64,000 nucleotides of DNA from Spirochaetota bacterium (lineage in GTDB: Bacteria > Spirochaetota > UBA4802 > UBA5550), in the NCBI GenBank assembly GCA_042569985.1, contig JBHPHB010000001.1, positions 1,600-65,599 of the forward strand, written 5' to 3'. The translations under genes were made by a program, and so were the position numbers. Below are positions 1 to 64,000 of the stretch, piece by piece. The notes under the pieces are model-generated. The model had not been told where the DNA came from. It was given only the letters and a program-made list of their open reading frames with translations, and did not search any database. Positions within the stretch are counted from its first letter, which is position 1, and each line of letters opens with the position of its first letter.

Positions 1-10
1 AATTCCTAAG

Positions 11-50
11 AAAACAACCACAACAGACACGGTTGTTTTCTTTCCCTTTT
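11..50 (+). terminator. Candidate intrinsic terminator of an upstream (off-window) gene
   Basis: Inverted repeat aaaacaacc...ggttgtttt (9 bp arms) followed by ctttccctttt T-rich tract. Confidence 0.4.
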
Positions 51-70
51 ATAATTATACCGGCTCGGGC

Positions 71-1549
71 TTGAAGTACCTCTCATCGTATATTCCCGAA
101 TTGATGAAGAAAAACCTTGAGATCGACGGGGCAATTAAGGTCCTTGATGCCAATGATGTGAAGAGTGAAATGGATAAGAGAAAGTTAACTGCCAAAGATC
201 TCTATGACAGCTCAAAGGCCCTGAAATTTTTATCTGATATTGATGCAAACATTGGTGTTTCCGGCAGGTATATTATCCAGGGTAAGAATATTGTTATCGA
301 TTTCTTTGCGGTAAACAGCAGGAACAAGGTAAAAACAGGCGGAAGCACATTTGAGGGAATAATAGATGACAGGTTTCTCACAACACTTGAAAGATTCGCA
401 GTATCAAGGTGCGATTGGCTCATAACCTTTGTTCTTGGAGATATGCTTACAAAGTATGAAGCAAGAAAAAAGAATGTTTTCCGGGATGTTGTCAATAGAG
501 TAAGGGATTCAAAAGCCGGCGTAATAATAAAAAACAGGTGGATCCTTTCCCTTTTAATTTTGGTTTTATTTTATGTACTGTCAAAATTGACTGGCCTGTT
601 TTTTGAAAAGGTATTGAAAAGGCTTACCCTGAAAACAGAAACAGATGTAGATGAGCAGATCATTGATAAATCAAAAAAACCGATAAGGCAGATAGTTATC
701 TTTATTGGTATTAAAATTGCCCTTATTACGCTTGGCCTAAAAACTACCTTTGGAATATTCCTGGATAACCTTACTGTTGGGATTATAGTTGCCATTATTG
801 TATATATTTTAATAAGCGCATCTGATATTATCATCCATTCATGGGGGAAAAAGCTTGCACGTAAAATTGATTCCAGGATTGACGATGACCTTGTTCCCCT
901 GTTTGTGAAGGTGGTAAAAATAGTATTAATATCTATTGGTGCTTTAATGATACTATCCAGGTTTAATATTGATATTGCACCCCTAATTGCTTCTCTGGGT
1001 ATTGCCGGTTTCGCCATTGGTTTTGCCGTAAAGGATTCACTGGCAAATATTATCGGGGGGGTAGTACTTATCCTTGATAAAGCATTTGCCGTTGGAGACA
1101 AGGTAACCATTGACGGGGATGTTGGTGTTATTAAGGAGATTGGCCTGCGCAATACAAAGATAGCAACATATGATAATGAAATAATTGTTATTCCCAATGG
1201 CGAGTTAATGAACAAGAAGTTTAAGAATTCAGTTCTTCCGGATCCAAAGATAAGGGTTATAGTTGAGTTTGGCGTAGCATATGGAACTGACGTTGATAAG
1301 GTGGAAAAAGTAATCATTGATGATCTAAAAACAATGGTAGATATTTGTGAAGATCCGTCACCGGCAGTTGTTTTTGTAAAAATGGATGATTTCTCCTTAA
1401 ATTTTCAGGCAAAAATATGGGTTCCCGATTATATTAATCAGTATAATAAATGGGTAGAGGTTACAAAGCGGGTATATAATACTTTAAACAGGGAGGGGAT
1501 ATCAATTCCCTATCCAACCCATACTGTTCATATTGAAAAAGATGGCTGA
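71..1549 (+). CDS. Mechanosensitive ion channel family protein (MscS-like)
   Basis: TTG start. C-terminal half has the MscS signature GIAGFAIGFAVKDSLANIIGGVVLILDKAFAVGDKVTIDGDVGVIKEIGLRNTKI preceded by TM segments. The N-terminal ~170 aa extension is of unknown function and the start codon is uncertain. Confidence 0.8.
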   Translation: MKYLSSYIPELMKKNLEIDGAIKVLDANDVKSEMDKRKLTAKDLYDSSKALKFLSDIDANIGVSGRYIIQGKNIVIDFFAVNSRNKVKTGGSTFEGIIDDRFLTTLERFAVSRCDWLITFVLGDMLTKYEARKKNVFRDVVNRVRDSKAGVIIKNRWILSLLILVLFYVLSKLTGLFFEKVLKRLTLKTETDVDEQIIDKSKKPIRQIVIFIGIKIALITLGLKTTFGIFLDNLTVGIIVAIIVYILISASDIIIHSWGKKLARKIDSRIDDDLVPLFVKVVKIVLISIGALMILSRFNIDIAPLIASLGIAGFAIGFAVKDSLANIIGGVVLILDKAFAVGDKVTIDGDVGVIKEIGLRNTKIATYDNEIIVIPNGELMNKKFKNSVLPDPKIRVIVEFGVAYGTDVDKVEKVIIDDLKTMVDICEDPSPAVVFVKMDDFSLNFQAKIWVPDYINQYNKWVEVTKRVYNTLNREGISIPYPTHTVHIEKDG

Positions 1550-1582
1550 GTAAGTAGTATGTTCAAAAAAGGTACTATATTC

Positions 1583-1660
1583 GCCGGGTGATTACCGGCA
1601 TTTCGATACGATCCCGGTTATTGAGTGATTGCGTAGCAATCGTATCGAAATACCGGGATC
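1583..1660. other. Structured inverted-repeat element (X-Y...X'-Y' arrangement) in the mscS/VWA intergenic region
   Basis: Hairpin gccgg-tgatta-ccggc; then 13-nt atttcgatacgat (1600-1612) with its exact reverse complement atcgtatcgaaat (1639-1651); cccggt (1613-1618) with accggg (1652-1657). Arm order gives pseudoknot-like or mutually exclusive pairings. Confidence 0.4.
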
Positions 1661-1862
1661 ACAGTTCGACCCTGCTCAGTGCAGGCTCAATGACGGGCAT
1701 TTTATCGAAGCGAAAAATATTAAAAAAAACACAAAAAAATTAGAACTTTTTTCCATCCACTTTTGTCTATTCACCAAATCCTAAAGTTACAATGGGAACA
1801 TGAATGCGTGTAAGGTTTTTACACATGTTCAAAAAAAAATAAACTTAATAAGGAGAGGTGAA

Positions 1863-3536
1863 ATGATGAAAGGAAAAGTTAATTATAAATATCTTTTTGT
1901 TGCTCCCGTTACGGCAATTTCATTCGTTTTAATTATGTATTTTTTTGGGTGTGGAGGAAAAGATAAAATTACCATGCCCTATAAGACAAAACATGTAACC
2001 CATAACAGGTTGAACGCAAAAAAGATGGACCATTATGCCATGGAGATGAGTAGATCTCCGGGTATTTCAGGTAAGGGGTATGTCGGTTCGGGTGTTGTCA
2101 ATGACGTCGCCAGGATCAGGTTTAATACTGAAGAGTATAACAGGATTTACGAAAATGAATTTAAAAAGGTAACACAAAATCCATTATCCACATTTTCAAT
2201 TGATGTAGATACGGCTTCATATTCAAATGTAAGGCGTTTCATTCGTTATAACCAGGTTCCCCCGAAGGATTCAGTGAGGATAGAGGAGATGGTTAATTAC
2301 TTTAAGTATGATTATCCAAAACCTCAGGGAAAGCATCCTTTTAGTATCACAACAGAAATATCAACATGTCCATGGAATAATGATAACAGGCTGGTTCATA
2401 TTGGATTGCAGGGCAAAACACTGGATTATAAAAATCTTAAGCCCAGTAACCTTGTATTCCTAATTGACTCTTCCGGATCTATGGGCTCTTCCAATAAGCT
2501 GCCCCTTTTGAAAAAGTCTTTAAAGATGCTGGTAAAAAAATTATCACCCCGGGACAGAATCGCAATAGTTGCCTATGCAGGGTCTGCGGGACTTGTACTT
2601 CCTTCAACATCTGCCGGGGACAGTGAAAGAATTTTCGATGCTCTGGACAGGTTAAATTCCGGAGGATCAACAGCCGGAGGCGCCGGTATTAAGCTCGCAT
2701 ACAAGGTAGCAAAAAAACACCTCATTGCGGATGGTAATAACAGGGTTATACTCTGTACCGACGGCGATTTTAATGTGGGTGCATCGTCAACGGGGCATCT
2801 TGTAAGGTTGATTGAGGAAAAAAGAAAGGATAATATTTTTCTTACAATTTGCGGATTTGGCATGGGTAACTATAAGGACGGAAGGATGGAGCAGATTAGC
2901 AATGCCGGAAACGGAAATTATTTCTATATAGATAATATAAGGGAAGCGGAAAAGGTATTTGTTAAGGAAATGCGCGCAAACATGTTTACCATCGCAAAGG
3001 ATGTTAAAATTCAAATCGAATTTAATCCGGCAAAAGTTAAGGCCTATCGACTGGTGGGTTACGAAAACAGGGTAATGAAGAATGAGGATTTTAACAATGA
3101 TAAAAAGGATGCCGGAGAGCTTGGCGCGGGGCACACTGTAACTGCCCTTTATGAAATCGTACCAACAGGATCAAAACAGAAGGTAAATGGAACAGATAAG
3201 CTTAAGTACCAGGATGTTGTCAAAACAGATGCATCGTCAAGTAATGAGATTATTACTGTTAAATTCAGGTATAAGCATCCAAAAGGGGGAAAGAGTAAGC
3301 TCATAGTAAAACCTGTTATTGATGAGAATAAGGTCCTGGGAAAGACATCATCCAATTACCGCTTCTCAGCAGCAGTGGCAGGTTTTGGGATGATTTTGAG
3401 GGATTCCAGGTTTAAAAACGGGCTTACTTTTAATAAGGTTTTAGCCCTTGCAAAAGGTTCAAAAAGTAAAGATGAAAATGGTTACAGGGCCGAATTCATC
3501 AGGCTGGTTGAAACCTGTTCTTTACTTAAGAAGTAA
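1863..3536 (+). CDS. von Willebrand factor type A (VWA) domain protein, YfbK-like, with N-terminal TM/signal
   Basis: MIDAS-type motif LIDSSGSMG, later CTDGDFNVG. ATG at 1863 preferred over ORF-track start 1800 because aggagaggtgaa RBS directly precedes it. ~580 aa architecture resembles YfbK-type VWA plus C-terminal DUF3520-like region. Confidence 0.75.
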   Translation: MMKGKVNYKYLFVAPVTAISFVLIMYFFGCGGKDKITMPYKTKHVTHNRLNAKKMDHYAMEMSRSPGISGKGYVGSGVVNDVARIRFNTEEYNRIYENEFKKVTQNPLSTFSIDVDTASYSNVRRFIRYNQVPPKDSVRIEEMVNYFKYDYPKPQGKHPFSITTEISTCPWNNDNRLVHIGLQGKTLDYKNLKPSNLVFLIDSSGSMGSSNKLPLLKKSLKMLVKKLSPRDRIAIVAYAGSAGLVLPSTSAGDSERIFDALDRLNSGGSTAGGAGIKLAYKVAKKHLIADGNNRVILCTDGDFNVGASSTGHLVRLIEEKRKDNIFLTICGFGMGNYKDGRMEQISNAGNGNYFYIDNIREAEKVFVKEMRANMFTIAKDVKIQIEFNPAKVKAYRLVGYENRVMKNEDFNNDKKDAGELGAGHTVTALYEIVPTGSKQKVNGTDKLKYQDVVKTDASSSNEIITVKFRYKHPKGGKSKLIVKPVIDENKVLGKTSSNYRFSAAVAGFGMILRDSRFKNGLTFNKVLALAKGSKSKDENGYRAEFIRLVETCSLLKK

Positions 3537-3558
3537 TGTTTTACCGGGAATATCACCA

Positions 3559-3590
3559 AAGGCGATATGATATCATATCGCCTTTTTTTA
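3559..3590 (+). terminator. Rho-independent terminator after the VWA gene
   Basis: Perfect palindrome ggcgatatgat|atcatatcgcc followed by ttttttt. Confidence 0.7.
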
Positions 3591-3803
3591 TCTATTTAAA
3601 GGCTCAAAACCCATCAGGAGTTATTGGGTTGACTGAAAAATATAGTATAAATAAAATAGTTCTTGAAAATCTTCTATAAATTCATAATATATATTTTTTT
3701 ATAAATCTATCTAAAAAAAATTGAACTTATTTTTATTTCTTTGATAATAGTATATAAGATCTGGAATGTTGAATTAAGAATAAATTTAAGGGTTTAAAGT
3801 TAA

Positions 3804-4874
3804 ATGGAAGAGAAAAACAACCTTTCAAAAAAAATTCAGAAAATTAATAATTTAAACGAATATGAAAATTTATTAATTATAACGGAAAAAATAATCAGGC
3901 AGACTTTGAGCAATGAAATAAATTTGCTCAATTTTAAAAGTATACTTAATAAATTTGTTGATAAAATTTTTAAGGATGTGAAGGGCAATGAAGAGCTCTT
4001 TGTTACCCTAATATCATATATCGAGGGTAATAATAAATTTTTTGCACATTCCCTTAATACCGCCATATTTACTACAATATTTTGTATTTCCCTTGATATT
4101 GACGAAGATGACAGGAATACATTGATATCAACGGCACTTCTCCATGATATTGGAAAGCTGAAATATCATGATAAAATTCAGAAAAAGTATATATTGGACA
4201 ATGAAAGTATTAAAGATGTGGAGAAGAGTCATCCTGCCTGGGGTAAGAGACTCATACTATATCATCTGAGACTATCAAAAGAGATGGGTGAGTTAATTGC
4301 TAACCACCATGAAAATTTAATGGGTACGGGATTCCCTAATGGCCTGAAAGGGAGTGATCTGAGCCTCAATGATAATATCCTTATAACTTCAAATCTTCTG
4401 GAAAGAATATTGCAGAATATAAACTATGCAGGCATTGACCAGTTTGAAAAGACAATCGGATTTATGATGTCAAAGTATAAAAATCTTTTCAAGCCCGTCA
4501 TATCCAAAGTCATCTTAAGTCTATTCCAAATTGAAAACGAGAATAGAAAATACAAAAGATTTTCCATACAAAAAAATGGATACCTGGAAAGTCAAATCTC
4601 GAAGATACAATATCCCTGTGAACTTATTGACCTTTCGGCAGGGGGTGCTAAGATTTCATTGGAAAGAAAACTTCCCTCAGAGCTGATTTATAAAATAAAT
4701 ACGAAGCTTGCCAAAACTTTGAGCATCAGGAATAAAAGCTGCCGGATAATTCGGGAAAATGAAAGTGTAAAGGACTACGAATACGGTTTAGAGTTTTATA
4801 ATCCCGATGAAACAATTATTAAAAGTATTGAGCCAATCCTTGATGATAAAGCAACGAACCAGAAAATGAATTAG
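3804..4874 (+). CDS. HD-GYP-like phosphohydrolase domain fused to a C-terminal PilZ domain
   Basis: HD motif ALLHDIGK. HD-GYP-like stretch ANHHENLMGTGFPNGL (variant of HHExxDGxGYP, with D to M and Y to F). C-terminal PilZ-like ELIDLSAGGAKISL (DxSxxG). Confidence 0.6.
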   Translation: MEEKNNLSKKIQKINNLNEYENLLIITEKIIRQTLSNEINLLNFKSILNKFVDKIFKDVKGNEELFVTLISYIEGNNKFFAHSLNTAIFTTIFCISLDIDEDDRNTLISTALLHDIGKLKYHDKIQKKYILDNESIKDVEKSHPAWGKRLILYHLRLSKEMGELIANHHENLMGTGFPNGLKGSDLSLNDNILITSNLLERILQNINYAGIDQFEKTIGFMMSKYKNLFKPVISKVILSLFQIENENRKYKRFSIQKNGYLESQISKIQYPCELIDLSAGGAKISLERKLPSELIYKINTKLAKTLSIRNKSCRIIRENESVKDYEYGLEFYNPDETIIKSIEPILDDKATNQKMN

Positions 4875-4876
4875 TA

Positions 4877-5161
4877 ATGGACGTAGTAAAATTTTCTTTT
4901 TTATGTTTTCTGCTGTTTTTTTTACAATCCTGCACAAGTCAAAAGGTTAACCCCCGTGAATACTGCAAAGAGCGCTGTTACTATGTAAGGGTGGATTGTT
5001 TAGATATATGCCCGAAGAACAGTATTAACTTTTCTTATCGCTGGGATGATAAAGGCAGGAGTAAATTTTATAGCTGTTCTGAAAGGTGCATTGATAATTA
5101 TAAAAAATGCAGCAGGGGTTGTTTGAAAGTTAAGAATCTTTCTTCTGTTAAAAAGAATTAA
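4877..5161 (+). CDS. Small cysteine-rich lipoprotein, hypothetical
   Basis: Lipobox FLQSC after hydrophobic signal. 10+ Cys in 94 aa. Immediately follows HD-GYP-PilZ gene (2-nt gap). Confidence 0.4.
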   Translation: MDVVKFSFLCFLLFFLQSCTSQKVNPREYCKERCYYVRVDCLDICPKNSINFSYRWDDKGRSKFYSCSERCIDNYKKCSRGCLKVKNLSSVKKN

Positions 5162-5173
5162 GCAAGGTCTATC

Positions 5174-5893
5174 TTATTTTGCAAATATTCCATTCCACCA
5201 GTTGCCCCTTCGCAATACTTTTCCTTTTTTATCATAGAGAATACCTTTGCCATTTCTTTTCCCGTTTTTCCATTGGCCTATAAAGGTGGAGCCATCGGAA
5301 AAATTGAAAATACCCTCTCCCGATCTTTTTCCATTTTTCCATTGGCCTATATATTTTGTTCCCCTCGGCCATGTATAAGTCCCCTTGCCGTTGAATTTAT
5401 CATCTTTCCATTGTCCCTTATATTTTGATCCGTCTGCAAAAGTACAGTTGCCCTTTCCATTCCTTTTGCCCTTTCTCCAGTCCCCCATATACAGTGTCCC
5501 TCCGGGAAAGGAAAAAGTGCCTTTGCCATGCCTTTTGTTGTATTTAAATTGGCCAGTATATTTTGAACCGTCCGGGAATATATATGTACCGCTACCGTGC
5601 ATTTTATCATTTTTCCATTGTCCCGTGTATTTTGTTCCGGTTGGCCCGGTGGCAACTCCACTGCCATGCCTTTTTCCCTTTTTAAACTGCCCCTTGTAAA
5701 TGAATCCACTGGGAAGCATTAGGGTTCCACGGCCGTGCCTTTTACCCTTTTTAAACTGGCCCACATATTTACTTCCGTTATTTTTAATTTCGGTGCCATT
5801 GCCATTTTTACAATTTCCCCTGGTGCATTTTGCATGGGCATCTGAAAAAATGGAAAGAGAAGTAATTATAAGTAAAAGGTACAGATATTTCAT
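5174..5893 (-). CDS. MORN-repeat protein with signal peptide
   Basis: Reiterated YxGQ(F/W)KxGKRHGxGT units (e.g. YVGQFKKGKRHGRGT, YKGQFKKGKRHGSGV, YTGQWKNDKMHGSGT). The DNA repeat explains the in-repeat shadow ORFs on both strands. Confidence 0.8.
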   Translation of the reverse strand: MKYLYLLLIITSLSIFSDAHAKCTRGNCKNGNGTEIKNNGSKYVGQFKKGKRHGRGTLMLPSGFIYKGQFKKGKRHGSGVATGPTGTKYTGQWKNDKMHGSGTYIFPDGSKYTGQFKYNKRHGKGTFSFPGGTLYMGDWRKGKRNGKGNCTFADGSKYKGQWKDDKFNGKGTYTWPRGTKYIGQWKNGKRSGEGIFNFSDGSTFIGQWKNGKRNGKGILYDKKGKVLRRGNWWNGIFAK

Positions 5894-5933
5894 AATTTCA
5901 CCTGTTTTTTGTACTGAAGTATTTCAAAAGGCT

Positions 5934-6887
5934 TTAAGTTTTGTTGCCTAACTCACCAGGTTCTTGAATTTTAATCTTATATTTCTTGAGAAATTCTTTA
6001 AACCCGTAGACCCTGTCGCCCATGAAGACCATGTCATGGGCATTTTCAGGACAGAGGTTGACACATCCAAAGCATACCTGGCATTTGCTGTTGCTCACTG
6101 AATATTTTGCCAGGTCTATTGCATTACCCGGGCATTTTCTTACACATAGTCCGCACTTGATGCATTTGTTTTTATCGATGGAATGTTTTTTGAGTAAAAC
6201 CTTTTTTGTCCACCAGGCAGTGCCAAGTACTTCTAATATATTAAATATACTGAATTCATGGTCAATTTTAATAACTCTTTCCTTTTTAATGTTTTCAAGC
6301 ATCTTAGAAGCAAAACTCCCGGCCTTATTAAATGTCTTCTTATTTGGAAGGTGCTTGTATTTTAAAATTCTTTCAATTCTACCGGTTGACCATGTGGGGG
6401 CAAAGGTTGACATGTTTCCGAATGTCTGGGACCCCACAGGCAGTCCTCCCTTATCCGACAGTAATTCTAAAATATCGCATGCCGTGTTGTGCTGGTTGTG
6501 GCCCGTTCCGCCAAAGGTGGTATATGAAAAAACGGGGACCCCTTCGATTTTAGATATTCCTTTTATCCAATCCTTAAGAAATACGGGCATCTCGTAATAG
6601 TAAACGGGGCTTCCCATGACAATGAGTTCATAGTTTTCAAGGGATTTTTTATCAATACCTCTGACATCACCACTGATAACCTTTATTCCGCTTTGCTCAA
6701 ATTTGTGGGCAATTATTTTACCGATTCTTTCCGTATGGCCCGTCTGGCTGAACCATGTTACAAGGGCAAGCTTTGGATCTTTGGATTTCATCTTTACCTT
6801 TTTCTTCACCGTGGAACATTTGTTTAACAGGAATAATGAGATTGCGGTCAGTAATGCTTTTTTTAAAAATGATCTTCTTGATTCCAT
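5934..6887 (-). CDS. Tat-signal flavodoxin-like domain fused to 2x[4Fe-4S] ferredoxin domain
   Basis: Twin-arginine motif SRRSFLKKALL at N-terminus. Flavodoxin-like LALVTWFSQTGHTE. Two CxxCxxCxxxCP motifs (CIKCGLCVRKCP, CQVCFGCVNLCP). Confidence 0.7.
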   Translation of the reverse strand: MESRRSFLKKALLTAISLFLLNKCSTVKKKVKMKSKDPKLALVTWFSQTGHTERIGKIIAHKFEQSGIKVISGDVRGIDKKSLENYELIVMGSPVYYYEMPVFLKDWIKGISKIEGVPVFSYTTFGGTGHNQHNTACDILELLSDKGGLPVGSQTFGNMSTFAPTWSTGRIERILKYKHLPNKKTFNKAGSFASKMLENIKKERVIKIDHEFSIFNILEVLGTAWWTKKVLLKKHSIDKNKCIKCGLCVRKCPGNAIDLAKYSVSNSKCQVCFGCVNLCPENAHDMVFMGDRVYGFKEFLKKYKIKIQEPGELGNKT

Positions 6888-7070
6888 TGTATTCTTTTCA
6901 ATTTTTTTATATTTGATTATTCCTCATGGAGCGGGGATGTCAAGCAGTTTTAAAAGTTAAATTAAATACTGGTTAAACAGCTCTTGTATTATTTATTATT
7001 TTTATTAAAAAATGCAAAAAAAAATCAATTTAATTCTCCCTTATTCGTTTATTCAGTAGGGGTATCTTAA

Positions 7071-9110
7071 ATGAAACAATTCAGGGAAATATGTGGAAAG
7101 ATTTTTGTTCCCTCTTTATTTATGCTTTTATTGCTTATTTCAGCAATATTAATATGCTACTCCATGCATACGGCAGACAGTTCCGGAATTATTTTGGGGG
7201 CATTTATTTTAATTGTCACCGGTCTGATTTCCCCTATCATTTTTAAAAATTCTATGGTAAAAAGAACTTTGGTTCCCCTGCTTTTGCTTTCAACATTGAT
7301 ATTGTCCCTTACGGTTTTAAGCATATTTTCAAAGATGAAGGCTAACCCCCTTAATATTGAGACTTACACGTTATGCGGATTTGTAAAAAGAGTTGTCCAT
7401 GGGAGATATAATAAGGAAATTATCTTGAAGCTGGCTGATAATAACTTACGGAATTGCATGGGGTATAATTATAAAAACAGGATTTATATAGGGGCTGATT
7501 TACCGGGTAATTTAAAATTGAAGCGGGGAGATATAATCGAATTTGATGCTGTCAATCTGAAAAAAATTGATGCCGTTAAAAGCAATTCGCCATTTACTTT
7601 GAATCTAATCAGAAGGGGTATCCATTACACTTTAAAACTTTATAAAGATGATTATAAGGTTTTAAAAAACTCAAATGGGAACATCAAAAGTAGTATAAGA
7701 TTGTGGATTGAAAAAAATACGAGGCTATTATTTTCTGATAAAACCTCCTCACTGCTGCTTGCCCTGTATTTTGGCAATAAAAACTATATCGATAAGGGTA
7801 CCATTATTAATTTTAAGAGGGCCGGTGTGCTTCATGTGCTTGCGGCAAGCGGCTTGCATGTTGGAATTATTGCAATCATACCTTTTTTTCTATTAAGGAT
7901 AATACGGGTTAAAAGAAAAATAATTCTCATAATTACAATTCCCATCCTTTTGTCCTATCTTTATATAACGGATATGCCTGTTTCACTTTTCAGGGCTTGT
8001 ATTATGTTTTCCGTCTACTATATGCAGGAGGTATTTGATTTTGATAGAAATATTTTTAATGCATTATTTTTAACCGCAATAATTATCCTATTAGTTCAGC
8101 CATATGAACTCTATTCAATGGGATTCCAGTTGAGCTTTGGAGCAACCCTGGGAATAATATTATTGTTTAAATTCTATAAAGAAGCCCTTGGCTATTTGCC
8201 GGGATTTATTTCAAATTCAATATCCCTCAGTTTATCTGCACAGATAATTGTTGTTCCCATAATTGTCATTAGGATTGGAGAACTCAATCTTACGGGCCTG
8301 CTCAGTAACCTGGTGGTTGTTCCTGTTACGGTTTTAATTATGATATTGTCAATATTAACAAACTTTATCTCTGTTGCTTCCACCGGGTTTGCAGGAATGT
8401 CGGCTATACTTACTGATTATATTTTTATGGCAGAAGAGGTCTTTGTAAATTGGATCTCCTCGCTTGGTGGCCACTTTTTGGTCAACAGTATAAATGTATT
8501 TCTTTTTGCGGCATATGTACTGGCCCTTGTACCGGTGGTGCTATATAAAAAAAGATTATTCTCAATGTCAATTGTAATGGCAATTGCAATTTGCTGGCTT
8601 TCGCTAAATTTTGAAAAGGGGAAATATGATAGTAGTTTAGTGGTATTCAGACATAAAAACAGAAGGGCAGTTCTTTTTAATGATGACAAACATGCATTTC
8701 TAATTGGGGAAGTACCGTCGTTAAATTCTGCAAAATATATAACATGTTATTTGAAAAAAATATATGTGGATAAACTGGATTGTTTTATTACAAAACCGGA
8801 CTTTGATAATATTCGTTCTTATTCATATATAACAAAGAGATTTATAGTGCCAAGGTGTTTTCTATCATCTGGTTTCGGGTTTTCAAAATATATGAATAGT
8901 TTTTTTTGGATTCTTGAGAGGGATAAAGTAAAATTATCAATTTTTAATTCCAGGGGAAAAGCTGAAAAAGTTAATTTTAGCAATATTGCAGGTTATAATG
9001 AAATACCCGGTGAAGTGATTTTTTCAGTATATAAACACATTATATCGGGAAAAATTGATATTAAAACCGATATTTCATTAAAAATTGTAATAAATAAAAT
9101 GCCTTTTTGA
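7071..9110 (+). CDS. comEC: ComEC/Rec2 family DNA internalisation channel protein (C-terminal metallo-beta-lactamase-like domain apparently degenerate)
   Basis: Multi-TM N-terminus. Competence-domain motif AGVLHVLAASGLHVGII. The C-terminal region aligns by eye to the MBL domain, but DVGQGD corresponds to RHKNRR and THPHADH to TKPDFDN. Confidence 0.7.
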   Translation: MKQFREICGKIFVPSLFMLLLLISAILICYSMHTADSSGIILGAFILIVTGLISPIIFKNSMVKRTLVPLLLLSTLILSLTVLSIFSKMKANPLNIETYTLCGFVKRVVHGRYNKEIILKLADNNLRNCMGYNYKNRIYIGADLPGNLKLKRGDIIEFDAVNLKKIDAVKSNSPFTLNLIRRGIHYTLKLYKDDYKVLKNSNGNIKSSIRLWIEKNTRLLFSDKTSSLLLALYFGNKNYIDKGTIINFKRAGVLHVLAASGLHVGIIAIIPFFLLRIIRVKRKIILIITIPILLSYLYITDMPVSLFRACIMFSVYYMQEVFDFDRNIFNALFLTAIIILLVQPYELYSMGFQLSFGATLGIILLFKFYKEALGYLPGFISNSISLSLSAQIIVVPIIVIRIGELNLTGLLSNLVVVPVTVLIMILSILTNFISVASTGFAGMSAILTDYIFMAEEVFVNWISSLGGHFLVNSINVFLFAAYVLALVPVVLYKKRLFSMSIVMAIAICWLSLNFEKGKYDSSLVVFRHKNRRAVLFNDDKHAFLIGEVPSLNSAKYITCYLKKIYVDKLDCFITKPDFDNIRSYSYITKRFIVPRCFLSSGFGFSKYMNSFFWILERDKVKLSIFNSRGKAEKVNFSNIAGYNEIPGEVIFSVYKHIISGKIDIKTDISLKIVINKMPF

Positions 9111-9199
9111 AAAAATAATTAACCCGGCTTAATTTTGTGTATACCTGAATCCGATAATTAAATCATATTCATAAATAATGGGGAAGATATTATATTTAT

Positions 9200-9448
9200 A
9201 TGAAATTTTATACGGACAGAAGGGCATTTAATCGAAGAATCGCCGATAGAAGAATCTCTGATGACAGGGATTATCATGGATATGACAGAAGGCTCAGGAT
9301 TGGTGATAGGCGAAAACTGGAGAGCAGAAGGTTATTTAACAGGGGATTTTCATATAGGGGTGTAAATAAAATTCACATTTCCCTGGGTTGCAATAAAGTG
9401 ACCGTAATGGCATTAGGGGACATGGCAGATAAGTTTTATTACAAGTAA
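9200..9448 (+). CDS. Hypothetical small arginine-rich protein (DRR/RR repeats)
   Basis: ORF only; DRR/DRRL reiterations. No clear RBS. May be non-coding. Confidence 0.25.
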   Translation: MKFYTDRRAFNRRIADRRISDDRDYHGYDRRLRIGDRRKLESRRLFNRGFSYRGVNKIHISLGCNKVTVMALGDMADKFYYK

Positions 9449-9475
9449 TCTTTTTTAAAAGCGCTTATAAATAAT

Positions 9476-10141
9476 TTATTCTTCACTTTTTATTCTATTT
9501 CTCAAAATCAAATTAATAATGGGTATGGCAATGATGGGTGCCAAAAGGCCCAGGATCAACTTCCATTTGAGCATTATAATTGATGGATCGTATATAATTG
9601 CAAAGGCCATTCCCGCCAAAGCACCGCCCAGGTGTGCATCATGTCCGATATGGTCGTCCTTATTTCTATTCAAAGCGAATGTTGTAACACAAAGAAAGAG
9701 GACAGCGTATAACCAGTCAGGTATTGGTATGGGTAAAGGGAAAATATAAATTGAACCTCCCTCTAAAAGAAAGATAGAGGCATATATAATACCGCAAACC
9801 CCGCCTGATGCACCAACTGCCCTGTAACGACTGTTGTTTCTGTTCCTTATTAAAGATAGCAGGCTACCCGATAGTGTGCTTACCGCGTATGCGGTAATGA
9901 TCACAATAAAGCCGTAACGCCGTTCAATGTGCATTGAAAAAGAATAAAGAGAGAACATGTTGAAGCCAAGGTGTACCAAGTCGGCGTGTACAAGTGCCGA
10001 TGTGAACATTCTGTAGATCTCTTTTTTTGCGAGTATGTGGATGATTGAAAAATCCAGTTTGTTAATAATATTTTTATCATAGAAGGCAAACAGTGATGTT
10101 AACGTAGTGACGGCTATGATTATTATTGTTGTTTTATGCAT
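9476..10141 (-). CDS. Rhomboid family intramembrane serine protease
   Basis: GxSG catalytic motif AVGASGGVCGIIYA. His motif DAHLGGALAGMAFA. 6 TM-like segments. Confidence 0.8.
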   Translation of the reverse strand: MHKTTIIIIAVTTLTSLFAFYDKNIINKLDFSIIHILAKKEIYRMFTSALVHADLVHLGFNMFSLYSFSMHIERRYGFIVIITAYAVSTLSGSLLSLIRNRNNSRYRAVGASGGVCGIIYASIFLLEGGSIYIFPLPIPIPDWLYAVLFLCVTTFALNRNKDDHIGHDAHLGGALAGMAFAIIYDPSIIMLKWKLILGLLAPIIAIPIINLILRNRIKSEE

Positions 10142-10320
10142 GTCGTATTGTTATATGAAATAAAAAAAACTAATTTTTTTATAAAACTTATTGACATATT
10201 AAAATAACTTTTTAATAATACAACTAATATAAAAAAAAATTATTATTAAACTTTTTTTTAAAATAAAGTCGATAATAATTATATCTTTTCAGTAAAAATT
10301 TAAAAGAGGTGTTATAGTCT

Positions 10321-10566
10321 ATGGCTACTCAATCATCAAAACAATTAACGAACAATTTAAAAAGAAAGCAGGCCAAGGTTAAAAAGTTGGATGCTGAAAT
10401 TAAGAAGGAGAAGGGCATCATTGCAAAACTTCAGACTTCAATTACAGCTGCTAAAAAGCGTGAGCAATTAGCTAAGGCAAAAAAGGCTAAGAAAAAGCCA
10501 GCAAAAAAAGCTAAAAAGAAAGTTAAAAAGAAAGCTAAATCTAAAGCGAAAAAGAGAAAAAGATAA
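10321..10566 (+). CDS. Histone H1-like lysine/alanine-rich nucleoid-associated protein
   Basis: C-terminal KKAKKKPAKKAKKKVKKKAKSKAKKRKR tail typical of bacterial histone H1-like (Hc1-type) proteins. AT-rich promoter region upstream. Confidence 0.6.
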   Translation: MATQSSKQLTNNLKRKQAKVKKLDAEIKKEKGIIAKLQTSITAAKKREQLAKAKKAKKKPAKKAKKKVKKKAKSKAKKRKR

Positions 10567-10606
10567 TAGCTTCGGCTTAACTTTTCAGACTTATTTTAAA
10601 AATTAC

Positions 10607-10634
10607 GGGCTGTCTTTATGTCAGCCCTTTTTTA
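10607..10634 (+). terminator. Rho-independent terminator after histone-like gene
   Basis: gggctg-tctttatgt-cagccc hairpin followed by ttttttatt. Confidence 0.6.
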
Positions 10635-10722
10635 TTGTAAAATTTAAATATATTACTATTATTATAAAACAAAATGTTTTACATTATTAAATCGAATTAA
10701 TTAAAGAGAATCATCATAAAAA

Positions 10723-12201
10723 ATGATAGATACATCAAAATTAGCCTCGACATTTACAAAAGACAGGGAAATATCAATTTCATTTGCATACCCCAGTGAT
10801 GAGGTATTCCTTTCGGTAAATTCCTTAATTGCAAAAATATTATCACAAGAAGATAAAATTTACCTTTTAGATTCTGTTTGCTCAATAATAAGAGAGACCA
10901 TACTAAACGCTGTTAAAGCTAATTTTAAAAGGGTGTTTTTTAAGAGCAGCGGCCTCGATATTCATACTCCCAAAGATTACGTTAAGGGAATGAGGGAATT
11001 CAAGAAATCAGTTATTATTGGCCAGGACAACTTCAGGGGTGAAATCACAGACAGTGAATATATAGTTGATATGAGGATAACCAAATCCCCTGATGGTATA
11101 ACCATTGCAATAGTAAATAACTTCAAAGTATTACCTGTAGAACTTGAGAGAATTAAATTCAGGATAATGACTGCAAAAAAAGCCCATAATTTTTCAGAAG
11201 CCTATGGTTCCGTGTCAGATAAAACTGAAGGTGCCGGCCTTGGTATTATCCTGTCAGTTTTTCTTTTAAAGAATGCCGGCATAGATTCTAATAGCTATAT
11301 AGTTACTGGCGACAATGAGTCTTTTAGTACGTCATTTCAAATACCGGCAAATATAAAGAAGATTGAAGCTACTTCATCCATTAAGGAAAAAATAATTAAT
11401 GATGTTAATGCTTTCCCCACGTTTCCCAAAAAAATAATGAAAATGCAATCATTGTGTAATGAACCCGAGGTTGAAATTGATGAAATAACATCGGAAATAA
11501 TACTTGATCCATCCCTTACTGCGGATGTTTTGAAACTGGCAAATTCAGCCGGTTTCATAACTGCAAAGAGAATTGAAAATATTAAAGATGCAATTATAAA
11601 AATTGGATTGAAAAACTTAAAATCAATACTTACCGCCACAACTGCCAGAAAAATACTGGACGACAGGTATAGTAAATTCGAGAAAATATGGGATCACTGC
11701 AATAAGGCAGCATTTTATGCCAGGGACATTTCATTAGAAATGGGTATGCCTTCTATAGCGGACAATGTATTTATATCCGGTCTGCTCCATGACATTGGGA
11801 AAATAGTTTTATTGTCTGCTGACATGAAACTTGTTGACGAGATTTCAGAAATTGCTTCGAGCAGACGGATTAGTGCAACATCAATAATTGAAGAGATATC
11901 AATTGGAATTAGCCATGTAACAATTGGAAAGCTCATTGCAGAGAAATGGAATTTCCCCGATTACCTTGTTGAAGCAATCAACGGGCACCACGCTCCGTTA
12001 AACGCACTGACCAGGCATAGAGATGTTGTTGATATAGTATACCTGGCGAATCTGCTTTGCGGGATAGAGGATGAAAAGTATAATTTCCATTTTATTGAAA
12101 CAGAAATTCTAGAAAAATTAAAAATCACTAAAAAAAATGATTTTAACGAGTTTAGAAAAAACCTGAAAAATAAATATGTTAAAAACTTATCATCGAAATA
12201 G
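10723..12201 (+). CDS. Two-domain signalling protein: N-terminal GHKL/anti-sigma-kinase-like ATPase-like region plus C-terminal HDOD domain
   Basis: N-box-like ETILNAVKAN and G2-box-like EGAGLGIILSV in the first 200 aa. C-terminal HDOD-type stretch SGLLHDIGKIVLL ... GISHVTIGKLIAEKWNFP. Confidence 0.55.
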   Translation: MIDTSKLASTFTKDREISISFAYPSDEVFLSVNSLIAKILSQEDKIYLLDSVCSIIRETILNAVKANFKRVFFKSSGLDIHTPKDYVKGMREFKKSVIIGQDNFRGEITDSEYIVDMRITKSPDGITIAIVNNFKVLPVELERIKFRIMTAKKAHNFSEAYGSVSDKTEGAGLGIILSVFLLKNAGIDSNSYIVTGDNESFSTSFQIPANIKKIEATSSIKEKIINDVNAFPTFPKKIMKMQSLCNEPEVEIDEITSEIILDPSLTADVLKLANSAGFITAKRIENIKDAIIKIGLKNLKSILTATTARKILDDRYSKFEKIWDHCNKAAFYARDISLEMGMPSIADNVFISGLLHDIGKIVLLSADMKLVDEISEIASSRRISATSIIEEISIGISHVTIGKLIAEKWNFPDYLVEAINGHHAPLNALTRHRDVVDIVYLANLLCGIEDEKYNFHFIETEILEKLKITKKNDFNEFRKNLKNKYVKNLSSK

Positions 12202-12212
12202 GAAATGCCGGT

Positions 12213-13916
12213 ATGGGCAAGTATACAGTTAAGGATACTCCATCCGGTGGGGCAACGCTTGTTTATAATGATTCCATAAGGCTTCATTCTGCCTATGATC
12301 CCGGAAAGGAAGCCCAGAGGGCGGTCTCTGCTTTTAAAGCCGGAAGGGCATCAATAATTCTTGTATCCGGGATGGGGCTGGCTTATCATGTTCAATCTTT
12401 GAAAAAAAAATACCCCCATGTAAATATTATTGTAATGGAACATGATGTTGAGGTTGTAGATATTGCAATGAAAATCTGTCCGGACCATTTAACAGATGTT
12501 GCAGTGGTTAACTCATCCTATGACCTTCCGAAAATATTTGAAGAACTTGATTTATCTGATTTTAAAGGAATATCCCTTTATACCCACAGGTCATCTTATC
12601 AAATTTATAAAGATTTTTATGATGGTATTATTAAGGATATATCACAATACATCTCTTCAAAGGTAAGTGACCTCCTCACAAGATTTGAGTTCGAAGAAAG
12701 ATGGGTTGAGAATATCTTCTCAAATATACCTTTGGTTTTTAAATCTTCCACTGTGATAAATTTATTCGGTAAATTTAAAGGCTACCCCGGTATAATTGTA
12801 TCCGCCGGCCCTTCATTGAGAAAAAATGTTGAGCTTTTGCACAAGATAAAGGACAAGGCACTCATAGTATGTGTTGATACCGCCATTAAAGTCTTAACCA
12901 GGAGGAATATTTACCCCCACATAGTAATGACCCTTGATGCCCAGGCATACAGCGTAAAGCATTTTCTCGGCCTTAGTAATTACTACCCCGTCCTTCTCGC
13001 GGATGTGGTGAGTAACCCCGGAGTGGCCAGACAATATAAAGGCAAAAAGGTTATCAGTACAACGGCAAAGTATTACACGGACAGCAGGGGTGAATCTAAA
13101 AGAGAAGCGACTCCCGTAATGGACTGGATTGAGAGATATATACCTCCAATTGGCGACATCCAATCGGGAGGTTCCGTAGCTACAAGCGTATTTGATCTCC
13201 TCCTGAATTTGGGATGTGACCCCATTGTCCTAATGGGCCAGGACCTTGCATATACTGGAAGGGAGATCCATTGCAGCGGCACCTACCATAATGATGACTG
13301 GCTGACGAAATATTCACGTGTACTTAATCTTGATACGATAAATCAAAGGGTAATTAGAAAAAGACAGATTAAATATGTTGATGCATATGGAAAATCGGGA
13401 AAGGTTATCTCCGATTTTGTTTTTGATTTATATAAGGGTTGGTTTGAGGATTCAGCCGGTAAAGTTAAAGCTGCAATTGTCAACTCCACAGAGGGGGGAG
13501 CTTTTATCAGGAATACGGTGGAGAAAAGCCTGGAGCAATTAATTAAGGAATCCCCTGACAGGAAACAAACACCCGGGGAGATTATTGACAGGTTTTTATC
13601 CGGTCATAATAAAACAGGGCACAATGAGTTTAATGAAGCACTAAAAAAAGCAGTGGCGGGAATAAATAAAATTTCCCAGATGTCACAGGATGCAATTGAA
13701 AATAATTTAGATACTGATTTGGCTGCATTAATTGATGATTATGATTTATCACTTTTATATAATCCCTACCTTAGAAAAACAAACACCTATCTTTCGCGGC
13801 ATGAAATTGAACCGGAAAAAGCTGTACTTATGATTAATAAAAATATTTTATCAGCTTCAAAAAAACTGGCCACCATTGTAAGCAACTGTGTTAAGAATCT
13901 CAATGCAACGCAGTGA
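12213..13916 (+). CDS. DUF115 (MptE-like / motility-accessory-factor Maf family) protein
   Basis: Central GIIVSAGPSL...CVDTAIKVL...LMGQDLAYT block characteristic of the DUF115/Maf family. Assignment from memory of the family consensus. Confidence 0.5.
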   Translation: MGKYTVKDTPSGGATLVYNDSIRLHSAYDPGKEAQRAVSAFKAGRASIILVSGMGLAYHVQSLKKKYPHVNIIVMEHDVEVVDIAMKICPDHLTDVAVVNSSYDLPKIFEELDLSDFKGISLYTHRSSYQIYKDFYDGIIKDISQYISSKVSDLLTRFEFEERWVENIFSNIPLVFKSSTVINLFGKFKGYPGIIVSAGPSLRKNVELLHKIKDKALIVCVDTAIKVLTRRNIYPHIVMTLDAQAYSVKHFLGLSNYYPVLLADVVSNPGVARQYKGKKVISTTAKYYTDSRGESKREATPVMDWIERYIPPIGDIQSGGSVATSVFDLLLNLGCDPIVLMGQDLAYTGREIHCSGTYHNDDWLTKYSRVLNLDTINQRVIRKRQIKYVDAYGKSGKVISDFVFDLYKGWFEDSAGKVKAAIVNSTEGGAFIRNTVEKSLEQLIKESPDRKQTPGEIIDRFLSGHNKTGHNEFNEALKKAVAGINKISQMSQDAIENNLDTDLAALIDDYDLSLLYNPYLRKTNTYLSRHEIEPEKAVLMINKNILSASKKLATIVSNCVKNLNATQ

Positions 13917-14136
13917 TGATATAATGATTATATCAATTTAGCCTTGTTTAAATCAAATTCATAAATAAATATTACAATTTTTGTAAATCTTTTGACCTTT
14001 TCTGTGACAATTTTGCGCAATAAGTATATATTTAAAGTGAAAATCTACCGATAAATATACAAATTAACGTGCTAATCGGTTTATAGACCAAAATATAAAT
14101 CTTGATACTTTAATATCCGTTTATAATAAAACTAAA

Positions 14137-15012
14137 ATGAAAAAAAAATTATTATTATTATTACTAGGCATCTTATCAATCGCTGTTTCAATTCCTCTAA
14201 ATGCATACATATCCTGGAGCCCAAAAAAATTCAATGCTGCGGGAATTAATATTGACTGGCAAAAAGGTAAAATTTCTTCCATTGGAATTTCCGAGATACC
14301 AACAGATGAGAAGGGGAGCCCGGTTGATTATGAAAATCGCAATGTCATATCCATAAACAAGGGCAGGCTGGATGCATATAAGAGGGCAAGGGAGAGTGCC
14401 GTTCAAAAAATAATAAATTCCATGCTTTCGTTAAGAATTGACTATGAAAACAGTTTATTAAACTTAATAAAAAGTCACAGGTTTACGCGTAACAGGTTGT
14501 CGCAATTAATTTCCCGCCGGATGAAGGTAAGCGAATATCCCGTTGATTTTTTTCAATCAGGATGTATTGCTGAATTGAAGATGGGTGATTTAATACACGT
14601 TTTGCCATATCATTATCCGTCTTCTGATTTTCCAAAAATACACAACATCGAAATTGAGACCAGGTATACGGGATTAATTGTTGACACAAGGGGCCTTGGG
14701 ATTATGCCCATGGTTTTGCCATCTATATATAATGAAGACGGCCTTGAGATTTACAGCCGTTATAATGTAGATATAAAATGGGCCAGTAAATACGGGATAG
14801 TTTCCTATGTACATACAGAAAGTATGGCATTGAAAAACAGGAAAGCCGGGAATCGTCCTTTTTACACGGTTGCTGTTAAGGAGAGCAGGGGCTGTCCGGT
14901 TTTGTCAACGAAGGATATAAGGAAAATATACAGCAGCAGGGATACTTTGAAAAGGCTAAAAAAATGCAATGTAATCTTTATTATAGACAGAGAAAAAAAA
15001 ATAAATAAATAA
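14137..15012 (+). CDS. Hypothetical secreted protein
   Basis: N-terminal signal peptide MKKKLLLLLLGILSIAVSIPLNA. No recognisable catalytic motif. First gene of a 3-gene overlapping operon. Confidence 0.5.
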   Translation: MKKKLLLLLLGILSIAVSIPLNAYISWSPKKFNAAGINIDWQKGKISSIGISEIPTDEKGSPVDYENRNVISINKGRLDAYKRARESAVQKIINSMLSLRIDYENSLLNLIKSHRFTRNRLSQLISRRMKVSEYPVDFFQSGCIAELKMGDLIHVLPYHYPSSDFPKIHNIEIETRYTGLIVDTRGLGIMPMVLPSIYNEDGLEIYSRYNVDIKWASKYGIVSYVHTESMALKNRKAGNRPFYTVAVKESRGCPVLSTKDIRKIYSSRDTLKRLKKCNVIFIIDREKKINK

Positions 15013-15653
15013 TGAATCCAATATCAAGAATATTATCCAAATTTTTTTCGACGCTAAACAGGCTTATAAATGACCTGGACTTGAGGTCGGTGAGAATCAT
15101 TCAGCAGACATTTATCTTTATTATCATAGTCCTCTGTATAGTGGGTATATTTGTGGGTTACAACATGGGGAGTAAGTCTGCCAAGGTTAAAAAAGGGCCG
15201 CCCCTTGCGCCTAATACCAGGGATATTTTTGAAATAATTATCAACCGTGAAAAGGAGAGCGGCAAATTTGCACCGATGCTTGAATCAAAATTGATAACAG
15301 AGTCAAGGTATTCAAAAGAAAAAAAGATAATGTTTAAATCACAGGAAAAGTTAACTCCCGATTTGGATGAAAGTATAGTTGATACGCATAAAAACAAAAA
15401 GTCAAAGACTTCAACTCAAATGAAAATGCAAAACGAAATATTTGAGGGTGAGTATATGCGGAGAATGAAGAGAAAAACAGATGTGAAGCCCTTGAAGAAA
15501 AAAGAGGATATGCCTGATTCTAAAAAAGAGAATAGGGTTATAAATGATAAGGGGAGTATTTTACCTCTAAAGAAAGGTACAGAAAAAGAAAGAAAAATTA
15601 AATTAAAGGACCCCGTGATAATAAAAAAGAATACAGGGATAATTGATAAATGA
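15012..15653 (+). CDS. Hypothetical membrane-anchored lysine-rich protein
   Basis: Single TM (IIQQTFIFIIIVLCIVGIFVGY) then K/E-rich tail. Start overlaps previous stop (taaATGa). Confidence 0.45.
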   Translation: MNPISRILSKFFSTLNRLINDLDLRSVRIIQQTFIFIIIVLCIVGIFVGYNMGSKSAKVKKGPPLAPNTRDIFEIIINREKESGKFAPMLESKLITESRYSKEKKIMFKSQEKLTPDLDESIVDTHKNKKSKTSTQMKMQNEIFEGEYMRRMKRKTDVKPLKKKEDMPDSKKENRVINDKGSILPLKKGTEKERKIKLKDPVIIKKNTGIIDK

Positions 15654-16510
15654 GAAATATATTTTTTGTGTTTTTAATGGTGACTTTTACGCTTCCTCTG
15701 TTTGCACAGAATTTTTCAAAAACAGAAAAGGTTATAAATACAATATTGGATGATTCAGTTAAAAGTGGACCTCAAAGTTTTCGCAAGGATAAAAACAGGA
15801 AAACCAGGGAACAAATATCAACTGATAAAAAAAAGAAAAAGAACCAAAAAGATACATTGAAAACTTCCTCGGAAGATGAGACCCTTTTAAAAACGGGAAT
15901 ACATTTTTTTAACGGCGGACTCAATGAACATGCATTGAAAGTTTTTTATAACCTCATTGCCAAGTTTCCCCAAAGCCCCAATTTGGATAATTCAAGGATA
16001 TGGATAGGTAAAATAAAAATTAAGCAGTATAAATATATAGATGCCATAAATGAATTATCAAAGATAAAAAAAGATTCAGGTGAATACCCCGGGGCAATAT
16101 TTTATATTGGCCAATGCTATTATCTCAATGGCAACAAAGTTAAATCTTTAGGGTTTTTTCAAAAGGTCTTTTCTGAATTTCCCAACCATGACCTTGCGGA
16201 CAATGCATTACTCAGGACTGCCAGGATCTATCTTCAACAGAGAAGCGGCGACCAGGCTGTTGAGTCCGCTGTTAAGCTGATAAAGTACTACAAGGATAGA
16301 GAGACAATTGATGATGCCTATTACCTCCTTGGAAAGATATTCGAAAAGGATCCCACACTTAAGGATATTGAAAGGGCCAGGAGAATTTATAAGCAGTTTT
16401 TAAAGAAGGAAAGGGATGGAATTGCTCATTTTAAAAATTCCCCTTTAAAGCATAAGATCAAAAGAGACCTCAGGTTTATCGAGAAGACCTATTTCATGAT
16501 GGAAAACTGA
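15650..16510 (+). CDS. TPR-repeat periplasmic protein (YbgF-like architecture)
   Basis: Signal peptide, then TPR-like repeats (ALKVFYNLIAKFPQSPN..., AIFYIGQCYYLNGN..., ALLRTARIYLQQ...). 4-nt overlap with upstream gene. Confidence 0.55.
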   Translation: MRNIFFVFLMVTFTLPLFAQNFSKTEKVINTILDDSVKSGPQSFRKDKNRKTREQISTDKKKKKNQKDTLKTSSEDETLLKTGIHFFNGGLNEHALKVFYNLIAKFPQSPNLDNSRIWIGKIKIKQYKYIDAINELSKIKKDSGEYPGAIFYIGQCYYLNGNKVKSLGFFQKVFSEFPNHDLADNALLRTARIYLQQRSGDQAVESAVKLIKYYKDRETIDDAYYLLGKIFEKDPTLKDIERARRIYKQFLKKERDGIAHFKNSPLKHKIKRDLRFIEKTYFMMEN

Positions 16511-16721
16511 TTTCGTATTTTCTATCTTTTTACCCTGTATAATTTTATCCACGTGAAATAATCATACAATTATTATCACTCACATTAATATGAAATAGAT
16601 AAAGAATACTTGACTTTTCCATCTGCAATATGATGTTTTATTATGAAAATTATATAATGCATGTTGAGGAGTAGTTTATTTTATCAATCTCTTCAACTGT
16701 TGATGAATTCCGGAGTCAGGG

Positions 16722-17882
16722 ATGATTATTGAAAACTTACTCGATACGGACCTTTATAAATTTACCATGCAGCAGGCTGTTTTGCACAGGTTTCCAGCAC
16801 TGGATGCGGAATTTGCATTCCGCTGCAGAAATACCGATGTTGATTTGACTGCACATATAGATGAAATTAAAGATGAAGTAGATCATCTTTGCTCAATCCA
16901 ATTTAAGGATGAAGAGCTCCAATTTCTGAAAAGCCTGAGGTTCATGAAGAGTGACTACATCGATTTTCTTAAAATTTTCAAGCTCAACAGAGAATTTATT
17001 CATATAAACTCAAAAGAGGGCCGGCTGGATATTCGAATTAAAGGCCCCTGGCTGCACACTATTTTATTTGAAGTCCCCGTTCTTGCAATAGTAAACGAGG
17101 TGTATTTTAGAAACACAGACCCGGAACCGGACTACAGTCTGGCAATGGGGCTGCTTTCAAAAAAGATTGATATTGTTAAGGAAAATAGTAAAATATTCAG
17201 ATTTGCCGATTTTGGGACTAGGAGAAGAAGGTCCAGGGAATGGCAGCGTGAAATTATTGAAACACTTGTGAAGAAAATCGGGAAGAATTTTATTGGAACC
17301 AGCAATGTGCTTTTTGCCATGGAGAATAGCATTTCCCCCATAGGTACGATGGCGCATGAGTTCCTTCAGGCATGCCAGGCAACGGAGGTGAGGCTTGTGG
17401 ATAGCCAGAAGTTTGCCCTGGAATGCTGGGTGCAGGAGTACAGGGGAGACCTGGGGATAGCTCTTTCCGATGTTGTGGGCATGGATGCATTCCTCAGGGA
17501 TTTTGACCTCTATTTCTGCAAGCTCTTTGACGGGGCCAGGCATGATTCGGGAGATCCCTATGTATGGTGTGATAAGCTCATTGACCATTATGGTAAGATG
17601 AAGGTTGACCCGGCAACCAAGACCGCAGTATTCAGTGACGGCCTTGATTTTAAAAAGGCCAGAGATATAGCATTAAAGTATGGCCATAAGATCAATGTTG
17701 TTTTTGGTATTGGAACAAATCTCACCAACGATTTTGGAGATGAGCCTCTTCAGATTGTAATTAAGATGACAAAATGCAATGGCCAGCATGTAGCAAAGAT
17801 AAGCGATACTCCGGGGAAGACTATTTGTGAGGATGATTCATTCATCAGTTATTTAAAGGGTGTATTTAAAATTAAGGACTGA
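16722..17882 (+). CDS. pncB: Nicotinate phosphoribosyltransferase
   Basis: N-terminus LLDTDLYKFTMQQAVLHRFP..AEFAFRCR closely matches the PncB family start. ~390 aa as expected. Confidence 0.9.
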   Translation: MIIENLLDTDLYKFTMQQAVLHRFPALDAEFAFRCRNTDVDLTAHIDEIKDEVDHLCSIQFKDEELQFLKSLRFMKSDYIDFLKIFKLNREFIHINSKEGRLDIRIKGPWLHTILFEVPVLAIVNEVYFRNTDPEPDYSLAMGLLSKKIDIVKENSKIFRFADFGTRRRRSREWQREIIETLVKKIGKNFIGTSNVLFAMENSISPIGTMAHEFLQACQATEVRLVDSQKFALECWVQEYRGDLGIALSDVVGMDAFLRDFDLYFCKLFDGARHDSGDPYVWCDKLIDHYGKMKVDPATKTAVFSDGLDFKKARDIALKYGHKINVVFGIGTNLTNDFGDEPLQIVIKMTKCNGQHVAKISDTPGKTICEDDSFISYLKGVFKIKD

Positions 17883-17889
17883 GGGGTTT

Positions 17890-18702
17890 ATGATGATAAC
17901 CGATTTTTCAAAACCTGTTGAAAATATCAGGAAAGAACTGGAAGAGTATATTGTCCGGTGCGGGATCAAATCTCTCGTTATTGGCATTTCCGGCGGTATA
18001 GACAGTGCAATTTGCTCTGTCCTGGCACTTCCGGTATGTGAAAAGCTGGGCATTCCTCTAATCGGGAGAAGCATCGCAATAGAGACCAATAAAGAGGATG
18101 AGATAGTTCGGGCAAAAAAAATTGGGGCATATTTCTGTACGGATTTTAAAGAAGTGGATTTAACCGATTTTCATAAGGGCTTCATAGGTATGCTGAAAGT
18201 TGAAGAAGGACAAAATGATGGGGATGATTATTCATTAAAAATAAGACATGGCAACATTAAGGCCAGGATAAGAATGATTTATCTCTATGACCTTGCAAAT
18301 AAAAACAGCGGCATGGTCCTTTCTACAGATAACAAAACAGAACTTCTCGTTGGTTTCTGGACACTCCACGGGGATGTTGGTGATTATGGAATGATTCAAA
18401 ATCTCTGGAAAACCGAGGTCTATGCTATGGCACGGTACCTGGCGGGAAGGTATGACGGGAAGATGGAGGAATCGATTACTGAGTGTATTGATGCTATACC
18501 CACGGACGGGCTGGGAATAACAAGTAGTGATTTTGACCAGCTCGGGGTCAAGTCCTATGATGAGTGTGATATGATTTTGAAAGACTATGCTGAAGAGGGG
18601 AATAACCGGTATAAAGATCATCCTGTAATTTCCAGGCACAGGAGAACCGGGTATAAAAGAATGAATCCCTTTAATATACCCAGGGATAAAATATTCAAAT
18701 AG
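17890..18702 (+). CDS. nadE: NH3-dependent NAD+ synthetase
   Basis: PP-loop SGGIDSA in LVIGISGGIDSAICS. ATG at 17890 preferred (gagggg RBS) over 17860, which would overlap pncB. Confidence 0.85.
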   Translation: MMITDFSKPVENIRKELEEYIVRCGIKSLVIGISGGIDSAICSVLALPVCEKLGIPLIGRSIAIETNKEDEIVRAKKIGAYFCTDFKEVDLTDFHKGFIGMLKVEEGQNDGDDYSLKIRHGNIKARIRMIYLYDLANKNSGMVLSTDNKTELLVGFWTLHGDVGDYGMIQNLWKTEVYAMARYLAGRYDGKMEESITECIDAIPTDGLGITSSDFDQLGVKSYDECDMILKDYAEEGNNRYKDHPVISRHRRTGYKRMNPFNIPRDKIFK

Positions 18703-18711
18703 GAGAATTTG

Positions 18712-19515
18712 ATGGCTAATAAAATTCACCTTCTTGTAATTGACGGTCAATTTGATTTTTGCGATCCCCGGGGAGCCCTTTATGTGCCCGGAGCAGATGA
18801 AGATATGAAAAGGCTTTCGGAAATGATAAAAAAGGCAGGCGATAAGATCGGCAATATCAGTGCAACTCTTGATACACACAGGAAGGTACACATTGCCCAT
18901 CCCATCTGGTGGGTTGATCCAGATGGGAATCATCCCGATCCTTTTACTCAAATTAGCCTGGAAGATGTTGTTGGCAGTAAACCCACCTGGTTTTCATTTA
19001 ATCCTGATTACCAGGAAAGGTCAATTGACTATGTAAAAAAACTGAAACAAAACGGGAGGTATACCCTGACCATCTGGCCCCCCCATTGCCTCCTTGGAAG
19101 CAACGGGCACAAGGTATTCACTGAACTTTATGATGCATTTGATACATGGGAGGACCATCTGAGGGGAGTTAGTTATACAATTAAGGGCTTCAACATGTTT
19201 ACTGAACACTATTCGGCGGTGAAAGCTGATGTTGAAGATCCCTCGGACATGACTACAGGCCTTAACAGTTTTTTTATCAGTTCAATTAATGCTTCCGATA
19301 CCGTTGTAATTGCAGGCGAGGCATTGTCCCACTGTGTCGCCAATACTATCAGGGACGTTGCTGATGAAATAGGTGAGGGCGGAATTAAAAAGCTTGTTCT
19401 TCTTGAAGACGCCAGTTCTTCGGTCCCCGGTTTTGAAGATGAGGGAAAAAAGTTTATCAAAGAATTAAAGGGCCTGGGGATGCAATTATCCAAAACAACG
19501 GAATTCCCGGGTTAG
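18712..19515 (+). CDS. pncA: Isochorismatase-family hydrolase, probable nicotinamidase
   Basis: Isochorismatase-like N-terminus LLVIDGQFDFCDP. Immediately downstream of pncB-nadE. aggag RBS 7 nt before ATG at 18712. Function inferred from operon context. Confidence 0.6.
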   Translation: MANKIHLLVIDGQFDFCDPRGALYVPGADEDMKRLSEMIKKAGDKIGNISATLDTHRKVHIAHPIWWVDPDGNHPDPFTQISLEDVVGSKPTWFSFNPDYQERSIDYVKKLKQNGRYTLTIWPPHCLLGSNGHKVFTELYDAFDTWEDHLRGVSYTIKGFNMFTEHYSAVKADVEDPSDMTTGLNSFFISSINASDTVVIAGEALSHCVANTIRDVADEIGEGGIKKLVLLEDASSSVPGFEDEGKKFIKELKGLGMQLSKTTEFPG

Positions 19516-19588
19516 ATTGGTGAACGTATCAATTTATTTTATTGATTGAGAACGTATAGTTTTCAGGTATTGAAGATGCGGCCTGGAT

Positions 19589-19939
19589 TTATCCGGAAGA
19601 ATGTATTTTTTCCAGGTTATTCCTTGCATCAGGATTGGGGAATGTTTTAAGAAAATCGTCAAGTTTCCCGCAAGAATAATTACTGCAAAGCCCGCAATTA
19701 TTTAAAGATTTTTCCATTCCGCAAATTCTTATCTCACAGGAAGAACAATGGATAAAATGGTTTCCTTCTTTTTTTAAGCATCCCACACAGTTTATATCCT
19801 CAGGTTTAAGCTCTTTCTGCATGGCCTGTGACCACTGTTTTGCTATTTTTTTTCTCTCGTCATCGTCATCACCTACAGTGGCAATATAGACAGGGCACTT
19901 CCCGCAGTCCAATCCGCATATTGAAATCATCTCTTTCAT
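19589..19939 (-). CDS. Cysteine-rich DUF3795-like protein
   Basis: CGLDCGKCPVY start and multiple CxxC pairs (CVGC, CSSC, CGLC). Family assignment from memory. Confidence 0.45.
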   Translation of the reverse strand: MKEMISICGLDCGKCPVYIATVGDDDDERKKIAKQWSQAMQKELKPEDINCVGCLKKEGNHFIHCSSCEIRICGMEKSLNNCGLCSNYSCGKLDDFLKTFPNPDARNNLEKIHSSG

Positions 19940-20191
19940 GTTAATTCCTCCTTACCAACGCATTTTTAGAAAATAATTATGGATAATTTATTTATGAAGA
20001 ATTATTGTCATATTGTAAAAATATATAAATAATACCGGGTTGTCAAGAATGATGGTATCTGAGGGAATAAATTTTCAAATCTTATTGTCTCCTTTTATGA
20101 AAAGTTCTTGAAAAAAACATAATATGTTTGTAATGCATAACTGTTTAATGAATAGTTGGTGAAGAATATGACTAAATAAGGAAGGTTTGCC

Positions 20192-20662
20192 ATGGGGTTA
20201 TTTGATAGAATTAAGGATATAACAGGCGATATTACAAGGAACATGGATTTAAGTGACAGCTTAACTGATGGCGTCACGGGCATTTTTAAAAATATGGGCA
20301 TGAGGGGCTTTATAGATTCCTTTAGAGATAACGGGTTGGAGAATGTTGTTAAATCGTGGATCAGAAAAGGGGATAACATACCCATTTCATCTGACCAGGT
20401 TAAAGATGTTTTTGGAGAGGATGAATTAGAAAAAATTTCCCAAAAAAGCGGACTTCCCGTTGATAATGTCACTGACTATTTAAGGGATATGCTTCCCGAT
20501 ATGATAAACAAGGTAACGCCAAACGGTAAGATTGAGGAAGATGACTTTGAATATGATAACCTCTATGATGAAGATGACGAATATTATATGGACGATGAAG
20601 ATGAGGATGAAGAATACCTTGATGAAGACGGATTTGACATGGAGGATGATGAGGAGTTTTAG
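20192..20662 (+). CDS. YidB-like (DUF937) protein with acidic C-terminal tail
   Basis: MGLFDRIKDITGDI... start typical of YidB family. aaggaagg RBS. D/E-rich C-terminus. Confidence 0.55.
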   Translation: MGLFDRIKDITGDITRNMDLSDSLTDGVTGIFKNMGMRGFIDSFRDNGLENVVKSWIRKGDNIPISSDQVKDVFGEDELEKISQKSGLPVDNVTDYLRDMLPDMINKVTPNGKIEEDDFEYDNLYDEDDEYYMDDEDEDEEYLDEDGFDMEDDEEF

Positions 20663-20893
20663 GTGAAAAAAAAGATTAGTTATGAAATTTCTTTCATGGG
20701 AAAACTTCTTGTTATGTTTCCTTTCCTTTTCTGTTTAATGATTTTTCTGTTAAGGATTACAAGGATCAATGGTGATAACAGAAATTATTCCTATATTTTT
20801 GGCGCAGTAATTGGATATTTAATTATATCATCATTAACAAGTTTTTCCATCTATATTTTAATTAAGAGAAGAGGAAGAGGGAAGAAGGTATAA
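20663..20893 (+). CDS. Small hydrophobic membrane protein, hypothetical
   Basis: GTG start abutting previous stop with gaggag upstream. Two TM-like segments. Confidence 0.3.
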   Translation: MKKKISYEISFMGKLLVMFPFLFCLMIFLLRITRINGDNRNYSYIFGAVIGYLIISSLTSFSIYILIKRRGRGKKV

Positions 20894-20898
20894 CTGTT

Positions 20899-21528
20899 TT
20901 ATATCCGGCCCACTTTGAAGATAAATCCTACTGATATACCATATGATACTTTTAGGGAGTTCTGGTCTTTTTCCCCAATGGATGCAATTCCAGATTTGTA
21001 GCCAAGGCCATAATAACCGAATTGACATATAAAATCGATAACCAGTTTTGTATCAAACGTGGTATCAACTACACAGCCCAGTGGCACATGGAGGCCGCCT
21101 GCAGAGTTAAAGTCCTTATTTGACGGCGGAGATTCAAAATAAAATCCCAGGCCTGCAGTTAGTGAAAAGATATCGTTAATTCTATAAAGATATTTACCCG
21201 CCATTGAAAATAAAAGATGATGAAGAGTGTGGTCATCGTTTGAGCTGTAGAGATATTGTATTCTGAAATCACCTACCAGGAAGTTTATGAAAATATTAAA
21301 CATTGCACCGGTTGATACATAATATCCGAATAATTTTTTTTCCTGCCTGGAGCTGCTTTCTGAAAACCAATCGGTGTACCATATGTTATTAAATCCGCCT
21401 CCAATTACCGGCCCCACGTATGTATAATATAATTGTTTTGATTCCTGTTCCTCCTGGCCGTAAAGGTTTGCTGAAAAAGTAATTCCCAAAACCAGGAGTA
21501 AAACTATTATTTTAATACATCTGTTCAA
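20899..21528 (-). CDS. Outer membrane beta-barrel protein (OmpW/OmpA-like fold, hypothetical)
   Basis: Signal peptide. Alternating amphipathic beta-strand pattern. Aromatic-rich C-terminal strand. Confidence 0.5.
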   Translation of the reverse strand: MNRCIKIIVLLLVLGITFSANLYGQEEQESKQLYYTYVGPVIGGGFNNIWYTDWFSESSSRQEKKLFGYYVSTGAMFNIFINFLVGDFRIQYLYSSNDDHTLHHLLFSMAGKYLYRINDIFSLTAGLGFYFESPPSNKDFNSAGGLHVPLGCVVDTTFDTKLVIDFICQFGYYGLGYKSGIASIGEKDQNSLKVSYGISVGFIFKVGRI

Positions 21529-21539
21529 ATATTTTTACC

Positions 21540-22148
21540 TTATCTTATGTTGAGAGGATTATTGACAACCTGTGCGCTGGATGGGACATTAAAGTTGAAC
21601 AGGCTTTTCATAACACTGGCTTTTCTGTCTACATTTGAAATGGTGAAGCTGACCCCCCCTCCTTTACCTGTCTTGAAGACAGCTTTCTTTAGAAAGAATG
21701 ATCTATCCAGAACTAAAACAATTTCATTATATCTTTTGTCATTACTTTTTAGTTTTATTGTATATCCCGATGAGCTTTGGGAGGATAAAATTGCAAAGTA
21801 ACCCTTTGTCATGCCTGCTATCCCTCCGGAAGAGCCCCTTGAGAGTTCCTGTATACCGCAAATATTACTGGAGGGATTATAAACCCAGAGTTTTTTCCCA
21901 TTGGATACCAGTATTTTACCCCTGGGTGTGCTGAATTTTATAAAAATTTTCCCCGGGCTTAAGTACTTGAAGCTGCCCGAATATGTCTGGCCGCTATTAT
22001 AGGTCCATGATATTATTCCCGTAAGTTTGCCTATACCGTACATTTTACCGCGAAACTTTGAAAGCGCTTCTTCACCTGTGAGTGAAAATACGGGTAAGCT
22101 ATATAGAATAACCGTGGAAGTAATAAATATCTTGATTATTAGGTTCAT
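21540..22148 (-). CDS. LolA-like outer-membrane lipoprotein carrier protein
   Basis: Signal peptide. ~200 aa. LWVYNP motif resembling LolA VWxYDP. Confidence 0.5.
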   Translation of the reverse strand: MNLIIKIFITSTVILYSLPVFSLTGEEALSKFRGKMYGIGKLTGIISWTYNSGQTYSGSFKYLSPGKIFIKFSTPRGKILVSNGKKLWVYNPSSNICGIQELSRGSSGGIAGMTKGYFAILSSQSSSGYTIKLKSNDKRYNEIVLVLDRSFFLKKAVFKTGKGGGVSFTISNVDRKASVMKSLFNFNVPSSAQVVNNPLNIR

Positions 22149-22324
22149 TTCATAAAATCCTTATTTGTATGTTAAATAGTATTAAAATATAAATGGTATG
22201 TATATAATTCAAGAAATAATTTAATAAAATACTTTTATTTCTTGAAAATTTACCGGTTATGGATTATTGAATTACTTTTAGCAGTAGTAAAGTATGGCAT
22301 ATTGAAAAAATACCTTTTCCGGAG

Positions 22325-23065
22325 ATGTGTATGAGCTTTAGAATGTTAAAAAGGATTATTATCCTGGTTTTGATAGGATTAACCGTTTATGCATCATTAA
22401 ATTACAGTAGCGACATTTATATCGGCTATATGAAGTTTTATTATAAACATGTCAAAAGAAAAAGCCTTAATGATATGATTTCTGATGCACGGAGAATGTA
22501 TAAAAATAAAAAGTATGTTAAACTGAATAAACATATTGAAACATTAATTATTGTTCATCCTGAAAACCGCCAACTAAAAAAGATCGCAGGATTTAATTAT
22601 ATCAAACTGGGACAGGAAGAAAGGGGTGTTAACCTTTTGCTTTCTTCTTTTGCAGGTGAGAAAATACCTGGTAATATCCTGCATAATATCATTCGAATTC
22701 TTTTTAAAAAAAAGGATTACATGCATGTGGTTGAAGTTCTGGATGATAATAATCACGGAAATGATCTTGATATGATGCATATGTACGGAATATCTTTGTA
22801 TAAAACCGGTGAATACAAAAAGGCTTTGGGCAAATTAATAAAAGTAGCCGGAAAAATGGAAAAGGATTATAAGCTTTTTTATTATATTGGACGGTCATTT
22901 GAAAATCTAAATGATTTGAAAAATGCAGCTAGATATCTTGACCATGCAAGAAAATTGAATTATCTTGATGCCGATGTGAATCAGTCTCTTGTGAGGGTTT
23001 ACAGGAAAAGGGGTAAATTGGAAATGGCAGAGATGATCCTCAGGGCACAAAAAAATATTCGGTAG
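22325..23065 (+). CDS. Membrane-anchored TPR-repeat protein
   Basis: N-terminal TM (IIILVLIGLTVYASL) followed by TPR-like helical repeats. Confidence 0.5.
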   Translation: MCMSFRMLKRIIILVLIGLTVYASLNYSSDIYIGYMKFYYKHVKRKSLNDMISDARRMYKNKKYVKLNKHIETLIIVHPENRQLKKIAGFNYIKLGQEERGVNLLLSSFAGEKIPGNILHNIIRILFKKKDYMHVVEVLDDNNHGNDLDMMHMYGISLYKTGEYKKALGKLIKVAGKMEKDYKLFYYIGRSFENLNDLKNAARYLDHARKLNYLDADVNQSLVRVYRKRGKLEMAEMILRAQKNIR

Positions 23066-23076
23066 GGAAGGTATTC

Positions 23077-24123
23077 CTAATTTTTCATGTAGGGAATTTT
23101 TATCTTTGTTGACATGCTATTTATTATTTTTTGAGATATTTCCTCAACTGAGCTGCCATTAATTCTGCCCTGAAGCAGGATGAGGTCTTTGTTTTTTAAG
23201 TCTATGCATCTCACCCATGCAGATGTTTTGTCTTTAAATCCAATTATAAGAAGATACCGCATCTTGTTTTTATATGCACTGGAGAGTTTTTCCAATATCT
23301 TGTTTTTTGTATCAAGGTATTTGTAATCGTACTTAATAAACATTTCTTTAAAACTTTTAACTTTATCCATGTATCTTTTGCTGCTCCACGTTCCATAGAG
23401 CAGTTTGGTTTTTCTTATATCAGTTATAATGTCATATGAATTGTTCTTTGTAAACATATATCTGTAAGCATTGATTATATCTTCTGTTACGACATTTTTG
23501 ATATAATTTCCGCCAACACCGTATACCCTGTACCCCTTTTTTAAAAAGGAATAATACATTTCATTTAAATATTCAGATTTCAGGTTAGTGATTATTCCCA
23601 GGCTGGCATTTTTTGGTATAAGTTTTGTCTGGTAGATGTTTTTCTTTTTATCCATAAAGCTGATAAGGATAAGGGTTATCCTGTCAACAAGCTTAAAGAT
23701 TTCCGTTTCCATTTTACCTACATTTGAAAAAGTTAAGACCCTGTTTGTCCCCCTGGCATATAATGTCATGACAATTTTTATCCTGTTATTGCTCAGTGGT
23801 GTAAAGTTGCCGTAAATAAACAGGTCGGAGTCAATTTTTTTTATTGCCTCGGGCAATTCAAAGAATTTATAATCCTTTTTTAACTTGATGTTGTATTTTT
23901 TCAGATTTTCATTGATCCGGTGGGGCTTTATTACATTGACATCAAAAATATTTTTTATTGAGTTTGCAAAGGAATTTGGGAAAATTGTTTGCAGGTAGTC
24001 ATAATTTTTGTTATCGGATTTATTTACAAGATATCCAAAAGCCATAAGAGGTTTTGAATAAACCTTTGATGCAGATGTGCCTACAATAAAAACCGAGAGC
24101 AGGATTATGACAATTGATTTCAT
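23077..24123 (-). CDS. Hypothetical secreted protein
   Basis: Signal peptide MKSIVIILLSVFIVGTSAS. No recognisable motif. Confidence 0.5.
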   Translation of the reverse strand: MKSIVIILLSVFIVGTSASKVYSKPLMAFGYLVNKSDNKNYDYLQTIFPNSFANSIKNIFDVNVIKPHRINENLKKYNIKLKKDYKFFELPEAIKKIDSDLFIYGNFTPLSNNRIKIVMTLYARGTNRVLTFSNVGKMETEIFKLVDRITLILISFMDKKKNIYQTKLIPKNASLGIITNLKSEYLNEMYYSFLKKGYRVYGVGGNYIKNVVTEDIINAYRYMFTKNNSYDIITDIRKTKLLYGTWSSKRYMDKVKSFKEMFIKYDYKYLDTKNKILEKLSSAYKNKMRYLLIIGFKDKTSAWVRCIDLKNKDLILLQGRINGSSVEEISQKIINSMSTKIKIPYMKN

Positions 24124-24699
24124 TTATCTTCTGGTCATGCTTTTGATAAAATGATCTACAATGGTTTCAATGTTATCACCATAACCTGTGGGATAATTTT
24201 CAAGCCATATTATTTCATTGTTTTCAAGGCTGATTACCCTGGCCCAGCTGACTTCTCCCCAGTCTCTTAGATCCAAAAGAATAAGGTAATTAACCTTCCA
24301 CTTGGTTTTAATCTCAGATAAGAGTTCAGCTTTGCTGATTTCGAAATTATACATGTGCAGTTTGAAAATATTATTATATGTTTTTTCCATGGAGAGCAGT
24401 GAGTTTGATGCATCACCGCTGAAGGATATTTTTTTAAGATCTGAAATGTCAAATATATCACCGAGCCTGTAAAAATCAGCGGCATTAATCGCTTTTACAT
24501 TAAAGCCCTTTGCAAGGAATTTAGCTAAAACAACATTCTTTATGTTATTTGGTGAATCAATAATTACTGCGACGCTTGATCTTGAAGGGATCGTCCTTTT
24601 GGTATATTTAACCGATTTTTTTGTACTGCAAGAAGACAAAATGAAAGTTAAAACAGTTAAAGATAATATTGTTATTCCCCATTTTTTATGTTTCAGCAT
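24124..24699 (-). CDS. Hypothetical lipoprotein
   Basis: Lipobox ILSSCSTKK. Abuts the upstream gene (stop/start adjacent). Confidence 0.5.
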   Translation of the reverse strand: MLKHKKWGITILSLTVLTFILSSCSTKKSVKYTKRTIPSRSSVAVIIDSPNNIKNVVLAKFLAKGFNVKAINAADFYRLGDIFDISDLKKISFSGDASNSLLSMEKTYNNIFKLHMYNFEISKAELLSEIKTKWKVNYLILLDLRDWGEVSWARVISLENNEIIWLENYPTGYGDNIETIVDHFIKSMTRR

Positions 24700-24785
24700 T
24701 TAACTACCTCTTACTATAATTATTTTAATAGAAGGAAACTCATATAATCTAACAAATGAATTTCCCTGTGTGAAAAATAATAGTT

Positions 24786-24822
24786 AAAACTGCTTTTGTT
24801 TTTTAATTACAAAAGCAGTTTT
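24786..24822 (-). terminator. Rho-independent terminator (14-bp perfect stem) after the SurA-like gene
   Basis: aaaactgcttttgt - 9 nt loop - acaaaagcagtttt. T-run on the minus strand follows. Confidence 0.6.
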
Positions 24823-24894
24823 AAAATATACACATAATATTATTATATAAAATTCTTTATAAAATGTCAAATAGAAAATGCAAAGCAAGTATTA

Positions 24895-25581
24895 TTATTT
24901 TTTCTTTTTGATGTCCTTTTTTTCTTTGGTTTTATTCTGTTCTTTGTTTTTATCCTTATTTTCTCTCATTTTTTTCAGGTAGTTCTTAAGGCCCTCTTTA
25001 TTTACCTTGCTTTCAGCAATTAAAGTCATCAGGTATTCATTGGATTTGAGCTTTGATTTTTGTAGAAAGATTTGCTGTTTTATTCTTCTGATTATATTTT
25101 CGTCAATGGGTACGCCTCTGAAAAGTTTTTTATTTCTTTTATAAAACTTTTCAACTTCCTCGTTTGTGACTTCAACTTTACCCTTTAATTTTTTGCCAAG
25201 ATAGTATGCCGAAACGGCCTGCATCTTTCCAATTTCCTCTGCAATTTTAAGTTCCTTTTGATCTACCGTATCATCTTGAAAAGCTTTTTTGTAAAGAAGT
25301 TTCTGTGCAATGAGTTGATCGAGGAAAGTCGTTTTAACTATATACTGTTGAACCTGGGGACTCAAAACTGACGTGTCTTCTGCAAGCTTATCAACTTCTT
25401 CATTTTTTTCAATGTTTAATAATAACTTGTTTTGGAGATAATAAAAACTCATGAACTCATCTATTGTTATTTTATCATCATCAATTTTTGCAGCCCAATC
25501 ATTACCGCTGAATTTACTGCATGAACTAAATGAAGTAATAAGAATAAAGAGAATTATTAGAAAAAGTCCTTTTGATTTCAT
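24895..25581 (-). CDS. SurA N-terminal-domain-like periplasmic chaperone lipoprotein
   Basis: Lipoprotein signal MKSKGLFLIILFILITSFSSCS if start is the internal ATG (25581). The longer ORF to 25635 is the alternative. Immediately downstream of mfd. Confidence 0.45.
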   Translation of the reverse strand: MKSKGLFLIILFILITSFSSCSKFSGNDWAAKIDDDKITIDEFMSFYYLQNKLLLNIEKNEEVDKLAEDTSVLSPQVQQYIVKTTFLDQLIAQKLLYKKAFQDDTVDQKELKIAEEIGKMQAVSAYYLGKKLKGKVEVTNEEVEKFYKRNKKLFRGVPIDENIIRRIKQQIFLQKSKLKSNEYLMTLIAESKVNKEGLKNYLKKMRENKDKNKEQNKTKEKKDIKKKK

Positions 25582-25664
25582 ACTAAGATATCCTTTTTTA
25601 TTATTTTTTGAAGTGCTAATTAAAAATAAATTCATATAATTTTAATTTTATAGAAGTAAAATAG

Positions 25665-28600
25665 TTATTGTGATATTTGTTGCAACCACTTTTTTAGCTC
25701 AACAAGCTTTTTTTCAACATTTTTCATATTTGGCCTGAATATGAGGATTTCATTATTTTCAGGATCAACCGAAAGCCTTGGATCAATTTTTATTTGTTCC
25801 ACCAGTTTTTTAAGATCAATTTTCGATTGTTTTGAAATTTTTATTTTTATAGATTTTGAATCCTCAACAATTTCTTCGATTAGTAAAGACGATGCCAGTG
25901 CCCTTAACCTTTCCAGTTCGATCAATATTTTTACTTCCTCCGGGGGTAACCCAAACCGGTCGATTAACTCTTCAGTTAGTTTGTCCACTTCGGCTATACT
26001 CATGCAGGATTCATATCTCTTGTAAAATTCAATTTTCTGTCTTTCATCATTTATGTAATTATCGGGAATATAAAAATCTGTATTTATAAACAGGGGAGTG
26101 CGGAAAACCGTTGAGACCTGTTCTCCCTTGAGTTTTTTAATTGAATCCTCAAGCATTTGGCTGTAAAGGTCAAAGCCCACATCCATTATGCTTCCCGATT
26201 GTTCTTTGCCCAGGATGTTTCCGGCACCTCGTATTTCGAGATCCTTCATGGCTATTTTAAAACCGCTTCCCAGCTCGGAGTACTCAGATATTACCTGCAG
26301 CCTTTTCTGTGCTTCTTCGGTGAGTGCAACGTGCTTTGGGTAAAACAGATATGCATATGCCTTAATGGTTGACCTTCCCACCCTTCCTTTAAGCTGGTAC
26401 AACTGGGAAAGCCCGAATGTGTCGGCCCTGTTGATAATTATTGTATTTACATTGGGAATGTCAAGGCCCGACTCGATTATTGTAGTAGACAGGAGGAGGT
26501 CATATTTTTTGTTCATAAAGTCTATCATGATATCCTCAAGTTCATGTTCATGCATCTGTCCATGGGCTACGGCAATTGAAATTTCGGGCATAAGTTTTTC
26601 CAGCATTGCAGCATGGGCATCAATCGTCTTAACCCTGTTATGCACAAAGAAGACCTGTCCGCCCCTTTCCACCTCGTTTAGGATTGCCATTCGAAGAATA
26701 TCGGGGTTGTCTTCCATTACGTAGGTTTCTATTGACTGGCGGTTCTCAGGAGGTGTGGCAATAATGGAAAGGTCACGTATTCCAGCAAGAGACATGTGGA
26801 GAGTCCTCGGTATGGGTGTGGCGGTAAGGGTTAATACATCAACCAGTGACCTGAATATTTTCAGCTTTTCCTTATGCCTCACGCCGAATTTCTGTTCCTC
26901 GTCAATTATGAGGAGCCCCAGGTTTTTAATTGATATGTCCTTGCCCAGCAGTGCGTGGGTGCCGATGATAATATCAATTTGTCCCAGGGAGAGTTTTTCC
27001 CTGGCTTCCCTGATTTGTTTTGGGCTCCTGAACCGTGATATCATGTCAATCTCAATGGGGTAATCTGAAAATCGTTTAACAAATGTTGAAAAATGCTGCA
27101 TTGCTAAAATTGTTGTTGGTACCAGTATTGCCACCTGCTTGCCCGCCATTACAGATTTAAATGCAGCCCTTATGGCAATCTCTGTTTTGCCAAAACCCAC
27201 ATCACCGCATATTAGCCTGTCCATGGGCTTGTTTTTTTCCATGTCATCCTTAACATCTTCAACGGCGGTAATCTGGTCCGGAGTTTCCTCGTACTCAAAG
27301 AGGGTTTCGAATTCCTCCTGCCATGAAGTGTCCGGGGGGTACTGAAATCCTTTTAGGGCGCTTCTCTTTGAATATATCTGGAGGAGTTCCTTTGCTATCT
27401 CTTCTGCAGCCTCCTGCGCTTTCTTCTTAATCCTGTTCCATGCTGATTTTTTGCCAAGACAGTCTATCCTTGGTTTTTTGCCTGTCATGCCGATATATTT
27501 CTGCACCATTGTTATCTGGTCCAGCGATACATAGAGCTTATCGCTTTCGGCATATTCGATCATGAGGAAGTCTCTTTCAATACCTCCGGCGGACATCCTT
27601 TCAATTTTTTTAAATATACCTATTCCATGGTTGATATGTACAACGAAATCATCGGGTTTAAGGTCGAGAAAGGAATCAATGGGCCTGGATGTTTTTTTCT
27701 TAAACTGTTTTTTCTTTCTGTAACTTTTACCAAAGATCTCATTGTCCGAAATTATCGTAATTTTGCTGTCCTTTAGTTCGAGACCCTCTTTGTAGGGGGA
27801 AATTATAATATTAAACGGGTTGTCTTTATTGATAACCTCGAAATTACTGTCCGGTTCAAAATCGCTTAAAAGATCATATAACCTTCTTGCCTGTCCTTCG
27901 AAACCGGTAGTAACAATTACCTTCCAGTTATTTTTAAGCCTCTGTGAAATTTCTTCTCTAACAAATTTCATTTTTCCCTGGTAATTGGGAATGCTCTTCA
28001 TGTTCCATTTCAGTGATTCCGCAGACGTGGTTATTGCCTGCAGCTGAATGGACCTGTTAAGGGTTTCGTCAAAAGTATTGGTGTCCAGAAGTTCATCGGG
28101 CTTAAGGCAAAGTGTTTTGTCCTTTTTCTTTTTGTAGAGGTCTCTGAATATTTTTTCCGTCAGGTTCTTTTTAGAGATAAGTTCCTGGGTTTCTAAAAAG
28201 ATTACTCTATGCTTTTCCGGAAAGTATGACGGCAGGTTAGTATCCTCAATTATCAATGGGAATATATCTTCAATGCCCCTTATTTTATCGATCTTTCCAT
28301 CATCAATTTGATTTTCAATCTCATCGGTGAGTTCCATACCCTTTTGGGATGCTTCTTTTAGTATTTTGTATATTTTTTCCTTCTCCTTTGAAAAGAGAAT
28401 GAGTTCGCGCCTGGGATAAATGGTTATCGATTTGAGCTTTTGAATTGACACCTGGCTTCCAATATCAAATTCCCTTATTGATTCCAGGGTGTCTCCGAAG
28501 AAATCCAGCCGCACGGGATTTTCCTGCGAGGGAAGAAAGATATCTATAATTCCCCCTTTAACCGAAAAGTGGCTGAATGCTTCAACCCTGAACTCCCTAG

Positions 28601-29105
28601 TGTAGCCGTATGTTACAAGCATTTCAACCAGGTCGTCAAAGGGATAGTCGTCTTTCACGTTAAGGGTAACGCCTTTTTGGATGAAGTAACTCTTGTGGGG
28701 CAGTTTCCTTATGAGCGATTCCACTGTAGTAATGATTATCATTGGAGAACCCTCAAGCATCCTGTAAAGGGAAGTGATCCTGTGGCGCTCAACAGATTCT
28801 ATGGGTGAAACGAATTCGTAGGGCAGGGTCTCCCATGGTGGAAGTTTGCAGACCCGGCTTTCGTCAACAAGACAGGTGAGGTCTACGTAGAGTTTCTGCA
28901 TCTTCTGGGAATTTTCGGTGACTATTATTATTTGCTCTGAGCAGTGGTTATAGATTGATGCAATTATTACGGGAAAGGAGGACGGCGCAATGCCTTCAAT
29001 GAGGAGCTCGCTACCGGGGGAGGTATTAAAATATTTTATAAATTGCTTAAATTCTTCGGATGAAGAGAATTCATCTATAACAGATTTCAGTATCATAGAT
29101 GACAA
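25665..29105 (-). CDS. mfd: Transcription-repair coupling factor
   Basis: 1146 aa. Superfamily-2 helicase motifs GDVGFGKTE, DEEQKFG, LTLTATPIPRTL. UvrB-homology N-terminal region. C-terminal TRCF domain. Confidence 0.95.
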   Translation of the reverse strand: MSSMILKSVIDEFSSSEEFKQFIKYFNTSPGSELLIEGIAPSSFPVIIASIYNHCSEQIIIVTENSQKMQKLYVDLTCLVDESRVCKLPPWETLPYEFVSPIESVERHRITSLYRMLEGSPMIIITTVESLIRKLPHKSYFIQKGVTLNVKDDYPFDDLVEMLVTYGYTREFRVEAFSHFSVKGGIIDIFLPSQENPVRLDFFGDTLESIREFDIGSQVSIQKLKSITIYPRRELILFSKEKEKIYKILKEASQKGMELTDEIENQIDDGKIDKIRGIEDIFPLIIEDTNLPSYFPEKHRVIFLETQELISKKNLTEKIFRDLYKKKKDKTLCLKPDELLDTNTFDETLNRSIQLQAITTSAESLKWNMKSIPNYQGKMKFVREEISQRLKNNWKVIVTTGFEGQARRLYDLLSDFEPDSNFEVINKDNPFNIIISPYKEGLELKDSKITIISDNEIFGKSYRKKKQFKKKTSRPIDSFLDLKPDDFVVHINHGIGIFKKIERMSAGGIERDFLMIEYAESDKLYVSLDQITMVQKYIGMTGKKPRIDCLGKKSAWNRIKKKAQEAAEEIAKELLQIYSKRSALKGFQYPPDTSWQEEFETLFEYEETPDQITAVEDVKDDMEKNKPMDRLICGDVGFGKTEIAIRAAFKSVMAGKQVAILVPTTILAMQHFSTFVKRFSDYPIEIDMISRFRSPKQIREAREKLSLGQIDIIIGTHALLGKDISIKNLGLLIIDEEQKFGVRHKEKLKIFRSLVDVLTLTATPIPRTLHMSLAGIRDLSIIATPPENRQSIETYVMEDNPDILRMAILNEVERGGQVFFVHNRVKTIDAHAAMLEKLMPEISIAVAHGQMHEHELEDIMIDFMNKKYDLLLSTTIIESGLDIPNVNTIIINRADTFGLSQLYQLKGRVGRSTIKAYAYLFYPKHVALTEEAQKRLQVISEYSELGSGFKIAMKDLEIRGAGNILGKEQSGSIMDVGFDLYSQMLEDSIKKLKGEQVSTVFRTPLFINTDFYIPDNYINDERQKIEFYKRYESCMSIAEVDKLTEELIDRFGLPPEEVKILIELERLRALASSLLIEEIVEDSKSIKIKISKQSKIDLKKLVEQIKIDPRLSVDPENNEILIFRPNMKNVEKKLVELKKWLQQISQ

Positions 29106-29173
29106 TTTTACAGGATGAGTTATTCTTGCAAGTAAAATATTGGAATTGAATATATCCGGTAAATTGTGAATTT

Positions 29174-29539
29174 CTAGTTTGGAAAGATTACATCGTCAAC
29201 ATAATCGACCGACTTTTTCAAACATTCTGCGCAGAATGGCACCTTCATCTTTTTTAATTCCTTGCAGCTCACTGAAGGGGCAAAAGAAAGGAAGTACCTG
29301 GTAAAATCATCAATCTTATGGTGATGATCTGTTTTTTCAAGAATATACTTGGCGGCAAAATACATGCCGCATTCTCCTTCAGGCGCCTTTCCAAATCCCT
29401 TCTTTTTAAACTGTTTAATTGTATCATCAGTAATAAAGGGAAGGGTATCCTTAAATGCCATGGCCACGGCCTGGGCACAGTTTAATCTTTTGTTTTTATT
29501 CTCACCAAGAAAGTGTTCCTTTGCCACAACTCCAGTCAT
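29174..29539 (-). CDS. Hypothetical cysteine-containing protein
   Basis: NCAQAV...EGECGMYFAAKY...FCAECL. Resembles but does not match the C_GCAxxG_C_C family. Confidence 0.4.
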   Translation of the reverse strand: MTGVVAKEHFLGENKNKRLNCAQAVAMAFKDTLPFITDDTIKQFKKKGFGKAPEGECGMYFAAKYILEKTDHHHKIDDFTRYFLSFAPSVSCKELKKMKVPFCAECLKKSVDYVDDVIFPN

Positions 29540-29543
29540 TATA

Positions 29544-29765
29544 CTACCTCTTTATAGTTATAATTTTTAATATTAATAGTATCCATGGTATTCCATGGAA
29601 GAAAAGGTCGAACCAGTCTATGGGACGGCTCAGGGTACCTTTAAGCAGCATGTTTATCTTTTCCCATATATGGGGCGGATTAAAGGGGGCCAGTCCCAGT
29701 GTAAGGCACAGGATGATAACCAGTGACCAGTCCATTTTTCGTATAAATTCAATTATTGTATCCAT
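29544..29765 (-). CDS. Small membrane protein, hypothetical
   Basis: 73 aa with two TM-like segments. 4-nt gap to downstream gene. First gene of the operon leading to mfd. Confidence 0.4.
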   Translation of the reverse strand: MDTIIEFIRKMDWSLVIILCLTLGLAPFNPPHIWEKINMLLKGTLSRPIDWFDLFFHGIPWILLILKIITIKR

Positions 29766-29874
29766 ATCTATTTCCTCTTTTTAGACAAGATAATAAATAC
29801 GGGCGATTTGTCAATAAATAATTAAAGTATTTTATAAAAAACTTAAATAACGAGGTGTTTTCGAAAAGATGAAG

Positions 29875-29992
29875 TTACTCTGAGCAATATAAATGCTGCT
29901 CAAAATTTTGCTCAGAGTAATTATTTTTTAAGATTTATGGCCATATTATTGACAGCAGAAATATAATAATTATTTTAGATTGCTCAGAGTAA
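29875..29992. promoter_or_regulatory. Candidate operator region: 13-mer TTGCTCAGAGTAA present three times in a divergent promoter region
   Basis: ttactctgagcaa (29875-29887, inverted), ttgctcagagtaa (29908-29920), ttgctcagagtaa (29980-29992). ttgaca at 29949-29954. Third copy 30 nt upstream of the aminotransferase start. Confidence 0.4.
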
Positions 29993-30021
29993 TAAAATAG
30001 TATCATTTACAGGTATATTTC

Positions 30022-30933
30022 ATGAAAGCATGGTTAAACGGTAAGTTTATCAAATGGGACAGGGTAAAGGTCAGCCTCCTTACGCACAGTTTTGGAAGGG
30101 GCTCAGCCCTCTTCGAGGTCCTTGATATAGTGTCCAACGAAAACGGTACAGCCCTTTTCGGTATTGATGAACATATAGACAGGCTCTTTAATTCTGCACG
30201 GCTCATGTATATGAAACTCCCCATGACAAAGGAAGAAATAATCCGTGCCTGCATAGACACTGTGAAAAAGAATAAAACCAGGGTGGGCATGTTAAAGCTA
30301 TATGCATATTATTCCGGTATTGAACTCACATCAATTCCCAACGATACCACCATTGATATTGCTATATTCACAATAGACTTTAATAAGATGCATCTGGACC
30401 TGGAGGAATTATCAAAACCCGTGGACGTGCTCATATCCTCCTATAGAAAATACCATCCCCAGAGCGTGCCTGTACAGGCCAAGGTATCGGGCAACTATGT
30501 TAATCCATACCTGTCACTTATGGAGGGAAAGGAAAAGGGGTTAGACAATGTTATAACACTGGACCTTTCGGGAAATATTGCAGAAGGCGCAACCTCCAGC
30601 GCTTTTTTTGTAAAGGATGGAAAGATTAAGGTCCCCGCCCTTGATAATGTACTGAGCGGTATTACAAGGATGGCCGTTATTGAGGCTGCAAAGGATATTG
30701 GAATTGAAGTTGAAATTACTGATATTCCCCATGAAGAGGTGGGTGAATTTGAAGAGGCCTTTTATTCCGGCAGCGTTCAGCATGTTCAGCCCATCAGGTC
30801 AATAGATGGTAAAACACTTTCAGACTGCTGCCCCGGCCCTGTTACCGAAAATGTCATGGGGGCAATGAAGGATGTTTATGAAGGTAAAAACAGCATGTTA
30901 AACAGATGGCTCACCTATATTAAGGGTGTTTAA
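30022..30933 (+). CDS. Fold-type IV PLP aminotransferase (branched-chain / D-amino-acid aminotransferase family)
   Basis: ~300 aa with class IV aminotransferase architecture (GIDEHIDRLFNSARLM...; EGATSSAFFVKDGKIKVPALDNVLSGITR). BCAT, DAAT or ADC lyase cannot be distinguished. Confidence 0.7.
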   Translation: MKAWLNGKFIKWDRVKVSLLTHSFGRGSALFEVLDIVSNENGTALFGIDEHIDRLFNSARLMYMKLPMTKEEIIRACIDTVKKNKTRVGMLKLYAYYSGIELTSIPNDTTIDIAIFTIDFNKMHLDLEELSKPVDVLISSYRKYHPQSVPVQAKVSGNYVNPYLSLMEGKEKGLDNVITLDLSGNIAEGATSSAFFVKDGKIKVPALDNVLSGITRMAVIEAAKDIGIEVEITDIPHEEVGEFEEAFYSGSVQHVQPIRSIDGKTLSDCCPGPVTENVMGAMKDVYEGKNSMLNRWLTYIKGV

Positions 30934-31445
30934 GAAAAGGCCTTTTCAATTTCAGGCACAAGCTTAACAGCCTCAGACGCTATTTCTTCAATGCTTTTTT
31001 TAACGCGTTTTCCCTTTACCCTTCTCATTGTCGTTATCTGTAAGCAAAGCCCGGGCCTCCCACCGGAATTTTTTATATTACCCAGTGCCCTATCGCTCCA
31101 GCGATCACTATCGTGTCCCAACACGGTAGTTAAAAATATTACATTTTTGCTATCAAATTGGTTGAGTGACAGAAAAGCACGGATAGCCATGCTTAAAGCA
31201 TTACCCCATATGGGTGAGGCTATGATAATATTGCCGTATGCTGACATGTCGGGGCGCTCGGGCTCTATGGATGTTTTAATGTTGAATAAACCTGCCAGGA
31301 CTGCACAGAAGAACCCCCATTTGCCTGCCCTGTTTTTGAGGTCCTTTATTTCAACTATATCAGCACCCAGCTTTTTCCCAAGTGCCTCACATGCGGCTTT
31401 TGTTTTGCCCGTGCGTGAATAATACAGTATTAGCGTCTTTGACAT
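30930..31445 (-). CDS. Flavodoxin-like protein
   Basis: MSKTLILYYSRTGKTKAACEALGKKLGADI typical flavodoxin FMN-binding N-terminus. 171 aa. Confidence 0.6.
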   Translation of the reverse strand: MSKTLILYYSRTGKTKAACEALGKKLGADIVEIKDLKNRAGKWGFFCAVLAGLFNIKTSIEPERPDMSAYGNIIIASPIWGNALSMAIRAFLSLNQFDSKNVIFLTTVLGHDSDRWSDRALGNIKNSGGRPGLCLQITTMRRVKGKRVKKSIEEIASEAVKLVPEIEKAFS

Positions 31446-31519
31446 TTTTATCTCCCTGCTAAAAGGTAAAATTAAAAGGTTTTCACGAAGCTCCGTGTGA
31501 AATTATTTGTTTTTTTGTT

Positions 31520-32899
31520 CTAATTAAAGTCCTTTCTTTTCTTCATATAGTCCCTGGTCATTTTTGTTACTATACCCGACAGGGCGATAACCCCTATGAG
31601 GTTGGGCAGGGCCATTAGCGCATTTGCGATATCACAGAGCCCCCAGACGGTCTTAAGTTCAAGAATTGCACCGATTGGAATAAGTACGACAAAAATAATT
31701 CTATAGTAAATCACTGCCTTTTGGCCAATTAAAAATTCTGTACTGCGGTCTCCATAGTATGACCATCCGATGAGCGTGGTAAAAGCAAATACGGCAAGGC
31801 CGATTGAAACGACATACCTGCCCGCATAGGGGAGGGTCGAGGTAAATGATGCCGAAGATAAAGTCGCTCCGTCCAGGCCGGTTTCCCACTTGCCCGATAT
31901 TATTATCACCAGTGCTGTCATTGTGCATATTACGATCGTATCTATAAAGGGGCCAAGCATTGCAACAAGGCCTTCCCTTACGGGTTCACTGGTCTTGGCC
32001 GGGGCGTGTGCAATGGCAGCGCTGCCCAGGCCGGACTCATTTGAAAATAGTCCCCGGGCAACGCCAAAGCGCATTACCGCCCAAACTGTGGCTCCTGCAA
32101 ATCCGCCGGAAGCGCTTTTTGGAACATTATTAAAGGCATAATAAAAAATCTTTTTAAATGCCGGTATGATGCCATCATAGTTTAAAAATAATACAATAAG
32201 GGCTGCAATAACATAGAGTATCGCCATGAGGGGGACAAGCCTTGATGTTACATTGGCAATTCTTCGTATTCCCCCGATAATAACAAGGCCCACAAGAAGG
32301 GCCACAAAAATCCCCGTGCCCAGTTTATTGATACTGAACACATCGTGGAGCGGATTAGCCATGGAATTTGCCTGTGCAAGGTTACCAATGCCAAAGGAAG
32401 CGATTACCGTGAAAATGGCAAAGAGGACACCGAGCCATTTTTTTTTCAGCCCCAGTGCCAGGTAATATGCCGGCCCTCCCGATACAACACCTTCGTCATT
32501 AATTTTCCTGAATTTTTGCGCCAGGAGGCAGCTGTGATATTTAATGGACATGCCCAAAAGGGCGGTAACCCACATCCAGAAAACAGCACCTGGACCACCG
32601 GCAGCTATTGCTGTTGCCACTCCTGCTATATTTCCCGTACCGATTGTGGCCGAAAGGGCAGTGCTGAGAGACTGGAAATGTGTTGTTTCTCCTTTTTCGC
32701 CGGGCTGGTCATATTTGCCCGTAATTAATCCCCATCCATGGGCAAAGCCCCTGAACTGAATGCCCCTGCTTCGGAGTGTCAGGAATACTCCCGTTCCCAG
32801 CAGTGGAATAATCAGGGGAAGCCCCCACATGAAGTTGCTTATTGCCTGTATGCCCTGGCTTATTTCGCTTAGAATTGGTTGTATTGATTGGTAGTTCAT
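31520..32899 (-). CDS. Sodium:alanine (alanine/glycine:cation) symporter, AGCS family
   Basis: AGCS signature region GTGNIAGVATAIAAGGPGAVFWMW. ~460 aa polytopic membrane protein. Confidence 0.85.
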   Translation of the reverse strand: MNYQSIQPILSEISQGIQAISNFMWGLPLIIPLLGTGVFLTLRSRGIQFRGFAHGWGLITGKYDQPGEKGETTHFQSLSTALSATIGTGNIAGVATAIAAGGPGAVFWMWVTALLGMSIKYHSCLLAQKFRKINDEGVVSGGPAYYLALGLKKKWLGVLFAIFTVIASFGIGNLAQANSMANPLHDVFSINKLGTGIFVALLVGLVIIGGIRRIANVTSRLVPLMAILYVIAALIVLFLNYDGIIPAFKKIFYYAFNNVPKSASGGFAGATVWAVMRFGVARGLFSNESGLGSAAIAHAPAKTSEPVREGLVAMLGPFIDTIVICTMTALVIIISGKWETGLDGATLSSASFTSTLPYAGRYVVSIGLAVFAFTTLIGWSYYGDRSTEFLIGQKAVIYYRIIFVVLIPIGAILELKTVWGLCDIANALMALPNLIGVIALSGIVTKMTRDYMKKRKDFN

Positions 32900-32982
32900 A
32901 ATATGTCCTTTCTATTTCAAATAATTTTTCAAGAAAATATGTCAAGCTTTTATCATTATTTTTAATACATGAATAAAAAAAC

Positions 32983-33185
32983 AAGCCCCCCATAACCCTG
33001 GCGCCATGGCCGCTCTCGGCCAACCACATGACAGGATGTCATGATTGTTGGTTGCCATTAAGACATCCATGCCTGTTAGATGATGTTGATGGCCCTTCGG
33101 GAAGCTTAGCCAGAGCGCCCTGAGCGAAGCGAAGAAGAGCCCTTGGGGTAGATGTGCCGAAAAGCGTTTATCCGGAGGGGGGCTT
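32983..33185. ncRNA. GC-rich ~200 nt structured element (candidate cis-regulatory RNA or small RNA) upstream of the AGCS symporter
   Basis: Strong local GC enrichment in an AT-rich genome. Termini aagcccccc (32983-32991) and ggggggctt (33177-33185) are complementary. Internal perfect hairpin catgaca-gga-tgtcatg nested in ccaac/gttgg. UUCG-type ccttcggg. A7 run at 32975-32981 (U-run if transcribed on the minus strand toward the symporter). Minus-strand ORFs here are probably spurious. Confidence 0.35.
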
Positions 33186-33319
33186 AAAATATTTTGATAT
33201 ATTGGATGCCAAACCTGCATTATCATATGCATTGATGAAGTTATTGGATAAAATTTGAGTTTTTTCTTAATTATTTTATTGACTATAATTTAAGCTGCAA
33301 ATAGCTTAAGGAGGATTCG

Positions 33320-34765
33320 GTGAAAAAAATGAAACTGCAAAACAAGAGTAAAATGAAAAAAACAGTTATAACATATGGAATGGTATTATTATTTATCCTG
33401 GTTTTCAGCTCCAATGCGTCTGCTGTTTTTGTAAAGGGATTCAGGGTAGTGGGTAAAACGGTTGATATTGACCTTAGCCATATTATTGCTACTGAGAAAC
33501 AGGAGATGTCCAGGGAAAAGATTAAATCCATAGGAAAATCAATTAAAAAGGAATACCACAAACTGGGGTATAAGGCCTGCTATATTAAAAAAATTATAAT
33601 AGGGAAGGACGGATTTATTGAAATCTACCTGCATGAATCTAAAATAATGGGGATTATGGTAAGTGGTGTGGAGGAGAGCAAGTGCAGGGAAATTGAAGCA
33701 TTTCTTTTACCTGTCTCCGGAGAGATATTTAATGTGAATACATTAAACAAGCGAACTGAAATGGCAAAGAGGATATTTAATTTAGGCAGGATCAGGCTAT
33801 CACCAAAAAGAATTGAGGGAGACCATATATTTATTGCAGTTACGGTGAAAAAAAAGGAGGGTGAGTTTTACGGGCAGGTGGCATGGGATATGGCTTACGG
33901 AATTTCTCCGCTCATTGGTTATTATCATCCCTTTGAGAAAACCGCACTTGACATATCAGTATTAGCGGGATTCACAAATGAGGATTTCAGAAGGATAGAG
34001 GGCAGTGTTAAGTTTTTTTTATTTTCTGAAAAGAACCAATCAGCTTTCTATTTTGGAGGCAGGTCGGGAATGATAGTAGACAGGTGGGAAGTTTTTCAGA
34101 TAGATTACGAAACTGTTTTTGGCACTCCCGTAACAGGCTTTTTATACAGGTATTGGCTGTTCAGTTTAGATTTCAATTTCTCCGAAAGAATCATGAAGAT
34201 AAAGGACTATCCGAATTTTGATGACCTAATCTACGATTCAAGGTTAAGTATAGATTTACTGTTAAGTAATAATGATATGGTCATTGATAAAAGAAGGGTA
34301 TGGAATGTTTTATTTAATATGTCCGGGGGGTGGGATAATCTTAATGATTTTCTTTATTTTATAACTTCCATAGAAGCAAAGAAGCCATTATTCCCCTTTC
34401 AGTGGTTACGGGCTATTCCAAAATTTAATCTTTTTTATACCACATCCAATAAAAGATTATTCTGGAGTTACGTATATGATTTTGACCTCATTGGCTTTTT
34501 TGATGATTTAACGGCAACGAGATTCAAAATTGTATTTGGATTGGATCTGGAGTTTGAGATACTTAATGATCAATTATATATTGGGCCTCTCATTAATTCA
34601 GGATATTTTATTGATGAAAGCGATAAATGGACTTTCAAAACAGGCACGGGTATAAGAGGCCTGGTTAAAATATCAAATTTAATGCTCATCATCTCTTATT
34701 CCTGGGACATAACAGGTCACCCGGAGAATGGCGGTGTTTTGTTTATGGTTGAAGGAAAGTTTTAG
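33320..34765 (+). CDS. Omp85/ShlB-like outer membrane protein (POTRA-like region plus beta-barrel), hypothetical
   Basis: GTG start with aaggagg RBS. Signal peptide. C-terminal aromatic-rich beta-strand pattern ending VEGKF. No two-partner secretion cargo nearby. Confidence 0.4.
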   Translation: MKKMKLQNKSKMKKTVITYGMVLLFILVFSSNASAVFVKGFRVVGKTVDIDLSHIIATEKQEMSREKIKSIGKSIKKEYHKLGYKACYIKKIIIGKDGFIEIYLHESKIMGIMVSGVEESKCREIEAFLLPVSGEIFNVNTLNKRTEMAKRIFNLGRIRLSPKRIEGDHIFIAVTVKKKEGEFYGQVAWDMAYGISPLIGYYHPFEKTALDISVLAGFTNEDFRRIEGSVKFFLFSEKNQSAFYFGGRSGMIVDRWEVFQIDYETVFGTPVTGFLYRYWLFSLDFNFSERIMKIKDYPNFDDLIYDSRLSIDLLLSNNDMVIDKRRVWNVLFNMSGGWDNLNDFLYFITSIEAKKPLFPFQWLRAIPKFNLFYTTSNKRLFWSYVYDFDLIGFFDDLTATRFKIVFGLDLEFEILNDQLYIGPLINSGYFIDESDKWTFKTGTGIRGLVKISNLMLIISYSWDITGHPENGGVLFMVEGKF

Positions 34766-35617
34766 CTAATAGCTCGAGATATCCATTATTTTTTCTTTAT
34801 GCTTTACAATGTATCCAATTAGTTTTTCAATTTCTTCTATTGTATTTGTCAAAGAAGTCTTTGCGTCATTTAAGAATTGATGTTCAGTTGTACCATAAGC
34901 TTTTTTTTCATCGGTTTTTTTATTATCAATAAATTGCTTGAGATTTATTAGAAGTTTATAGACATTTTGATAAACATCATCAATTGAGTTAATCATTTCA
35001 TAGTAATAAATAAATTTCATTACCTTTGATTGTTTGTCAAAGAGTTTTTCGATTATATCCCTGGCAGACTGGTCCATTTTTGCCTGGTAATAACTCACTG
35101 ATCGTGGATAGCTGGTTAGTTCCCTGTGATAATTTTCAAACTCATCAAATTTCTGGATAGCATCAATTTCAATGCTCCGGAAAATATCGTCCAGTGTAAC
35201 ACTTTCCGCTTTGTTCTCCTTGGGGAAGGCCTTTGAATTTTTAATGTTCATTATAATTCCTATGAGCCGTTCCTTATGGGTGGAGATGTTTGAAATGGTA
35301 CTTGATATAAAGTGATTTACATCTTTTGTGTATGTTGTATTCTCATCCCCCCTTTCTAAAAACTCATTATTATCTTCAATATCAAGTGCAACATTGTCTT
35401 CGCTTTTTCTCTGGATTATTTTCTGCTGCATAGAGGTAACATCGCTGTTATGTGTTCTCACTAATTTAATGATATCAATTTTTTTTTGAACTTTGTCGTA
35501 TTTTAAGCCATATATGTTTCCGTCATTGTCCAGGTATCTGTTGTTCATATCGTAAACAGATACTTTTGATGTATCAATATCGGAAATTTTATTTATTCTA
35601 ATAATTCTATTTTTCAT
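34766..35617 (-). CDS. Hypothetical protein, co-oriented directly downstream of PilZ gene
   Basis: ORF with no recognisable motif. 35-nt gap to upstream PilZ gene. Confidence 0.45.
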   Translation of the reverse strand: MKNRIIRINKISDIDTSKVSVYDMNNRYLDNDGNIYGLKYDKVQKKIDIIKLVRTHNSDVTSMQQKIIQRKSEDNVALDIEDNNEFLERGDENTTYTKDVNHFISSTISNISTHKERLIGIIMNIKNSKAFPKENKAESVTLDDIFRSIEIDAIQKFDEFENYHRELTSYPRSVSYYQAKMDQSARDIIEKLFDKQSKVMKFIYYYEMINSIDDVYQNVYKLLINLKQFIDNKKTDEKKAYGTTEHQFLNDAKTSLTNTIEEIEKLIGYIVKHKEKIMDISSY

Positions 35618-35652
35618 ATTTTTACTTAGCGTTGATGAGCGCGCAGGTTTCC

Positions 35653-36030
35653 TTATACTTCATCCTTTATAGATTCAGTGATGGTTTTCTCAAATTCAAC
35701 TGCAATATAGGAATCTCCCTTTGATATGAATTTAACAAATTTTTGCGCTATTTTAGAGGGGTTGTTTTCTAAAAGCCCCGTTCTTACAATTGATCCCAGC
35801 ACATTGTATTTATTTTTTTTTGTTGAGAATTTTACCCTTACCGGCATGCCGATGGCAACTCTCTTTTTAGAGATAATAAATACACCCCCACGGCTTATAT
35901 CAAGAATGAACCCCTTGCATTTTTCCGGAGTGTCTTTATCGGGATCAATAATTTCAGGATTTCCTTCATAATAGTCGAACTTTGTTTTAATATCACAGCT
36001 GTATCTGGAGTATTTACGTTTTTCCGTCAT
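35653..36030 (-). CDS. PilZ domain c-di-GMP-binding protein
   Basis: RxxxR motif RKYSR near the N-terminus. DxSxGG motif LDISRGGVFI. Confidence 0.7.
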   Translation of the reverse strand: MTEKRKYSRYSCDIKTKFDYYEGNPEIIDPDKDTPEKCKGFILDISRGGVFIISKKRVAIGMPVRVKFSTKKNKYNVLGSIVRTGLLENNPSKIAQKFVKFISKGDSYIAVEFEKTITESIKDEV

Positions 36031-36216
36031 ATTTATCCTCTTAAAAAAAATTTGTTCTTGAAATAAGATACCAAATTGGAAAAAAATGTCAAGTCTTGTT
36101 TTAGGATTTATATTATTATTGTTGACTAACTTTGTAAATTATTAATAATCTTGTTATTAACTGGATCGGCAAATGTGGGCTTTAATTTCAATTATTTGCA
36201 TGCTTAAGGGAAAACA

Positions 36217-37851
36217 ATGAAAAAAAAAGATACCAGAATAATTATAGTGACCGGTGGTGTTTGTTCCTCCCTGGGGAAGGGCATTTCAATTGCTTCGCTG
36301 GGACTCCTCCTTGAAGGCCACGGATATAAAATATCAATTATTAAAATGGATCCATATATTAATATTGATCCAGGGACCATGAGTCCCTACCAGCATGGTG
36401 AAGTATATGTTACTGAGGACGGGGCTGAGACTGACCTTGACCTTGGGTATTACGAAAGATTTACAAATTCAAACCTTACCAGCAGAAATTCAGTATCTAC
36501 TGGTCAAATATATTATTCTGTTATTCTCAGGGAAAGAAAGGGCGATTATCTCGGCAGGACTGTGCAGGTGATACCCCACATAACTAATGAGATAAAAAAA
36601 AGAATTTATGATGTGGCCAATGATGAGGACCTGGATTTTGTTCTTGTAGAGATTGGCGGAACAGTGGGCGATATTGAATCGGTTCCTTTCCTTGAGGCCG
36701 TGAGGCAGATACGTCATGAGCTTGGCAGGGAAAGGGTTATGAATGTACACCTTACGTTAATACCGGTTATAACAGTTGCCGGTGAACAAAAAACCAAACC
36801 CACACAGCACTCTGTAAAGGAATTAATGGAGATTGGTATAATCCCCGATGTTCTTTTATGTAGAACGAGCCTTCCCCTGGCTGATGAATTAAAGAGTAAG
36901 ATCGCACTTTTTTGTAATGTTTCCGAAAAGAACGTCATTTCCGCGGAGGACATTAGCGGTTCAATATATGAAATTCCATATATGTTTCATAAAAATAATT
37001 ATGATAAAATTGTTCTTGAGCACTTCGGGCTCAAAGTTTCAAAATTAAAGCTTCCTGCCTGGGATAAGTTTCTTAAGGCATATCATAATCCCCTTAGAAA
37101 AGTAACAATTGCTGTTGTGGGGAAATATATCTCTCTTCAGGACTCCTACAGGTCCATTTATGAGGCCCTTTTTCACGGGGCCGTGGCTAACAGGGCGGAA
37201 CTTGAGATTGTTAGAATCGATTCTGAGGATATTGAAGGGATGACCCTGGCTAAGTTAAAAAGAAAATTTTCAAATGTTGACGGTGTCCTGGTGCCGGGGG
37301 GATTTGGAGTGCGGGGTATTGAAGGGAAAATTATGGCAATATCCTGTTTAAGAAAAAGCAAAATACCCTTTTTTGGAATCTGTCTCGGTTTGCATTGTGC
37401 TGTCATTGAGTTTGGCCGGAATGTATGCGGCCTTGAAAATGCAAATTCCACTGAATTTGAACCTGAAAATGAAAATCCTGTAATATCCCTCCTTGAAGAA
37501 CAGGAAATAATTGTAGATAAGGGGGGTACAATGAGGCTCGGTGCATTCTTGTGCAAATTTCAGGAGGGTAGTAAAATAAAAAAGATATATAATGTGGCTT
37601 CCGTAAAGGAGAGGCACAGGCATAGATTTGAGTTTACAATGAGGTATAAAGAATTATATGAGAAGAAGGGTATGAACTTTGGGGGGATTTATCCCACAAG
37701 TAATCTAGTTGAGACAATAGAGATTAAGGACCATCCCTGGTTTATAGCAACCCAGTATCATCCGGAATTCAAATCGAAACCTCATAAACCGCATCCCCTG
37801 TTCAGGGATTTTATTAGGGCATCAATTGAATATAGAGAGAAAAAGAAATAA
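36217..37851 (+). CDS. pyrG: CTP synthase
   Basis: N-terminus IIVTGGVCSSLGKG. C-terminal glutamine amidotransferase GICLGLHCAVIE. 544 aa. Confidence 0.95.
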   Translation: MKKKDTRIIIVTGGVCSSLGKGISIASLGLLLEGHGYKISIIKMDPYINIDPGTMSPYQHGEVYVTEDGAETDLDLGYYERFTNSNLTSRNSVSTGQIYYSVILRERKGDYLGRTVQVIPHITNEIKKRIYDVANDEDLDFVLVEIGGTVGDIESVPFLEAVRQIRHELGRERVMNVHLTLIPVITVAGEQKTKPTQHSVKELMEIGIIPDVLLCRTSLPLADELKSKIALFCNVSEKNVISAEDISGSIYEIPYMFHKNNYDKIVLEHFGLKVSKLKLPAWDKFLKAYHNPLRKVTIAVVGKYISLQDSYRSIYEALFHGAVANRAELEIVRIDSEDIEGMTLAKLKRKFSNVDGVLVPGGFGVRGIEGKIMAISCLRKSKIPFFGICLGLHCAVIEFGRNVCGLENANSTEFEPENENPVISLLEEQEIIVDKGGTMRLGAFLCKFQEGSKIKKIYNVASVKERHRHRFEFTMRYKELYEKKGMNFGGIYPTSNLVETIEIKDHPWFIATQYHPEFKSKPHKPHPLFRDFIRASIEYREKKK

Positions 37852-39137
37852 TGGAAGAAAATAATAGTAAAGACTATAATCTTGCCTACTTAGAAAGGCA
37901 AATGCATAATCTTACAAAGCTTGTGGGAATTAATAATATCATTAATTCCACGCTGGATATTAAAAAACTTCTTTCACTGATCATGGAAATAATTAAAGAT
38001 ATTATGGATGCCGAAGCAAGTACCCTGCTTTTATATGATGAGGAATCTGAAGCACTGGTTTTCAAGGTTGCATTGGGAGAAGCCGGGGAGGAACTCCAGG
38101 AGAAATACAGGGTTTCCCTGGGCCAGGGAATTGCAGGCTGGGTTGCACAAAACAGAAAACCGCTCAATGTCCTTGACGCATATACCGATGAGAGGTTTGA
38201 TCCAAATTTTGATAAAAAGACGGGCTTTAAAACCAAATCAATTCTCTGCACGCCACTGCTGTTTAAAGGCAAACTCCTTGGAGTAATACAGGCTATCAAT
38301 TCCATAACAAAACCGCATTTTGATGATGAAGATGTAAATCTTTTTAAAATTTTCAGTAATCAGGCGGCCCTTGCTGTCCAGAATGCCATGTTTTTCCAGA
38401 ATGCCCTGGAAGAAGAGAGGATTAAAATTGAATTGCAGTCGGCAAAATCAATTCATGAATCACTTGTCCCCATTTATGTAAATAAAATAAATAAGATCAA
38501 TATTGCGGCAAAATCTGTTTCGGCAAGAGAAGTGGGAGGTGAGTTTCATGGGGTGTACAAGATCAGCGATGACCATGTTGGTGTAGCTTTAGTGGATATA
38601 CATCAGAAAGGGCTTCCCGGGGGGCTTCAGGCATCAATAATGAGCGGGGCGTTGAGATCATTGGTATGGACAAAAGGTAAAAATCCTTCACACCTTATAA
38701 AAATACTAAACAGGATTATCTCCGATGATCTAAGTTCCATCAGCAATGTGTCTATCTTTTACGGTTTGGTCGACTGCAGTGAAAATACATTGAATTACAT
38801 TAAAGCCGGTGTTGTTTATCCCATTCTTGTGAGAAATAAAGTTGCCAGGTATTTCAGGTTTGACAGCAAATCTTTTGGCACCGAAAGTTCTGGAATAAAA
38901 AAGGTTAAGGTGAAATTACAAGCGGGGGATATGTTTGTAATAATTACTGACGGAATGCTTAATATTAAAAATAGAAATGGTGTGAAGCTTGGTTTAAAAG
39001 ATGTCATGGCCTGCCTTGAAGGTGATTTCAATAAGCCCGAAGAGGTAATAGAAGGGGTGATTGATTATACCGATAATTTTTATAATGGCCTGGAGAAGAG
39101 GGAAGATATCTCAATTGTTGTTTTTAAGGTAGACTGA
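37851..39137 (+). CDS. GAF domain plus PP2C-type (SpoIIE/RsbU family) serine phosphatase
   Basis: GAF-like N-terminal half. PP2C-like C-terminal half with GGEFHGVY...VALVDIHQKGLPGG...FVIITDGML. Start overlaps pyrG stop (taATGg). Confidence 0.7.
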   Translation: MEENNSKDYNLAYLERQMHNLTKLVGINNIINSTLDIKKLLSLIMEIIKDIMDAEASTLLLYDEESEALVFKVALGEAGEELQEKYRVSLGQGIAGWVAQNRKPLNVLDAYTDERFDPNFDKKTGFKTKSILCTPLLFKGKLLGVIQAINSITKPHFDDEDVNLFKIFSNQAALAVQNAMFFQNALEEERIKIELQSAKSIHESLVPIYVNKINKINIAAKSVSAREVGGEFHGVYKISDDHVGVALVDIHQKGLPGGLQASIMSGALRSLVWTKGKNPSHLIKILNRIISDDLSSISNVSIFYGLVDCSENTLNYIKAGVVYPILVRNKVARYFRFDSKSFGTESSGIKKVKVKLQAGDMFVIITDGMLNIKNRNGVKLGLKDVMACLEGDFNKPEEVIEGVIDYTDNFYNGLEKREDISIVVFKVD

Positions 39138-39197
39138 AGAGTTTCTGATTTTTAGTTTTATCATAAACAAATTTTACCAAAAAAATTAGAGGTTGTC

Positions 39198-39416
39198 ATG
39201 AGTAACTATGTTTCAGTAATCTTTTGTAGGAATTGCAGCTCAAGATATGTTGAAGTATCTAAGTGGACTGCTGACGGGAAGGCGATTTTTCACTGTAGAA
39301 CCTGTGGGAATAGTATGGAAACATCAAAGTTTACTCTGGGCAGGGCCAGTGTCAATAATTCGGGTTTGCAGGAAGCACGTGATACAATTGCCAAAAAGGG
39401 TAAGTATGAGAAGTAA
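39198..39416 (+). CDS. Small zinc-ribbon protein, hypothetical
   Basis: CRNC...CRTC Cys pairs 24 aa apart. aggttg RBS-like sequence upstream. Confidence 0.4.
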   Translation: MSNYVSVIFCRNCSSRYVEVSKWTADGKAIFHCRTCGNSMETSKFTLGRASVNNSGLQEARDTIAKKGKYEK

Positions 39417-39418
39417 TG

Positions 39419-40240
39419 TTAATTATACTTCCTAAATATTCTTTTTGTAATTACCTGAATAAAGAAGAAAATCACTCTAATAAATCTTCCTATCCTCCAG
39501 GGTTTTGTAATAATTCTGTAAAACCAGTCCAGGTTGCGTTCCATAAAGTAGGGAGGCGCTTTTCTGATTTCACCTGAAATAATATCAATGCATCCGCCCA
39601 CACTTATAAATATGGTATTATTAAACTCTTTTTTAACTCTATTTATCCATAAAATGTCTTTTGGGAATCCAAGGCCCACAAGCACTATGTTTGCCTGGGA
39701 TTTTCTAATTGCCTCAACAACGGATACTTCTCTTTCACTATTGAAGTAGCCGCCATGCCTGCCCACTATCCTGATTTTTGGGAATGATTTTTTAATATTT
39801 GAAAAGGCCTTCTCAACTATTTCCGGTTTTGCGCCAACAAGAAATATTGTATATTCTTTAATTTCAGAAATTCTAACAAGGTCCATAATAAAGCTTATCA
39901 GGGAGATAGTCTCTTTTAAAGGATTTTTCAGCATTTTCGATGCCCATTTTATTCCGGCACCGCAGGCAATACGCATATCGGCCCTGTTAGAAATGAGCTT
40001 AATGTCGTTGTTTGCTTTTATTCTTTTTATTTTGTAGGGATTCAGAGGAATGATATGATGAACATTCCCCTCTGCTATCATATCCATTACTTTAACAACT
40101 GCCTGGGATCTGGTGAAATTATTAATTCCAACGCCAAGAATATTTACAATATTAGCATCATCAATACTAACCTGGTTGTATTCAAGTATGAGGTCTCTCT
40201 CTTCCTTGTAAGAGTCATAATATATGGAATCGTCTGCCAT
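39419..40240 (-). CDS. WecB/TagA/CpsF-family glycosyltransferase
   Basis: Size and conserved pattern (VLNNSHAV-like NVHHIIPLNPYKI...IFLVGAKPEIVEKA...DILWINRV) consistent with the family. From memory. Confidence 0.5.
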   Translation of the reverse strand: MADDSIYYDSYKEERDLILEYNQVSIDDANIVNILGVGINNFTRSQAVVKVMDMIAEGNVHHIIPLNPYKIKRIKANNDIKLISNRADMRIACGAGIKWASKMLKNPLKETISLISFIMDLVRISEIKEYTIFLVGAKPEIVEKAFSNIKKSFPKIRIVGRHGGYFNSEREVSVVEAIRKSQANIVLVGLGFPKDILWINRVKKEFNNTIFISVGGCIDIISGEIRKAPPYFMERNLDWFYRIITKPWRIGRFIRVIFFFIQVITKRIFRKYN

Positions 40241-40280
40241 TAAAATTCCACCTCCAAATTAATTTTGCATAAAGTAAAGT

Positions 40281-41546
40281 TTAGTATTCTCTTTTTATAG
40301 CACAAAAATCCCCGCACATAGAGCACTGGTCATCCTCTCCTGAGGGGCTTTCTTCCCGATAAGATTTTGTCTTTTCAATATCAATTGAAAGTTCAAACAT
40401 TTTTTTCCAATTTCTTTCCTTTCTGGCACGAGACATATCATTGTCCCATTTCATTGCTTTTTTGCCAAGCTTTACTAAATCTGCCGCATGGGCTGCAATT
40501 TTTGATGCTATAACACCCTCCCTGACATCTTCAACTGTGGGTAGCCGTAAATGCTCAGCAGGGGTAACATAACATAAGAAGTCAGCACCGCTTGATGCTG
40601 CAATTGCTCCTCCGATGGCAGACGTAATATGGTCATATCCGGGTGCAATATCAGTAACCAGTGGACCCAGAACATAATACGGGGCTCCATTGCAAAGGTC
40701 TTTCTCAAGTCTAACATTGTCTGCTATCATGTCAAGCTTAACATGCCCCGGGCCTTCAATTATTGCCTGCACATCCCTGTCCCTGGCCCTTTGCGCAAGG
40801 TCTCCCAGGATTATCATTTCATGTATTTGCCCACGGTCACTTGCATCATGAATAGCTCCGGGTCTTAAACCGTCTCCAAGGCTAATGACTATGTTATATT
40901 CTCTTAAAATATCTAAAATCTTATCATAGTGTTCATACAATGGATTTTCTTTATTATTTTTTTTCATCCACTCAGCTAATATTGATCCCCCTCTGCTGGT
41001 GATCCCCACAATCCTTTCCTGGGAATTTAATGATTCGATGGCCTTTACGGTGACTCCAGAATGAATTGTCATGAAATCCACTCCGTCTTCTGCCTGCCGG
41101 ATGATCACTTTAAGGAAATCATCAATTGTCATATCAATCAATGATTTCTTTTTATTCATCATGTCCAACGCCACTTCGTACAGGGGAACCGTGCCAAGGG
41201 GGACACTTGAATTCTCAAGAATTTCTTTTCTGAAATGGGATACATTGCCCCCAATGCTGAGGTCCATAATGGTATCTGCACCCGCTTTTATTGCAACATT
41301 CAGCTTTTCGAGCTCAACATCCAGGTCAAAGAGGTCGGGAGATGATCCGATATTAGCATTAATCTTGGTGCGAAGCCCTCTGCCAATGGCGACAGGATTG
41401 ATATCTCTCCTATTGTTCCTAAATACTGCAATTTCACCCTTAGCGAAATACTCAAGAAGTTCTTCCATGGGTATCTCTTCAACTTTCGAAATATATTCAA
41501 GTTCGGTAGTAACAGTATTGTCTTTTGCTTTTTTGAAAATATTCAT
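40281..41546 (-). CDS. thiC: Phosphomethylpyrimidine synthase
   Basis: C-terminal radical-SAM-type CSMCGDFCAIK motif and conserved ThiC core. Confidence 0.9.
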   Translation of the reverse strand: MNIFKKAKDNTVTTELEYISKVEEIPMEELLEYFAKGEIAVFRNNRRDINPVAIGRGLRTKINANIGSSPDLFDLDVELEKLNVAIKAGADTIMDLSIGGNVSHFRKEILENSSVPLGTVPLYEVALDMMNKKKSLIDMTIDDFLKVIIRQAEDGVDFMTIHSGVTVKAIESLNSQERIVGITSRGGSILAEWMKKNNKENPLYEHYDKILDILREYNIVISLGDGLRPGAIHDASDRGQIHEMIILGDLAQRARDRDVQAIIEGPGHVKLDMIADNVRLEKDLCNGAPYYVLGPLVTDIAPGYDHITSAIGGAIAASSGADFLCYVTPAEHLRLPTVEDVREGVIASKIAAHAADLVKLGKKAMKWDNDMSRARKERNWKKMFELSIDIEKTKSYREESPSGEDDQCSMCGDFCAIKREY

Positions 41547-41987
41547 AATTATATTTTTACACTTATTCTCATTAGATTAATTGTGTAAACCTGGGGATTA
41601 GGAGATACTTAGGGATTGGTGGTTCATTTCTGAAAGTTGTCTATTCCTAAGACTTATTTTCCCGGGAAACTCCTTTTTTTACACAAAGTACTGGTTTCAT
41701 ATATTTTTAGTAATCAAAATAATGGAGGAAAATTATTTGGCTGTTTGATAAGTGTCAATGATAATTCATGAGATTTATTAATTTATTGAAAGAATTTAAA
41801 TAATTATCAAATTGATGCTATAATAGTATTTATTAGAAAATTGTGGAATATTTTTTTTACAAAATTCACCGGTAAGGGTGAAAATGCCACAGGAGCAGTT
41901 GATTTTTCATTGACACTGGAGATAAATTCACATTAATAATCATTATAGAAACGATGTTATAATGGAATTTCGAAAATGAAGGTGGAT

Positions 41988-42773
41988 ATGAATAGGTTTA
42001 GCGAAATTAAGAAATTTGTTGAATTTGATTTTAGTAAAAACATTATAATTGAGCCGAAATCAAGATATTTAAAATTAAAGGAAATGCTCTTTGAAGTAAT
42101 AGATACTTATAATCCCCAGGTCATTGTTAAAGCAGGTTTGGGAAATGGAAAATTGCTCTTTGAAATAGCGGAGAATTATGATTCCCTAGTTGTTGTAGTA
42201 GAACCTTCCTATGATAATGTTAAAAATTTTTTGGAACTCCATAAGGGTTCCGGGGCTCTTGAACAGATTAAGTTCATTGTGGGTAACTTTGAAGAGTTTC
42301 CCGTTGATTATTATGCTGCGAACCTGTTAATTAATATTGATATGTTCGATTTCATTGAATCGAATAAGGTCCTCGATGAATTTAGAAGGGCTATAGAATT
42401 TGAGTCAATCCTCTTTATTGCTTCTGTGGTTTTACATGAGGATGATATTGAAGGAGTTTATGACGATTTTATGAAGGTTGCCTTCCCAATTCACAATGAC
42501 TATTATCTTGAAGTGGATTTAAAAACATTTATGGACCTCAATGAATTTAAATTTATTAAAGGCAAATTGGAATACTTTGAAGAGAATATCCCGGGCCAGC
42601 TTGATTATTTTGATGAATTGTATAATAGCAAAAAGGATGCACTGGACTTTATTAAAAAGAACAGGGAAGATTTTAACACACTTTATGGATTTAATGAAAA
42701 TATAGTCAATCTTCCGTATTTTTCCGGGATATTTATGAGAAATAAAATACAGCCAAAGGATTCAAAGCTATAA
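41988..42773 (+). CDS. Class I methyltransferase-like protein, hypothetical, co-transcribed with aroA
   Basis: Motif-I-like VIVKAGLGNGKLLFEIA followed by acidic beta-2 end LVVVVEPS. ATG at 41988 preferred (aaggtgg RBS). Stop overlaps aroA start (ATGA). Confidence 0.4.
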   Translation: MNRFSEIKKFVEFDFSKNIIIEPKSRYLKLKEMLFEVIDTYNPQVIVKAGLGNGKLLFEIAENYDSLVVVVEPSYDNVKNFLELHKGSGALEQIKFIVGNFEEFPVDYYAANLLINIDMFDFIESNKVLDEFRRAIEFESILFIASVVLHEDDIEGVYDDFMKVAFPIHNDYYLEVDLKTFMDLNEFKFIKGKLEYFEENIPGQLDYFDELYNSKKDALDFIKKNREDFNTLYGFNENIVNLPYFSGIFMRNKIQPKDSKL

Positions 42774-44044
42774 TGAAATTTATTTCAAAAAAATCGGAGA
42801 TATCCGGTGAAGTTCATATCCCCGGGTCAAAATCGCATACAATCAGGGCTTTAGTTTTTGGTTTATTGAGCCAGGGGGAGTCGGTTATCGAATATCCCCT
42901 GGATTCCTCTGATACAAGGTCATGTCTTGATATGATAGAAAAATTCGGGGCAAAAGTGGAAATCCTGAAGAACCTGTGGAAAGTATCCGGAGTTGGCTCC
43001 AACATTCCCATTCCAGATAATATTATTGATATTGGGAATTCAGGCACATCATTATATATCGGCCTTGGGATTTCGTCACTGGTGGATGGGCACACGGTTT
43101 TTACCGGTGACAGCCAGATTAGAAATCGCCCGGCAGACGGGCTTATTGGTTCAATAAAAGATCTTGGCGGGGATGCATATTCCACCAGGTCGAACGGTAA
43201 ACCTCCACTTGTTGTAAAGGGGCCTGTAAAAGGCGGGGAAACCTCAATTGAGTCTGTAACTTCACAGTATTTAACATCTTTGCTCATATCAACACCGCTG
43301 GCAAAAAGCGACTCACTAATCAGGGTCCCCCTGTTATACGAAGCTCCCTATGTGACAATGACCCTGGGATGGCTGGACAGGCTTGGAATTGAATATGAAA
43401 ACAGGGATTATAAAGAATTTTATGTGAAGGGAAACCAGCAATACAGGAAGTTTAAAGAATTTATTCCCGCTGATTTTTCATCGGCAACCTTTTTTCTCGT
43501 GGCAGCTGCCATTACGGGGGGAGAATTGAATTTAATGGGCCTTGATTTTACCGATACCCAGGGTGACAGGGAGGTTGTAAATATACTGAAAGAAATGGGT
43601 GCGGAAATAGATATTGGCGAAAGGAATATTAGAATCAGGGGGGGCAGGCTAGAGGGCGGAGTGTTCGATTTAAATGCAATACCCGATTCATTGCCTGCAC
43701 TTTCTGTGGCTGCATGCTTTGCAGAAGGAGAAACAAGGCTGGTAAATGTTCCCCAGGCAAGGTTAAAGGAGACCGACAGAATTTCAGTGATGCACAGGGA
43801 ATTGAAAAAGTTGGGAGCTGATATTGAAGAATTGGATGACGGGTTGATTATAAGGAAGAGCAATCTAGAAGGTGGCGAAGTTGAAGGTTATGGTGACCAC
43901 CGCATTGTCATGGCCTTTTCCGTTTGCGGGCTTGCACTTAAGGGCGGTGTCTCCATAACAACGGCCGAGTCCGTTGATGTGACATTCCCCAACTTTTTAG
44001 AGCTCATGCACAGCATTGGTTCAAAAATTGAGGTGGTTGATTAA
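42773..44044 (+). CDS. aroA: 3-phosphoshikimate 1-carboxyvinyltransferase (EPSP synthase)
   Basis: IGNSGTSLYIG. Conserved R/D residues. 423 aa. Confidence 0.9.
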   Translation: MKFISKKSEISGEVHIPGSKSHTIRALVFGLLSQGESVIEYPLDSSDTRSCLDMIEKFGAKVEILKNLWKVSGVGSNIPIPDNIIDIGNSGTSLYIGLGISSLVDGHTVFTGDSQIRNRPADGLIGSIKDLGGDAYSTRSNGKPPLVVKGPVKGGETSIESVTSQYLTSLLISTPLAKSDSLIRVPLLYEAPYVTMTLGWLDRLGIEYENRDYKEFYVKGNQQYRKFKEFIPADFSSATFFLVAAAITGGELNLMGLDFTDTQGDREVVNILKEMGAEIDIGERNIRIRGGRLEGGVFDLNAIPDSLPALSVAACFAEGETRLVNVPQARLKETDRISVMHRELKKLGADIEELDDGLIIRKSNLEGGEVEGYGDHRIVMAFSVCGLALKGGVSITTAESVDVTFPNFLELMHSIGSKIEVVD

Positions 44045-44122
44045 CAAAAGAGTTGAATTTTAACTCCTGTTTTACAATCTTGTTAATATTATGGATTTTA
44101 ATTATTTCGGAGGTTAAGTCTT

Positions 44123-44512
44123 ATGGCTGTCAGGGGAGTGAGGGGAGCTATTACTGCTGAATCAAACACTAAAGAGGAGATTGTTTCAAAGACCCGGGAA
44201 TTGCTGGATAATCTTGTTAAAAGAAATAATATCGATATAGATGATATTTCTGCTGTCATATTTTCCGCAACCGATGATATTGATGCTGAGTTTCCTGCGG
44301 TGGCAGCAAGAAAACTTGGATGGATTTATACACCTCTTTTTTGTGCCAGGGAAATTCCTGTCCAGGGTAGCCTCAGCGGCGTGGTAAGGGTTTTGATGCT
44401 GGTAAATTCTGATAAAAAACAGAGTGAAATAGTCCAGGTTTACATGCATGGGGCAGAAAAATTGAGGCCCGATCTTAATCATGAGAATCATGACAAATAC
44501 TATTCATCATAG
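44123..44512 (+). CDS. aroH: Chorismate mutase, AroH type
   Basis: MAVRGVRGAITAE start characteristic of AroH-class chorismate mutases. ~125 aa. ggagg RBS. Confidence 0.8.
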   Translation: MAVRGVRGAITAESNTKEEIVSKTRELLDNLVKRNNIDIDDISAVIFSATDDIDAEFPAVAARKLGWIYTPLFCAREIPVQGSLSGVVRVLMLVNSDKKQSEIVQVYMHGAEKLRPDLNHENHDKYYSS

Positions 44513-44570
44513 GCAGATTTTTGAAAGACAATAAATTATTCCTTACCCGGGACTGACATATAGGTTTTCA

Positions 44571-45344
44571 ATGAAAGAAAAATATAAGAAAATTGTTTTA
44601 TTATTATCCATCTTTTTTGTTGTAATTTACAGTGAGCTTAAATCTCAGGAGAGCAGAAAAGTTGAAATTACTGCGCAGGGGATTTTGGCAAGAGTTGACC
44701 GGGTAATGGAGTATCCCCGTGGTGAAATTAAGGGTATTATTAAACATATAATGCCCGACGGGAAATCCTTTTCCATATATTTTAAAGGATGCATCACAAA
44801 GGAAGATTTTTTATTTATATTCAGAAGTAAGACGAGGGGGATGCAGCTTAAAGTCCTCTATAATTTAAGCGGTGAAGAAATATGGGTATTTAATATTCTA
44901 TCCATTAAGCTGTATAATAAAAAGGGAATTGATAAATACGATTCGATTTTAGGGACTAACTTTTTCTACATTGATCTTTCAAATGCCGATTTGCAAAGCA
45001 ACTATACAGCTTCAATTGTTGGTTCTGCCATTGTAAAGGGGTTTGACGCTTACAAACTAAAGCTGAAACCAATTTTTAAAGCAGGGCTGTATGGCTCTCT
45101 CACCCTTTATGTAAAAAAAGATAATTATATTCCACTGCAGATCGATTTTCACGATCGGGATAATGCTTTATTTAAATTTATGACAATTGCCAAGGTTAGA
45201 AAGCGCGGGAAAAGGGTAATTCCCATAAGGTACGACATGATGCATCTTAGAAGGGGAACCGTTACCATCCTCAACTTTTTCAGTTTCGATGAAGACGTAA
45301 AATTCGAAAAAGAAATATTTCGATCTGAAAAACTTGGCGGTTAA
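44571..45344 (+). CDS. Secreted LolA-like / outer-membrane lipoprotein-sorting-family protein, hypothetical
   Basis: Signal peptide. ~250 aa size/pattern. Low-confidence fold guess. Confidence 0.35.
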   Translation: MKEKYKKIVLLLSIFFVVIYSELKSQESRKVEITAQGILARVDRVMEYPRGEIKGIIKHIMPDGKSFSIYFKGCITKEDFLFIFRSKTRGMQLKVLYNLSGEEIWVFNILSIKLYNKKGIDKYDSILGTNFFYIDLSNADLQSNYTASIVGSAIVKGFDAYKLKLKPIFKAGLYGSLTLYVKKDNYIPLQIDFHDRDNALFKFMTIAKVRKRGKRVIPIRYDMMHLRRGTVTILNFFSFDEDVKFEKEIFRSEKLGG

Positions 45345-46125
45345 TCAAATGCCTCAATACTTTATTAATTCTTCCGGTATAAAAGATAACAAGTGCGTGA
45401 TTGAGGGCGATGATTATCACCATCTGGCCAGGGTAAGGCGTATAAAAAAAAATGATTCCATTCAGCTTAGAGATGAAAGGGGCATTTTGATTAATGCCAG
45501 GATCAGTAATATCACCCCCGCGGCTATTGAGCTTGAGATTCTTGATAAAGTATCAAATACTCAAATGCCAATTGATTTAAATCTATGCACCTGTTTAATA
45601 AAGGGAAAGAAATTTGATATAGTTGTGCAGAAGGCCGTTGAAATTGGCGTAAATTGCCTTATGCCGATTATTTCTGAAAGAACCATTCGCATACCGGAGA
45701 AGAATATAGCCACTAAGGTTAACAGGTGGAGGCGTATTGCCGCAGATGCCGCAAAACAGTGCCTTCGGGAAAATCTTCCTGTTGTTAAAGATATTCATTC
45801 TTTTGAGAATTTAATTGATTCAGATTATCCCGGTTTAAAGTTAATTGCCCATCCCGGAGGTGAAGATGAAAATAGTGATTTTCCCGGTGAATCTATGCGT
45901 AATTATATAATGAATAATAGCAGAAATGCCGGCGAAATCGACAGTGTCTATCTTCTTACGGGCCCCGAAGGGGGTTTTAGTGATGTGGAGCTTGAAAAAG
46001 CATGCAAAAAGGGGTGGTTAAAGTTCAGCTTTGGCTTTACCCAGTTAAGGGCTGAAACAGCTGCAATTGCTTTCTCGTCAATAATTATCTATGAGTGGAT
46101 GAAAATCAAGGGGGAGGTTAAATGA
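45334..46125 (+). CDS. rsmE: 16S rRNA (uracil1498-N3)-methyltransferase
   Basis: N-terminal PUA-like start MPQYFINSSGI...GDDYHHLARVRRIKKNDSIQL. C-terminal SPOUT knot. Confidence 0.8.
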   Translation: MAVNQMPQYFINSSGIKDNKCVIEGDDYHHLARVRRIKKNDSIQLRDERGILINARISNITPAAIELEILDKVSNTQMPIDLNLCTCLIKGKKFDIVVQKAVEIGVNCLMPIISERTIRIPEKNIATKVNRWRRIAADAAKQCLRENLPVVKDIHSFENLIDSDYPGLKLIAHPGGEDENSDFPGESMRNYIMNNSRNAGEIDSVYLLTGPEGGFSDVELEKACKKGWLKFSFGFTQLRAETAAIAFSSIIIYEWMKIKGEVK

Positions 46126-46319
46126 ATATAAGGCTAAATGGGGAGGATGTTGATTTTAACGGATCAAATGTTCATGATGTCATAATTTTTTATAAGCTGA
46201 AACCTGAAAGTGTTGTTGTTGAAAAGAACGGGGAAATAGTCCACCGGGAAAAATATGCCGAAGAAAATATAAAAGACGGGGATGTTATCGAAATTGTGAG
46301 GTTTGTTGGCGGCGGATAA
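46122..46319 (+). CDS. thiS: ThiS/MoaD-family sulfur carrier protein
   Basis: 65 aa ending GGG. Overlaps rsmE stop by 4 nt. Confidence 0.6.
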   Translation: MNIRLNGEDVDFNGSNVHDVIIFYKLKPESVVVEKNGEIVHREKYAEENIKDGDVIEIVRFVGGG

Positions 46320-46332
46320 TTTAGACCGGGGA

Positions 46333-46719
46333 TTATTCAATTAAAAAGCTGAAGAAGTTTAATACTTCCGTTTCGGAGTGAAGAATCTTGATAAAGTTCT
46401 GCAGTTTGACAATTTTAAAAATATCTTTAATTTGAGACGGAACATCGAGAAAGGCAATTTCACCTTTATTGGCCCTTATTATTTTTGCTGTTTTTATAAA
46501 TGCGCCAATACCGGAACTGTCAATGTATTCCATTTCTTTCATGTCCACAATGATTTTTAATGCGCCTCCATTGATGAGAGTGTTTATGAAATGTATAATG
46601 TAATTTATATTACTCCCATCAACACCCTTTTTAAGGCATATTCTAAAAATAATATGATTGAAATTCAATGAGTCATCGGCAAGGGGATTGATTTTGATTA
46701 TATCACAGTGGACATCCAT
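46333..46719 (-). CDS. STAS-domain anti-sigma-factor antagonist (SpoIIAA/RsbV-like), paralog 4 of 4
   Basis: DMKEMEYIDSSGIGAFIKTAK. Conserved phosphorylatable Ser context DSSG. Confidence 0.75.
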   Translation of the reverse strand: MDVHCDIIKINPLADDSLNFNHIIFRICLKKGVDGSNINYIIHFINTLINGGALKIIVDMKEMEYIDSSGIGAFIKTAKIIRANKGEIAFLDVPSQIKDIFKIVKLQNFIKILHSETEVLNFFSFLIE

Positions 46720-46762
46720 TTATTAATCCTGTTGAAAATTATAAAATATATTTGGAACATTA

Positions 46763-47137
46763 TCATACATTAAGTTTAAGAAATTTTATCGCCTCTTCCT
46801 CTGATTCAAAGATTTGGATAAACCTTTGAAGGTTTACTGGCCTGAATATATTAAGAATGTTTTCGGGAACCCTGATTAATCCGATATCTCCTTTTTTTGT
46901 CCTTAACAATTTTGCGGAATTTATCAGCATGCCTATGCCCTGGCTGTCGATAAAATCTAAATTATTCATATCTATGATTATTTTATTGAGCCCGCCGTCT
47001 ATTAATGTTTTCAGGATTTTCCAGAGGTTATTTGTTTCATCTCTATCAATAACATCGGCTGCTTTTACTTTTAAGATGACGGAGTCATGTTCGATCTTTT
47101 CCTCATTCCTTGATGTTTGCAATATCGTGAAGTTCAT
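46763..47137 (-). CDS. STAS-domain anti-sigma-factor antagonist, paralog 3 of 4
   Basis: DMNNLDFIDSQGIGMLINSAK. RVPENILNIFRPVNLQRF. Confidence 0.75.
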   Translation of the reverse strand: MNFTILQTSRNEEKIEHDSVILKVKAADVIDRDETNNLWKILKTLIDGGLNKIIIDMNNLDFIDSQGIGMLINSAKLLRTKKGDIGLIRVPENILNIFRPVNLQRFIQIFESEEEAIKFLKLNV

Positions 47138-47179
47138 ATTAATTTATTATAAAATGAGAATATATAATCTCCCTTGTAT

Positions 47180-47560
47180 TTAATAATTATATAAAAATTC
47201 CAATGCTTCATTTTCTTTATCAAATATTTTTATAAAATTTTGAAGGTTAATAATCTTAAGTACATGTTTTATTTCATGGGGTACATTCATTATAACCAGC
47301 GTGCCGGAATTATCATTTAACTGCTTTGCTGTGTTTATTAGAATCCCAATGCCGGAACTGCTAATGTATTCTAAGTTTTCCATGTCTACAAGTATTTTTT
47401 TTGCCCCACCGCTAATTAATATATCCATGAACAATGACAGGTTATGGGAATTATCAATATTAATTTCATCGTACAACAGGGCCTTGAATATTATTTTGCT
47501 ATAATCAAAAATATCACTTTTTACCGTGGCCTCACATATTGTGTCAAAAGCTATTTTCAT
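47180..47560 (-). CDS. STAS-domain anti-sigma-factor antagonist, paralog 2 of 4
   Basis: DMENLEYISSSGIGILINTAK. NVPHEIKHVLKIINLQNF. Confidence 0.75.
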   Translation of the reverse strand: MKIAFDTICEATVKSDIFDYSKIIFKALLYDEINIDNSHNLSLFMDILISGGAKKILVDMENLEYISSSGIGILINTAKQLNDNSGTLVIMNVPHEIKHVLKIINLQNFIKIFDKENEALEFLYNY

Positions 47561-47594
47561 TAAAACCTCGTAATATTAGTATAAGTTATAATGG

Positions 47595-47966
47595 CTAAAA
47601 GTATAACGGTATATCCTCTTCCGATTTCAAAATCTTAACCAATTTCTGGAGATTAACTGTTTTAAAAATATTTTCAATATCTTCGGGAAGGTTAATTATG
47701 GCTGTATTCCCGCCTTCCTGATTCAGGGATTTTGCCGTATTGAATAGTACTGCTATTCCCGAACTGTCAATATATTCAAGGTCCATCATATCATATACAA
47801 TATATTTTATACCCCCTTTTATGGTGGTTGATAAGAAAATCCAGAGGTCCTTTGATGTATCAAAATCTAATACGCCTTTCAATTCGATTTTCATTACTAT
47901 TGTATCAAAATCAATCTCGTGGGTTAACCTGGGAGAGAGTTTTATGATCTTGCATATACTTTCCAT
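47595..47966 (-). CDS. STAS-domain anti-sigma-factor antagonist, paralog 1 of 4
   Basis: DMMDLEYIDSSGIAVLFNTAK. NLPEDIENIFKTVNLQKL. Confidence 0.75.
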   Translation of the reverse strand: MESICKIIKLSPRLTHEIDFDTIVMKIELKGVLDFDTSKDLWIFLSTTIKGGIKYIVYDMMDLEYIDSSGIAVLFNTAKSLNQEGGNTAIINLPEDIENIFKTVNLQKLVKILKSEEDIPLYF

Positions 47967-48076
47967 TATAATCCCTTTTTGAAAATATTAAGTAACATCC
48001 TGTTGATATACCACTTATAGTAATAGTAATTTAAATTCAATATAGATTTATCATTGAGCCAAAAAAAATATCATTT

Positions 48077-50836
48077 TTAAAAATTAAAATCCACAACGAC
48101 CATTGTAATGTCATCCTCCAATCCTTTTTTATTGTTAATTCCAGACCATTCTTTCACTGTATCTATGGATTTTTCCGTAAATTTTTCACAACTTAGATCG
48201 TGACTATTTAGAATTAAATTTTTAAAATTTTTATTACCGAACATTTCCCCCTTTTCATCCTTCGTTTCAAGTATCCCGTCTGTATACATTACAAAACGGT
48301 CCCCTTCTTCCAGGTCAAATTCATTAGTAGGAAAATTCTCTTCAGCCATCCAGCCAAAGGGCATGCCGTTATTTTCATTAAAAATTATTTCATTGTTCTT
48401 TTTTTTGTATAGAAGTGACGGCCAGTGTCCCGCGTTTGCCTGGTATAATTTTTTTTCTTCCAGGTCTATATATGCATAACATGCGGTGATAAATTGCCCT
48501 GATGTATGATTGAACATTGTCGCATTAATTTTAGACATGAGAACATCGGGCTTATCAGCATCTTCAAGAAAAAATGTGAATGTAACTCTCAACATGGCAC
48601 AAATAATTGCCGCCGGTATGCCGTGCCCGGATACATCGGCAATGAGAATGCCAACCTTTTTGTCGTCAATAACCTGGATGTCATAATAATCACCGCCAAG
48701 TTCAAACATTGGCTCATACTGAACTGATATTGCAAAATTTTTCCCCTGGGGAATATCCTTTAGTATTATACTGTCCTGGATCTCATGGGCTATATGAAGG
48801 TCCCTTTTCAGTGATGATAATTCATCGTGAATCTTAACTGAGTCTTTTAGCGATATTAAGTTGTTAACCCTGGCGATTAGCTCCATTTTGCTAACAGGTT
48901 TTGTAACATAATCATTAGCTCCGGCATCAATACCCGCGGCAATATCAGCGGGTTTGTTTTTCGCTGTGAGCATCAGTATGGGTAATTCATACTGAGAATA
49001 GGTTTTCCTCAATGTTGAACAGAGTTCATAACCTGACATTCTCGGGAGCATTACATCAAGGATGAGCAGGTTGGGCAATGCGTTTTCTTCAAATATTTGT
49101 AAAACCTCTGAGCCAGTTGTTGCCGTTATCACCTCATATCCCTCCAATGTGAGGTGATTCAATATAACCTTTATGTTGATGGGTTCGTCATCCACAACAA
49201 CGATCCTTTTCCCATTGAAGTTTTTAGGAGTATTGGCAACTTCAAAAATGGTTGAAGTATCCCTGTCTATTTTGTCAAGGTAATCTGTATTTATTTCAAG
49301 TGTGTTTTTAATATTTAAAACCAGTTGTTTTTCCTTTGATTCATTCAGGGAAAATGAAAAGCAGCTGCCCCTGCCGGGTGATGATTCAACCCATATTTCC
49401 CCTCCATGGAGCTCTACCAGTTTTTTTGCAATTGTAAGGCCCAGTCCTGTGCCTCCAAACTTTCTGGTTGCTGACCCGTCTACCTGCTCAAAGAGGTTGA
49501 ATACGCTTTTGATCTTTTCGGGGTGTATTCCCATTCCTGTATCTTTAACATTTATTATGATTTTATCATTAACGTGATCCTTTTGGGATGATATTTCAAT
49601 GCTGCCAGTTTCGGTAAATTTAACGGCATTGCTTAAAAGGTTCAGCATTATCTGCTGCAGCCTTATCTCATCTCCAAGAATGAATACTGATTCCGGATTT
49701 ATTTTATTCTTGATTTCGATGTTTTTGTTTTTCAGCAGGGGACTTATGATGGACATGATGTATTGTGTTATTGAATACATATCCACGGTTGACATGTTTA
49801 ATTTTATGTCATAATGCTTTAACTTAGAAAAATCCAGTATATCATTAATCAGTCCCGTTAGCTGTTTGCCGCTTTTTTTGATAAGTGATAAATTAAGTAT
49901 TGTCTCCACGTTAAGGCTTCCCGAAACACCCTCCAGGAGAGATTCGGTGAGCCCTATCATGCCGTATAGGGGAGTCCTGAATTCATGTGAAATGGTGGCA
50001 AGAAATTCATCCTTGAGGTTGTCAATCCTTCTGAGTTCCCTGTTGTTGTCCTGGAGCGCGCCAATTTCAAGTTTTATTACTTCCGCCAGGTGGTTAAATG
50101 TTCTGGCAAGCTTACCAAGTTCATCCTTTGAGCTGACGGGAATCCTGTAATTCAAGTCCCCGCTTCCGATTTCTTCCGCCCCGATTATTAACCTGTCAAT
50201 GGGTTTTGATATGAAACGGCTGAATACAAGGCCAATTATGATTGCAATAAGAATTGCTGAGAAAATTGATATGTATATAATATTCCTCAGTTTATTAATT
50301 GGTGAAAGTAGAATTGACTTGGAAAATATCAGCCTGCCCATGCAGTATGTTTTCCGCTGCAGGATTGCCCCCCGGGATATTATTTCATAGTAGGTATCAT
50401 CTATTTCGGGGACTTTAATTTCTCTAACCATATCGTTTTTAAAATTGCTGTCATATTTATGAGAAAGAATTAACTTCAGGGTGTCCGGGTTACTCTCAAT
50501 TATTTTATTTGTATAACTGGAAATTATTATACCATTGTACTTCTCATTAGGTGATATAAGGGTTGTATCAGCATAAAGCAGGCCCGTTTCTTTAAGAGGT
50601 TTAAGGATCGATAACATCTCTTTTGAGTCAATGCGTGTTGCCGTAATGCTTCCTCCGTTCATTATAAGAAGGTTTAAGGTGGACATTGCAAGAATTTTAC
50701 TGTTGATAATCCCCTGGTTTGTAAGAAGATCAATTTTTTCACTCTCCTGAATTTTGAGGATAAAAAACGAAATGGGCAGAGAGGCAATTAGTATTATTGA
50801 TATTAGCAGTAATATTAGTTTATATTTTATCTTCAT
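48077..50836 (-). CDS. Hybrid sensor histidine kinase - receiver - PP2C (SpoIIE/RsbU-type) phosphatase
   Basis: TM and periplasmic region, second TM, HAMP-like linker. H-box ATISHEFRTPL. HATPase GGTGLGLTIAKKLVELHGG. Receiver KRIVVVDDEP...LDVMLP...LMLTAK. PP2C GGDYYDI...ADVSGHGIPAA...MYTDGILE. Confidence 0.8.
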   Translation of the reverse strand: MKIKYKLILLLISIILIASLPISFFILKIQESEKIDLLTNQGIINSKILAMSTLNLLIMNGGSITATRIDSKEMLSILKPLKETGLLYADTTLISPNEKYNGIIISSYTNKIIESNPDTLKLILSHKYDSNFKNDMVREIKVPEIDDTYYEIISRGAILQRKTYCMGRLIFSKSILLSPINKLRNIIYISIFSAILIAIIIGLVFSRFISKPIDRLIIGAEEIGSGDLNYRIPVSSKDELGKLARTFNHLAEVIKLEIGALQDNNRELRRIDNLKDEFLATISHEFRTPLYGMIGLTESLLEGVSGSLNVETILNLSLIKKSGKQLTGLINDILDFSKLKHYDIKLNMSTVDMYSITQYIMSIISPLLKNKNIEIKNKINPESVFILGDEIRLQQIMLNLLSNAVKFTETGSIEISSQKDHVNDKIIINVKDTGMGIHPEKIKSVFNLFEQVDGSATRKFGGTGLGLTIAKKLVELHGGEIWVESSPGRGSCFSFSLNESKEKQLVLNIKNTLEINTDYLDKIDRDTSTIFEVANTPKNFNGKRIVVVDDEPINIKVILNHLTLEGYEVITATTGSEVLQIFEENALPNLLILDVMLPRMSGYELCSTLRKTYSQYELPILMLTAKNKPADIAAGIDAGANDYVTKPVSKMELIARVNNLISLKDSVKIHDELSSLKRDLHIAHEIQDSIILKDIPQGKNFAISVQYEPMFELGGDYYDIQVIDDKKVGILIADVSGHGIPAAIICAMLRVTFTFFLEDADKPDVLMSKINATMFNHTSGQFITACYAYIDLEEKKLYQANAGHWPSLLYKKKNNEIIFNENNGMPFGWMAEENFPTNEFDLEEGDRFVMYTDGILETKDEKGEMFGNKNFKNLILNSHDLSCEKFTEKSIDTVKEWSGINNKKGLEDDITMVVVDFNF

Positions 50837-50845
50837 AGAAGATAC

Positions 50846-51958
50846 CTATTCCAATTCACGCAGGGCGGTGAGCCGTTTTTTTGCCCGTGGTAAATATGCC
50901 CTGGCAATTTTATTTGCCGGGTCGATTATAAGAATACGTTTCATAATATTAATGCACTGTTCATATTTCTTTTTTTCGTAGGCCGAAATACCCTCTTTTT
51001 TTAAACCGGTGATTAATGATGTGAGTTTCTTTCTTAATTTTCTAAGCTTTTCTCTTGATGAGGCCATGTATTTGCCCGATTTTTCAAGAAGTACCATTGC
51101 AGAGAAATATCTTTTCTTTTTTATCTCCAGTAGAGCGCTATTATGGATTTTTTCATTCTTTTGTATAACGAGAAGATTCTTTTTTGCGTCAACATGGTTA
51201 TTGTCGATTGAGATCACTTTTTTGAAGTGTTGTTTCGCCAATTTTGTATTTCCTTCTTTAAATTCACCCATGCCAAGTTCATAGTATTTTTTTGATTCAT
51301 CTATTTTTTTTAACCTGGCTGAATCATCGAGTTTTTTCATTTTGATAAAACCCAGCTTTCTGCCCCTCCTGACATAGGCCCGGTAATTAAATGAAACGCC
51401 AATAAGAATATTTAAAGTATGGAATGGTTTGTCCGACATCCAGACTGCCGAATAGGAAAGGCCGATCCTTGTCCTCACACCACTGGCAATGGGTATAAAA
51501 AATCCACCATCAGCGCCGAGTCCCACTTTGAAGGAATGATCCTGCCTGTCGGTCTTCTCTGCATCTGCATACAGGTAATTACCTTTAAATGATATTCCAA
51601 TGTAGGGTTCTAAAAAGGGCAGCAGGGGATAGTAGGCTAAAATACCTATGCTGAATAATAATGAATGAAAGTAGGAATCATCACTAACACTGAATTTGTA
51701 TGGAGAATAGAATATATCGGCTTCAACCATGAGAAAATTATGAATGTATGGAATGCAATATATTCCCACATTTGTTGTTCCCATCAGTTCAGAATCATAA
51801 TGGCCGAATATTTTGGAGTATCCGCCTTTTAACCCGAGAATGTAATCGCTTTTCCTGGTGTTTTCATACTGGGAGAAACCGGGCACAGAGGAGAATAGGA
51901 GGATTATAATAATTGCAAAGGATAGTGCTGGCCAGTTTAATGTTTTTTTAGAATACAT
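50846..51958 (-). CDS. Secreted beta-rich N-domain plus TPR-like C-domain protein, hypothetical
   Basis: Signal peptide. N-terminal half has amphipathic beta pattern. C-terminal half helical repeats (AKQHFKKVISIDNNHVDAKKNL...). Confidence 0.4.
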   Translation of the reverse strand: MYSKKTLNWPALSFAIIIILLFSSVPGFSQYENTRKSDYILGLKGGYSKIFGHYDSELMGTTNVGIYCIPYIHNFLMVEADIFYSPYKFSVSDDSYFHSLLFSIGILAYYPLLPFLEPYIGISFKGNYLYADAEKTDRQDHSFKVGLGADGGFFIPIASGVRTRIGLSYSAVWMSDKPFHTLNILIGVSFNYRAYVRRGRKLGFIKMKKLDDSARLKKIDESKKYYELGMGEFKEGNTKLAKQHFKKVISIDNNHVDAKKNLLVIQKNEKIHNSALLEIKKKRYFSAMVLLEKSGKYMASSREKLRKLRKKLTSLITGLKKEGISAYEKKKYEQCINIMKRILIIDPANKIARAYLPRAKKRLTALRELE

Positions 51959-52434
51959 ATCTCATATCTTCTGAATTATATATTTCATAAAATTTAAGTT
52001 AAATTCATTTTATGTCAAATTCCCCATTGTACACCCATGAAGGGGAATGAAAAATAATCATTTCATCACTTTCGTAACATTACTTTTTGCATTTTAAATC
52101 GGAATTATTATTTGAAGTTTTTCTTAGAGTATACTTAAACACAATGTACTGACAATTATGATAAATTTCAATTGTTTTTTAAATTTGACTAAAAAAATAT
52201 GTATACTCAAGTTGAACCAGATGGGTGATTTAATTTTTATTCGGTATCATTACTTCAAGTGAAAAATCCATCTTTTTCGAAGAGCATTTAAATTCATAAT
52301 TTAAAATAATTGCATAAAATATTTTTTACACAGAAAATTATGTTTTTCAGTTGAAATATTTTATACGAAGGATATAAATGTAAAAGTTATATTTCCAAAA
52401 AATGGGAATATTTCATTTATTAAGGAGTAAATTT

Positions 52435-53400
52435 ATGAAAAAAATTCGTTTCTTTTCCATTATCTCCTGCATTTTGATTATGAGCCCTGTCATTGCCAAT
52501 GCAAAGATGAGAATAGCAATTATCGACCTGAAGCCGGACGGGGTTTCACAGAGAACAGCACGGACGACAACAAACATGATAAGAACTGAACTTATTAATA
52601 TGGGTAGGTTCACAGTTGTTGAAAGGTCACGCATGGATGCAATTCTAAAGGAGCAGGGATTCCAGAAAACCGGTTGTACAGATGCATCATGCGCCGTTGA
52701 AGTGGGTAAACTTATTTCGGCAAGGAAGATGCTTGTCGGTGATATAAGTAAGATGGGCAAGGCCATAATTATTTCTGTGAGGATTGTTGATGTTGAAAAA
52801 GGTGTTTCCGAATATGCTGCTACCCAGAAGGCTATTTCTCTGGATGTCGTTGATGAGGCAGTAAGAAAAATTACAAAGAAGCTTGCATACAGGATCAGTA
52901 AGAGCGGAAAGATTAAAGAAATAAAAGAAGTAGAAGATGAAAAAGACGAGCCCGTAGTTGTTTCAAAAACAGGTTACTATCTCAGGGGCATTGTCCCCGG
53001 GTGGGGGCAAATCTATTCGGGACATACCCTTAAAGGCTCCCTGGTGCTTGGAGGCTTTGTTGTCTCTGGAGGATTGATGGGATGGACAATGTATAATTAT
53101 TTCGATAAAAAGAAAAAATACGACGATGCATGGAACCTGTCAGAGAATGAATTCGACAGCCTTTATGATGATTACAAAACCGCTGAGATAATAAATTTGA
53201 CAATGTTGTCTTTAACTGTTGCAATCTATATTTACAACTGGATCGACCTTATCTTCTTTAACAATGTGGAATACGGCAAAACAATTGCCAATGAGGCACA
53301 GAAGAAAGACAGGTTTTTCTATTCACTCAATATATATGATGTTCAGAATGAGGACAGTATAGAGATGAGGATAGATTTAAATTTCGGTATGCGCTTTTAG
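52435..53400 (+). CDS. CsgG-like periplasmic domain protein with C-terminal TM region
   Basis: ATG at 52435 preferred (aaggag RBS). Signal peptide. CsgG-family-like block MRIAIIDLKP...IRTELINMGRFTVVERSRMDAILKEQ...VGKLISARKMLVGDI. C-terminal TM LVLGGFVVSGGLMGWTMY. Confidence 0.45.
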   Translation: MKKIRFFSIISCILIMSPVIANAKMRIAIIDLKPDGVSQRTARTTTNMIRTELINMGRFTVVERSRMDAILKEQGFQKTGCTDASCAVEVGKLISARKMLVGDISKMGKAIIISVRIVDVEKGVSEYAATQKAISLDVVDEAVRKITKKLAYRISKSGKIKEIKEVEDEKDEPVVVSKTGYYLRGIVPGWGQIYSGHTLKGSLVLGGFVVSGGLMGWTMYNYFDKKKKYDDAWNLSENEFDSLYDDYKTAEIINLTMLSLTVAIYIYNWIDLIFFNNVEYGKTIANEAQKKDRFFYSLNIYDVQNEDSIEMRIDLNFGMRF

Positions 53401-53444
53401 TGGATGAAGATTATTAAATGCATGCAGAAAAAAAGGAGGCAAAT

Positions 53445-54833
53445 ATGAAAAGCAATAATAAATATATAATATTTACAGTAATAATTTTATCGGTTGTTTT
53501 CCTTAGTACATTGGGATGCGGCCTAATAGCAGACAGGAATAATTATTCCGATCCCGGCAGCAGTAATTACTCATTTCAAAATCCACAGGAAATTGAATAT
53601 AATAATGACGGCAATGCAACGAATCCCAATGTGGCAATGGATTCAAACGGTAATGCAATCGCTTCATGGTGCCAGGAAGATATTGACGGCGATGCATATT
53701 TCTATGTCAACAGGTACACGCCTGCAAACGAATGGGAAGGCGTAACGGAAATTTCCTGGATTCACCCGTCATTGAGCCTTTACCCGCCATACATTGCATT
53801 TGATCCAATAGGAAATGCCGTCGTGGTGTGGAACCAGAACGAAAGTCCCACTGGGAATGCTCATGATGTATACTCTGTGAGGTATAATTATAATCTTGAT
53901 GATTGGGAAGGTTTGTTTATGCACGATACTCAAACCAACAATGCATACCCCGCGAAGGCAGAGTTTCTGCCTGACGGTGATATCTTTTTGATCTGGACAC
54001 AGTCAGACGATGCCTGTGCAACAAGTAGTGTCTGGTCCACCACATATAGTTCAACCGGTCAAAACTGGGGTCCTGTATATTTAAATGAAGTTGATAATAC
54101 CAGTTTGTACTCGTCCAGATCTAATATGGATATAAATCCAGCCGGAGACATAGCTGTGGTATGGCGCCAGGGGCTTCCGGACAGGGAAATTTACGGCAGG
54201 ATAAGAGATAGTAATACTACCTGGGGGGCTCCTGTAAAACTTTCGGTGGATTCAAATGTTACTCACTGGCCCCAGGTGGCAATGGACAATAACGGCTATG
54301 CAATTGCCGTATGGATTCAGTCCGATTCTCTTCCAAGTGATGGTTTGTGGTCATCATTATATCATGCCTTGGATGAGGAATGGAAACCCCCTGTTAAAAT
54401 TTCCAATCCATCAGCTATTGTTCCTTCTGGTGACCCGCCCAGGATTGCAATGAATCCGGACGGCATGGCAATAGTGGTATGGCTTGAAGAAGAGGCAACC
54501 TATGACCATGTATGGGCAAATTATTACAATGCGGGGTGGTCAGGCCCGGTTAGGGTTGAGCAGCCTTCAAATTATTATTCTGAAACTCCCGAAGTGGCAA
54601 TTAATAACACCGGTGTTGCTGCCGTTGTATGGTCTAAATGGGATGATACAAGCAGGAATATATGGATGAACTGGTATGTTTCTTCCGTTTTTGTAGGGGC
54701 TTATACTATTGATGATTCTGGGGAGTTTGATGCAGTTAAACCAAAGATTGCAATGGATCCAAGCGGTTTTACTATTACCGTGTGGCAGCAATGGGACGGC
54801 TTTGTAAACAGTACCTGGGCATACAAGGAGTAA
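53445..54833 (+). CDS. Lipoprotein with eight ~45-aa G-x-A-[IV]-[AV]-V-W-x-Q repeats (predicted beta-propeller-like)
   Basis: aaggagg RBS before ATG 53445. Lipobox LSTLGCG. Repeats GNAIASWCQ, GNAVVVWNQ, GDIFLIWTQ, GDIAVVWRQ, GYAIAVWIQ, GMAIVVWLE, GVAAVVWSK, GFTITVWQQ, each followed ~20 aa later by a W-x-x-P-V motif. Confidence 0.55.
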   Translation: MKSNNKYIIFTVIILSVVFLSTLGCGLIADRNNYSDPGSSNYSFQNPQEIEYNNDGNATNPNVAMDSNGNAIASWCQEDIDGDAYFYVNRYTPANEWEGVTEISWIHPSLSLYPPYIAFDPIGNAVVVWNQNESPTGNAHDVYSVRYNYNLDDWEGLFMHDTQTNNAYPAKAEFLPDGDIFLIWTQSDDACATSSVWSTTYSSTGQNWGPVYLNEVDNTSLYSSRSNMDINPAGDIAVVWRQGLPDREIYGRIRDSNTTWGAPVKLSVDSNVTHWPQVAMDNNGYAIAVWIQSDSLPSDGLWSSLYHALDEEWKPPVKISNPSAIVPSGDPPRIAMNPDGMAIVVWLEEEATYDHVWANYYNAGWSGPVRVEQPSNYYSETPEVAINNTGVAAVVWSKWDDTSRNIWMNWYVSSVFVGAYTIDDSGEFDAVKPKIAMDPSGFTITVWQQWDGFVNSTWAYKE

Positions 54834-54862
54834 AAAAATAGAATATTGTTTATGAAAATTTA

Positions 54863-54890
54863 GAAGGCTACCAAACGTTTGGCCGCCTTC
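54863..54890. terminator. Bidirectional terminator hairpin between convergent genes
   Basis: gaaggc-taccaaacgtttggcc-gccttc with nested 12-bp palindrome ccaaacgtttgg. Confidence 0.5.
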
Positions 54891-54897
54891 GTATATA

Positions 54898-55995
54898 TTA
54901 ATATACCATTCTTAAAATATAATTCTCTTCATCTGCCAGGACGGCTGCGGAATTTTTTGCGATGGTTAATGCAAATATAAAATCGGGGTTCCCCGAACCG
55001 AAGTCCAGTATGCTGGCGGGCAGCCTGGATAAATTTGTGACGAGACAGCCCTTTTCGGGGTCATACACTTCGAGCTCATTAAATCTTCCTGCCTCAATAA
55101 TACCTTCCAGGCTTTCCAGAAAGTCATAATAGCTTTTAGATGTAACTTCGGGCATGAACTTGCGAATTTTCACGGCAATTTCGTTGATATGCATCCCCTC
55201 AATTTCTTCAGTTTTAAATTCGGTCACATGCTTCATGATGCCGTTGCCGAAAAAAACAGGCCCGTATTCGCTGACTTTATTTCTTACATCAATGGGAATG
55301 GTGAGAAAAAAGTCTTCGCCCAGGGTTGCCTTTTCAACTTCAACTGATTTTTTCATCATCATGGCGGTGAGGATGTCATTGGTGGAAACGGTCTCTCCAA
55401 AATCTGCCTTGATTTTACGTATGTTGACATGCACCTCCTCTCTGGGTACATTTATATTCTCAATTAACAGGTTGCTGTTTCCCGGAATTGGCACAGTGTT
55501 ATTGTGATTATACTTAAAATCCTTTAACACTGTACGCTCATGTTTAGGTCTAAAGGTGATCTCTGAGCCCTGCATTTTTGAAGCAAGAGCGGACAGAAAA
55601 AAGAAATAACTATAGCCGTCCCCGGCCAGGTGGCTCAATTTCGGAATTATGGCAGTTCCGTTTTTAAACTGGATAACTGTTAAAAAAGAGAGCCTATTCA
55701 TATTGGCTGGATTTACATTATGATACTTTTTATAAATATCTAAATGCGCTTCATCATTATTAAAATCTTCATGAAGTATTATTTCGTTAAAACTTTCACT
55801 TTCGCTGTATTCATCAAAACTGATGATCCCCCCATCATATTTTCCGAACATGGGCCAGAAGAGGGAGGCCAGTTCTTTTAAGGCACCACGAATTTTTTCC
55901 GTATCCAGTTTTTCCCGGTAAAAAAGAATAAATTCGATGGGATAAATTCCGTTTGCAAAGAGTGTGTCGGCCTGTGAAATGTGTACTTTTTTCAT
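54898..55995 (-). CDS. HxxxDG acyltransferase / condensation-domain-superfamily protein, hypothetical
   Basis: SHLAGDGYSYFFFLSAL contains an HxxxDG motif as in CAT / NRPS condensation / WS-DGAT acyltransferases. Size 365 aa. Confidence 0.4.
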   Translation of the reverse strand: MKKVHISQADTLFANGIYPIEFILFYREKLDTEKIRGALKELASLFWPMFGKYDGGIISFDEYSESESFNEIILHEDFNNDEAHLDIYKKYHNVNPANMNRLSFLTVIQFKNGTAIIPKLSHLAGDGYSYFFFLSALASKMQGSEITFRPKHERTVLKDFKYNHNNTVPIPGNSNLLIENINVPREEVHVNIRKIKADFGETVSTNDILTAMMMKKSVEVEKATLGEDFFLTIPIDVRNKVSEYGPVFFGNGIMKHVTEFKTEEIEGMHINEIAVKIRKFMPEVTSKSYYDFLESLEGIIEAGRFNELEVYDPEKGCLVTNLSRLPASILDFGSGNPDFIFALTIAKNSAAVLADEENYILRMVY

Positions 55996-56127
55996 TTGTA
56001 TGTATTATAATAGGGAGACAGCCAAATGCTTGGCCGCCTCCTGACTTTCCTTCTTCCATATTTAATGTGTAGCCATATTTTTGAATGAAAATTAAAATGC
56101 AAGTTAAAAAAGGGTCAATTTAAAAGT

Positions 56128-56152
56128 GGAGGCGGATTGATTTGCCGCCTCC
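56128..56152 (-). terminator. Rho-independent terminator of FG-GAP gene
   Basis: ggaggcgg-attgatttg-ccgcctcc. 8-bp perfect stem immediately after the stop on the minus strand, followed by cttttaaatt. Confidence 0.5.
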
Positions 56153-56163
56153 ATATAATGGTT

Positions 56164-57609
56164 TTATTTTGATACTTCCAGTACCGGTACATCGTTATAC
56201 CTGTAGATTGCAACGGTTTTACCGTCGTATGATGAAACTACAATTTCATCAACACCATCATTATCAAAATCTTCTACAACAATAGCTGCCTGGCCAACAT
56301 CTTCATTGGCATCAAGAACTTTCGTTATAAAGCCGCCCGTTGAATTTTGTTCAAGAACAAAAATCCGTTTGTCCCCGTCACCTGATACAACAATGTCAAT
56401 GTCTCCGTCACCGTCAACATCTCCCCAGTGGAAAACGCCCGGTGCACCATGTTCTCCGCAAATCGCGGATGGCCCCGGGCTTTCTATGTCTTCTGATAGA
56501 ACCCGTTCGTTAATCCAGTGTGTTGTTTTGTCACCGGCGGGGATTTCAAATAGAATTACTGCTTCATGAGCTACACCCACACACTTCGATGAATCAGTAT
56601 GGTTTGTTCCGATGGCATATGTTTTGTTGTCTCCGTTAATGAGATTGGGGACTGCTGAAATCTGAATTGAGGGCCCATAGTCATTATCATTAATTGGATA
56701 TTTTGACCAGAGGGAGGTTAATGCATCTTGAGTTCCTGGATTTTCAAACCATACAAATGAAGCATTGACGTCAGTATCGTTATGATCCCAGACAAAGAAT
56801 TGAGGGCTAATGATATCAAGATCATTGTCGTTATCAACATCAAATAATTCAGTCAGCACACCACCGCCTATACCAATAACTATGGGTGTTTTGACAAAAC
56901 GGTCAGGAGAGTTATCTCCTTTGTATACGAGGACGTTGCTGTAGCCAAAGATTCTGCCGGAATTATCCTGATTTTCCGTAAAGTCATATGCTGTGTCAAA
57001 TCCAGTAACAAGTGCGCCAACAGTAACGATATCTGTAATATTGTCACCGTCAACATCTGACATGCTTAAGCTTTTGTAAAATAATGGGTTACTGTCATCA
57101 ATTGCTTTCATTGAAATATCATGTGCTATCCAGTTTCCTCCATCCTGCTCGTACCAGCTGATCCCCCATTTACCCTGTGATCCGAAAAGGACATCCTGGC
57201 AGAGGAAAAAACCTGATGGTACAATAATATCATTGTCACCGTCATTATCCACGTCATGGACTGCAACTCTATTTCCAATACAGATGTTTTCCTCAGTGCC
57301 GAATACTTTTTCCTTTCTCCAGTTTGAAATATCTTCAATATCAGTTCCCTTATTATAGTATATTATTACTTCACCTATAAATCCCTCATCGAAATCACCA
57401 TAAGTACCAACGACTAAATCCTTATTGCCGTCCTTATCAACATCATTTGAAATAACAAAAGAAGAGCCTGTTACTCCACAATCTATTAGGGTTCTTCCGG
57501 GAAGGCTTCTTTCGGAAGAGCATTTTCTGCTGTTGCCGCATGACGAAAATACTAAAATATTAACAAACATTAGTATTATTGGAAAAATCATTAATCTTGA
57601 AATCTTCAT
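56164..57609 (-). CDS. FG-GAP repeat (integrin-alpha-like beta-propeller) lipoprotein
   Basis: Lipobox VFSSCGNS. Reiterated FG-GAP calcium-binding-like motifs DVDKDGNKDLVV, DVDNDGDNDIIV, DVDGDNITDIV, DVDNDNDLDII, DVDGDGDIDIVV, DFDNDGVDEIVV. Confidence 0.65.
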   Translation of the reverse strand: MKISRLMIFPIILMFVNILVFSSCGNSRKCSSERSLPGRTLIDCGVTGSSFVISNDVDKDGNKDLVVGTYGDFDEGFIGEVIIYYNKGTDIEDISNWRKEKVFGTEENICIGNRVAVHDVDNDGDNDIIVPSGFFLCQDVLFGSQGKWGISWYEQDGGNWIAHDISMKAIDDSNPLFYKSLSMSDVDGDNITDIVTVGALVTGFDTAYDFTENQDNSGRIFGYSNVLVYKGDNSPDRFVKTPIVIGIGGGVLTELFDVDNDNDLDIISPQFFVWDHNDTDVNASFVWFENPGTQDALTSLWSKYPINDNDYGPSIQISAVPNLINGDNKTYAIGTNHTDSSKCVGVAHEAVILFEIPAGDKTTHWINERVLSEDIESPGPSAICGEHGAPGVFHWGDVDGDGDIDIVVSGDGDKRIFVLEQNSTGGFITKVLDANEDVGQAAIVVEDFDNDGVDEIVVSSYDGKTVAIYRYNDVPVLEVSK

Positions 57610-57972
57610 ATTACCCTCTTCATATTAAAATAGTATTATTCTTATTTTTTTATTTTTGGAAATTATTGCATAGTTGTGTTACGGATTTTATTTATATAGC
57701 GTTTGAAAATATTATTAAACATTAAAATTCTTAAATAAGATGCTATTCTGACAATAGTAAATCTGTCAAGTTTTATTGCCTTTTTTTCGTGATTTTCAAT
57801 ATAAAAAAGTGAATGTGATATGTTAAAGGTTTACAAACCTGTTTACTTATATGCTGAAAGGAAAATACATATTTTTGCATTTTGAGATACAGATTTATTA
57901 AAATATTCCGATTAAATAGAAAAGATATGAATTTTATAATTCAAAGAAAAAATTTACATTGGAGTTAATAAT

Positions 57973-58119
57973 ATGGAAAATAAAGAAGCCGCAATAAATG
58001 CAATTTTAAGTGCTGCCCGGTTTGATATGAACAAGGGTATGAATAAAAAAGATATTCTTAAATCTCTTTCCAGGTTAATTGACGGTGACATGTTTAATGA
58101 AGTAGTGAAAAGGTTCTAG
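57973..58119 (+). CDS. Small 48-aa ORF, hypothetical
   Basis: ATG preceded by ggag RBS (9 nt). Below the ORF-track size cutoff. Stop codon overlaps the stop of the convergent AraC-fusion gene. Confidence 0.25.
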   Translation: MENKEAAINAILSAARFDMNKGMNKKDILKSLSRLIDGDMFNEVVKRF

Positions 58120-59663
58120 GACTTTAGTTCCTTCCTGTAATCGGTGGGAGATTTTTTCATTACAATCTTAAAGAGCCTGTTGAATGTTGACAGGCAGTCA
58201 AAACCGGATGAAAGTGCAACATCGATAATTCTAATTTCACTGTCCCTGAGTTTTTCCACGGCATTGTTTATTCTAAGTTCATTGATGTAATCATTTATTT
58301 TTTTACCCGTATATTCCTTGAATTGACTGCTAAAATAGTTAGGATTCATTCCCACTGCTGATGCAAGGCCCTCCCGTGAGATATCAGACTTGTAGTTTTT
58401 CTGAATGAAATCTAAGATGACTTTGATTTTTTCTTCAGTTGAGTTGGTTATTGTTTTCTTAGAAACACCCTTTGCCTTTCTTAAGTTTTCATATAGGAGG
58501 CGTAGTTCAAAAATCCTGTTCTGAGAGTCCCTCATACCGAGTAAAGTTAATCCAATGATGAGTAGAGGGGAAAAGAAGGGAGTAATTATATAAGGGAATA
58601 TATCTCCCATTATTAAGAATGCAGTCTCAAGAGTCCCGCCAAAGGACATTAAATTTACCAGTATCAAAGTTGCATAAAATTTAAACCTGTCCGGTTTTAA
58701 TTTATTGAGGCTGTATATCATATAAGTCGCATAAAGCATAAAGAGTATTGTTACAACAAAGCCGATTATGGGGTTGATATAAAAAGTTTCCATGTATAAT
58801 TCTGCGAAAATAGTACTTCCCGTGCCAAAAATTAAAATTGGGAAAAGTATTCTGTTCTGTTCGTTGAGTTTAACATGGTAAAGGGATTGGATAATTAGAA
58901 CAAAAATAATACCCAGCAGGGGCCCTGAAATTGCCAGGAGCGACGGGACATAGTAAAATTTAACCAGTTTGTATGGTGAAAATATTAAAAAAATATAGTT
59001 GCAGTAGAATATCATCATGAGCATTGCATAAAGGAAAAATATCTGCTTTCTATCCATTAGAAATGCAATAAAGGTCCGTACTATCCCCAATAATAAGAGA
59101 AGTATAACGCTGAGGGGGATTATATTATAGATGAGGTTATGCCAGTTCGTGAGCCTGCGATGGTTTTCCCTTGTTTGAATTTTAACTCCATCAGGCAGGC
59201 CGCCGTTAAATCCCACCCTGAATACTCCAAGGTAAATATATATTTCATTTATTCCCTTCTTTAATGCACCCTGGGGTATCGTTAAATTCGCAGGGAGGTG
59301 AATATTTTCAGTTTCTCCCGGGCTCCTGTAACCAAGGAGTTTATCATTTAAATATACCCTGTATGTGTTGTATACCCTGCCAAATGATATGCCGTAATAT
59401 TTTTCGGGTTTATCAATTTCAATAGTTGCCTTTAACCAGGCATACTGGAACTCTCTTTTGGAGGGGTAGGGCAGTTTTATTTTTGACGTAATGTCAATTT
59501 GCTTCCAGTTGCTTTTTTTTTTGATTAACCCTAGGGACTTACTTTGTTTATATAGAATTTTCCACTCTTTAATGTGAAGAGTATCCATGTTATTATTAAA
59601 TGAATATGCCAGTGATGGAATTATCAGGAATATAATATATAATATGTGTTTCATTGAATTCAT
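58116..59663 (-). CDS. 7TMR-DISM (extracellular sensor domain plus 7TM) fused to AraC-type HTH DNA-binding domain
   Basis: Signal and ~170 aa extracellular domain. 7 hydrophobic helices. C-terminal AraC signature GLASAVGMNPNYFSSQFKEYTGKKINDYINELRINNAVEKL...LSSGFDCLSTFNRLFK. Confidence 0.6.
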   Translation of the reverse strand: MNSMKHILYIIFLIIPSLAYSFNNNMDTLHIKEWKILYKQSKSLGLIKKKSNWKQIDITSKIKLPYPSKREFQYAWLKATIEIDKPEKYYGISFGRVYNTYRVYLNDKLLGYRSPGETENIHLPANLTIPQGALKKGINEIYIYLGVFRVGFNGGLPDGVKIQTRENHRRLTNWHNLIYNIIPLSVILLLLLGIVRTFIAFLMDRKQIFFLYAMLMMIFYCNYIFLIFSPYKLVKFYYVPSLLAISGPLLGIIFVLIIQSLYHVKLNEQNRILFPILIFGTGSTIFAELYMETFYINPIIGFVVTILFMLYATYMIYSLNKLKPDRFKFYATLILVNLMSFGGTLETAFLIMGDIFPYIITPFFSPLLIIGLTLLGMRDSQNRIFELRLLYENLRKAKGVSKKTITNSTEEKIKVILDFIQKNYKSDISREGLASAVGMNPNYFSSQFKEYTGKKINDYINELRINNAVEKLRDSEIRIIDVALSSGFDCLSTFNRLFKIVMKKSPTDYRKELKS

Positions 59664-59860
59664 ATTGAAAGGGATGATATTTTTCTGGAATATTGTGTCA
59701 AGTGTGATTTACGAATTTTAATGCACTATTGATGGGTATCCCGGGCATAACTTTTTATTTTATTTTTTTAAAAAAATTGCTTTGAAAAACATCCGCCATG
59801 TGTTATATTGAAATCATAATATTTATGTAATGATTATAATATTATTTATAGAGGTCAAAT

Positions 59861-60373
59861 ATGTCAAGGGTAGTACTGGTTGATGAAAATGATAACGAAC
59901 TTGGAACAGAGGATAAAATAACGGCACATGTAGAGGGAAAACTTCACCGTGCCTTTTCTGTTTTTGTTTTTAATGATGAAGGGAAATTAATGCTGCAAAG
60001 GCGGGCAGAAGATAAATATCATTCCGGAGGCTTATGGTCCAATACTGTATGCAGTCACCCCGGGCCGGGTGAGGAAATAATTGAGGCTGCTCACAAACGT
60101 CTGAAAAATGAAATGGGATTTGACTGCCCCATTAATGAGATATTCAGTTTTGTATACCAGGCTGATTTTGAAAATAACCTCAGTGAATATGAATTGGACC
60201 ATGTATTTTTTGGCGCTTTTAACGGCATTCCCCATGTAAATGAAAAAGAGGTCTATGACTGGAAATGGGTAGATGTTAGTGAATTGAAAAATAATATTGA
60301 GGAAGAACCGGAACTTTATACCTACTGGCTAAAAGAGGCCCTTGATAAAGTCATGTTATTTCTTGAAAATTAA
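59861..60373 (+). CDS. idi: Isopentenyl-diphosphate delta-isomerase, type 1 (Nudix)
   Basis: LHRAFSVFVFNDEGKLMLQRRA...WSNTVCSHP...E(x)ELDHV motif pattern of type 1 IDI. Confidence 0.8.
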   Translation: MSRVVLVDENDNELGTEDKITAHVEGKLHRAFSVFVFNDEGKLMLQRRAEDKYHSGGLWSNTVCSHPGPGEEIIEAAHKRLKNEMGFDCPINEIFSFVYQADFENNLSEYELDHVFFGAFNGIPHVNEKEVYDWKWVDVSELKNNIEEEPELYTYWLKEALDKVMLFLEN

Positions 60374-60517
60374 TTAACTTTTTAAAACTCCCGAAGAAAA
60401 TAGTTTTTTTATCCCACCCGATCTGTGAAGCTAATGGATTATTTGTTATTGACAAATTCAATTATTCTAAAATTATAATATGTTCGGGGAAATAATTTAA
60501 AAGTTCACTGAAATTGG

Positions 60518-61576
60518 ATGCAGGTTTTTCATATGAATAACAAGATCTATGCTGCCATTGATGCAAATATTAACAGGGCCATGGAGGGGCTTCGTGTGTG
60601 CGAGGATGTTCTAAGGTTTATTTTGCTTTCTCCATATTCCCATGAAATAAAAGAGGTGAGGCATGAAGTCAGGAAAAGCTGCCGGGTTTTTCCTGCTGAA
60701 ATGCTTCTGCGGGCGAGGGATGTTAATGGAGATTCTCAAAAATTCTTTGACCTGGATGATGAACTCAGGCGAACTTCTGTTTCTCATATTTTCAGTGCCA
60801 ACCTTCACCGTTCCATAGAGGCAGTTCGGGCCCTGGAAGAATTTGCCAAGAACATTAATGAAACTTCAAGCCAGGATTTGCAAAAGATAAGGTTTTTATT
60901 ATATGATATTGAGAAGAAAGTGCAGCTTAATCTAAATAAATCGGAATGGCTTGATAAGTTTAGCAACTCCCTCTATGCAATATTGGATTCTTCTTTCGTT
61001 GAAAAGGATGATTATTCCGGTGCCGCAAAGAAAATGATAGAGGGCGGAGCGTTAATCATACAATTGAGGATGAAAGGGGAACCGCGTAAGAAGGTTTTGC
61101 AAACTGCAAAAGAGATTTCATTACTCTGCATGGAACATAAAAGGATATTCATTGTGAATGATCATCCCGACATTGCACTCCTTTCCGGTGCCCGGGGGCT
61201 TCACCTGGGGCAGGATGATATTTCTGTTGATGAGGCAAAGAAAATAATGCCCCAGGATATGATTATTGGCAAATCAACACATTCATACGAAGAGGCAATT
61301 GATGCGGTAAAGGAAGGGCCTGATTATATAGCCATTGGTCCGGTATACAGCACAAAGAGTAAAAATGGAAAAGAGATAGGCGGAATTGGAACTGAAGTCC
61401 TGGGGAAAATAATGGAAACTGTTGAAGTCCCCACGGTGGCAATTGGAGGAATTACTTTAAAGGGAACCGGTGATATTAAGAAAAGGGGATGCACCTGTAT
61501 TGCTGTTATCTCAGAACTTTATATAAATGGAAAAATTAAAGAGAACTGCTGTGAATTGGTTAAGGCAATAGGATAG
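60518..61576 (+). CDS. thiE: Thiamine-phosphate synthase with ~140-aa N-terminal extension of unknown function
   Basis: C-terminal ~210 aa: YAILDSS...IIQLRMKG...FIVNDHPDIALLSGARGLHLGQDD...IIGKSTHS...IAIGPVYSTKSK...VAIGGI (ThiE TIM-barrel motifs). N-terminal 140 aa unassigned. Confidence 0.7.
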   Translation: MQVFHMNNKIYAAIDANINRAMEGLRVCEDVLRFILLSPYSHEIKEVRHEVRKSCRVFPAEMLLRARDVNGDSQKFFDLDDELRRTSVSHIFSANLHRSIEAVRALEEFAKNINETSSQDLQKIRFLLYDIEKKVQLNLNKSEWLDKFSNSLYAILDSSFVEKDDYSGAAKKMIEGGALIIQLRMKGEPRKKVLQTAKEISLLCMEHKRIFIVNDHPDIALLSGARGLHLGQDDISVDEAKKIMPQDMIIGKSTHSYEEAIDAVKEGPDYIAIGPVYSTKSKNGKEIGGIGTEVLGKIMETVEVPTVAIGGITLKGTGDIKKRGCTCIAVISELYINGKIKENCCELVKAIG

Positions 61577-61578
61577 TT

Positions 61579-61818
61579 TTGGAAAAGCTTAAAGAGTTAC
61601 AGGTAAGTAGAGATGATTTAAGGAGCGAGTGGAAAGAAGTCCGCCAATTGAAGCTTAATAGAAAAGAAGAACTGCTTTTCCGGGGGTTAACCTTAAAAGA
61701 GATTAGAAAGGACAGGTTATACAGAGAATTGAAAAAGAAACAGCGCCACCATTCAAAAGTTATCGGGCATATTGAGAAGAAAATCAGCAGGATCATTTCG
61801 AAAAGCAGTGAAGCCTGA
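61579..61818 (+). CDS. Small highly charged coiled-coil-like ORF, hypothetical
   Basis: TTG start only. K/R/E-rich. Could be spurious. Confidence 0.25.
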   Translation: MEKLKELQVSRDDLRSEWKEVRQLKLNRKEELLFRGLTLKEIRKDRLYRELKKKQRHHSKVIGHIEKKISRIISKSSEA

Positions 61819-61834
61819 AAAAGAAAATATATAT

Positions 61835-63091
61835 ATGGCATATTCTGATGAGGATGGCAACGTTTTTGACTATCCCGGAATTACGCCTGCCTTTAGATCG
61901 GGGAACAGGTTTGTAAGGGTAGATGAAAAAGATCTCATAAGCCTTCCTTATGGGAGCTACCTTTTTTCTCTCCCCCAAAGATACCCCGTTTTTTTTAATA
62001 AAGATGATGAAAACTTTAATCACATTGAGATGTCTCCGGAAAAAAAAGAAATATGTGCTGTTTCTTCATTTCTAGCATCTGCCTATTTAAGGACATACCT
62101 TCCAGCTTATATAAATAAGGATAAAAGCCCCATGCTGCCGCTGTGGGCTTATGCTGGTTTGGTAATCAGGGATGGTAATTTTTTTGTTCCTGCCGTTAGA
62201 ATTGACGATGACCCAAGGTCGGATCCTGAAATTCATGAAAATGATGATGAGCTGAAATCAGCAATTAAAAACACAAGGGGCCTCCATAAGGATAACAGGC
62301 TTGTGGGACAGCTTGAGAAATGCTCAACAGAATATAACTGTCTCTGCGCAAGAAATTTTTTTCTCAGCCGATATGAGGCTCCAATACCCACGACCCCATC
62401 CTGTAATGCCGGGTGCATCGGATGTCTTTCAAGACAGGATGATGGTTCTCCCGTGGAGCCTTCTCAAATGAGGCTTGATTTTAAGCCTACCCCGGAAGAG
62501 ATATCCCGGGTAATTTTACATCATATTGAAAGCACAGACAATGCCGTTGTCAGTTTTGGCCAGGGATGTGAGGGTGAACCCCTTTTGAGGGCCCGGGACC
62601 TGGCGGAGTCTATCAATATTGTTAGAAAAAAGACCAGTAAGGGTACAATTAATCTTAACACAAATGCCTCCCTTCCCGATTCGGTTAAGCTCATGATTGA
62701 TGCGGGCCTTGACTCAATAAGGGTGAGTATGAATTCACCAACAGAGCAGTATTATAACAGGTTCTATAACCCCGGCAATTACAGCTTGAATGATGTGAAA
62801 AAATCCCTGGAAAGAGCATTGAAATCGGGGATCTTCGTTTCTCTTAACCTTTTCTTTTTTCCCGGATTTACTGATATGGAATCTGAAGTTGATGCCCTTT
62901 TTAAACTGTTAAATGATTTTCCCGTGGACATGATACAAACAAGAAATCTCAATATCGATCCCGATTATTATTTGAGGATGATGGAATTTCAGGATAGTTC
63001 AACAATAGGTATAGTTAATCTTCTTGAGTTGATAAGAGAAAAACACGGGGAAATTAGATTGGGCTATTATAACCCGTCTGTAAAGAAATAA
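61835..63091 (+). CDS. Radical SAM domain protein
   Basis: CxxxCxxC motif PSCNAGCIGCLS. Start set at first ATG (61835) rather than TTG at 61772. Glycine-rich GQGCEGEPLL downstream. Confidence 0.6.
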   Translation: MAYSDEDGNVFDYPGITPAFRSGNRFVRVDEKDLISLPYGSYLFSLPQRYPVFFNKDDENFNHIEMSPEKKEICAVSSFLASAYLRTYLPAYINKDKSPMLPLWAYAGLVIRDGNFFVPAVRIDDDPRSDPEIHENDDELKSAIKNTRGLHKDNRLVGQLEKCSTEYNCLCARNFFLSRYEAPIPTTPSCNAGCIGCLSRQDDGSPVEPSQMRLDFKPTPEEISRVILHHIESTDNAVVSFGQGCEGEPLLRARDLAESINIVRKKTSKGTINLNTNASLPDSVKLMIDAGLDSIRVSMNSPTEQYYNRFYNPGNYSLNDVKKSLERALKSGIFVSLNLFFFPGFTDMESEVDALFKLLNDFPVDMIQTRNLNIDPDYYLRMMEFQDSSTIGIVNLLELIREKHGEIRLGYYNPSVKK

Positions 63092-63341
63092 TCTTGACTT
63101 TTAAATAATCTACAATATTGATGTCTAGTGTGAAACCTCTGTAAAACTGAGTGGTTATAAATAAAAAATTATTATTGCCTGGTTATGTATAGATTTTTAC
63201 AATAGTTACAGCAGTATGTTTTTATATAATAATGGGGTGTGGGGTGAAGCCCCAAGAAATACCCCCTCCGCGTGCGTCGCGGTATGCTATACAGAACAAA
63301 TTAGTTAAAATAATTGACAAATATATTTTAAGCAGGTTGTT

Positions 63342-63749
63342 ATGAAAAGAGTTTATGTAGTATTTTGTATTGCCGTATTTTTTTTAAGCTATTGTTCTAC
63401 CTTTGTAGATAAAGAATTCAAGCCGGAAATAAAAAAACTTGAAAATGATTCATATATAGTAAAGAAACATGTCAGTATTGGCGGCTTAAGGCTTAGTAAA
63501 AACCAGAAGATTAAAATAATTGTCGTGGGCGGCGATGAATGGGTTAAGGTTTATGGATATGGTTATGATGAAAATGTACTTAAGGCGAAGAGAGTACTGA
63601 TTTTATACCTTTTTGAGAGTGACTTTAAGGATGATATTTTTAATTTAGTTACTTTTAAAGAAAAGCTTTTTCAGATTATTTCTAAAGAAGATGAAATAAA
63701 AAAATCTGGAAAGAAAAACAAAAAACGCAGGAAAAGACGAAAAAGATAA
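63342..63749 (+). CDS. Hypothetical lipoprotein with lysine-rich C-terminal tail
   Basis: Lipobox [10 protein letters not shown]-terminal [16 protein letters not shown]. Confidence 0.45.
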
Positions 63750-63768
63750 AAATAGATGGGGTATTACT

Positions 63769-64000
63769 ATGTTTACCGGTGTATATACAGCCCTTATTAC
63801 GCCGTTTAAGGACAATAAAATCGATTATGATGCATTAGGTGTCATAATCGAAATGCAGGTTAAGGGTGGAGTTGACGGTATCGTCCCTATGGGGACTACC
63901 GGTGAATCTCCAACGGTTTCCTTTGAGGAGCATAAGGTTTTAATTAAAGAAGTAGTCAAAATGGCTGCTAATAGGATAAAAGTCGTTGCCGGTGCCGGAG
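63769..64000 (+). CDS. dapA: 4-hydroxy-tetrahydrodipicolinate synthase (N-terminal part; gene continues beyond window)
   Basis: [51 protein letters not shown] matches the DapA N-terminus (TPF...G.V..GTTGE). Confidence 0.8.

Follow-up and report, generated by a model that had tools for sequence, protein, structure and literature searches.

Two adjacent genes in the window, the whole 64,000-nucleotide stretch of spirochaete DNA analysed here, form what is apparently an undescribed but conserved spirochaete cassette consisting of an envelope adaptor (g1) and a lipoprotein (g2). On balance, the cassette probably works in a two-partner-like manner, where the adaptor recognises a short tag behind the lipidated cysteine of the lipoprotein and sets the location of this cargo in the envelope, and it may therefore bear on how spirochaetes place lipoproteins in the envelope. 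The region around it is a mosaic of independent units rather than a five-gene machine, with g1–g2 as its one conserved functional unit; g3, g4, and g5 appear to be unrelated, independent neighbours (Table 1).

Table 1. Features of the cassette and its neighbours (positions in the window)
Feature	Position	Strand	Description	Basis
g1	52402/52435-53400	+	adaptor; 321 aa when counted from M12 of the ORF	ORF check
g2	53418/53445-54833	+	cargo lipoprotein	ORF check
Shine-Dalgarno AAGGAGG	53433..53439	+	5 nt before ATG at 53445	sequence read
Post-lipobox tag of g2	53517..53570	+	C34-GLIAD-R40-N-N-Y-S-D-P-G-S-S-N-Y51 = C34-GLIAD-RNNYSDPGSSNY	
GC-rich hairpin, weak	54863..54890	.	in the 64-bp gap between convergent g2 and g3	
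g3	54898-55995	-	cytoplasmic BAHD-type acyl-CoA-dependent acyltransferase; apparently an independent neighbour outside the cassette	ORF check
g4	56164-57609	-	FG-GAP/VCBS lipoprotein; apparently an independent neighbour	ORF check
g5	58116-59663	-	membrane-embedded one-component regulator	ORF check

Homologues of g1 form 297 representative clusters (E ≤ 1e-30), and the pairing of adaptor and cargo recurs among the loci analysed. Downstream sequence of 200 nt or more is available for 58 g1-homologue loci. In 36 of these, a strict regular expression detects an ORF for a tagged lipoprotein no further than 1.2 kb downstream and on the strand of the g1 homologue, mostly beginning 50–180 nt past the latter; inspection by eye revealed variant tags in 12 further loci, which raises the count to 48 of 58. 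The background of the expression is 8 matches in 927 kb, or about 0.011 per equivalent search window, and several of these eight are extra tandem cargos. The pairing persists when the homologues are collapsed at 90% identity (30 of 41 clusters tagged) or 70% identity (24 of 34). In 30 of the 41 non-redundant loci, the next same-strand gene encodes a lipoprotein of variable family. The tagged cargos include FG-GAP, NHL, SBBP, LRR_5, DUF1565, Lcl_C, BNR, HYDIN-type Ig/DUF1573/CARDB, and fn3 proteins as well as small unknown proteins; these families are mutually unrelated and the tag is common to all, i.e., the cargo is modular. A tagged downstream ORF is missing in nine of the 41 non-redundant loci, several of which have too little downstream sequence. 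Four loci (L026, L029, L093, and L106) do have room downstream and lack a tagged ORF there; in L026, a tagged gene is located upstream of the g1 homologue. Among the loci recovered, full-length g1 homologues and tags are confined to Spirochaetota/Leptospirales metagenome-assembled genomes, often with several paralogues per genome (3–4 recovered in each of three genomes).

The tag consensus in cargo lipoproteins of g1 homologues is C-x3-8-R-[DN]-N-P-N-D-P-K-S-x-N-Y. In an alignment of 24 distinct cargos, Arg(−1) is present in 23, Pro(+2) in 16, Asn(+3) in 16, Pro(+5) in 18, and Tyr(+10) in 13, all positions that the regular expression does not impose; it fixes Asn(+1) and Asp(+4), and some circularity remains in that the alternation before Asn(+1) was picked after examples had been seen. 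Synonymous codons vary within the tag, the Arg and Pro codons being free to differ, and selection therefore acts on the protein. No tag was found in the remaining 119 g2-family proteins of the list, which belong to other lineages, in 120 g4-family proteins, or in other lipoproteins of the same g1-homologue loci. In g2, the tag is a linear motif within a predicted disordered segment (pLDDT <50, residues 35–49), and it is degenerate, with S in place of N and NY in place of NP. The latter substitution bears on a different role for the tag, namely that of a processing site instead of a binding site, where autocatalysis or a protease would cut the passenger off its lipid anchor, and g1 would serve as platform or regulator of the release. 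The tag does hold labile Asn-Pro and Asp-Pro bonds, which are its most conserved dipeptides, the disordered tether that carries it directly follows the lipid-modified cysteine, and Asn-Pro autocleavage is known from the NPTH motifs of FlhB and YscU. However, searches of g1 with Pfam, NCBIfam, and Foldseek identified neither a catalytic residue nor a protease, the conserved Arg and Tyr flanks are more like a recognition epitope, and the tag in the window does not have the NP bond; cleavage is thus an unlikely function.

The passenger that follows the tag in g2 is a beta-propeller, in agreement with the earlier note, which described a propeller-like lipoprotein of eight repeats. The likely start of g2 is the ATG at 53445, 44 nt past the g1 stop codon, since it is marked by the Shine-Dalgarno sequence; the NCBI gene model of an identical protein (P0121) has 462 aa. 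In the numbering of the ORF from 53418, a signal peptide is followed by the lipobox STLG-C34 and eight repeats spaced 50–56 residues apart, starting near residues 69, 123, 178, 234, 284, 340, 390, and 441, with the family consensus PQVAxDxxGNAIAVWxQ...W. The AlphaFold2 model is all-beta (pLDDT 87.6, pTM 0.85), and Foldseek returns beta-propellers, i.e., the propeller lectins PLL, PHL, and CV39L, and sialidases (TMq up to 0.56). The protein belongs to no Pfam family, and in NCBIfam it matches NF053835 at 42.9 bits, which is under the cutoff of 90.

The adaptor g1 consists of a signal peptide, a periplasmic domain of the LpoB/TolB-N/PelC/CsgG fold (residues 25–155), a disordered linker (158–176), a DUF5683-type helical hairpin for the membrane, which bears the motif GYYLRGIVPGWGQIY, and, at the C-terminus, an amphipathic beta-hairpin with an invariant Phe as its last residue (family alignments A2 and A3, and the AlphaFold2 model at pLDDT 81.7). 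The signal peptide and the hydrophobic hairpin are supported by hydropathy and by the model. In Pfam, g1 matches CsgG (39.2 bits, cutoff 20.8), LpoB (36, cutoff 22.3), and DUF5683 (29.1, cutoff 26.7). The best Foldseek match in the PDB is the LpoB C-domain (TM 0.70, rmsd 2.1–2.3 Å), followed by the TolB N-domain, GNA1162, PelC, and FlgT, with CsgG weaker. The earlier description of g1 as CsgG-like with a transmembrane tail is consistent with the Pfam match and the hairpin, but the fold is closer to LpoB/TolB-N. Members of this superfamily are protein-binding or ring-forming modules of the envelope, and this property of LpoB, TolB-N, PelC, and CsgG was, like the location of the tag in a disordered tether, counted in favour of the cassette. 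Although g1 shares the alpha/beta fold, it scores under the NCBIfam cutoffs for both LpoB and TolB, it is not a lipoprotein, its anchor is the C-terminal helical hairpin, it lacks the transmembrane hairpins of CsgG, and, unlike TolB, it carries no fused PD40 propeller.

Since TolB combines an N-domain with a propeller, the two genes could instead encode a split TolB-like tether, where g1 with its TolB-N-like domain and the g2 propeller would assemble and connect the membrane with peptidoglycan or the outer membrane, in a structural rather than a sorting role. Besides the rank of the TolB N-domain among the structural matches, propellers are frequent among the cargos, and in locus L028 the gene for a PD40 (TolB-type) propeller comes after one that encodes a g1-like domain. 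Nevertheless, many cargos are of other kinds (LRR_5, DUF1565 beta-helix, Lcl_C, Ig-like, and fn3 proteins as well as small proteins), the element they have in common is the tag and not the passenger fold, and with an NCBIfam score of 18.4, g1 stays far under the TolB cutoff of 343; a split TolB is therefore distinctly unlikely. Very unlikely is a CsgG-type outer-membrane secretion channel, similar to that of curli or HfaB, through which g1 secretes g2. CsgG and HfaB are encoded in operons with their export partners, the Pfam score is over the gathering threshold, CsgG chains appear in the Foldseek list, and the terminal beta-hairpin with its final Phe would suit such a channel. The match, however, spans only positions 33–100 of the 210 in the CsgG profile and therefore excludes the transmembrane hairpin region, the similarity to CsgG chains (TM 0.3–0.47, rmsd 6–14 Å) is well below that to LpoB/TolB-N (rmsd about 2.2 Å), a hydrophobic helical hairpin serves as the membrane element, a lipobox Cys is not conserved in the family, and csgE- or csgF-like genes are absent.

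For an adaptor and its cargo, the following sequence of events can be proposed. With its cleavable signal peptide, g1 would be exported, and the helical hairpin would hold it in a membrane with the LpoB/TolB-N-like protein-binding domain facing the periplasm. The lipoprotein, translated from its own Shine-Dalgarno sequence, would present a flexible tether with the conserved tag first and then the variable passenger, here the eight-bladed propeller. The gene pairing, the tag, the folds, and the modularity of the cargos are observed, whereas the contact between adaptor and tag, the membrane that holds g1, and the final site of the cargo are inferred. Through its periplasmic domain, g1 would bind the cognate lipoprotein at the tag and thereby fix the place of the latter in the envelope, the most likely outcome being a hand-over for surface display or a stable anchoring. 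The helical hairpin argues for the inner membrane as the site of g1, which fits anchoring or retention better than translocation across the outer membrane. A point that counts against sorting is the presence of one adaptor per cargo, which is unusual for a catalytic sorting factor.

The five ORFs g1–g5 are all present as the earlier note had them, and most of its domain calls stand (CsgG in g1, eight repeats in g2, HxxxD in g3, FG-GAP in g4, and AraC in g5), the exception being 7TMR-DISM in g5. To speak of five consecutive exported or membrane proteins is an overstatement, since g3 has neither a signal peptide nor a TM segment. The intergenic gaps are 17–44 bp (g1–g2), 64 bp (g2–g3, convergent), 168 bp (g3–g4), and 506 bp (g4–g5, with g5 upstream of g4), and the use of two strands together with these gap sizes implies at least three transcription units. 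The hairpin between g2 and g3 may be a bidirectional terminator, albeit a weak candidate (RNA fold −13.5 kcal/mol, z-score only −1.46). The surface, secretion, or acylation system under local control that had been suggested for the five genes would have g5 sensing a signal and activating the locus, g3 acylating a product or protein, and g1 exporting g2 and g4. The genes are adjacent within 7.2 kb, all products except that of g3 are exported or membrane proteins, g1 homologues in L014, L022, and L027 have FG-GAP proteins as cargos, membrane-anchored HTH regulators adjoin g1 homologues in about five independent loci, and a 7TMR-DISM sensor adjoins the closest g4 homologue. Against this stand the strands and gaps, a g4 N-terminus that lacks the tag, a TM region in g5 with no hhalign similarity to the 7TM-LuxR regulators beside g1 homologues, and above all the homologue contexts examined, where the genes are largely unlinked: three differing contexts of g3 homologues (50–54% identity, KSB1/Calditrichota) contain no relative of g1, g2, g4, or g5; two contexts of g4 homologues (44% and 37% identity) and one of the closest g2-family protein are unrelated neighbourhoods that have no neighbours in common with the window; and the 62 full-length g1-homologue loci (41 non-redundant) include no homologue of g2, g3, up1, or the N-terminal part of g5. 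A single five-gene system is thus very improbable and already largely refuted by synteny, and what survives of the proposal is the g1–g2 pair, to which alone the absence of a characterised counterpart applies. A looser functional neighbourhood taking in g4 and g5 is conceivable because of the FG-GAP cargos elsewhere and the membrane HTH regulators beside g1 homologues.

As had been proposed, g3 is a cytoplasmic HxxxDG acyltransferase; similar to the plant-type BAHD enzymes, it matches PF02458 over the cutoff (48.7 bits, cutoff 22.7) and has an HxxxD motif (HLAGDG at residue 122) and a DFGWG-type motif (DFGSG at residue 331), with H122, D126, F332, G333, and G335 invariant in 41 sequences. The family profile aligns over nearly the full length to plant hydroxycinnamoyl-CoA transferases (E 2e-10). 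Unlike the plant enzymes (about 430–450 aa), g3 is bacterial and shorter (365 aa), and its family, mostly from KSB1/Calditrichota, is not linked to the cassette. The assignment of g4 as an FG-GAP lipoprotein is borne out by FG-GAP_3 and FG-GAP scores over the Pfam cutoffs and by six DxDxDxxxD calcium-type loops. Its expression is possibly controlled by g5, a multi-pass membrane regulator with AraC HTH_18 and HTH_AraC domains in Pfam. The layout of g5 from hydropathy, with a signal peptide, an ecto-domain of about 150 aa, 6–7 hydrophobic or TM segments, and a C-terminal AraC/XylS HTH, resembles that of 7TMR-DISM receptors, where an extracytoplasmic domain and about seven TM segments precede a cytoplasmic output domain. 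Membership in that family is not supported, since neither PF07695 nor PF07696 matches g5 even at E ≤ 10 and BLASTP finds no similarity between g5 and a genuine member; its output domain is the AraC HTH.

As for the cassette, the closest parallels are two-partner secretion (TpsB/TpsA) and Slam, where the partner gene also adjoins the substrate gene, and substrates with variable passenger domains have a conserved N-terminal recognition element in common. TpsA cargos bear N-terminal NPNL/NPNGI motifs. The tag is a stretch of about 12 residues in a lipoprotein tether, whereas the TPS domain is folded and has about 250 aa. Instead of an Omp85/POTRA or DUF560 barrel, g1 combines a small LpoB/TolB-N-like domain with a helical hairpin. 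Slam genes often adjoin the genes of their substrate lipoproteins and are reported predominantly from Proteobacteria (PMC7857515), whereas the g1–g2 cassette was seen in Spirochaetota. The lipoprotein export signal (LES) of Bacteroidetes, which determines surface exposure of lipoproteins (PMC5080379), is like the tag a short, acidic, and position-dependent motif directly after the lipidated Cys. It has the form K-(D/E)2 or Q-A-(D/E)2, is used genome-wide, and has no described dedicated partner gene adjacent to it (PMC5080379), while the tag R-[DN]-N-P-N-D-P-K-S-x-N-Y, with a putative role in export, begins 5–10 residues past the Cys and is accompanied by an adjacent adaptor gene.

Genes homologous to g1, the adaptor protein of the locus, are followed directly on the same strand by genes of many unrelated families. 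The downstream products include FG-GAP, NHL, SBBP, LRR_5+Flg_new, DUF1565, Lcl_C, BNR, HYDIN-type Ig/DUF1573/CARDB and fn3 proteins, together with small proteins without a Pfam family, and almost all of them begin with a lipoprotein signal followed by a common motif (the tag). In 24 distinct cargos, the tag consists of the lipobox Cys, a spacer of 3-8 residues and the consensus R-[DN]-N-P-N-D-P-K-S-x-N-Y; counted free of the search regular expression, R is found in 23/24, P(+2) in 16/24, N(+3) in 16/24, P(+5) in 18/24 and Y(+10) in 13/24. With the strict regular expression, a tagged ORF lies within 1.2 kb downstream of g1 homologues at 36 of 58 assessable loci, compared with a background of 8 matches over 927 kb, a rate of about 0.011 for a stretch of equal length, and several of the 8 are extra tandem cargos. 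Inspection of the misses added 12 variant tags and raised the count to 48/58. When the g1 homologues are collapsed, 30/41 clusters are tagged at 90% identity and 24/34 at 70%. In the data sampled, the tag occurs next to g1-type genes only (in the window, and just downstream in the retrieved comparison loci L008-L032 and L076-L130), and no tag was found in non-Spirochaetota loci. At L026, the g1 homologue has a tagged LVIVD propeller immediately upstream.

Three other origins of the tag were rejected. None of the other 119 listed members of the family of g2, the propeller lipoprotein next to g1, is tagged, which speaks against inheritance with the propeller family; the family of g4, the FG-GAP lipoprotein of the locus, likewise gave 0/120. 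That the tag is a general feature of lipoproteins is contradicted by untagged ones, found both at the g1-type loci and, in the window, as g4 and the ORF at 63342-63749. Finally, the tag shows free variation among synonymous codons; the target of selection is therefore the peptide rather than a recombination or cassette site in the DNA. In some loci, a single g1-type gene has two or three tagged cargo paralogues (NHL or LRR_5 proteins) arrayed in tandem around it, so adaptors and cargos do not always occur in a 1:1 ratio.

The observed pairing, the tag with its modularity and the folds described below invite a mechanism in which the periplasmic domain of g1 would bind the tag of its cognate lipoprotein, and this binding would fix the envelope location of the lipoprotein; the membrane that holds g1 and the final location of the cargo would form part of the same proposal. 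With one adaptor per cargo and a helical anchor, a stoichiometric complex for anchoring may be as good a fit as a role in export. A rival reading takes the tag as a processing site at its labile N-P and D-P bonds. In g2, the tag region (residues 35-49) is predicted to be disordered in the AlphaFold2 model.

The description of g2 in the earlier note as an eight-repeat, propeller-like lipoprotein agrees with the lipobox (Cys34), the eight repeats spaced 50-56 residues apart, the AlphaFold2 model and Foldseek. The model, built with 62 homologues (pLDDT 87.6, pTM 0.85), is all-beta with 29 strands, the eightfold count being that of the sequence repeats. The top Foldseek matches are propellers (probability 1.00), namely propeller lectins (PLL/PHL/CV39L), CylK and sialidases, and because the query-normalised TM is at most 0.56, the model presents g2 as a propeller without a close solved relative. 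No Pfam family matches g2, and NCBIfam NF053835 (PDIAV-motif lipoprotein) scores 42.9 bits against a cutoff of 90, only over residues 324-420; g2 has a related repeat type and is not a member. A split TolB-like tether formed by g1 and g2 is disfavoured by the many cargos with other folds than a propeller. In g1, TolB_N reaches 22.1 bits against a cutoff of 22.4 and TIGR02800 18.4 bits against 343; PD40 repeats are absent from it, and the propeller is encoded by a separate gene and belongs to another repeat family. A pair that looks like a split TolB is present at L028, where a 616-aa protein (7131-8981) has a g1-type CsgG/TolB_N domain at residues 303-408, and the next gene (9043-9924) encodes a PD40 (TolB-type) propeller lipoprotein without a tag.

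As for g1 itself, its family is large: phmmer against 1.84 billion representative proteins gives 16,218 clusters with E<=1e-3, of which 297 reach E<=1e-30, and many are full-length (300-330 aa), with 35-50% identity. Genome and metagenome scans with an alignment of 8 sequences gave near full-length matches at 62 loci; the named ones are all from Spirochaetota/Leptospirales MAGs, and three MAGs yielded 3-4 paralogues each. Pfam models above the gathering score are CsgG, LpoB and DUF5683; the last (PF18935), a family without known function, is marginal, with 29.1 bits against a cutoff of 26.7 at residues 197-263 of the 332-aa ORF. A PDB sequence search with the g1 profile gave no match. In the structure model, built with 33 homologues (pLDDT 81.7), the N-domain best matches the LpoB C-domain in Foldseek (TM 0.70, rmsd 2.1-2.3 Å), followed by the TolB N-domain, GNA1162, PelC and FlgT, and weakly by CsgG. 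Pfam PF13036 (LpoB) scores 36 bits against a cutoff of 22.3, and the NCBIfam equivalog TIGR02722 33.6 against 110.55; g1 appears to be a member of the LpoB fold class rather than an LpoB orthologue. The label CsgG-like thus holds at the level of the fold class, but not for a CsgG channel, because the Pfam match (PF03783) spans profile positions 33-100 of 210 only, the signal peptides of 33 family members end ...ANA/K without a conserved lipobox Cys, and the membrane element is helical. A CsgG-like pore is disfavoured, and comparison with CsgG chains gives TM 0.28-0.47 and rmsd 6-14 Å.

Two further features of g1 were noted. C81 and C86, in the motif TGCTDxxCAV of the periplasmic domain, are invariant in close homologues; both are missing in 4/33 family members and a single loss is seen in none, a pattern that a disulfide pair would show. 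The last strand, IEMRIDLNFGMRF, has hydrophobic/polar alternation and a family-invariant terminal Phe, and resembles an outer-membrane beta-signal, which would be odd given the helical hairpin as main anchor.

Locations of the features discussed (window positions, or protein residues or comparison loci where indicated)
Feature	Location	Strand	Remarks
g1, adaptor	52402-53400	+	ORF; start 52435 backed by family alignment
g1 alpha/beta domain	residues 25-155		model
g1 disordered linker	residues 158-176		model
g1 long helical hairpin	residues 198-275		model; holds both hydrophobic segments
g1 C-terminal beta-hairpin	C-terminus		model, lower confidence
g1 C81 and C86 (in the TGCTDxxCAV motif)	52675-52692
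g1 C-terminus with the last strand	53319-53400
g2, propeller lipoprotein	53418-54833	+	ORF; probable true start ATG at 53445
g2 tag	53517-53570	+	reads C34-GLIAD-RNNYSDPGSSNY
g3, acyltransferase	54898-55995	-	ORF
g4, FG-GAP lipoprotein	56164-57609	-	ORF
g5, membrane AraC regulator	58116-59663	-	ORF
Outer-membrane-barrel-like/TPR protein	50846-51958	-	operon divergent from g1
Hybrid HAMP-histidine kinase-receiver-PP2C(SpoIIE) protein	48077-50836	-	operon divergent from g1
Four tandem paralogues, ~125 aa each	46333-47966	-	operon divergent from g1
LolA-like protein (PF17131)	44571-45344
GAF-PP2C(SpoIIE) phosphatase	37851-39137
7TM-LuxR regulators	L022:2430-3659; L017:3298-4560; L015:105-1556; L025:6422-7750 (-); L116:650-1834
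Tandem-cargo loci	L013 (1017, 4909, 9023); L021 (9022, 10285); L112 (~3098, ~4356)		positions of Cys codons

The earlier note had taken the five genes between 52435 and 59663 for one locally regulated surface, secretion or acylation system. All five ORFs exist at those positions, with the g1 start of that note supported by the family alignment, and the probable g2 ATG is preceded by the Shine-Dalgarno sequence AAGGAGG and agrees with the 462-aa NCBI model. The forward strand carries g1 and g2, the reverse strand the other three genes; the gaps are 64 bp between the convergent g2 and g3, 168 bp between g3 and g4, and 506 bp between g4 and g5. Synteny in relatives, the refutation test set by the note itself, speaks against the proposal: the five-gene system is not supported, and the contexts looked up for homologues of g3, g4 and g2 show no neighbours shared with the window. 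The contexts of the g3 homologues at L001, L003 and L004 differ from one another and from the window, the two g4 homologue contexts looked up (the nearest at 44% and one at 37% identity) are both unrelated to it, and the nearest g2-family protein (30% identity, Geobacteraceae) sits next to fts/mur cell-division genes. When all window proteins were compared with every fetched locus by tblastn, no relatives of g2, g3, the gene upstream of g1 or the N-terminal part of g5 were found near any g1 homologue. The grouping should not be passed on as an operon-level annotation.

The domain calls of the same note fared better, and most of them stand, including those for g1, g3, g4 and the AraC part of g5. 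Pfam and the HxxxD and DFGWG-type motifs agree on an acyltransferase for g3, which matches PF02458 (BAHD) with 48.7 bits against a cutoff of 22.7 and has HLAGDG at residue 122 and DFGSG at 331; H122, D126, F332, G333 and G335 are invariant in the family. The family profile aligns over nearly the full length to solved plant BAHD enzymes, hydroxycinnamoyl-CoA transferases (E 2e-10), and a PDB sequence search with g3 alone gave no match. By these signatures g3 is a bacterial BAHD-type acyltransferase with predicted use of acyl-CoA, and it has no export signal. It has 451 homologues; the nearest of them (an identical source record aside) reach about 50-54% identity and are mostly metagenome proteins, and the few among these nearest with a named source are from KSB1/Calditrichota. 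The g3 homologue of one KSB1 genome has, some 5 kb upstream, a cluster of FlgT_N-like/TPR/LPP20 lipoproteins (L001:1-3226) that are relatives of the g1 fold class; this co-occurrence is probably due to chance.

The Pfam scores of g4 (PF13517 67.6 and PF01839 38.6 bits, both above cutoffs) agree with its six calcium-type DxDxDxxxD loops, and g4 is an untagged FG-GAP lipoprotein; a PDB search returned spurious cadherin matches only. In g5, a signal peptide, an ecto-domain of about 150 aa and 6-7 hydrophobic segments precede an AraC double HTH (HTH_18/HTH_AraC, 70.3 and 49.6 bits, above cutoffs, residues 421-511), and g5 is a membrane-embedded AraC-type one-component regulator that may control g4. 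The topology is compatible with 7TMR-DISM receptors, but that label is rejected at the sequence level: PF07695 (7TMR-DISM_7TM) and PF07696 (7TMR-DISMED2) do not match the N-terminal 400 aa even at E<=10, and BLASTP gives no significant similarity to the 7TMR-DISM protein at L005. A literature search on 7TMR-DISM combined with AraC found nothing relevant. At L005 (2500-6674), a TetR regulator and a 7TMR-DISMED2/7TMR-DISM_7TM/SpoIIE sensor phosphatase immediately precede the closest g4 homologue (44% identity), in a faint echo of g5-g4 with a different output domain. Membrane regulators that combine a HisKA_7TM region with a LuxR/GerE HTH are found directly beside g1-type cassettes at about five independent loci; their layout is analogous to that of g5, and homology of the TM regions is rejected (hhalign probability 0.2). 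These non-homologous regulators, and the FG-GAP proteins that serve as cargos of g1 homologues elsewhere, are two echoes of a possible looser association.

The neighbourhood is made up of ordinary chromosomal genes (Mfd, ComEC, CTP synthase, ThiC, ThiD2-ThiE, a LolA-like gene and a NUDIX-family gene that is probably Idi), the base composition of the region shows no island signature, and no paralogues of g1-g5 occur elsewhere in the window. In this AT-rich DNA, scans for promoters (52 promoter-like sites versus 31 expected) and terminators (chance level) were uninformative. The LolA-like lipoprotein-sorting protein, encoded about 7 kb upstream of g1, and the GAF-PP2C(SpoIIE) phosphatase upstream of it have no evident link to the locus. 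The operon divergent from g1 (46333-51958) looks like an expanded partner-switching module, in which we read the four small paralogues as candidate STAS-type anti-sigma-factor antagonists. Histidine-kinase and receiver genes are present near many g1 homologues too, but are common genes.

The individual folds are known already, and what appears new is the adaptor-plus-tag cassette, which we could not find in NCBIfam, Pfam or the searchable literature; no NCBIfam model covers the tag, and searches on DUF5683 and on CsgG in Leptospira found nothing relevant. We tentatively suggest, as a possibility that we consider rather unlikely, that the g1-type adaptor and the R-[DN]-N-P-N-D-P tag form an unrecognised, spirochaete-specific pathway dedicated to lipoprotein localisation or secretion, a counterpart of Slam, two-partner secretion or the lipoprotein export signal (LES), in which each paralogous adaptor would deliver or display its own adjacent cargo, many of adhesin type. 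Among the tagged families are some whose Leptospira annotation is adhesin or surface protein (Lsa25/Lcl_C and LIC10774/DUF1565). The cassette may bear on how spirochaetes and other non-proteobacterial diderms select the lipoproteins that go to the surface. A short transferable tag with a dedicated adjacent adaptor offers a directly testable handle, and the tag a sequence rule by which one class of envelope or surface proteins can be predicted in bacteria of Leptospirales-like type that are uncultured. According to a review (PMC7857515), phyla without Slam have further surface-lipoprotein translocation systems still to be discovered, and the proposed pathway, if true, would be a candidate for one of them.

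Two-partner secretion and Slam, which is known to be arranged with adjacent surface lipoproteins (PMC7857515), follow the same logic, in that the partner gene adjoins the substrate gene; as in those systems, a conserved recognition element at the N-terminus comes before the variable passenger of the putative g1 substrates. Pfam and NCBIfam detect no outer-membrane beta-barrel translocon domain of Slam (DUF560) or TpsB (Omp85) in g1 or the gene upstream of it, and the likeness is one of operon logic only. The position of the tag, right after the lipidated Cys, recalls the lipoprotein export signal of Bacteroidetes (PMC5080379).

Follow-up and report, generated by a model that had tools for sequence, protein, structure and literature searches.

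The window analysed here, a stretch of 64,000 nucleotides of Spirochaetota DNA, contains a gene whose product is very probably an eight-unit beta-propeller lipoprotein of an unnamed family related to PDIAV_lipo. We regard the assignment of structure as strong, with closure of the modelled propeller into a ring somewhat less secure than the assignment itself, and the function as inferred. Taken as a whole, the protein is best explained as a lipid-anchored propeller that binds multivalently and without catalysis. We give this reading slightly better than even chances; its functional part is argued from similarity of fold and from the domains that accompany the repeat in other members of the family.

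The propeller gene and its predicted membrane anchor

The repeat is contained in the open reading frame 53418-54833 on the forward strand. ATG 53445 is likely to be the true start, in preference to the upstream in-frame ATG 53418, because AGGAGG stands 5 nt upstream of it (Table 1) and because the start of the NCBI product agrees; the translation from this codon is identical to 'hypothetical protein ACFL20_00275 [Spirochaetota bacterium]' (462 aa, same start). Residue numbers nevertheless refer throughout to the 471-residue version counted from ATG 53418.

That the protein is a lipoprotein, as the preliminary description of this DNA had proposed, is supported, since a predicted signal peptide is followed by Cys34 and Cys is common at that column (79% of the 58 aligned sequences, with the consensus L-x-x-C). 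The signal peptide has a basic n-region and a hydrophobic helix spanning residues 6-33 in the AlphaFold2 model. The lipoprotein signal, MKSNNKYIIFTVIILSVVFLSTLG and then C, was called by inspection, and its lipobox is non-classical, with Thr at position -3. After cleavage of the signal peptide, putatively at Cys34, a disordered tether of approximately 15 residues would hold the propeller at the membrane surface.

Table 1. Features of the propeller gene and of the gene upstream of it (positions are those of the window)
Feature	Position	Strand	Remarks
Upstream gene, CsgG/LpoB/TolB_N-like envelope domain fused to DUF5683	52402..53400	+	Pfam matches
Shine-Dalgarno sequence AGGAGG	53434..53439	+	5 nt before ATG 53445; direct sequence reading
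Propeller lipoprotein CDS	53445..54833	+	462 aa + stop; ORF list
Signal peptide MKSNNKYIIFTVIILSVVFLSTLG, last residue putative lipid-modified Cys	53445..53519	+	Cys codon 53517-53519
Flexible tether (aa 35-49)	53520..53564	+	pLDDT <50 for aa 34-47
N-terminal half-unit YSFQNPQEIEY...	53565..53621	+	Counterpart of fourth strand W-G-x-A-x-x-I-E
Unit 1 (aa 69-122)	53622..53783	+	HMM i-E 5e-14; strands 67-74, 80-87, 93-101, 105-111
Unit 2 (aa 123-177)	53784..53948	+	HMM i-E 4.5e-10; four modelled strands
Unit 3 (aa 178-233)	53949..54116	+	HMM i-E 3e-6; N-terminal part most degenerate
Unit 4 (aa 234-283)	54117..54266	+	HMM i-E 1.8e-5
Unit 5 (aa 284-339)	54267..54434	+	HMM i-E 3e-14
Unit 6 (aa 340-389)	54435..54584	+	HMM i-E 5.7e-16
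Unit 7 (aa 390-440)	54585..54737	+	HMM i-E 6.9e-10
Unit 8, truncated (aa 441-471)	54738..54830	+	HMM i-E 9.7e-10, model positions 1-28 of 50

An eight-fold sequence repeat

The internal periodicity that had been noticed on first reading proved highly significant. Compared with one another in pairs, the units reach a mean local score of 50.0, as against 22.9 ± 0.9 after shuffling (z = 30), and all eight units individually match a 50-position family repeat HMM, with i-Evalues ranging from 6e-16 to 2e-5. The units are 50-56 residues in length, rather than the 45-50 originally estimated, and the final one has only 31. The motif given for the start of each unit, G-x-A-[IV]-[AV]-V-W-x-Q, was too narrow; its exact form occurs in two of the eight units, whereas a looser core, G-x-x-[IVFA]-[AVLT]-[VISL]-W, is present in all eight, beginning at residues 78, 132, 187, 243, 293, 349, 399 and 450. 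In 5000 shuffles of the protein this core was found on average 0.03 times and never more than once. The W..PV motif proposed for the end of each unit held in part, with W-x-x-P-V in three of the eight units; unit 8 has only three strands (residues 439-446, 452-459 and 464-470) and lacks the strand that would carry it. A further motif, P-x-[IV]-A-[MFI]-[DN], is shared by six of the eight units.

No tandem repeat was found at the DNA level in the propeller gene, and DNA identity between units (60-73%) is confined to a 45-nt core in six of them, which indicates that the repeat is old and maintained at the protein level. A six-frame search of the window with the unit HMM detected no further copies of the unit.

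Predicted fold and structural neighbours

The AlphaFold2 model, calculated from the alignment of 58 sequences, comprises eight blades of four beta-strands each, with a pLDDT of 87.8 and a pTM of 0.85, and supports the eight-bladed propeller suggested in the preliminary description. Each unit of 50-56 residues would form one four-stranded blade, its strands following the order P-x-V-A-M-D, G-x-A-I-V-V-W-x-Q, x-I-W-x-x-x-Y and W-G-x-P-V-x-I, and the sequence repeat would be offset from the blade by one strand. Preceding unit 1 is an N-terminal half-unit (Table 1), which in the model contains a short strand (residues 57-58) within a well-defined block (residues 51-60, pLDDT 87). The column of Phe53 is occupied by Trp in 86% of the aligned sequences and that of Glu60 by Glu in 67%, and the family consensus begins with WGxAxxIE and stops after IWANR. 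Blade 8 would be completed in the manner of a velcro closure, its outer strand contributed by the N-terminal half-unit and the other three by the truncated C-terminal unit. Closure of the ring was deduced from the DSSP string, the pTM and this family-wide permutation of the N- and C-termini.

Every strong match found with Foldseek is a beta-propeller. The best matches in the PDB are to PLL2, PLL3, PHL, PLL5 and CV39L (E-values from 3e-12 to 1e-10, probability 1.00), with target-normalised TM-scores of 0.64-0.70, query-normalised TM-scores of about 0.53 and sequence identities of 11-17%; for the top lectin match the E-value is 2.8e-12, the probability 1.00 and the target-normalised TM-score 0.69. 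Behind the lectins come CylK and the PL42/GH145 and sialidase propellers. The PL42 lyase, the GH145 protein BT3686 and many sialidases match with E-values of 1e-9 to 1e-8, with 7esn and 5muk among the matches, and the query-normalised TM-score against sialidases is about 0.4, lower than the lectin values. A library of viral structures returned only generic propellers, from structural proteins of phages and giant viruses, and was uninformative.

The PLL/PHL/CV39L lectins of Photorhabdus and Chromobacterium (PDB 5c9o, 5mxh, 6rg2 and 6gxs) are the nearest solved folds, and like the propeller protein they have four-stranded, Trp-rich and highly self-similar blades. They differ in having seven blades as opposed to eight units, and in being soluble, secreted proteins whereas the propeller protein is a predicted lipoprotein. 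Lectins of this group bind fucose or O-methylated sugars between their blades by means of paired Trp residues. No sequence homology to the lectins was detected at E ≤ 10 when PDB sequences were searched with phmmer and with a profile, and the similarity is at the level of the fold only. In PHL the blades are four-stranded 'W-motifs' and the fucose sites between blades make use of two Trp residues; multiple equivalent sugar sites between blades are a feature of lectins of the PLL/PHL type (PMC5584973).

Relationship to catalogued families

The nearest curated model is NF053835, 'PDIAV motif-containing lipoprotein' (an NCBIfam equivalog of 458 positions), which resembles the propeller protein in being a lipoprotein of almost equal length with significant sequence similarity. 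The match scores 42.9 bits (E = 4.3e-11), below the cut-off of 90, and its best stretch aligns residues 324-420 with profile positions 28-122 of the 458, or approximately 95 positions. The P-x-[IV]-A-[MFI]-[DN] motif looks like the counterpart of P-D-I-A-V in NF053835, although a literal PDIAV is absent from the propeller protein. The model matches 56 of the 58 aligned sequences at E ≤ 1e-3 (best 2e-28), and its cut-off is reached by none of eight representative homologues (459-559 aa). Because the score is 42.9 bits against 90, the coverage is partial and the homologues also fall below the cut-off, the propeller protein appears to belong to a sister group of NF053835 and not to be a member of it. 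The NF053835 entry consists of a name only. Literature searches for 'PDIAV' and for family consensus peptides such as GNAIAVW and IWANRY found nothing relevant.

The statement that the repeat matches no named family stands for Pfam, where no model scored above its cut-off and no family covers the repeat, but has to be qualified by the sub-threshold match to NF053835. No confident match to a well-known propeller family was obtained; the faint likeness to BNR_4 (PF15892) extends over about one blade, at 15.7 bits and E = 0.01, below the gathering threshold of 27.3. Some homologues do pass that threshold, among them P0241 with 38.6 bits in one 200-residue stretch and P0006 with 79.5 bits summed, the latter together with a Neuraminidase-like domain (PF18413). 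The family is more distantly related to the sialidase-like propellers of BNR_4 type than to NF053835.

The Asp-box, FG-GAP and PQQ repeats had been set aside on first reading, correctly so. The propeller protein contains no match to the Asp-box S-x-D-x-G-x-T-W or to its loose form [ST]-x-[DN]-x-G-x-x-[WFY], no Pfam match to PQQ or PQQ_2 even at E ≤ 1, and none to FG-GAP. A neighbouring gene, at 56164-57609, matches FG-GAP with E = 1.5e-18. Searches of the PDB by sequence yielded nothing beyond spurious matches (E ≥ 0.18), whether the query was the single protein or the profile of 58 sequences. A search of Pfam with an artificial string of eight consensus units returned no more than summed noise (Tir_receptor_M, Torus and GerPB) and was rejected.

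Family size and conservation

A profile built from 58 members retrieved 70,446 representatives of 50%-identity clusters at E ≤ 1e-3, 43,120 at E ≤ 1e-10 and 14,099 at E ≤ 1e-30. Exactly eight units are present in 97 of 120 homologues, and 14-16 in a few, so that eight units can be regarded as a trait of the family; giant proteins of up to 7.9 kaa carry several propellers, and members are found in Proteobacteria. The nearest relatives of the propeller protein share about 30% identity with it, and a search with the single protein found no relatives among GTDB species representatives. It is a divergent member of a very large, mostly eight-unit, uncharacterised family. The repeat had been described as novel, and it is indeed uncatalogued, but other genes carry it too, and in public data it marks out a very large family that has no name. 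The repeat family is real, but it is not a new kind of biology.

Wherever one residue accounts for at least 60% of the 58 sequences, the column lies at an offset within the unit that is common to the eight blades. These columns are the P, Q, A, D, G, N, A, V, W, Q, D/G, I-W-A-N-R-Y, G-W-G and I-E positions, with Trp conserved at three positions per unit across the family, and no conserved polar residue specific to one blade was found in the alignment. Since every conserved column is repeated in this way from blade to blade, nothing points to a single active site; eight-fold symmetric conservation of this kind would be expected for repeated equivalent sites or for a pure scaffold, and not for one active site. 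In the propeller protein itself the Asn that follows the Gly is retained in two of the eight units, the Asp in four and the Arg of N-R-Y in two or three. Many of the conserved polar residues of the family thus appear to have been lost and, if these residues form binding sites, few sites would be left.

In longer homologues the repeat is fused to Big_5, PKD, K319L-PKD, Big_9, fn3, TSP3, DUF7151, Glucodextran_B and CarboxypepD_reg domains. All of these partner domains are of kinds usually met with in proteins of the cell surface or the extracellular space, and no catalytic domain was found among the partners in the homologues scanned.

Possible functions

The weak BNR_4 match, the homologues above its threshold and the Foldseek matches to PL42 lyase, GH145 BT3686 and sialidases would all be accounted for by an enzyme from the superfamily of sialidase-like propellers, either a glycoside hydrolase or a lyase of polysaccharides, with its active site on one face. 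We consider this improbable. The BNR_4 score stays below threshold, the Asp-box is absent even in its loose form, and across the 58 sequences no Arg, Asp, Glu, His or Tyr from which a single catalytic centre could be built is conserved in one blade alone; the sialidases are also structurally less similar to the model than are the lectins, and the homologues scanned lack catalytic partner domains. Propellers of the BNR_4, GH145, PL42 and sialidase types have six or seven blades, compared with the eight units of this protein. A linear array of beta-sandwiches or beta-meanders, the former raised as a possibility in the preliminary description, or a periodicity due to chance or composition, is more improbable by far. 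Chance is excluded by the z-score of 30 and the eight independent HMM matches, the pTM is that of one rigid domain, the strong structural neighbours are all closed propellers, and a closed ring would be expected to have the N-terminal fourth-strand motif and the C-terminal unit ending with strand 3 that are found across the family.

It is also unlikely that the protein is a protein-protein scaffold of the envelope, comparable to BamB or TolB and perhaps working with the CsgG/LpoB/TolB_N-like protein encoded upstream. BamB (YfgL), a lipoprotein of the BAM complex, has a lipid anchor, a short tether and one eight-bladed propeller in about 400 residues, which is the same gross architecture. The upstream gene, whose product carries envelope-type domains (CsgG, LpoB, TolB_N and DUF5683), ends 44 nt before the propeller gene with no terminator-like site in the gap, and the two are probably co-transcribed. 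At four homologue loci (L001, L002/L003, L004 and L005), however, no CsgG/LpoB-like gene accompanies the propeller gene, and any functional link to the upstream gene is therefore tentative; these loci share no neighbours with one another or with the window, so that gene context offers no guide to function. Nor is a PQQ-type repeat detectable (Pfam, E ≤ 1), and the 50 best Foldseek matches do not include BamB. The family occurs in Proteobacteria, which as a rule possess their own BamB, and its PKD, Big and fn3 fusions and multi-propeller giants are unlike a dedicated subunit of a machine.

We return to the lipid-anchored, multivalent binding propeller. Non-catalytic binding, taken by itself and argued from analogy, is probable; a carbohydrate as the ligand is a more tentative proposal, and the protein is possibly a lectin-like propeller. 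Extracellular or envelope ligands would be bound non-catalytically at equivalent sites around the ring, much as the Trp-rich, seven-bladed lectins of the PLL/PHL type hold sugars between their blades. A bolder and rather doubtful extension is that the family with the consensus 'P-Q-V-A-x-D-x-x-G-N-A-I-A-V-W ... I-W-A-N-R-Y ... G-W-G' constitutes a new class of octavalent, eight-bladed lectins or adhesins of the bacterial surface. Between the blades there would then be eight equivalent sites, formed by the Trp, Asp, Asn, Gln and Arg that are conserved, and the Spirochaetota protein would be a degenerate, lipid-anchored member with a subset of the sites.

Beta-propellers and propeller lectins are well known, and existing ideas are not overturned by these observations. 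What the repeat marks is a very abundant family that has neither a Pfam model nor a solved structure detectable by sequence, and for which a curated model would clear many spurious annotations, such as TruB_C, Tir_receptor_M and JGI names like 'HigB'. Conservation with eight-fold symmetry, the presence of a lipid anchor or of partner domains like those of adhesins, and a fold nearest to that of multivalent sugar-binding lectins combine into a concrete hypothesis, that members of this family may act as octavalent binders at the bacterial surface.

Repeat structure and gene assignment

The eight-fold repeat previously described in the product of the gene at 53445-54833 (the propeller protein) is real and ancient. 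The core motif G-x-x-[IVFA]-[AVLT]-[VISL]-W occurs at residues 78, 132, 187, 243, 293, 349, 399 and 450 (numbered in a 471-residue frame starting at 53418), compared with a mean of 0.03 occurrences and a maximum of 1 over 5000 shuffled sequences. Pairwise local alignment of the eight units gave a mean score of 50.0 (shuffled units 22.9 ± 0.9; z = 30), and a 50-position HMM of one unit, refined on 120 homologues, made eight separate significant matches (i-Evalues 6e-16 to 2e-5). The units are spaced 50-56 residues apart, not the 45-50 of the preliminary description, whose literal motifs were also too strict, G-x-A-[IV]-[AV]-V-W-x-Q fitting two units and W-x-x-P-V three. The eighth unit comprises only 31 residues. 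A six-frame translation of the window held no second copy of the unit by HMM search. No DNA-level tandem repeat was found in the gene and the 45-nt core is 60-73% identical among six units, indicating that the duplication is ancient.

The region contains a single open reading frame, 53418-54833 on the forward strand. An AGGAGG at 53434-53439 precedes the in-frame ATG at 53445, and an identical 462-residue NCBI entry ('hypothetical protein ACFL20_00275 [Spirochaetota bacterium]') starts at the same codon, so the coding sequence was correctly delimited at the outset. At the N-terminus, MKSNNKYIIFTVIILSVVFLSTLG-C combines a basic n-region with a hydrophobic helix (residues 6-33 in the AlphaFold2 model), and its Cys aligns with a column that is Cys in 79% of 58 family sequences (consensus L-x-x-C). 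With Thr at -3 the lipobox is not classical; in spirochaetes the lipobox is relaxed. The pLDDT falls below 50 across residues 34-47, as expected of a tether. By inspection of the sequence and by conservation in the family, the protein is a probable lipoprotein, as originally called, that would be lipidated and membrane-tethered.

Predicted fold

The AlphaFold2 model, built with the 58-sequence alignment, is confident (mean pLDDT 87.8, pTM 0.85) and predicts eight four-stranded blades, DSSP assigning eight groups of four strands. All four are clear in blades 1, 2 and 7, and blades 3-6 have an outer strand that is short or interrupted. The C-terminus supplies only three strands of blade 8 (439-446, 452-459 and 464-470), and a short strand at residues 57-58 lies ahead of unit 1 in a segment modelled with confidence (block 51-60, pLDDT 87). 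Here Phe53 occupies a column with Trp in 86%, and Glu60 a column with Glu in 67%, of the aligned sequences. The family consensus starts with W-G-x-A-x-x-I-E, the fourth-strand motif, and stops directly after I-W-A-N-R in the third strand. An N-terminal fourth strand and three C-terminal strands form a complementary permutation, the classical 'velcro' signature, from which we infer a closed eight-bladed ring, sealed by the N-terminal strand. The β-propeller first suggested is thus predicted by the model, and a non-propeller array, such as the β-sandwich array offered as an alternative, is effectively excluded.

Searched against the PDB with Foldseek, the model matched propellers only. The best matches were the seven-bladed lectins PLL2, PLL3, PHL, PLL5 and CV39L (E 2.8e-12 to 1e-10, probability 1.00; TM-score 0.64-0.70 normalised to the target and 0.51-0.55 to the query; identity 11-17%). 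The rmsd of 5-7 Å and modest query-normalised TM-score are compatible with, and no proof of, an eight-bladed ring laid on a seven-bladed one. The CylK propeller, the PL42 rhamnose-glucuronate lyase, GH145 BT3686 and many six-bladed sialidases followed (query-normalised TM-score ~0.4), and a viral structure library returned generic propellers of phage and giant-virus structural proteins. Single-protein and profile searches found no real PDB relative by sequence.

A large family outside curated models

A word-indexed search found 265 homologues, all labelled hypothetical, in Geobacteraceae, Pelobacter, Geopsychrobacter, Beta- and Gammaproteobacteria and many metagenomes; the closest, setting aside the protein's own entry, is 30-33% identical. 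When 1.84 billion cluster representatives were searched with the full profile, 70,446 proteins passed E <= 1e-3; tightening the limit to E <= 1e-10 left 43,120, and to E <= 1e-30, 14,099. Some of these proteins are as long as 7,923 residues and have many matched stretches. Exactly eight units are present in 97 of 120 homologues (seven in 10, nine in 5, 14-16 in 5), so that eight is a fixed feature of the module. By these searches the family is large, conserved in unit count and without a curated model.

The preliminary description had found no named family for the repeat, and both matches obtained are below cut-off: BNR_4, the sole Pfam match (E = 0.01, 15.7 bits, cut-off 27.3), and NCBIfam NF053835, 'PDIAV motif-containing lipoprotein' (458 positions; E = 4.3e-11, 42.9 bits, cut-off 90). 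Eight representative homologues (459-559 residues) matched no Pfam propeller family except occasional BNR_4, which scored 38.6 bits over one 200-residue stretch in homologue P0241 and 79.5 bits summed in P0006; an artificial protein of eight consensus units matched none. NF053835 was matched by 56 of the 58 aligned sequences at E <= 1e-3 (best 2e-28), and none of eight further representatives reached its cut-off. Sequence comparison thus makes the family sister to the PDIAV lipoproteins and, more remotely, related to BNR_4-type propellers, but outside every curated model. Text searches for 'PDIAV' and for the consensus peptides brought up nothing relevant.

In homologues P0006, P0026, P0088 and P0094, and in the family generally, summed Pfam matches to TruB_C, Tir_receptor_M, DUF4227 and Torus are spurious, and some JGI names are misleading ('HigB toxin', 'YheU'); both are artefacts that the Trp/Gly-rich repeat causes in annotation. 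Near homologue P0012 (5001-6338 of locus L005), a 487-residue gene at 7989-9452 (+) has the same faint noise (TruB_C, DUF4227) and is probably a clustered paralogue.

Genomic neighbourhood

Features near the propeller gene.
Feature	Position	Strand	Evidence and location
LolA-like outer-membrane lipoprotein-sorting protein	44571-45344	+	E = 6e-25; ~8 kb upstream of propeller gene
Four tandem STAS-domain paralogues, 123-128 aa	46333-47966	-	E 1e-13 to 4e-15; directly downstream of 48077-50836 gene
HAMP-HisKA-HATPase-REC-SpoIIE/PP2C hybrid protein, 919 aa	48077-50836	-	Domain matches
CsgG/LpoB/TolB_N-like periplasmic domain + C-terminal DUF5683 membrane domain	52402-53400	+	Pfam; immediately upstream of propeller gene
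BAHD-type 'Transferase' PF02458, 365 aa	54898-55995	-	Pfam E = 5.7e-13; downstream of propeller gene, convergent
FG-GAP/VCBS-type repeat lipoprotein, 481 aa	56164-57609	-	FG-GAP_3 E = 1.5e-18; signal peptide + Cys; next after PF02458 gene

The 44-nt gap between the CsgG/LpoB-like and propeller genes has no terminator-like site, and the two are therefore probably co-transcribed. None of four homologue loci showed this pairing, and those loci have no neighbouring genes in common either with the window or with one another, so context gives no functional lead. The PF02458 protein has no NCBIfam match; such acyltransferases are known chiefly in plants and fungi, and one in a bacterial genome is unusual. 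The FG-GAP lipoprotein has no sequence kinship with the eight-unit repeat. The LolA-like gene is consistent with a diderm organism with lipoprotein trafficking, and the STAS paralogues and hybrid protein look like an expanded partner-switching regulatory module.

Conservation and proposed function

All alignment columns with one residue in at least 60% of sequences recur from blade to blade, at an identical offset within each of the eight units. Counted from the core-motif Gly, they are P(-8), Q(-7), A(-5), D(-3), G(0), N(+1), A(+2), V(+5), W(+6), Q(+8) and D/G(+10/+11), followed by I-W-A-N-R-Y, G-W-G, I-E and A. Enzymatic propellers (sialidases, GH145, PL42) have one active site, made from non-equivalent blades. 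Multivalent lectins such as PHL repeat an identical site between blades (PMC5584973). No acidic, basic or aromatic residue of the alignment is conserved in a blade-specific way, making a sialidase-like enzyme, despite the sialidases among the Foldseek matches, less likely; the eight-fold conservation fits the repeated-site type or a pure scaffold. A scaffold of the BamB/TolB envelope type is also considered less likely than a role in binding. Partner domains in homologues are Big_5, PKD, K319L-PKD, Big_9, fn3, TSP3, DUF7151, Glucodextran_B, CarboxypepD_reg and IG_AIR9, and none was catalytic among 24 homologues scanned against Pfam. From the fold neighbours, the symmetric conservation and these adhesin-type partners, we hypothesise a non-catalytic, multivalent, lectin-like binding function.

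The protein in the window itself is, judged by its residues, a degenerate family member. Every structural Gly and almost every structural Trp is retained (in unit 7 Val replaces the third Trp), and of the polar positions the protein keeps Asn(+1) in 2/8 units, Asp(-3) in 4/8, Gln(+8) in 6/8 and the Arg of N-R-Y in 2-3/8. It is a predicted eight-bladed relative of the BNR_4-type and PLL-like propellers, made notable mainly by the size of the unannotated family to which it belongs and not by an unexpected mechanism.
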